Shown piece after piece: positions 1 through 14,770 of a stretch of 14,770 bases of DNA. The notes beneath the pieces were generated by a model, which was not told where the DNA came from, did no database searches, and worked only from the letters and a program-made list of their open reading frames with translations. Position 1 is the first letter of the stretch. The number at the start of each line of letters is the position of its first letter. A program made the translations under genes and the position numbers. The stretch comes from Candidatus Hadarchaeales archaeon (lineage in GTDB: Archaea; Hadarchaeota; Hadarchaeia; Hadarchaeales; WYZ-LMO6). The stretch covers positions 1-14,770 of the forward strand of contig JAWCKR010000023.1 of the NCBI GenBank assembly GCA_038851755.1. Reading direction: 5' to 3'.

Positions 1-423
1 GTCCACGTAGGCCCCTCCCCCTATCCCTGTCCCTATCCCCACGTACACCAGGTCGTCCACCCCCCTTCCAGCCCCGAACTCCCTCTCGCCCACCGCCGCG
101 GCGGAGCAGTCGTTGATCAGGACCACCGGTACCCCGAACTCCTCCTCCAGGGGCCTCACCAGGGGGACGCGCCTGAAGGGGAGGTTGGGGGAGTCCCTCA
201 CCTCCCCCCTCTTCAGGTCCAGCGGGCCCACGCAGGCCAGCCCCACCCCCGCGAGCTTCCCCGAGAGCATCGAGCGGAGGAGGGAGGCGATCTGGCGGGA
301 GGGGGAGAGGGGGTCGGTGAGGAGGGTCCTCTCCCTCCTCTCCACCAGCAGCTTTCTCCCGTCCGAGAGGGCCACCCTGAGGTTGGAGGCCCCCAGGTCC
401 ACGCCCGCCAAGACCCCTGCCAT
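1..423 (-). CDS. ROK family sugar kinase (glucokinase-like), runs off the left edge
   Basis: Manual translation from ATG at 423: MAGVLAGVDLGASNLRVAL...VGPLD...SPNLP...PVVLINDCSAAAVGEREFGAGRGVDDLVYVGIGTGIGGG. It has the ROK motifs DLGAS, NDxxAAAxGE and GTGIGGG. There is no N-terminal HTH, so it is a kinase rather than a repressor. GGAG lies just upstream. Not in the ORF track. Confidence 0.92.
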   Translation of the reverse strand, partial: MAGVLAGVDLGASNLRVALSDGRKLLVERRERTLLTDPLSPSRQIASLLRSMLSGKLAGVGLACVGPLDLKRGEVRDSPNLPFRRVPLVRPLEEEFGVPVVLINDCSAAAVGEREFGAGRGVDDLVYVGIGTGIGGGAYVD

Positions 424-486
424 CACTCCTCCTTACTCTCCAGGCGTATTTGTAAGGATGGGAAGAGCGGGTCATCCCAGACCTTC

Positions 487-541
487 AATATTCGTTTCCT
501 TTAGAAACGAAAAATCCAAATATTCGTTTCCTTTAGAAACG
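487..541. repeat. Two identical 23-bp direct repeats AATATTCGTTTCCTTTAGAAACG (487-509, 519-541), each containing an inverted repeat; probable operator pair
   Basis: Seen directly, with a 32-bp period. Copy 1 with its flank gives TTCGTTTC-cttta-GAAACGAA (491-511). Copy 2 gives CGTTTC-cttta-GAAACG (525-541). It is an AT-rich island in GC-rich DNA ending 4 nt before the ATG at 546. Confidence 0.9.
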
Positions 542-545
542 TTTG

Positions 546-1844
546 ATGGAAAAACTGCTGTCGCTGCTGAACGGATGGTGGACGGAGGGGGAGGTCCCGG
601 AGGAGCTGGCAAAGCCCTACGTCCGCGAACCCTTCGCGCGAATCCTCGAACTCCTGAAGTACAAGCAGATGGTGCTGCTGACCGGGCTGCGACGCGTGGG
701 CAAGTCCACGCTGATGTTCCAGACCATCCGCCATCTGCTCCGGGAAGGAATCCCTCCCCGCCACCTCCTCTACTTCTCCTTCGACGAGAGGGTCTCCGAT
801 CCCCTCCAGGTCCTGGACCTCTACTCGAACCTCACGGGGGTCGACTGGCGCAGGGAAAGGATCTACGTGTTCCTGGACGAGGTGCAGAAGCTTCCTGGCT
901 GGGCTTCTAAACTCAAGCTCCTCTACGACAGCTGCCCCAACCTCAAGCTCTTCCTCTCCGGGTCAGGGGGGCCCATGCTCGAGAGGGAGGCCTCGAGCGA
1001 CCTGGCGGGGAGGTACTTCTCGGTACGCGTGGGGCCCCTCTCCCTCAGGGAGTTCTTCGAGATGAGCACCGGGAGGAGGGTGGAGGGGGAGCTGAAGCTC
1101 TGGGAGCCGGAGATGGGCAGGTTCCTGGAGAGGTTCATGGAAAGACCCTTCCCGGAAGTGGTGGGGTGGGAGGAAAGGAGGAAGGTGGAGGAGTACCTGG
1201 GGGAGAGCGTCCTCGAGAAGGTCGTGAGAAAGGATCTCCCGCAGGTCTTCCAGGGGGTCAACCAGGAGGCGCTGATGAGGATGCTCGAAAGCTTCTACTC
1301 CAGTCCAGGCATGTACCTCAGCCCCGACTCGCTCGCAAGGAGCCTGAGGATGAGCAAGAAGAACCTGCTCAGGCATCTCTCCTACCTGGAGTTCTCCTGC
1401 CTGATCCGGGTGGTCAGGAACTACAGGCCCTCCCTCCTCGTCGCCTCCAGGAAGCTCAAGAGGGTTTACCCATATCACTGGGCACTGGTGTGGGGGCTCC
1501 ACCTGGAGGTGGAGAGAGGGAAGCTGCTCGAGAGCATCGTGTCCTCCCTGCTGGAGGCCGAGTACTACTGGAGGGAGGGACCGAAGGAGGTGGACTTCCT
1601 GCTGAGGGAGGAAGGGAGGGTGATTCCCGTGGAGGTGAAGACCGGGGAGGTGGAAGCCGGCGAGCTGAAGGGGATGAGACACTTCATGAGGAGCTACGGG
1701 GCCGGGAGGGGATACGTGATCTATCCCGGGACGGAGGGACGTGTGTGGGAGTTCGAGGAGGGGAGGATCGAGCTGGTGCCCCTGCTGAAGGTTTGTCTGT
1801 ACGGGCGGGCGCTCTTCTCGAAGCCGCTGCCCAGCGAGCCCTAG
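546..1844 (+). CDS. AAA+ ATPase (AAA_14) with wHTH and C-terminal DUF4143/PD-(D/E)xK-like domain
   Basis: Walker A GLRRVGKS, Walker B VFLDEVQ, SGS sensor, LAGR arginine motif, HTH-like SLARSLRMSKKNLLRHLSYLE, and C-terminal YYWR..KEVDF..IPVEVK. ATG at 546 is preferred over TTG at 543. Confidence 0.9.
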   Translation: MEKLLSLLNGWWTEGEVPEELAKPYVREPFARILELLKYKQMVLLTGLRRVGKSTLMFQTIRHLLREGIPPRHLLYFSFDERVSDPLQVLDLYSNLTGVDWRRERIYVFLDEVQKLPGWASKLKLLYDSCPNLKLFLSGSGGPMLEREASSDLAGRYFSVRVGPLSLREFFEMSTGRRVEGELKLWEPEMGRFLERFMERPFPEVVGWEERRKVEEYLGESVLEKVVRKDLPQVFQGVNQEALMRMLESFYSSPGMYLSPDSLARSLRMSKKNLLRHLSYLEFSCLIRVVRNYRPSLLVASRKLKRVYPYHWALVWGLHLEVERGKLLESIVSSLLEAEYYWREGPKEVDFLLREEGRVIPVEVKTGEVEAGELKGMRHFMRSYGAGRGYVIYPGTEGRVWEFEEGRIELVPLLKVCLYGRALFSKPLPSEP

Positions 1845-1879
1845 GACGGGCCGGGCCCCCTTCTTTCCGTGCGGTAGGA

Positions 1880-1886
1880 TTAAAAG
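1880..1886 (+). promoter_or_regulatory. Putative TATA box for a leaderless proteasome beta transcript
   Basis: TTAAAAG ends about 22 nt before the ATG at 1909, in an otherwise GC-rich spacer. Confidence 0.5.
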
Positions 1887-1908
1887 CGGGAGGGGGTGAA
1901 GGGTTAGG

Positions 1909-2523
1909 ATGGAGTACTTCGCGGGGACCATCGTGGGCCTCAGGACTGCGGAGGGAGCGGTGCTGGCCTCCGACACCAGGGCGGTGGGGTACTACCTGGT
2001 GCTGAGCAAGAGGGCCCGGAAGCTCTTCAGGCTGGAGGAGAGGATAGGCGCGGCCTTCTCCGGTGCTCCCGGGGACATCCAGACGCTGGTGAGCCTCCTG
2101 CAGGCGGAGGCCAACCTGTACAGGCTGGAGAACGGGAGATCCATCTCCACGAAGGGACTGGCCCAGGTGGCCTCCAACGTGCTCCAGGGCAGGAGGTGGT
2201 ACCCCTACCTGCTCGAGGGAATCCTCTGCGGCCTGGAGGAGGGAAAGGTCTCCCTCCTCACGCTGGACCCCGTCGGGGGAAGGGTGGAGGAGGAGGACTT
2301 CTCCGCCGGGGGGACGGGTGCGCAGGTGGCCTACGGGGTGCTGGAGAGGAACTACGGGAAGGGACTGAGCCTGCAGGAGGGGAAGAGGCTGGCGGCGGAG
2401 GCCATCAGGACCGCCATAGAGAGGGACGCGGCCACCGGGGACAAGGTGGTGGTCTCGGTCATCGACGAGAAGGGGTACCGGGAACTCACGGACGAAGAGG
2501 TGGACGGGCTCCTGAAGAAGTAG
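1909..2523 (+). CDS. psmB: 20S proteasome beta-type subunit, probably non-catalytic
   Basis: TIVGL..GAVLASDTRA..K.LF, SGAPGDIQ, LDPVGG, GGTGAQVAYGVLE and RDAATG match the Ntn-hydrolase beta-subunit pattern. Confidence 0.93.
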   Translation: MEYFAGTIVGLRTAEGAVLASDTRAVGYYLVLSKRARKLFRLEERIGAAFSGAPGDIQTLVSLLQAEANLYRLENGRSISTKGLAQVASNVLQGRRWYPYLLEGILCGLEEGKVSLLTLDPVGGRVEEEDFSAGGTGAQVAYGVLERNYGKGLSLQEGKRLAAEAIRTAIERDAATGDKVVVSVIDEKGYRELTDEEVDGLLKK

Positions 2524-2547
2524 GCCGGACCACCCAGGCGGAAGGCC

Positions 2548-2853
2548 TCACGTGCTCCTCAGCTTCTTCAGCACCTCCACGAGCGCGTCGATCTCCTTCA
2601 GGGTCCTCATCATCTGCTCGTGGTCCTTCTCCGTCTCCAGCCTGGCCTTCAGCTCCTCCAGCTTCTTCCTCAGCGTCCCCTCCAGTCCCTCCTCCGGGGC
2701 CTCCTTACCCACCTTCCTCTCCCCGCAGGTGGGGCAGAAGACCCTCCCCTCCTTCTCGAAGAGGGGGCCCCTGCACTCCGCGCAGTGGATGGACAGCATC
2801 CTGGCGCCCGAGAAGAGCGCCTCCACCGCCCTGTCGATTTTCCTCTCCGGCAC
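2548..2853 (-). CDS. UPF0148 / autoantigen p27-like Zn-ribbon protein
   Basis: GARMLSIHCAECRGPLF...VFCPTC followed by a coiled-coil tail. The start is probably GTG at 2853 after GGGGGTGG; the ORF track extends it to 2883. Confidence 0.85.
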   Translation of the reverse strand: MPERKIDRAVEALFSGARMLSIHCAECRGPLFEKEGRVFCPTCGERKVGKEAPEEGLEGTLRKKLEELKARLETEKDHEQMMRTLKEIDALVEVLKKLRST

Positions 2854-2906
2854 CCCACCCCCCTCCCCTTTTAACCTTCCCACCTTATTATCCGTGGTGA
2901 TACCCC

Positions 2907-3170
2907 TTGTCCTCCGAGACAGAGGCGAAGCTCAGGAAGGCCAGCGAGCTGCTCTCGAACCTGGCGGGAGACCCCTCGGTGCCCAGGAACATCAGGAGGC
3001 TCGCCACCCAGGCGAAGGAGACCCTGATGAAGAAGGGGGAGGAACCCTCCGTCAGGGCCGCCTTCGCCGCCAGCATGCTGGAGGAGGCCAGCAACGACCC
3101 CAACATCCCCATGCACGCCAGGACCTCCATCTGGAACCTCCTGAGCCTGCTGGAGACCGTGCGTGAATGA
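2907..3170 (+). CDS. UPF0147 family protein
   Basis: DPSVPRNIRR and DPNIPMHARTSIWNLLSLLE signatures. TTG start with a GGTGA Shine-Dalgarno. Confidence 0.9.
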   Translation: MSSETEAKLRKASELLSNLAGDPSVPRNIRRLATQAKETLMKKGEEPSVRAAFAASMLEEASNDPNIPMHARTSIWNLLSLLETVRE

Positions 3171-3255
3171 GCCTCACCCCCGCGAGCGACCGCTCCTGCG
3201 GCCCGGCCCAGCCCTGACCCTCCTCACCCGAGCCCGCGAGTCCCGGTGAGGGACC

Positions 3256-3858
3256 CTAGGGCCGCCTCTCCTCTTCCTCCTCCTCGGCCTTCCTGGAGGG
3301 CGGCCTGACGAAGATCCTGTACCTGTCCTCCCCCTCGAGCTCCTTCACTATCCTGCTGGTGATCATCTCCCTCAGGTCGCCCAGACCCTTCACCCTCTCC
3401 TTCAGGTCCTCCAGGCTGGAGAAGGGGGCCTTCTCCCTCTCCTCCAGGATGCTCCACATCAGCTTCTTCCCTATCCCCGGGATGAGCTCCAGCTGGTGGA
3501 ACCTGGTGGTGACGGGGCCAGCCTTGTTGAAGAACTCCAGGAACCTCTCGGGGTGGCTCTCCACCAGGCGCCTCACCGCGGTGGGCAGCTCGGCCTTGGC
3601 CGCGGAGGTGAGCTCCTCGTGCCCGATCCTCCTCCTGATCCTCTCCACCTTGTCCCTCTCCCCCTTCCCTATGAACACCCTCTCCTGGGGCTCGAACTTC
3701 ACCCCCCTCTTGGGCACCACCTCGAGCAGGGTGAAGAAGTCCTCCCCCAGCAGCTGGACCACGGGCTCCCTCAGGTGCACCGGCCTTGGGTCGTTGGGAT
3801 GACCCTGGGGGAGGAAGTCCAGCACTATCCCGTAATCCTCAAACTTCTTCTGGGCCAA
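3256..3858 (-). CDS. DUF655 predicted nucleic-acid-binding protein (OB fold plus HhH)
   Basis: VLDFLPQG, FTLLE, FFNKAGPVTTRFHQLELIPGIGKK. Sits in its conserved position after rpo4. Confidence 0.92.
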   Translation of the reverse strand: MAQKKFEDYGIVLDFLPQGHPNDPRPVHLREPVVQLLGEDFFTLLEVVPKRGVKFEPQERVFIGKGERDKVERIRRRIGHEELTSAAKAELPTAVRRLVESHPERFLEFFNKAGPVTTRFHQLELIPGIGKKLMWSILEEREKAPFSSLEDLKERVKGLGDLREMITSRIVKELEGEDRYRIFVRPPSRKAEEEEEERRP

Positions 3859-3871
3859 AACTCTCCCTTCC

Positions 3872-4210
3872 TCACTTCCTGTGCTGGTTCAGCAACTCCA
3901 GGAGCTTCCCTATCTCCTCCGGGGTGAGCCTCCTCCTCTCCTTGGAGAGCAGGAGCTCCACCTCCTCCGCCTTCTCGGGCATGAGGTCCACCAGCTGCAC
4001 CGCCGCGGCCTCCCTGAGCTCGAAGGTCTTCACCAGCTCCTCCACCAGCTTCGCGGCCTCCTCGGGCTTAACCCTGGCGAACTTCTGGGCGTAGTCGTAG
4101 TCCAGGCGCTGCTCGTACCTGAGCTCCCTCTCCTTCTTTATTCCCTCCAGCAGCTCCAGGACCTCCGCCAGCGTGACCGGCCTCTCCGACACCACTCCGG
4201 AACCTATCAT
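3872..4210 (-). CDS. rpo4: DNA-directed RNA polymerase subunit F (Rpo4)
   Basis: VTLAEV..L, YEQR..DYAQKF, AVQLVDLMP. ATGA overlap with rpl21e. Confidence 0.93.
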   Translation of the reverse strand: MIGSGVVSERPVTLAEVLELLEGIKKERELRYEQRLDYDYAQKFARVKPEEAAKLVEELVKTFELREAAAVQLVDLMPEKAEEVELLLSKERRRLTPEEIGKLLELLNQHRK

Positions 4211-4473
4211 GGACCCACCCTTCTCAGGTGCTCCGGCAGTATAATAATTCTTTTCATTTTGCCCCCGTCCGTGATCTCCACCTCGTACGCTCTACCCCTC
4301 CTGCCCCTCACCGTTCCCACCCTTCCCTGGTACCGCGGGTGGGGCCTTCCCTCCTGCACGCTCGGCTCTATCCTGAGGACCACCCTCTCCCCCTCCTCGA
4401 ACCCCCCCATCATCCTCCCGGCCGTGACCGCCTCCCCCTTCCTCTTCGACAGTTTCTTCCTGGCCTTGGTCAA
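4207..4473 (-). CDS. rpl21e: 50S ribosomal protein eL21
   Basis: GERVVLRIEPSVQEGRPHPRYQGRVGTV, DGGKMK..I.PEHL. TTG start after GGTGGGAGG; the start position is uncertain. Confidence 0.92.
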   Translation of the reverse strand: MTKARKKLSKRKGEAVTAGRMMGGFEEGERVVLRIEPSVQEGRPHPRYQGRVGTVRGRRGRAYEVEITDGGKMKRIIILPEHLRRVGP

Positions 4474-4512
4474 CCTCCCACCGGAAAGAGTGGAGCCCCG
4501 TACCTCAAAAAG

Positions 4513-5865
4513 CTATCTCCTCTTCTCCTTCTCCAGCTCCCTCACCAGCTTCCCCAGCGGGCCTCCCCTGGGGAGCCTGCCCTTCCCCAGGGTCTTCAGC
4601 ATCCTCTTCATGAGCTCGTACTGCCTCAGGAGCTCCCTCACCTCCGCCTCGCTCGTCCCAGAGCCCTTCGCCACCCTCCTGATCCTGGAGGCGTTCAGGA
4701 TCTCCGGGTTGTCCAGCTCCTGCGGGGTCATCGACTGCATGATCACCCTGAACCGCTTCAGCTTCTCCTCCCCCACCCTGAGCTGGTCCTCCGAGAGGGA
4801 CACTCCCAGCCCCGGGATGAGGCCGGCGATCTTCTTCAGGGGACCCATTTTGCTCATGGCCTCCAGCTGCTCGTAGACCGTCCTCAGGGTGAGCTTCCCC
4901 CTCAGGGCCTCCTTCACCCCCTCCTCCCCCTTCACCCCCATCGTCTCCTCCACCCTCCTCAGGAAGGTCTCCAGGTCGCCCATCCCCAGGAGCCTGGCCA
5001 TGAACCTGGGGGGGTCGAAGGGCTCCAGGTCCTCGAGGTGCTCCCCCGTCCCTATGAACTTGATGGGCGCCCCTGTGGCCGCCACCGCCGAGAGGGCCCC
5101 GCCCCCCTTGGCCGTTCCGTCCAGCTTGGTCACCAGGATGGAGCCCAGGGGGGTCACCCTCCTGAAGGCCTCCGCCTGGTCCCTGGCCTGCTGGCCGAGC
5201 GTGCCGTCCACCACCAGCATGACCTCGTCGGGCCTGATCGCCTCGGCCATCCTCCTCATCTCCTCCATCAGTCCCCTCTCCTCCTTGTGCCTCCCGGCCG
5301 AGTCCACCAGGACCAGGTCGCACCTCCTCCCGAGCTCCTCCACCCCCCTCCTGGCCAGCCCCACGGGGTCCTTCTCCCCGGGTTCACCCCAGACCTCCAC
5401 CCCCGCCCTCTGCCCAAGCTGGGAGAGCTGGTCGTAGGCCCCCGCCCTGAAGGTGTCGGCGCACACCACCCCCACCCTGAAGCCCTTCCTCTTGAAGTGG
5501 TAGGCGAGCTTCGCCACGGAGGTGGTCTTCCCGCTCCCCTGCAGGCCCACCATCAGCACCACGGTGGGGGCGCCCTTCTTCAGCTCGAGGGAGGAGGGCT
5601 TCCCCAGGAGACCGGAGAGCTCCTCGTACACCAGCTTCACCGCGTGCTCCCTCCTGCTCATGCCCGGGGGAGGGCTCTCCTTCTTCAGGCGCTCCTCGAG
5701 CCTCTTCGTCAGGTCCAGGACCAGCTGCACGTTCACGTCCGCCTGCAGGAGGGCCCTCTGGAGGTCCCTCACCAGCTCCCTCACCGTCTCCTCGTCCACG
5801 TGGGGGGCCCTGGCGAGCCTCTGGAGCGCCCCGTGCAGGGCCTTCCCCAGCTTCTCCAGGACCAT
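4513..5865 (-). CDS. srp54: Signal recognition particle protein SRP54
   Basis: ALLQADVN, GLQGSGKTT, DTFR, DSAGRH, TKLDGTAKGGG, RLLGMGD, and M-domain SMTPQE..SRIRRVAKGSG. Confidence 0.97.
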   Translation of the reverse strand: MVLEKLGKALHGALQRLARAPHVDEETVRELVRDLQRALLQADVNVQLVLDLTKRLEERLKKESPPPGMSRREHAVKLVYEELSGLLGKPSSLELKKGAPTVVLMVGLQGSGKTTSVAKLAYHFKRKGFRVGVVCADTFRAGAYDQLSQLGQRAGVEVWGEPGEKDPVGLARRGVEELGRRCDLVLVDSAGRHKEERGLMEEMRRMAEAIRPDEVMLVVDGTLGQQARDQAEAFRRVTPLGSILVTKLDGTAKGGGALSAVAATGAPIKFIGTGEHLEDLEPFDPPRFMARLLGMGDLETFLRRVEETMGVKGEEGVKEALRGKLTLRTVYEQLEAMSKMGPLKKIAGLIPGLGVSLSEDQLRVGEEKLKRFRVIMQSMTPQELDNPEILNASRIRRVAKGSGTSEAEVRELLRQYELMKRMLKTLGKGRLPRGGPLGKLVRELEKEKRR

Positions 5866-5868
5866 CCC

Positions 5869-6456
5869 TCACCTCCCCAGCCAGCGGAGGACCCTCTCCC
5901 TCATCCTCCCCTGCACCTCCTCCACCGACCCCCTTCCCTCCACCCTCTCCACCTCCCCCCTCCTGGCCAGCTCCAGGTACTTCCTCCTCACCCTCCTCTG
6001 GAAGGAGAGGTCCCTCTCGAAGAGGTCCAGGTCCCTTCCCCCCATCCTCCTCAGGCACTCCTCCGGCGGAAGGTCGAGGAAGAGGGTCAGACCGGGGCGG
6101 GGGGAGAACCTGTTGACCTCCCTCACCCACTCCTCCCTCAGGCCCCTGGCGCACTGGTAGGCGATGGAGGAGTAGAGGCCCCTCTCGCTCACCACCATCC
6201 TCCCCTCCCTGAGGGCGGGAAGGACCAGGGAGGAGGCGTGCTCCATGCGGTCGGCGGCGAAGAGGAGGGCCTCCACCTCCGCGGGCATGCCCTCCCTCAG
6301 TCCCCTCCTGATGAGCCTCCCGATGGGGCCCCTGGTGGGCTCGGCCGTGCGCAGGACCCTGTACCCCAGGGAGCGCAGCCAGCCCGCCAGCAGCGAGGTC
6401 TGGGTGCTCTTGCCGCAGCCGTCCAGACCCTCGACGCACAGCAGCCTTCCCTTCAT
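5869..6456 (-). CDS. tmk: Thymidylate kinase
   Basis: EGLDGCGKST P-loop, LLFAADR, SSIAYQ. ATG at 6456 overlaps the upstream TGA (ATGA). Confidence 0.95.
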   Translation of the reverse strand: MKGRLLCVEGLDGCGKSTQTSLLAGWLRSLGYRVLRTAEPTRGPIGRLIRRGLREGMPAEVEALLFAADRMEHASSLVLPALREGRMVVSERGLYSSIAYQCARGLREEWVREVNRFSPRPGLTLFLDLPPEECLRRMGGRDLDLFERDLSFQRRVRRKYLELARRGEVERVEGRGSVEEVQGRMRERVLRWLGR

Positions 6457-7595
6457 GCGGGCCACCCCGGCAGGGGGAAGGTCAGGGGCAGGAGGAGGAA
6501 GGTCGCGAGGGCCAGGAGGCGGTGGGAGGGGGAGAGGGGCGAGAGGTCGTCCAGCACCCCGGCGTGAGGGCGACCGAAGAAAAACAGGATGAGGAGGCCC
6601 CAGAGCCAGAAGGGATACTCCGGGAGCAGGAAGCCGGAGAAGAGCAGGCCCAGGCCCATCCCCCTGGTGAGGGTCTGGTGGCCCTCGGCGCTCAGGAGCC
6701 CCCTGGCCACGTGCCCCCCGTCCAGCTGCCCGGCGGGGAGAAGGTTCAGGAAGGTTATGACCATCATCACCGAGCCGGAGAGGACGAGCGGGTTGTCCAG
6801 CCCCCCTCCCAGCGCGGACCTCAGGAGGAGGAGAACGGGAGTGGCGAAGACCGGCGCCTCACCCGACCCCCCCAGCGCCAGGCCGAGGGAGCTGATGACG
6901 AGGGCGAGGGCGAAGCCCAGCAGGGGCCCCGAGGCCCCCACCTCCACCAGCGCGTCCCTCGTGGGGATGGGGCTTTTCACCCTGACCACCGCCCCCAGCG
7001 TGCCCAGGTAGGTGGGCGCGGGGATGAAGTAGGGGGGGGAGGCCTCCACCCCGTTCCTCCTGGCGGCGAGGCCGTGCCCGAGCTCGTGGGAGGCCAGGAT
7101 CACCATCAGGCTCGTGGAGAAGAGGAGGGCCTTCACCGTGTCACCGAAGATCAGGAGATAGCTGAAGCCGAAGGTGGAGAGGAGCGTGAGGACCAGGAGC
7201 AGCAGGTGGAGGTAGGGTCTCGCCTCCTTCCGGGGCGGGAGGGAGAGGACCCTGAGGTAAAGGGTGCCTCCCACCCTCCGCAGGGCGGCCACCTTCCCCC
7301 CCGACCTCAGCTTCCGCAGCAGCCTGGAGAAGGAGGAACCCGGTCTGGCCTCCACCTCGAACTCCCCCCCTTCCTTCCCCAGCACGAAGTCCACCACCGA
7401 GAACTCCTTCTCCACCGAGGAGAGCACTCCCCTCCACTCCCCGGGAAGTTCCTTTCCCGTCACCGCCATATCCCCCCTGCACCTGGGGCACCTCCCCTTC
7501 AGCAGCTCCCCCAGCCCCAGCGAGGACATCTGGTACTCGGTGTGCCCGCAGGAGAGGCACTCCACCCTGGCCACGGGGATCTCCCTTTCCGCCAT
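6453..7595 (-). CDS. Site-2 protease family (M50) intramembrane metalloprotease with N-terminal Zn ribbon
   Basis: HELGH, PYFIP, GTLGA, GPLLG, NLLPAGQLDGGH and multiple hydrophobic segments. N-terminal CLSC...CPRC. Confidence 0.93.
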   Translation of the reverse strand: MAEREIPVARVECLSCGHTEYQMSSLGLGELLKGRCPRCRGDMAVTGKELPGEWRGVLSSVEKEFSVVDFVLGKEGGEFEVEARPGSSFSRLLRKLRSGGKVAALRRVGGTLYLRVLSLPPRKEARPYLHLLLLVLTLLSTFGFSYLLIFGDTVKALLFSTSLMVILASHELGHGLAARRNGVEASPPYFIPAPTYLGTLGAVVRVKSPIPTRDALVEVGASGPLLGFALALVISSLGLALGGSGEAPVFATPVLLLLRSALGGGLDNPLVLSGSVMMVITFLNLLPAGQLDGGHVARGLLSAEGHQTLTRGMGLGLLFSGFLLPEYPFWLWGLLILFFFGRPHAGVLDDLSPLSPSHRLLALATFLLLPLTFPLPGWPA

Positions 7596-7615
7596 CTTCA
7601 GGCTTGGTCGGGCCG

Positions 7616-7628
7616 ATAAGTAAATATT
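7616..7628. promoter_or_regulatory. AT-rich core of the divergent promoter between the M50 operon and thrS
   Basis: ATAAGTAAATATT is the only AT-rich stretch in the 62-bp divergent spacer. Confidence 0.5.
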
Positions 7629-7657
7629 CCTTCCCGGAGACTCCAGCCGGTGTTCGG

Positions 7658-9505
7658 ATGCGCCTGCTCCTGATCCACGCCGACCTGCTGGAGTTCAGGG
7701 CCCTCCAGCGGACCCCCGTGGCGGAGGAGGTGGAAGAGGGGAAGAAGGTGGGGAAAGCGGAGGAGGTGCTGGTGGCCTTCACCGCCGTGGAGGAGGAGGA
7801 CGGTGGGAACGTGGAGGCGGTGGTCTCCAGGGCCTCGGAGGAGATCCTGGACCTGTGCGGGAAGCTGGGGGTGAGGAGGGTGGCGGTCTACCCCTACGCC
7901 CACCTCAGTCCCTCCCTTTCCTCCCCTGAGGTGGCCGTGCGGGTGCTGAGGGGGATGAGGGAGAGGCTGTCGGAGGAAGGACTGGAGGTCCTGCACGTCC
8001 CCTTCGGATGGTACAAGGCCTTCACCCTGAGGTGCAAGGGCCACCCCCTGAGCGAGCTCTCCAGGGTGATCTCCCCCGAGCCCTCCGCCCCTCCCCGGGA
8101 GGAGGAAGAGAGGGGCAGGCTGGCGGTCCTTTCCCCCGACGGCAGGGAGGAGGAGGTGGACCTGGAGGACCTCGAGTCCTGCAGGCTGCTGGAGGAGAAC
8201 CCCCTGCTCAGGCAGTACCTGGTCGCCGAGAGGGGCGGGGGGACCGGGAAGGAGCCCGCCCACCTCTCCCTCATGCGCAGGCTGGAGCTGGTGGACTACG
8301 AGCCCGCCAGCGACGTGGGGCACTTCCGCTTCTACCCCAAGGGTGAGCTCGTCAAGTCCCTGCTGGAGGACTACGCCGCCCAGCTCGCCAGGGGCGTGGG
8401 GGCCCTCTTCATCCAGACCCCCCTCCTGTACAGGCTGGAGGAAAAGGACATAGGGGCCCAGGCCGCCAAGTTCCTGGCCAAGGACTACAGGGTGAAGCTC
8501 CCGGGGAAGACCCTCCTGCTGAGGTTCGCGGGTGACTTCGGCCTCTTCAGGATGATGAAGGAGGCCCAGCTCAGCTACAGGCAACTGCCCCTCCGCGTCT
8601 TTGAGCTCTCCCCCTCCTTCAGGCTGGAGCAGAGCGGGGAGTGCGTGGGGCTCAAGAGGCTGCGCTCCTTCACCATGCCCGACCTGCACTGCTTCTGCTC
8701 CGACCTGCCCCAGGCGCTGGAGGAGTACCGGCGCCTCTTCCGCCTCTTCCTGGAGCCCCTGCGCCGGATGGAGCTCCCCTACGCCCTGGTGCTCAGGGTG
8801 GTGGAGGAGTTCTACAGGGAGCACAGGGAGTTCGTGCTGGAGCTGGTGAGGGAGGAGGGGAGGCCCGCCCTGGTCGAGGTCCTCCCGGAGAGGAAGCACT
8901 ACTGGGTGATGAAGCACGAGCTCCAGTTCCTGGACCCGCAGGGGGGTAGCTCCCAGCTCTCCACCGTCCAGCTGGACCTGGAGGACTCGGAGAGGTACGG
9001 GATCCTGTACACGGACGAGGGGGGAAGGAAGAGGGGATGCGTGATCCTGCACTCCTCCATGGGCTCCATAGAGCGCTGGATCTACGCCCTGCTGGAGAAC
9101 GCGGAGAGGAAGAGGGAGGAGGGGAAGGCGCCCTCCCTGCCCCTCTGGCTCTCCCCCACCCAGGTGAGGCTGGTCCCCGTGGGAGACCGTCACCTGGAGC
9201 GCTGCCTGAGGGACGCGGAAGTCCTGGAGGGGAAGGGGGTGAGGACGGACGTGGACGACAGGGGCTGGACGGTGGCCAAGAAGATCAGGGAGGCGGAGAG
9301 GGAGTGGGTCCCCTACATAGCCGTGGTGGGCGACAGGGAGCTCGAGAGCGGGAAGCTGTCGGTGAGGGTGAGGGGCTCGGGCGTGAGGGAGTACGGGGTG
9401 GAGGAGCTCGCGGAGGAGGTCAGGAAGGCGTGTGAAGGCTTCCCCCACCGTCCCCTGTCCCTCCCCAGCAGGCTCTCCCTGCGTCCCATCTTCGTGGGCT
9501 CCTAA
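7658..9505 (+). CDS. thrS: Threonine--tRNA ligase, archaeal type with N-terminal editing domain
   Basis: MRLLLIH, VYPYAHLS, PFGWYKAF..CKGHPLSE, motif 2 FRLEQSGE..GLKRLRSFTMPDLH, motif 3 GSIER, and anticodon domain PLWLSPTQVR. ATG at 7658. Confidence 0.97.
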   Translation: MRLLLIHADLLEFRALQRTPVAEEVEEGKKVGKAEEVLVAFTAVEEEDGGNVEAVVSRASEEILDLCGKLGVRRVAVYPYAHLSPSLSSPEVAVRVLRGMRERLSEEGLEVLHVPFGWYKAFTLRCKGHPLSELSRVISPEPSAPPREEEERGRLAVLSPDGREEEVDLEDLESCRLLEENPLLRQYLVAERGGGTGKEPAHLSLMRRLELVDYEPASDVGHFRFYPKGELVKSLLEDYAAQLARGVGALFIQTPLLYRLEEKDIGAQAAKFLAKDYRVKLPGKTLLLRFAGDFGLFRMMKEAQLSYRQLPLRVFELSPSFRLEQSGECVGLKRLRSFTMPDLHCFCSDLPQALEEYRRLFRLFLEPLRRMELPYALVLRVVEEFYREHREFVLELVREEGRPALVEVLPERKHYWVMKHELQFLDPQGGSSQLSTVQLDLEDSERYGILYTDEGGRKRGCVILHSSMGSIERWIYALLENAERKREEGKAPSLPLWLSPTQVRLVPVGDRHLERCLRDAEVLEGKGVRTDVDDRGWTVAKKIREAEREWVPYIAVVGDRELESGKLSVRVRGSGVREYGVEELAEEVRKACEGFPHRPLSLPSRLSLRPIFVGS

Positions 9506-9556
9506 AGCTGAGAGGAGGCGGCTCTGGTCCCTGCCGACGCGGGTGGGAGACTGGGA

Positions 9557-10432
9557 CTACCCGTACCAGCCCAGGCCCAGCTCCCTGCAGCGCTCGTCCA
9601 CTTCCCGCTGGATCCGCATCACTTCCTCCTCCGTGAGGTGCGAGAACCTCCCCTGCAGCCTCAGGTACTCCCTCACCGGCTTCCTTCTCTCAGGCCTGAA
9701 GGTCAGCCTGATGCTCCCCCCCTCCGCTTCCCAGAGGATCCAGCAGCCCGTCTCCACCGCCAGCCTGGCCAGCCTCACGGTGAGGGAGGAATCATACCTC
9801 CAGCCCGTGGGGCAGGGACAGTGGACATGGAGGTAGGATGGCCCCTCCACCCCCGCCGCCTTCCTGACCTTCCAGAGGAGGTCCCTGGGGTATCCCACGG
9901 AGGCCGTGGCCACGTAGGGGATGCGGTGGGCGAGGGCTATGGAGGGCATGTCCTTCTTGGGTCTGTCCTCCCCCCTCACGACCTTCCCCGCGGGCGTGGT
10001 GGTGGTCCAGGCACCGAAGGGGGTGGTCCCGCTCCGCTGTATGCCCGTGTTCATGTAAGCCTCGTTATCGGTGCACACGTACAGAACGTTGTGGCCCCTC
10101 TCCATCATCCCCGAGAGGGCCTGGAGCCCTATGTCCGCCGTCCCCCCGTCGCCTCCTATGGCCACCACCTTCACCCCCTTCCTTCCCAGCCTCTTCAGGG
10201 CTGCCTCCACTCCGGAGGCTATGGCGGCCGCGTTCTCGAAGGCCCCGTGGACCCAGGGGACCCTCCAGGCGGTCTGGGGATAGGGGGTGGTGACGACCTC
10301 CATGCAGCCCGTGGCCTCCACCACGATCACCTCCTTTCCCAGGGCCTTCAGGATCAGCCTCAGCGCCATCACCTCGCCGCAGCCAGGGCAGGCACGGTGC
10401 CCGGGCGCCAGCAGCTCCTCGGCAGGTATCAC
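9557..10432 (-). CDS. porB: Pyruvate/2-oxoacid:ferredoxin oxidoreductase beta subunit
   Basis: [15 protein letters not shown], ThDP motif GGDG...[23 protein letters not shown] at 10432 overlaps the porA stop (GTGA). Confidence 0.93.
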
Positions 10433-11604
10433 TCCACCATCTCCCTCTTCAGCCCCACCCAGGTGGGGTTCTCGCCCACCCTCCCCTCCTCCGCCTCCCT
10501 CCGGAGGGTTCTGACTATCCCCTCCAGGTCCTCCGCCGTCACGTCCCTGCTCCCCAGGCCAAGGATGAAGTCCTGGAAGAGGGGCCTCCTGCCCTCGTTG
10601 GCGAAGGCCGCCACGGTGTCCGTGTAGAGGGCCCCCATCCACCCGGTGGAGATATCCTTCTCCAGCACCCCCACCACCCTGGCGCCAGCGAGGGCCTCCA
10701 CCACCTCCCGGTCAGGGAAGGGACGGTAAAGGGTGAGCTTCACCAGACCCACCCTCTCACCCCTTTCCCTGCACCTGTCCACGACCTCTTTAGCCGTGCC
10801 GGCCAGGGAACCCATGGTGAAGAGGAGGACTTCCGCCCCCTCCGTCCTGTACTCCTCCAGGATTCCGTACCTTCTGCCGAACCTCTTTCCGAACTCCTCC
10901 GCCACCCTCACGAACTCTTCCTTCGCCCTCCTCATGTCCCGGTGCTGCATGTACCTCGCCTCCGTGTAAACCTCCGGGACTCCCACCGGCCCCAGGGTGA
11001 GGGGGCGGCCAGGGTCGAGCTTGAGGGGAGGGGAGTAAGGGGGGAGGAAGGAGTCCACCTCGGCCTGCTCCGGCACCTCCACGGCCTCGGAGGTATGGGA
11101 GAGGATGTACCCGTCATAGCAGACCATGGTGGGGAGGGAGAGAAGCTCGGAAAGGCGGAAGGCCTGGAGCAGGAGGTCCAGGATCTCCTGGTTGTTCTCG
11201 CAGTAGAGCTGGATCCAGCCGCTGTCCCTAACGGCGAGGGAGTCCTGCTGGTCGTTCCAGATGCTCAGGGGTGCGGAGAGGGAGCGGTTGGCGTTGGCCA
11301 TCACCACGGGTAGCCTCATGCCGGAGACGACGTACAGGATCTCGCTCATCAGCATGAGGCCCTGGGAGGAGGTGGCGGTGAAGGCTCTTGCGCCCGTGGC
11401 GGAGGCCCCCAGGCAGACGCTGAGGGCGCTGTGCTCCGACTCCACCTTCACGAACTCCGCCTCCAGCTCCCCGTCGGCCACGTACTTCGCCAGGGTCTCC
11501 ACCACCACCGTCTGGGGGGTGATGGGGTAGGCGGAGACCACCTGGACCCTGGCCAGCTTGGCCGCCAGGGCGGCCGCCTCGTTCCCGTTGAGCAGCTGCC
11601 TCAC
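10429..11604 (-). CDS. porA: Pyruvate/2-oxoacid:ferredoxin oxidoreductase alpha subunit
   Basis: [43 protein letters not shown] at 11604 overlaps the upstream stop. Confidence 0.93.
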
Positions 11605-12761
11605 GCTCCCTCCTCCACCATCCTTATCACGCCCCTCGGGCACTCCTGGGCGCAGATCCCGCACCCCTTGCAGTAGTCCTCGTCCGTCCGGTACTCGGTC
11701 TCCCCCTCCTTCACGATGCAGCCCTCGGGGCAGAGGATCCAGCAGTTGTCGCACCCGTTGCACGTGCCGCAGCTGAAGCACCTCCCCGCCTCCGCCCTGA
11801 CCTCCTCCCCCGAGCTCGGTCCGGCGGGTCCCCCCACCCTGCGGGAAAAGGTGAAGTAGTCCAGCTTCACCTCCTCCAGGCCCAGCACCGGAGCAGGGGA
11901 TGTCTTCCCAGGTTCCTCCCCCCTCAGGAAGGCACCCACACCGTGGGCGGTCCTCCTCCCGGAGCCTATGGCCCAGGCCACGCCCCTCTCCACACCCTCC
12001 GCCAGCTCCCCTGCCACGAAGACCCCCTCCACCCCCGTTCGGCCCCCTTCGTCCGCTCCCACCTTCTCACCCTTCCTCACCAGCCCGCCCGCGAGCCCCT
12101 CCGGAAGAGGGTTCCTTCCCGTGGCCAGCACCACGGCCTCATAACCTCTCAGTTCATCCCTCCCCTTCACCGCCTTTCCTCTCTCCACCACCACCCCCAT
12201 CCCCTTCAGGGAGGAGAGCTCCTCCTCCAGGACGGCGCGGGGGAGATGGTGCTCCGGCATGCCCCAGGCCATCAGCCCCCCCTCTCTCTCCCTGGCCTCG
12301 AAAACCACCACCTCGTGCCCTTCGAGCCTCAGGTGGTAAGCGCATGAGAGGCCGGACGGACCCGCCCCCACCACCGCCACCCTGTGTCCGGTCTCCCTGC
12401 CTGGTTTCACCCTCCAGCCCCTCTCCCTCCCCAGATCGCCCAGGAAGCGCTCTATGTTCCTCACGGCCAGGGGCTCATCGAAGCCTCCCCTGTTGCAGGC
12501 GGCCTCGCAGAAGCGGTAACACACCCTCCCGCACACGGAGGGGAAGGGGTTGGTCCGCCTGAGGAGCCTCCAGGCCTCCTCCAGCCTTCCCTTTTCCACC
12601 AGGTAGAGGATTTTGGGGATGTCGTTGCCCACGGGACAGGCCGAGACGCAGGGGGCAGTCCTTCCCTCCCTCACCGGACGAAGGTACCTCCATCCCGAGG
12701 TCAGGTAATCCGAGCTGCTCCCGGGACGGTCTATCACTATCCCCGGCAGAAGCTTGCTCAC
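11601..12761 (-). CDS. PorD-like delta subunit fused with a GltD/NfnB/DsrL-like Fe-S flavoprotein module lacking the NAD(P)-binding domain (386 aa)
   Basis: PorD N-terminus PGSS..Y.TSGWR..RPV; PCVSACP; NPFPSVCGRVC...CEAACNR; FAD motif VVGAGPSG; LATG; VFVAGE; EAGRCFSC; C-terminal CNGCDNCWILCP and CKGCGICAQECP. GTG at 12761 overlaps the porG stop. Confidence 0.88.
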   Translation of the reverse strand: MSKLLPGIVIDRPGSSSDYLTSGWRYLRPVREGRTAPCVSACPVGNDIPKILYLVEKGRLEEAWRLLRRTNPFPSVCGRVCYRFCEAACNRGGFDEPLAVRNIERFLGDLGRERGWRVKPGRETGHRVAVVGAGPSGLSCAYHLRLEGHEVVVFEAREREGGLMAWGMPEHHLPRAVLEEELSSLKGMGVVVERGKAVKGRDELRGYEAVVLATGRNPLPEGLAGGLVRKGEKVGADEGGRTGVEGVFVAGELAEGVERGVAWAIGSGRRTAHGVGAFLRGEEPGKTSPAPVLGLEEVKLDYFTFSRRVGGPAGPSSGEEVRAEAGRCFSCGTCNGCDNCWILCPEGCIVKEGETEYRTDEDYCKGCGICAQECPRGVIRMVEEGA

Positions 12762-13288
12762 TCCCTGACCTCCTCGTAGGCCCTCCTCATGGCCTTCATG
12801 TTCCTCTCCCCCACCTTCCCCTTGAAATATCCTCCCACCACCCTGAGCACCGACTCCAGGCTCACCTCTCCGGAGGCCCTCACGTAGGCGCCCAGCATGG
12901 CCATGTTGGTGATGGGGGCACCGATCTCTTCCACCGCTATGGAGGTGGCATCCACCCACGCCACCCTTCCCGCCTTCAGATTTCCAGGCTTCTCCCTGGC
13001 GTTCAGGACGAGGAGGCCACCCGGCTTCAGGCCCTCCGCGACGTTCACGGCACGCAGGAGGGTGTGGTCCAGCACCACCACGTGATCGGGCTCATAGATC
13101 TGGCTCCTGATCCTCACGGGCTTGGTATCGAGCCTGGCGAAGGCCACCACGGGCGCTCCCCTCCTCTCCGCCCCGAAGAAGGGGAAGGCCTGGGCGTATT
13201 TCCCCTCCAGAAAAGCGGCCTCGGCGAGCATCCGGGCCGCCGTAACAGCCCCCTGTCCGCCCCTTCCGTGGAACCTTATCTCGATCAC
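12758..13288 (-). CDS. porG: Pyruvate/2-oxoacid:ferredoxin oxidoreductase gamma subunit
   Basis: [36 protein letters not shown]. Confidence 0.94.
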
Positions 13289-13321
13289 TTTTCTCCCCGA
13301 AAATTACAACCTATACCCATC

Positions 13322-13334
13322 TTTACTTATTTAA
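13322..13334 (-). promoter_or_regulatory. Putative TATA region for the por operon
   Basis: The minus strand reads TTAAATAAGTAAA, about 35-45 nt upstream of the porG start. Confidence 0.5.
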
Positions 13335-13421
13335 CTCTACCGCAGAAAGGCCCCTTCCCCGCAGCGGGAGAGGAGGCGATTAACCAAGCCCAACCTAAGA
13401 CGAGGAAGAGCGGGGAGACTG

Positions 13422-13440
13422 GGGGAAGGAAGAAAAAAAA
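13422..13440 (-). terminator. Oligo-T archaeal terminator after the acyl-CoA dehydrogenase
   Basis: The minus strand reads TTTTTTTTCTTCCTTCCCC, 13 nt after the stop codon. Confidence 0.6.
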
Positions 13441-13453
13441 TTATGGGAGGAGT

Positions 13454-14662
13454 TCAGGCGTAGGCCGAGAAGCCCTTTCCGAGGATGGAGTACCCCGTGA
13501 TCAGCTTCATGATCTCGCTGGTTCCGTCCGGGACCGTCTGCATCCTGGCATCGCGGAAGTACCTCTCCAGGGGCATCTCGTCGGAAAGACCGTTCCCTCC
13601 GAAGATCTGCATGGCCATGTAGGTCACCTTCACCGACGCCTCCCCTCCGTACACCTTCGCCATGGCTGAGAGCCTCCTGGCGTCAGGGTCGCCCTTCATG
13701 ATGGCGTGCACCGCCCTGTATCCCAGCAGCCTGGCCGTCTCTATCAGCACGTTCATCTTGTACAGCATCTCCTGAATCAGCTGGAACTTCCCTATGGGCT
13801 TCCCGAACTGCACGCGCTCCTTGGCGTACTCCACAGCCTTCTCGAAGGCCGCCTCCGCTATCCCCACGGACATCAGGCACATCCCTGCTCTGGGCATGGT
13901 GAGCATGGCCGTGACCGGGGAGACTGAGGTCAGGAGCTTCATGTACCCCTCAGAGACCGGAAGCCCCCCCTGCTCGAAGGCCCTCTGCACCAGCACCATC
14001 ATCTCGTTGTTCTGGGGCACCTTGCAGTTGTCGAAGAACATCTCACCCGTGGGGGAGGCCTTCCACCCTATCTTGTGCAGCTCGTTCGTTTCCCAGCCGG
14101 AAACCTCCTTCTCCACCAGGAAGAAGGTCTCGGCGCCCGTCTCGCTGCTCTTGGCCCCCACCCAGGCGGTGTCGGCGATGGGCGCGTTGCTTATCCAGGT
14201 CTTCCTCCCGTTGATGACGTAGTGGTCCCCTTCCAGTTTGGCCGTGGTCTTCAGGTTGGAGGTGTCGCAGCCGGCCTCGGGCTCCGTCTCGGCGAAGCAC
14301 CCTATGAACTCGCACCTCTCCATCCTGCGCAGGATCCTGTCCTTCACGTCCTCGTCGGCGAAGGGGGCGAAGAGGGCCGGGATGGCCCCCATCCCGAACA
14401 GGGGAAGCAGGCTGGGCCACACCCTTCCCACCTCCTCGGCGAAGAGGCAGAAGACCATGGGGTCCATCATCGACCTGATGTTCTCCGGGTCGAGGCCTAT
14501 CCCTATGGTCTTGAACTTCTTCATGATCTCCACGGCCTCCTGTCTGGTGAGCGGTCCTTCCCTGTCCCTCTTGTTCACGTAAGACTCCGGGAAGTGCTTG
14601 TTCAGAAACTCCCTCAGGGTGTCCTTGAACATCCGCTGGTCCTCGGTCAGTTCAAAATCCAT
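13454..14662 (-). CDS. Acyl-CoA dehydrogenase family protein
   Basis: MDFELTEDQ, FAETEPEAGCD, INGRKTWISNA, YAKERVQFGKPIGKFQLIQ, QIFGGNG, ERYFRDAR..DGTSEI. GGAGG Shine-Dalgarno upstream. Confidence 0.96.
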   Translation of the reverse strand: MDFELTEDQRMFKDTLREFLNKHFPESYVNKRDREGPLTRQEAVEIMKKFKTIGIGLDPENIRSMMDPMVFCLFAEEVGRVWPSLLPLFGMGAIPALFAPFADEDVKDRILRRMERCEFIGCFAETEPEAGCDTSNLKTTAKLEGDHYVINGRKTWISNAPIADTAWVGAKSSETGAETFFLVEKEVSGWETNELHKIGWKASPTGEMFFDNCKVPQNNEMMVLVQRAFEQGGLPVSEGYMKLLTSVSPVTAMLTMPRAGMCLMSVGIAEAAFEKAVEYAKERVQFGKPIGKFQLIQEMLYKMNVLIETARLLGYRAVHAIMKGDPDARRLSAMAKVYGGEASVKVTYMAMQIFGGNGLSDEMPLERYFRDARMQTVPDGTSEIMKLITGYSILGKGFSAYA

Positions 14663-14770
14663 TTTTTCATCCCTCCTTTCTTTTTTTACCCCCTTCCTTT
14701 CCTCCCTCGGTATTTATCCTTTGCGACCTGTGCCCCAGAGGTTATATCCCCCGTCGAAAAGGGGGAAGGG

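Follow-up and report, generated by a model that had tools for sequence, protein, structure and literature searches.

An NfnB-like module without its NAD(P)-binding domain in the delta subunit of a pyruvate-type 2-oxoacid:ferredoxin oxidoreductase from a Hadarchaeales archaeon

Four-subunit pyruvate oxidoreductases are textbook ferredoxin enzymes. Within the window, the 14,770-nucleotide stretch of DNA from a hot-spring archaeon of the Hadarchaeales analysed here, one gene encodes a protein with a flavoprotein module of the GltD/NfnB type that lacks the NAD(P)-binding domain. Relatives that retain this domain are referred to below as long forms and those without it as short forms. The locus raises the questions of which protein this is, how the domain was lost and what function is left to the remaining flavin and iron-sulfur sites. 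The preliminary description of the sequence recognised the features of the module but did not identify the protein as a pyruvate-type delta subunit, which gives it an obvious job.

Gene organization and identity of the protein

The genes concerned are:

13454..14662, minus strand: acyl-CoA dehydrogenase gene, directly upstream of the oxidoreductase (POR) genes (profile match)
12758..13288, minus strand: POR gamma subunit gene (Pfam POR, E 1.2e-42; NCBIfam PRK08534)
11601..12761, minus strand: PorD/NfnB-like delta subunit gene, 386 aa, without NAD(P) domain (profile matches, overlaps)
10429..11604, minus strand: POR alpha subunit gene (Pfam POR_N and PFOR_II; NCBIfam PorA_Arch)
9557..10450, minus strand: POR beta subunit gene, start approximate (Pfam TPP_enzyme_C; NCBIfam PorB PRK11865)

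The operon order is gamma, delta, alpha, beta, and the 386-aa protein is the delta subunit of a four-subunit, pyruvate-type (porGDAB) 2-oxoacid:ferredoxin oxidoreductase, the only one found in the genome. The GTG start of the delta gene overlaps the TGA stop codon of the gamma gene (GTGA), and its own stop codon overlaps the GTG start of the alpha gene in the same way (GTGA). The gamma and beta subunits exceed the cut-offs of their NCBIfam models (PRK08534, 248.9 bits with a cut-off of 225; PorB PRK11865, 469 bits with a cut-off of 405), and the alpha subunit, at 522.7 bits, does not reach that of PorA_Arch (550). Whole-genome tblastn searches with the four subunits found no second gamma or beta gene; for alpha they gave a single stretch of distant similarity (28% identity) on contig C3. 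This stretch lies inside a 644-aa frame and is also the sole other match in a POR_N search of the genome, in which no stand-alone PorD scores at or above the family cut-off. Given the operon position, the gene overlaps and the lack of any other PorD in the genome, the delta subunit is predicted to assemble with the alpha, beta and gamma subunits and to serve in the relay from TPP to ferredoxin. Matches from RNA run X6 to this region are short conserved ferredoxin-motif pieces at 11500-11672 that originate from other contigs, and are uninformative on expression.

Domain organization

Along the delta subunit, from the N- to the C-terminus, the following parts are recognised:

12663..12743, minus strand: N-terminal PorD arm, residues 7-33, with TSGWRYLRPV (NCBIfam PorD_Arch positions 5-31)
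12408..12659, minus strand: NfnB-type Fe-S domain, residues 35-118, Cys 38, 42, 77, 81, 85 and 89 (Fer4_20)
12117..12389, minus strand: FAD half-domain part 1, residues 125-215 (motifs, Pfam)
11907..12116, minus strand: FAD half-domain part 2, residues 216-285 (motifs, alignment, superposition)
11769..11906, minus strand: linker, residues 286-331 (alignment; the model superposes on StnC to residue 334)
11610..11768, minus strand: PorD dicluster domain, residues 332-384 (PorD_Arch, TIGR02179, Pfam Fer4 families)

Judged by its profile matches, the delta subunit is a PorD interrupted between profile positions 31 and 32 by an NfnB-like module, as positions 5-31 of the profile correspond to residues 7-33 and positions 32-84 to residues 332-384. 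The dicluster domain matches PorD_Arch with an E value of 2.9e-18 and has cysteines 334, 337, 340, 344, 364, 367, 370 and 374 in two CxxCxxCxxxCP motifs. The arm scores weakly when the first 45 residues are taken alone (E 3.4e-4, 20.6 bits), and the arm of the sister long form matches PorD_Arch positions 4-38 with an E value of 2.1e-7. Scores of the whole delta subunit against the PorD models are below the cut-offs (57.1 with a cut-off of 60.05, and 65.7 with a cut-off of 120), as is expected when an insert splits the profile.

Within the insert, residues 35-115 match Pfam Fer4_20 (E 4.4e-19), and the Cys columns of this Fe-S domain are invariant in long and short forms. The first part of the FAD half-domain contains GAGPSG, E155, GG161-162, WGMPEHHLP (H172) and LATG, and the second part GVFVAGE (E252 replacing the Asp of the GD motif) and an AIGSGRR helix; of the Pfam profile Pyr_redox_2, just the first ~45 positions are matched. 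The linker holds the site of a 14-aa deletion (about residue 313) and an RCxxC motif, whose C328 and C331 are assigned to the NfnB-type clusters. An AlphaFold2 model, built with no cofactors (pLDDT 93.0, pTM 0.90), superposes over residues 32-334 on the GltD-like domain of StnC (8oh5_C 98-568; Z 35.2, rmsd 2.1 A, 297 residues) and over residues 32-281 on NfnB from P. furiosus (5jfc_L 46-472; Z 27.8, rmsd 1.9 A, 248 residues).

Relationship to known families

The closest counterparts are long PorD-NfnB-like fusions (NF009410, PRK12771, named 'NAD(P)-binding protein'), which have in common with the delta subunit the arm, the Fe-S domain, the FAD motifs, the RCxxC linker, the PorD dicluster domain and a gene located between those of gamma and alpha. 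An example is the 544-aa protein of genome G058. Long forms are 49-51% identical to the delta subunit over the shared parts; the delta subunit differs in having neither the 147-aa NAD(P) Rossmann domain nor 14 aa of the linker, with the Arg close to flavin N5 changed to His and GD to GE. It matches NF009410/PRK12771 in two stretches with 315.2 bits, below the cut-off of 516, and the sister long form P0012 scores 603.9 bits against NF009410. In the tree, the clade of the window protein is sister to the long forms P0012 and P0013, and long forms occupy the gamma-X-alpha-beta position in many bacterial phyla. Homologues number 15945 in all. Full-text searches found no paper describing either a fusion of PorD with a GltD/NfnB-like module or the long form itself; the available text of a review on the diversity of PFOR from 2026 (PMC13768988) has 0 occurrences of 'glutamate synthase' and mentions 'FAD' a single time, in the role of an artificial acceptor. 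Where the preliminary description suspected an undescribed system, the delta subunit is instead a variant that recurs within a widespread family of uncharacterised fusions, and not a separate system.

The best matches in both sequence and fold are the GltD-like modules of StnC and of the NfnABC large subunits (8oh5_C, 9n5u_A, 9bov_A). As in the delta subunit, these are inserted in a larger Fe-S protein, begin with 'PC...CP' and are followed by RCxxCG. They bind NADPH and reside within NuoG-like transhydrogenase proteins, whereas the module of the delta subunit has no NADPH domain and resides within a PorD. The StnC module carries two [4Fe-4S] clusters and FAD (PMC10482914). NfnB itself (4ylf_B, 5jca_L), the large subunit of the NADH-dependent ferredoxin:NADP+ oxidoreductase, has the same fold in the Fe-S domain and FAD half-domain and has the equivalent of Arg187 in the same GIPxxRLP loop, where the delta subunit has His; unlike NfnB, the delta subunit has no NADPH domain and no adjacent NfnA, and the order of its first Cys motif is permuted. 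Genes for an NfnA-like protein (PRK06222, 426 bits, cut-off 220) and an NfnB-like protein (TIGR01316, 633 bits, cut-off 472) are present on contig C21. Canonical PorD proteins (TIGR02179, NF040684; 9bt4_G) have the two CxxCxxCxxxCP motifs, the N-terminal arm and the gamma-alpha gene position of the delta subunit, which differs from them by ~300 residues inserted between profile positions 31 and 32. Phenylglyoxylate:NAD+ oxidoreductase, with its separate flavoprotein subunit, is a possible analogue; the POR subunits of the window match the NCBIfam models for that enzyme, with scores under the cut-offs.

Short forms also occur in Anaerolineae/Chloroflexota (P0122-P0154, 410-454 aa). They belong to the same family, have the same operon position and likewise lack the NAD(P) domain, but the deletion has different end points, the long linker is retained and the FAD motifs are eroded. 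The loss in Anaerolineae is independent of that in the archaeal family (AU test, p 8e-5), and short forms of other lineages have further, different end points.

Extent and position of the deletion

The preliminary description proposed a clean in-frame loss of the whole NAD(P)-binding domain through a join between two homologous ATG motifs, and the alignments bear this out on both counts. With 120 long forms as reference, the conserved columns of the second Rossmann fold are gaps in 11/11 Hadarchaeota short forms, and the GGGNxAxD motif is absent from the delta protein. Relative to the 544-aa long form of the sister family f5 (G058), 147 aa are missing between the homologous strand-Gly ('ATG') motifs and a further 14 aa from the downstream linker. 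When aligned with NfnB from T. maritima, residues 34-217 correspond to NfnB 43-236 and residues 227-282 to NfnB 408-462; about 170 residues of NfnB are replaced by about 9, and nothing aligns in between. The join is located at:

12114..12143, minus strand: junction of the 147-aa deletion, R216 following (fixed-offset test, register test)

Here YEAVVLATG (residues 207-215, 12117-12143, one base from the 12118-12144 first given) continues straight into RNPLPEGLAGGLVRKGEKVGADEGGRTGVEGVFVAGE, with no GGGN motif, as originally noticed. Free pairwise alignment with 300 long forms left the gap unfixed, the largest gap falling right after G215 in 60/300 and being scattered otherwise, and the break point was therefore mapped by the register and fixed-offset tests. 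From G215 to G251 there are 36 residues, equal to the modal distance between the second AxG and the GD motif of the long forms (76 of the 179, out of 300, in which both motifs were found), and the ungapped mean score is best at register 0 (-6.2, with -19 to -35 at shifted registers). Spacing and register after the join thus match the long-form stretch that follows the second motif, and the break point is ambiguous solely within residues 207-215.

Flavin site and cluster cysteines

All 16 cluster cysteines are kept in the delta protein, and each of the 15 Cys columns without variation among long forms is also retained in the Hadarchaeota short forms. Together with GAGPSG, this agrees with the initial observation that the GxGxxG and every Cys motif had been retained. 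Among 120 long forms, conservation reaches 85% or more in 30 columns of the FAD domain; 21 of these are kept in 11/11 Hadarchaeota short forms, 2 in 10/11 and 2 in 8/11. The remaining five, all flavin-proximal (I168, R172, G250, D252 and A271), are altered in most of the 11 sequences. The I168 column is M in 7/11, the D252 column is E in 9/11 (E252 of the window protein, 12006-12008), and in the R172 column 8 sequences have His, 2 have Leu and 1 has Arg (H172, 12246-12248). WGMPEHHLP stands where relatives have GIPxxRLP, so that the changes from GD to GE and from YGIPxxRL to WGMPEHHL, and with them the loss of a flavin-proximal Arg, were correctly recognised from the start. H172 aligns with Arg187 of T. 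maritima NfnB, which hydrogen-bonds flavin N5 (PMC6405883), and in StnC the equivalent Arg to Ala change nearly abolished activity (PMC10482914). Given that effect and the flavin-proximal changes, the flavin site of the delta subunit may be altered or dead. His and Glu are nevertheless conservative replacements that could still contact the flavin, and the motifs and the cofactor-free model are consistent with a protein that would bind its clusters and, probably, FAD.

Erosion is more advanced in the Anaerolineae short clade (n=27), in which GxGxxG has Glu (24 sequences) or Gln (3) instead of its third Gly, the Gly of 'ATG' is retained in just 15% (mostly Asp or Glu elsewhere) and the Asp of GD is present in 0/27, while all Cys columns are invariant. 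The FAD rump of this clade evolves faster than that of long forms at matched divergence (0.662 vs 0.782). The N5-Arg column has changed to His in 22/27 Anaerolineae, as in 8/11 Hadarchaeota, and GD is also gone in the short forms P0244, P0278, P0366 and P0345.

Occurrence, selection and assembly

The short form is present in 6/6 genomes of the archaeal family f1 (in one just in pieces), and the 544-aa long form in 2/3 genomes of the sister family f5. Ten protein clusters of 376-390 aa, from several sources, are 58-88% identical to the window protein. Pairwise dN/dS is 0.22-0.32 for the delta gene, with 0.18-0.21 for gamma and 0.215 for alpha, and 0.15-0.34 by delta domain, the exception being the PorD domain, which is free of amino-acid changes in the closest pair; at matched Fe-S/PorD identity, the identity of the FAD rump is 0.757 in Hadarchaeota short forms vs 0.782 in long forms, and 0.825 vs 0.849, both kinds of count being drawn from related sequences that are not independent. 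The recurrence of the deletion under purifying selection, which the preliminary description had left as a question, is therefore apparent across the family. The junction is bridged by Logan contigs of runs X1 and X2, which span 11649-12900 without any indel and with 1-2 differences; on their own they are weak evidence, as both runs come from a single study and possibly from the source sample. A hole in the contigs of run X3 over 12049-12113 carries no meaning for the deletion.

Three members of the genus, represented by the window, L009 and L010, share the upstream acyl-CoA dehydrogenase gene. Its place is taken by an unannotated ORF of 246 aa in genus g2 and by an NfnB-like gene in family f5, and the neighbourhood comparison found no partner gene conserved beyond the genus. 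The genome encodes EtfAB and has 8 acyl-CoA dehydrogenase matches. With a neighbourhood limited to the genus and these proteins available, the acyl-CoA dehydrogenase was rejected as a specific electron partner.

Function of the remaining module

We favour, with moderate confidence, a ferredoxin-linked delta subunit that is blind to NAD(P), keeps the four-cluster relay and probably still binds its predicted flavin. Its ancestor would have been a PorD with an inserted NfnB/GltD-like cassette of two [4Fe-4S] clusters, FAD and an NAD(P) domain, and this long form, given its domain content, presumably passed electrons from pyruvate directly to NAD(P)+. In the common ancestor of the family, the 147-aa deletion between the strand-Gly motifs would have excised the autonomous NAD(P) domain and allowed the FAD half-domain to close up on itself, and a 14-aa linker motif that is conserved only together with the NAD(P) domain would also have been deleted. 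Pyruvate would now be oxidised at TPP, with electrons moving via the cluster of the beta subunit and the pair of clusters in PorD to ferredoxin as the likely acceptor. The two NfnB-type clusters and the probably bound FAD would remain as a side branch, buffer or docking surface, NAD(P)H would not be bound by the short delta subunit, and the exchange between ferredoxin and NAD(P)H would fall to NfnAB, a separate enzyme that the genome encodes at another locus.

The rump may have been kept because it is interlocked with PorD. The run C328-x2-C331-x2-C334-x2-C337-x2-C340-x3-C344 would serve both cluster sets, and the PorD arm and dicluster domain appear to flank the insert at its opposite ends. 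With such interlocking, no piece other than the NAD(P) domain could be lost cleanly, and this would account for its recurrent loss. The strict conservation of the rump could equally mean a new flavin function as entrenchment.

Should the flavin be gone or going, the rump would be a scaffold with a two-cluster wire that lengthens the PorD chain. The Anaerolineae short clade, with its eroded, faster evolving FAD site and intact cysteines, fits such a wire, as do the loss of GD in four other short forms and the replacement of the N5 Arg and GD Asp in the window's own clade. The degeneration into a wire that the preliminary description considered does fit that independent clade, but it is undetectable in the clade of the window, where neither dN/dS nor the matched-identity comparison detects relaxed selection. 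The FAD columns kept in 11/11 sequences, which span two genera and identities down to 58%, include GxGxxG, E155, GG and the ATG Gly, and the substituted His and Glu might still touch the flavin. We consider a wire unlikely for the window protein.

The exposed flavin might alternatively be a new two-electron port to an acceptor other than a pyridine nucleotide, with polysulfide, a quinone, F420 or a partner flavoprotein as candidates. Constraint on the FAD half-domain equals that in NAD(P)-competent relatives, the changes cluster at positions near the isoalloxazine, Arg has become His in both independent clades, and the acyl-CoA dehydrogenase gene lies directly upstream in the genus. However, the protein has acquired no new domain and no partner gene is kept outside the genus, so that the acceptors suggested in the preliminary description (F420, quinone, sulfur or a partner protein) are unsupported; the upstream gene changes in g2 and f5, and the acyl-CoA dehydrogenases have EtfAB in the genome. 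The change from Arg to His is a single transition, the recurrence of which could be due to chance, and as the Anaerolineae keep this His despite their eroded FAD motifs, it need not serve a flavin. A port of some kind is likewise unlikely, and it is improbable that an open port feeds a non-nicotinamide acceptor besides ferredoxin with the N5 Arg-to-His change as an adaptation to that chemistry.

It is very improbable that a split gene supplies the NAD(P) domain in trans, with coupling to NAD(P)+ retained. Domain splits are common in general, but none was found in support here: the long form P0012 (566 aa), used as query against the whole genome, detected no stand-alone NAD(P) domain, matching the window gene, a full-length NfnB-like gene, a 334-aa frame (over long-form residues 138-442) and, partially, frames of 258, 391 and 705 aa, and the overlapping operon genes leave no space for an extra gene. 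The genome is 93% complete, so that such a gene could lie on a missing contig. An assembly artefact or decaying pseudogene private to this genome is already refuted by the short form in 6/6 family genomes and 10 protein clusters, by the dN/dS values and, more weakly, by the X1 and X2 contigs, and can be dismissed.

The preferred ferredoxin-linked, NAD(P)-blind delta subunit thus belongs to a large family of delta subunits with an NfnB-like flavin module, undescribed in the literature searched; in the long form, this module would link pyruvate oxidation straight to NAD(P)+. The NAD(P) domain has been removed repeatedly and the four-cluster chain always retained. Long forms, short forms with an intact FAD site (the clade of the window) and short forms with an eroded FAD site (Anaerolineae) constitute a natural series from which one could learn what the flavin and the additional clusters do in an oxidoreductase, how a flavoprotein with two Rossmann domains copes with the excision of one, and what causes interlocked cofactor sites to become entrenched. 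For annotation, these genes should not be called 'NAD(P)-binding' or 'glutamate synthase small subunit'. The name given to long fusions by JGI is '2-oxoacid:acceptor oxidoreductase delta subunit'. On the plus strand, an ORF at 11900-12562 is a Pro-rich antisense frame of the GC-rich delta gene.

A POR delta subunit with an inserted flavoprotein module

The 386-aa protein is the delta subunit, a PorD with an insert, of a 2-oxoacid (pyruvate-type):ferredoxin oxidoreductase (POR). It is encoded in four consecutive genes, in the order gamma, target, alpha and beta, and by lying between gamma and alpha the target occupies the usual porD place. The delta GTG start overlaps the gamma TGA, and the delta TGA overlaps the alpha GTG start, in both cases as GTGA.

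12758-13288, minus strand: POR gamma (Pfam POR, E about 1e-42; NCBIfam PRK08534, 248.9 bits, above the 225-bit cut-off)
11601-12761, minus strand: delta gene (target), 386 aa, GTG start
10429-11604, minus strand: POR alpha (Pfam POR_N and PFOR_II; NCBIfam PorA_Arch, 522.7 bits, below the 550-bit cut-off)
about 9557-10450, minus strand: POR beta (NCBIfam PorB PRK11865, 469 bits, above the 405-bit cut-off)
13454-14662: acyl-CoA dehydrogenase, directly upstream of the POR operon
543-9505: ordinary archaeal housekeeping genes (AAA_14/DUF4143 ATPase, proteasome subunit, DUF655, SRP54, thymidylate kinase, M50 peptidase, threonyl-tRNA synthetase with archaeal editing domain)

A 220-aa plus-strand ORF at 11900-12562 reads the GC-rich delta gene in antisense and is Pro-rich. 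The acyl-CoA dehydrogenase gene immediately precedes the POR operon in the window and in loci L009 and L010, all from one genus, and is absent there in the second genus of the family (g2) and in the sister family (f5); eight acyl-CoA dehydrogenase matches are present in the genome, and contig C2 has an EtfAB pair.

The genome (1.25 Mb, 26 contigs, 93% complete) includes the window as the entire contig C23. When it was searched by tblastn with the four subunits as queries, no second gamma or beta was found, and the alpha query picked up just one further, distant stretch (28% identity; contig C3), which, within a 644-aa frame, is also the sole other match to POR_N. No stand-alone PorD reached the family cut-off in the genome, the best PorD-like stretch being the target itself, which is the only delta subunit available to the POR. 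A canonical NfnAB pair is present on contig C21 (L001:476-2778; PRK06222, 426 bits, cut-off 220; TIGR01316, 633 bits, cut-off 472). In G058, a genome of the sister family, the POR operon contains the long delta form, which retains the NAD(P) (second Rossmann) domain, and an NfnB-like gene is its immediate upstream neighbour.

Residues 332-384 match PorD_Arch positions 32-84 (E 2.9e-18), and the first 45 residues alone match positions 5-31 with a weak score (E 3.4e-4, 20.6 bits); in the sister long form, positions 4-38 are matched at E 2.1e-7. All sequence between the two PorD pieces is an NfnB/GltD-like module. Pfam recognizes Fer4_20 (35-115), the first ~45 profile positions only of Pyr_redox_2 (127-174) and a dicluster domain (333-381), and the top NCBIfam model, NF009410 (PRK12771, 566 positions), matches in two stretches with 315 bits, far below its 516-bit cut-off. 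The insert is circularly permuted relative to NfnB, as in StnC and the large subunits of NfnABC, whose inserted GltD-like modules have the same motif order and are the best sequence and fold matches. The EAxRCxxC motif opens NfnB (motif quoted in PMC6405883), whereas the module of the target starts at PC38xxxC42P and has EAxRC328xxC331 after the flavin domain, fused directly to the first PorD motif. The result is an unbroken run of six Cys, C328-x2-C331-x2-C334-x2-C337-x2-C340-x3-C344, followed by P (residues 327-344; window 11769-11783 and 11730-11762), in which C328/C331 look like the relocated opening RCxxC of the NfnB cluster motif and the last four Cys are the first PorD motif. In an AlphaFold2 model (pLDDT 93.0, pTM 0.90), residues 32-334, including RCxxC, superpose on StnC with Z 35.2 and an rmsd of 2.1 A over 297 residues. 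For the StnC module, two [4Fe-4S] clusters and FAD have been reported (PMC10482914). The target has 16 candidate Cys ligands, C38, C42, C77, C81, C85, C89, C328 and C331 for two NfnB-type clusters and C334, C337, C340, C344, C364, C367, C370 and C374 for two PorD clusters, and presumably binds these clusters and FAD.

The long-form family, represented by an NCBIfam model, is widespread across many phyla. Full-text literature searches and the parts consulted of a 2026 PFOR review (PMC13768988) yielded no account of a PorD that carries a flavin, in either the long or the short form.

Excision of the NAD(P) domain

In an alignment with 120 long relatives, the conserved columns of the second Rossmann domain (GGGNxAxD and others) are gaps in all 11 short forms of the archaeal clade, and the domain is thus entirely gone, as the preliminary description had proposed. 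T. maritima NfnB residues 43-236 align to 34-217 of the target and 408-462 to 227-282, about 170 NfnB residues being reduced to about 9. Relative to the 544-aa long form of the sister family, with offsets fixed on flanking motifs, the target lacks 147 aa in one place and 14 aa in another. For the larger deletion the break point is ambiguous within YEAVVLATG (residues 207-215; 12117-12143), because AVFIGVG and SVIAAIG, at the two ends, are homologous. G215 and the Gly of GE are 36 residues apart, which is also the commonest spacing between the second AxG and GD among long forms (76 of the 179, out of 300, in which both motifs were found). Compared without gaps, the 27 residues past the join match the 27 past the second motif best at register 0 (mean -6.2; shifted registers -19 to -35; the stretch past the first motif -22.8). 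The fixed-offset mapping, the spacing and the register all support the earlier suggestion of a deletion between the two ATG motifs, and the domain was lost by clean excision.

The 14-aa deletion (about residue 313, window about 11823; compared with L055:1495-3129, the sister-family locus) removes the linker stretch LGGEERIKTFKEIE and with it the motif RxxxFxE(V/I), conserved in long forms. The F and E of this linker are 91% and 96% conserved in long forms, deleted in the target and substituted in Anaerolineae short forms, a pattern that suggests that the motif works together with the NAD(P) domain.

Distribution and selection

Among 66 genomes of the phylum, full-length short forms are present in all six of the window's family (f1), one g1 genome having the gene only in pieces, with 77-88% identity to the window protein in genus g1 and 59% in g2. 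In two of the three f5 genomes the long form was matched, in two stretches; that of G058 has 544 aa and a full Pyr_redox_2 and is also encoded between gamma and alpha. In the remaining families the query matched nothing other than NfnB-like or Stn-like proteins. Identity to the window protein is 58-88% in ten protein clusters (376-390 aa) drawn from several sources.

For three pairs, dN/dS of the target is 0.23, 0.22 and 0.32 (gamma 0.18-0.21, alpha 0.215, beta 0.10, acyl-CoA dehydrogenase 0.12-0.15), and per domain 0.15-0.34, except that the PorD domain of the closest pair has no amino-acid change. The short form therefore recurs throughout f1 under purifying selection, the check that the preliminary description had called for. 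At matched Fe-S/PorD identity, conservation of the FAD half-domain left after the deletion (FAD rump) is 0.757 in the clade and 0.782 in long forms (22 and 95 pairs), and in a second identity match 0.825 and 0.849 (17 and 68 pairs), the pairs not being independent in either comparison. In Logan contigs from two hot-spring metagenome runs, X1 and X2, positions 11649-12900 are spanned with one or two differences and no indel, but as both runs belong to one study and may be the source sample, they give weak support alone. An artefact, a private deletion and a decaying gene are ruled out by the family-wide short form, the ten clusters, dN/dS and rump conservation. Loss of the NAD(P) domain is ancestral to this one archaeal family.

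Independent loss in bacteria

Two Anaerolineaceae genomes have forms of 445-447 aa in the same gamma-X-alpha-beta operon, and a search with one of these returned about 33 clusters (410-454 aa, 48-98% identity) whose source names are Chloroflexota or Anaerolineae proteins or 'delta subunit'. In a tree of 52 sequences, built on 458 columns after removal of those of the NAD(P) domain, the Hadarchaeota short forms make up one clade (SH-aLRT 99), sister to long forms P0012 and P0013 (99), and the Anaerolineae short forms cluster with long form P0155 (100), with a minimum of two state changes. A constraint uniting all short forms is 123 log-likelihood units worse (p-AU 8e-5). The loss in bacteria is convergent.

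The flavin site

Thirty FAD-domain columns with a conservation of 85% or more across 120 long forms were scored in the 11 clade sequences. All 11 keep 21 of them, including G132, G134, G137, E155, G161, G162, A209, G215 and G251; two more are kept in 10 and two in 8. This conservation shows constraint on the ADP-binding part of the FAD site in the archaeal clade. The five columns altered in most sequences are I168 (Met in 7), R172, G250, D252 (Glu in 9) and A271. Both substitutions read earlier from the window were borne out, GD to GE at E252 and GIPxxRLP to GMPEHHLP, which places H172 (12246-12248) in the Arg column. This column (His in 8, Leu in 2, Arg in 1) aligns with T. maritima NfnB Arg187, a residue hydrogen-bonded to flavin N5 (PMC6405883); in StnC, R239A, at the equivalent Arg, almost abolished activity (PMC10482914). 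The g2 form (P0011-like) retains both Arg and GD, and the two changes thus postdate the deletion.

In the 27 Anaerolineae short forms the flavin site is eroded: Glu (24 sequences) or Gln (3) replaces the third Gly of GxGxxG, 15% still have the ATG Gly, and none has the GD Asp. At matched divergence their rump is also less conserved than that of long forms (0.662 and 0.782), and so evolves faster. All 15 invariant Cys columns are retained, and the predicted Fe-S ligand Cys are, on alignment, invariant. The N5-Arg column is His in 22 of the 27. That Arg became His in two independently reduced clades could reflect convergence or simply a mutation that needs one base change; of the details left unexplained it is the most suggestive.

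The flavin may already have been lost from the delta subunit, a reading to be set beside both the altered Arg column and the 21 columns kept throughout the clade, or it may now serve a new acceptor. We favor a POR that is ferredoxin-linked and NAD(P)-blind, with NfnAB dealing with pyridine nucleotides, in which the FAD, probably retained, and the two additional clusters would remain as a side branch or docking part. With a shared Cys run and PorD pieces at both ends, the insert would be interlocked with PorD, so that the NAD(P) domain would be the only cleanly removable piece and the extra clusters and FAD would persist.

Other relatives

An exhaustive homologue search at E <= 0.001 gave 15945 hits, and among the best 150 are further short forms (P0240, P0244, P0278, P0280, P0345, P0366, P0259, P0356 and P0375) without the NAD(P) core and with end points other than those of the target. 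Thirteen relatives of 712-784 aa (P0214, P0218, P0250, P0276, P0287, P0288, P0300, P0301, P0308, P0318, P0362, P0380 and P0381), in which the match to the window protein starts near residue 185-260 and two of which have Pfam POR (PF01558), appear to be gamma subunits fused to a flavo-delta subunit.
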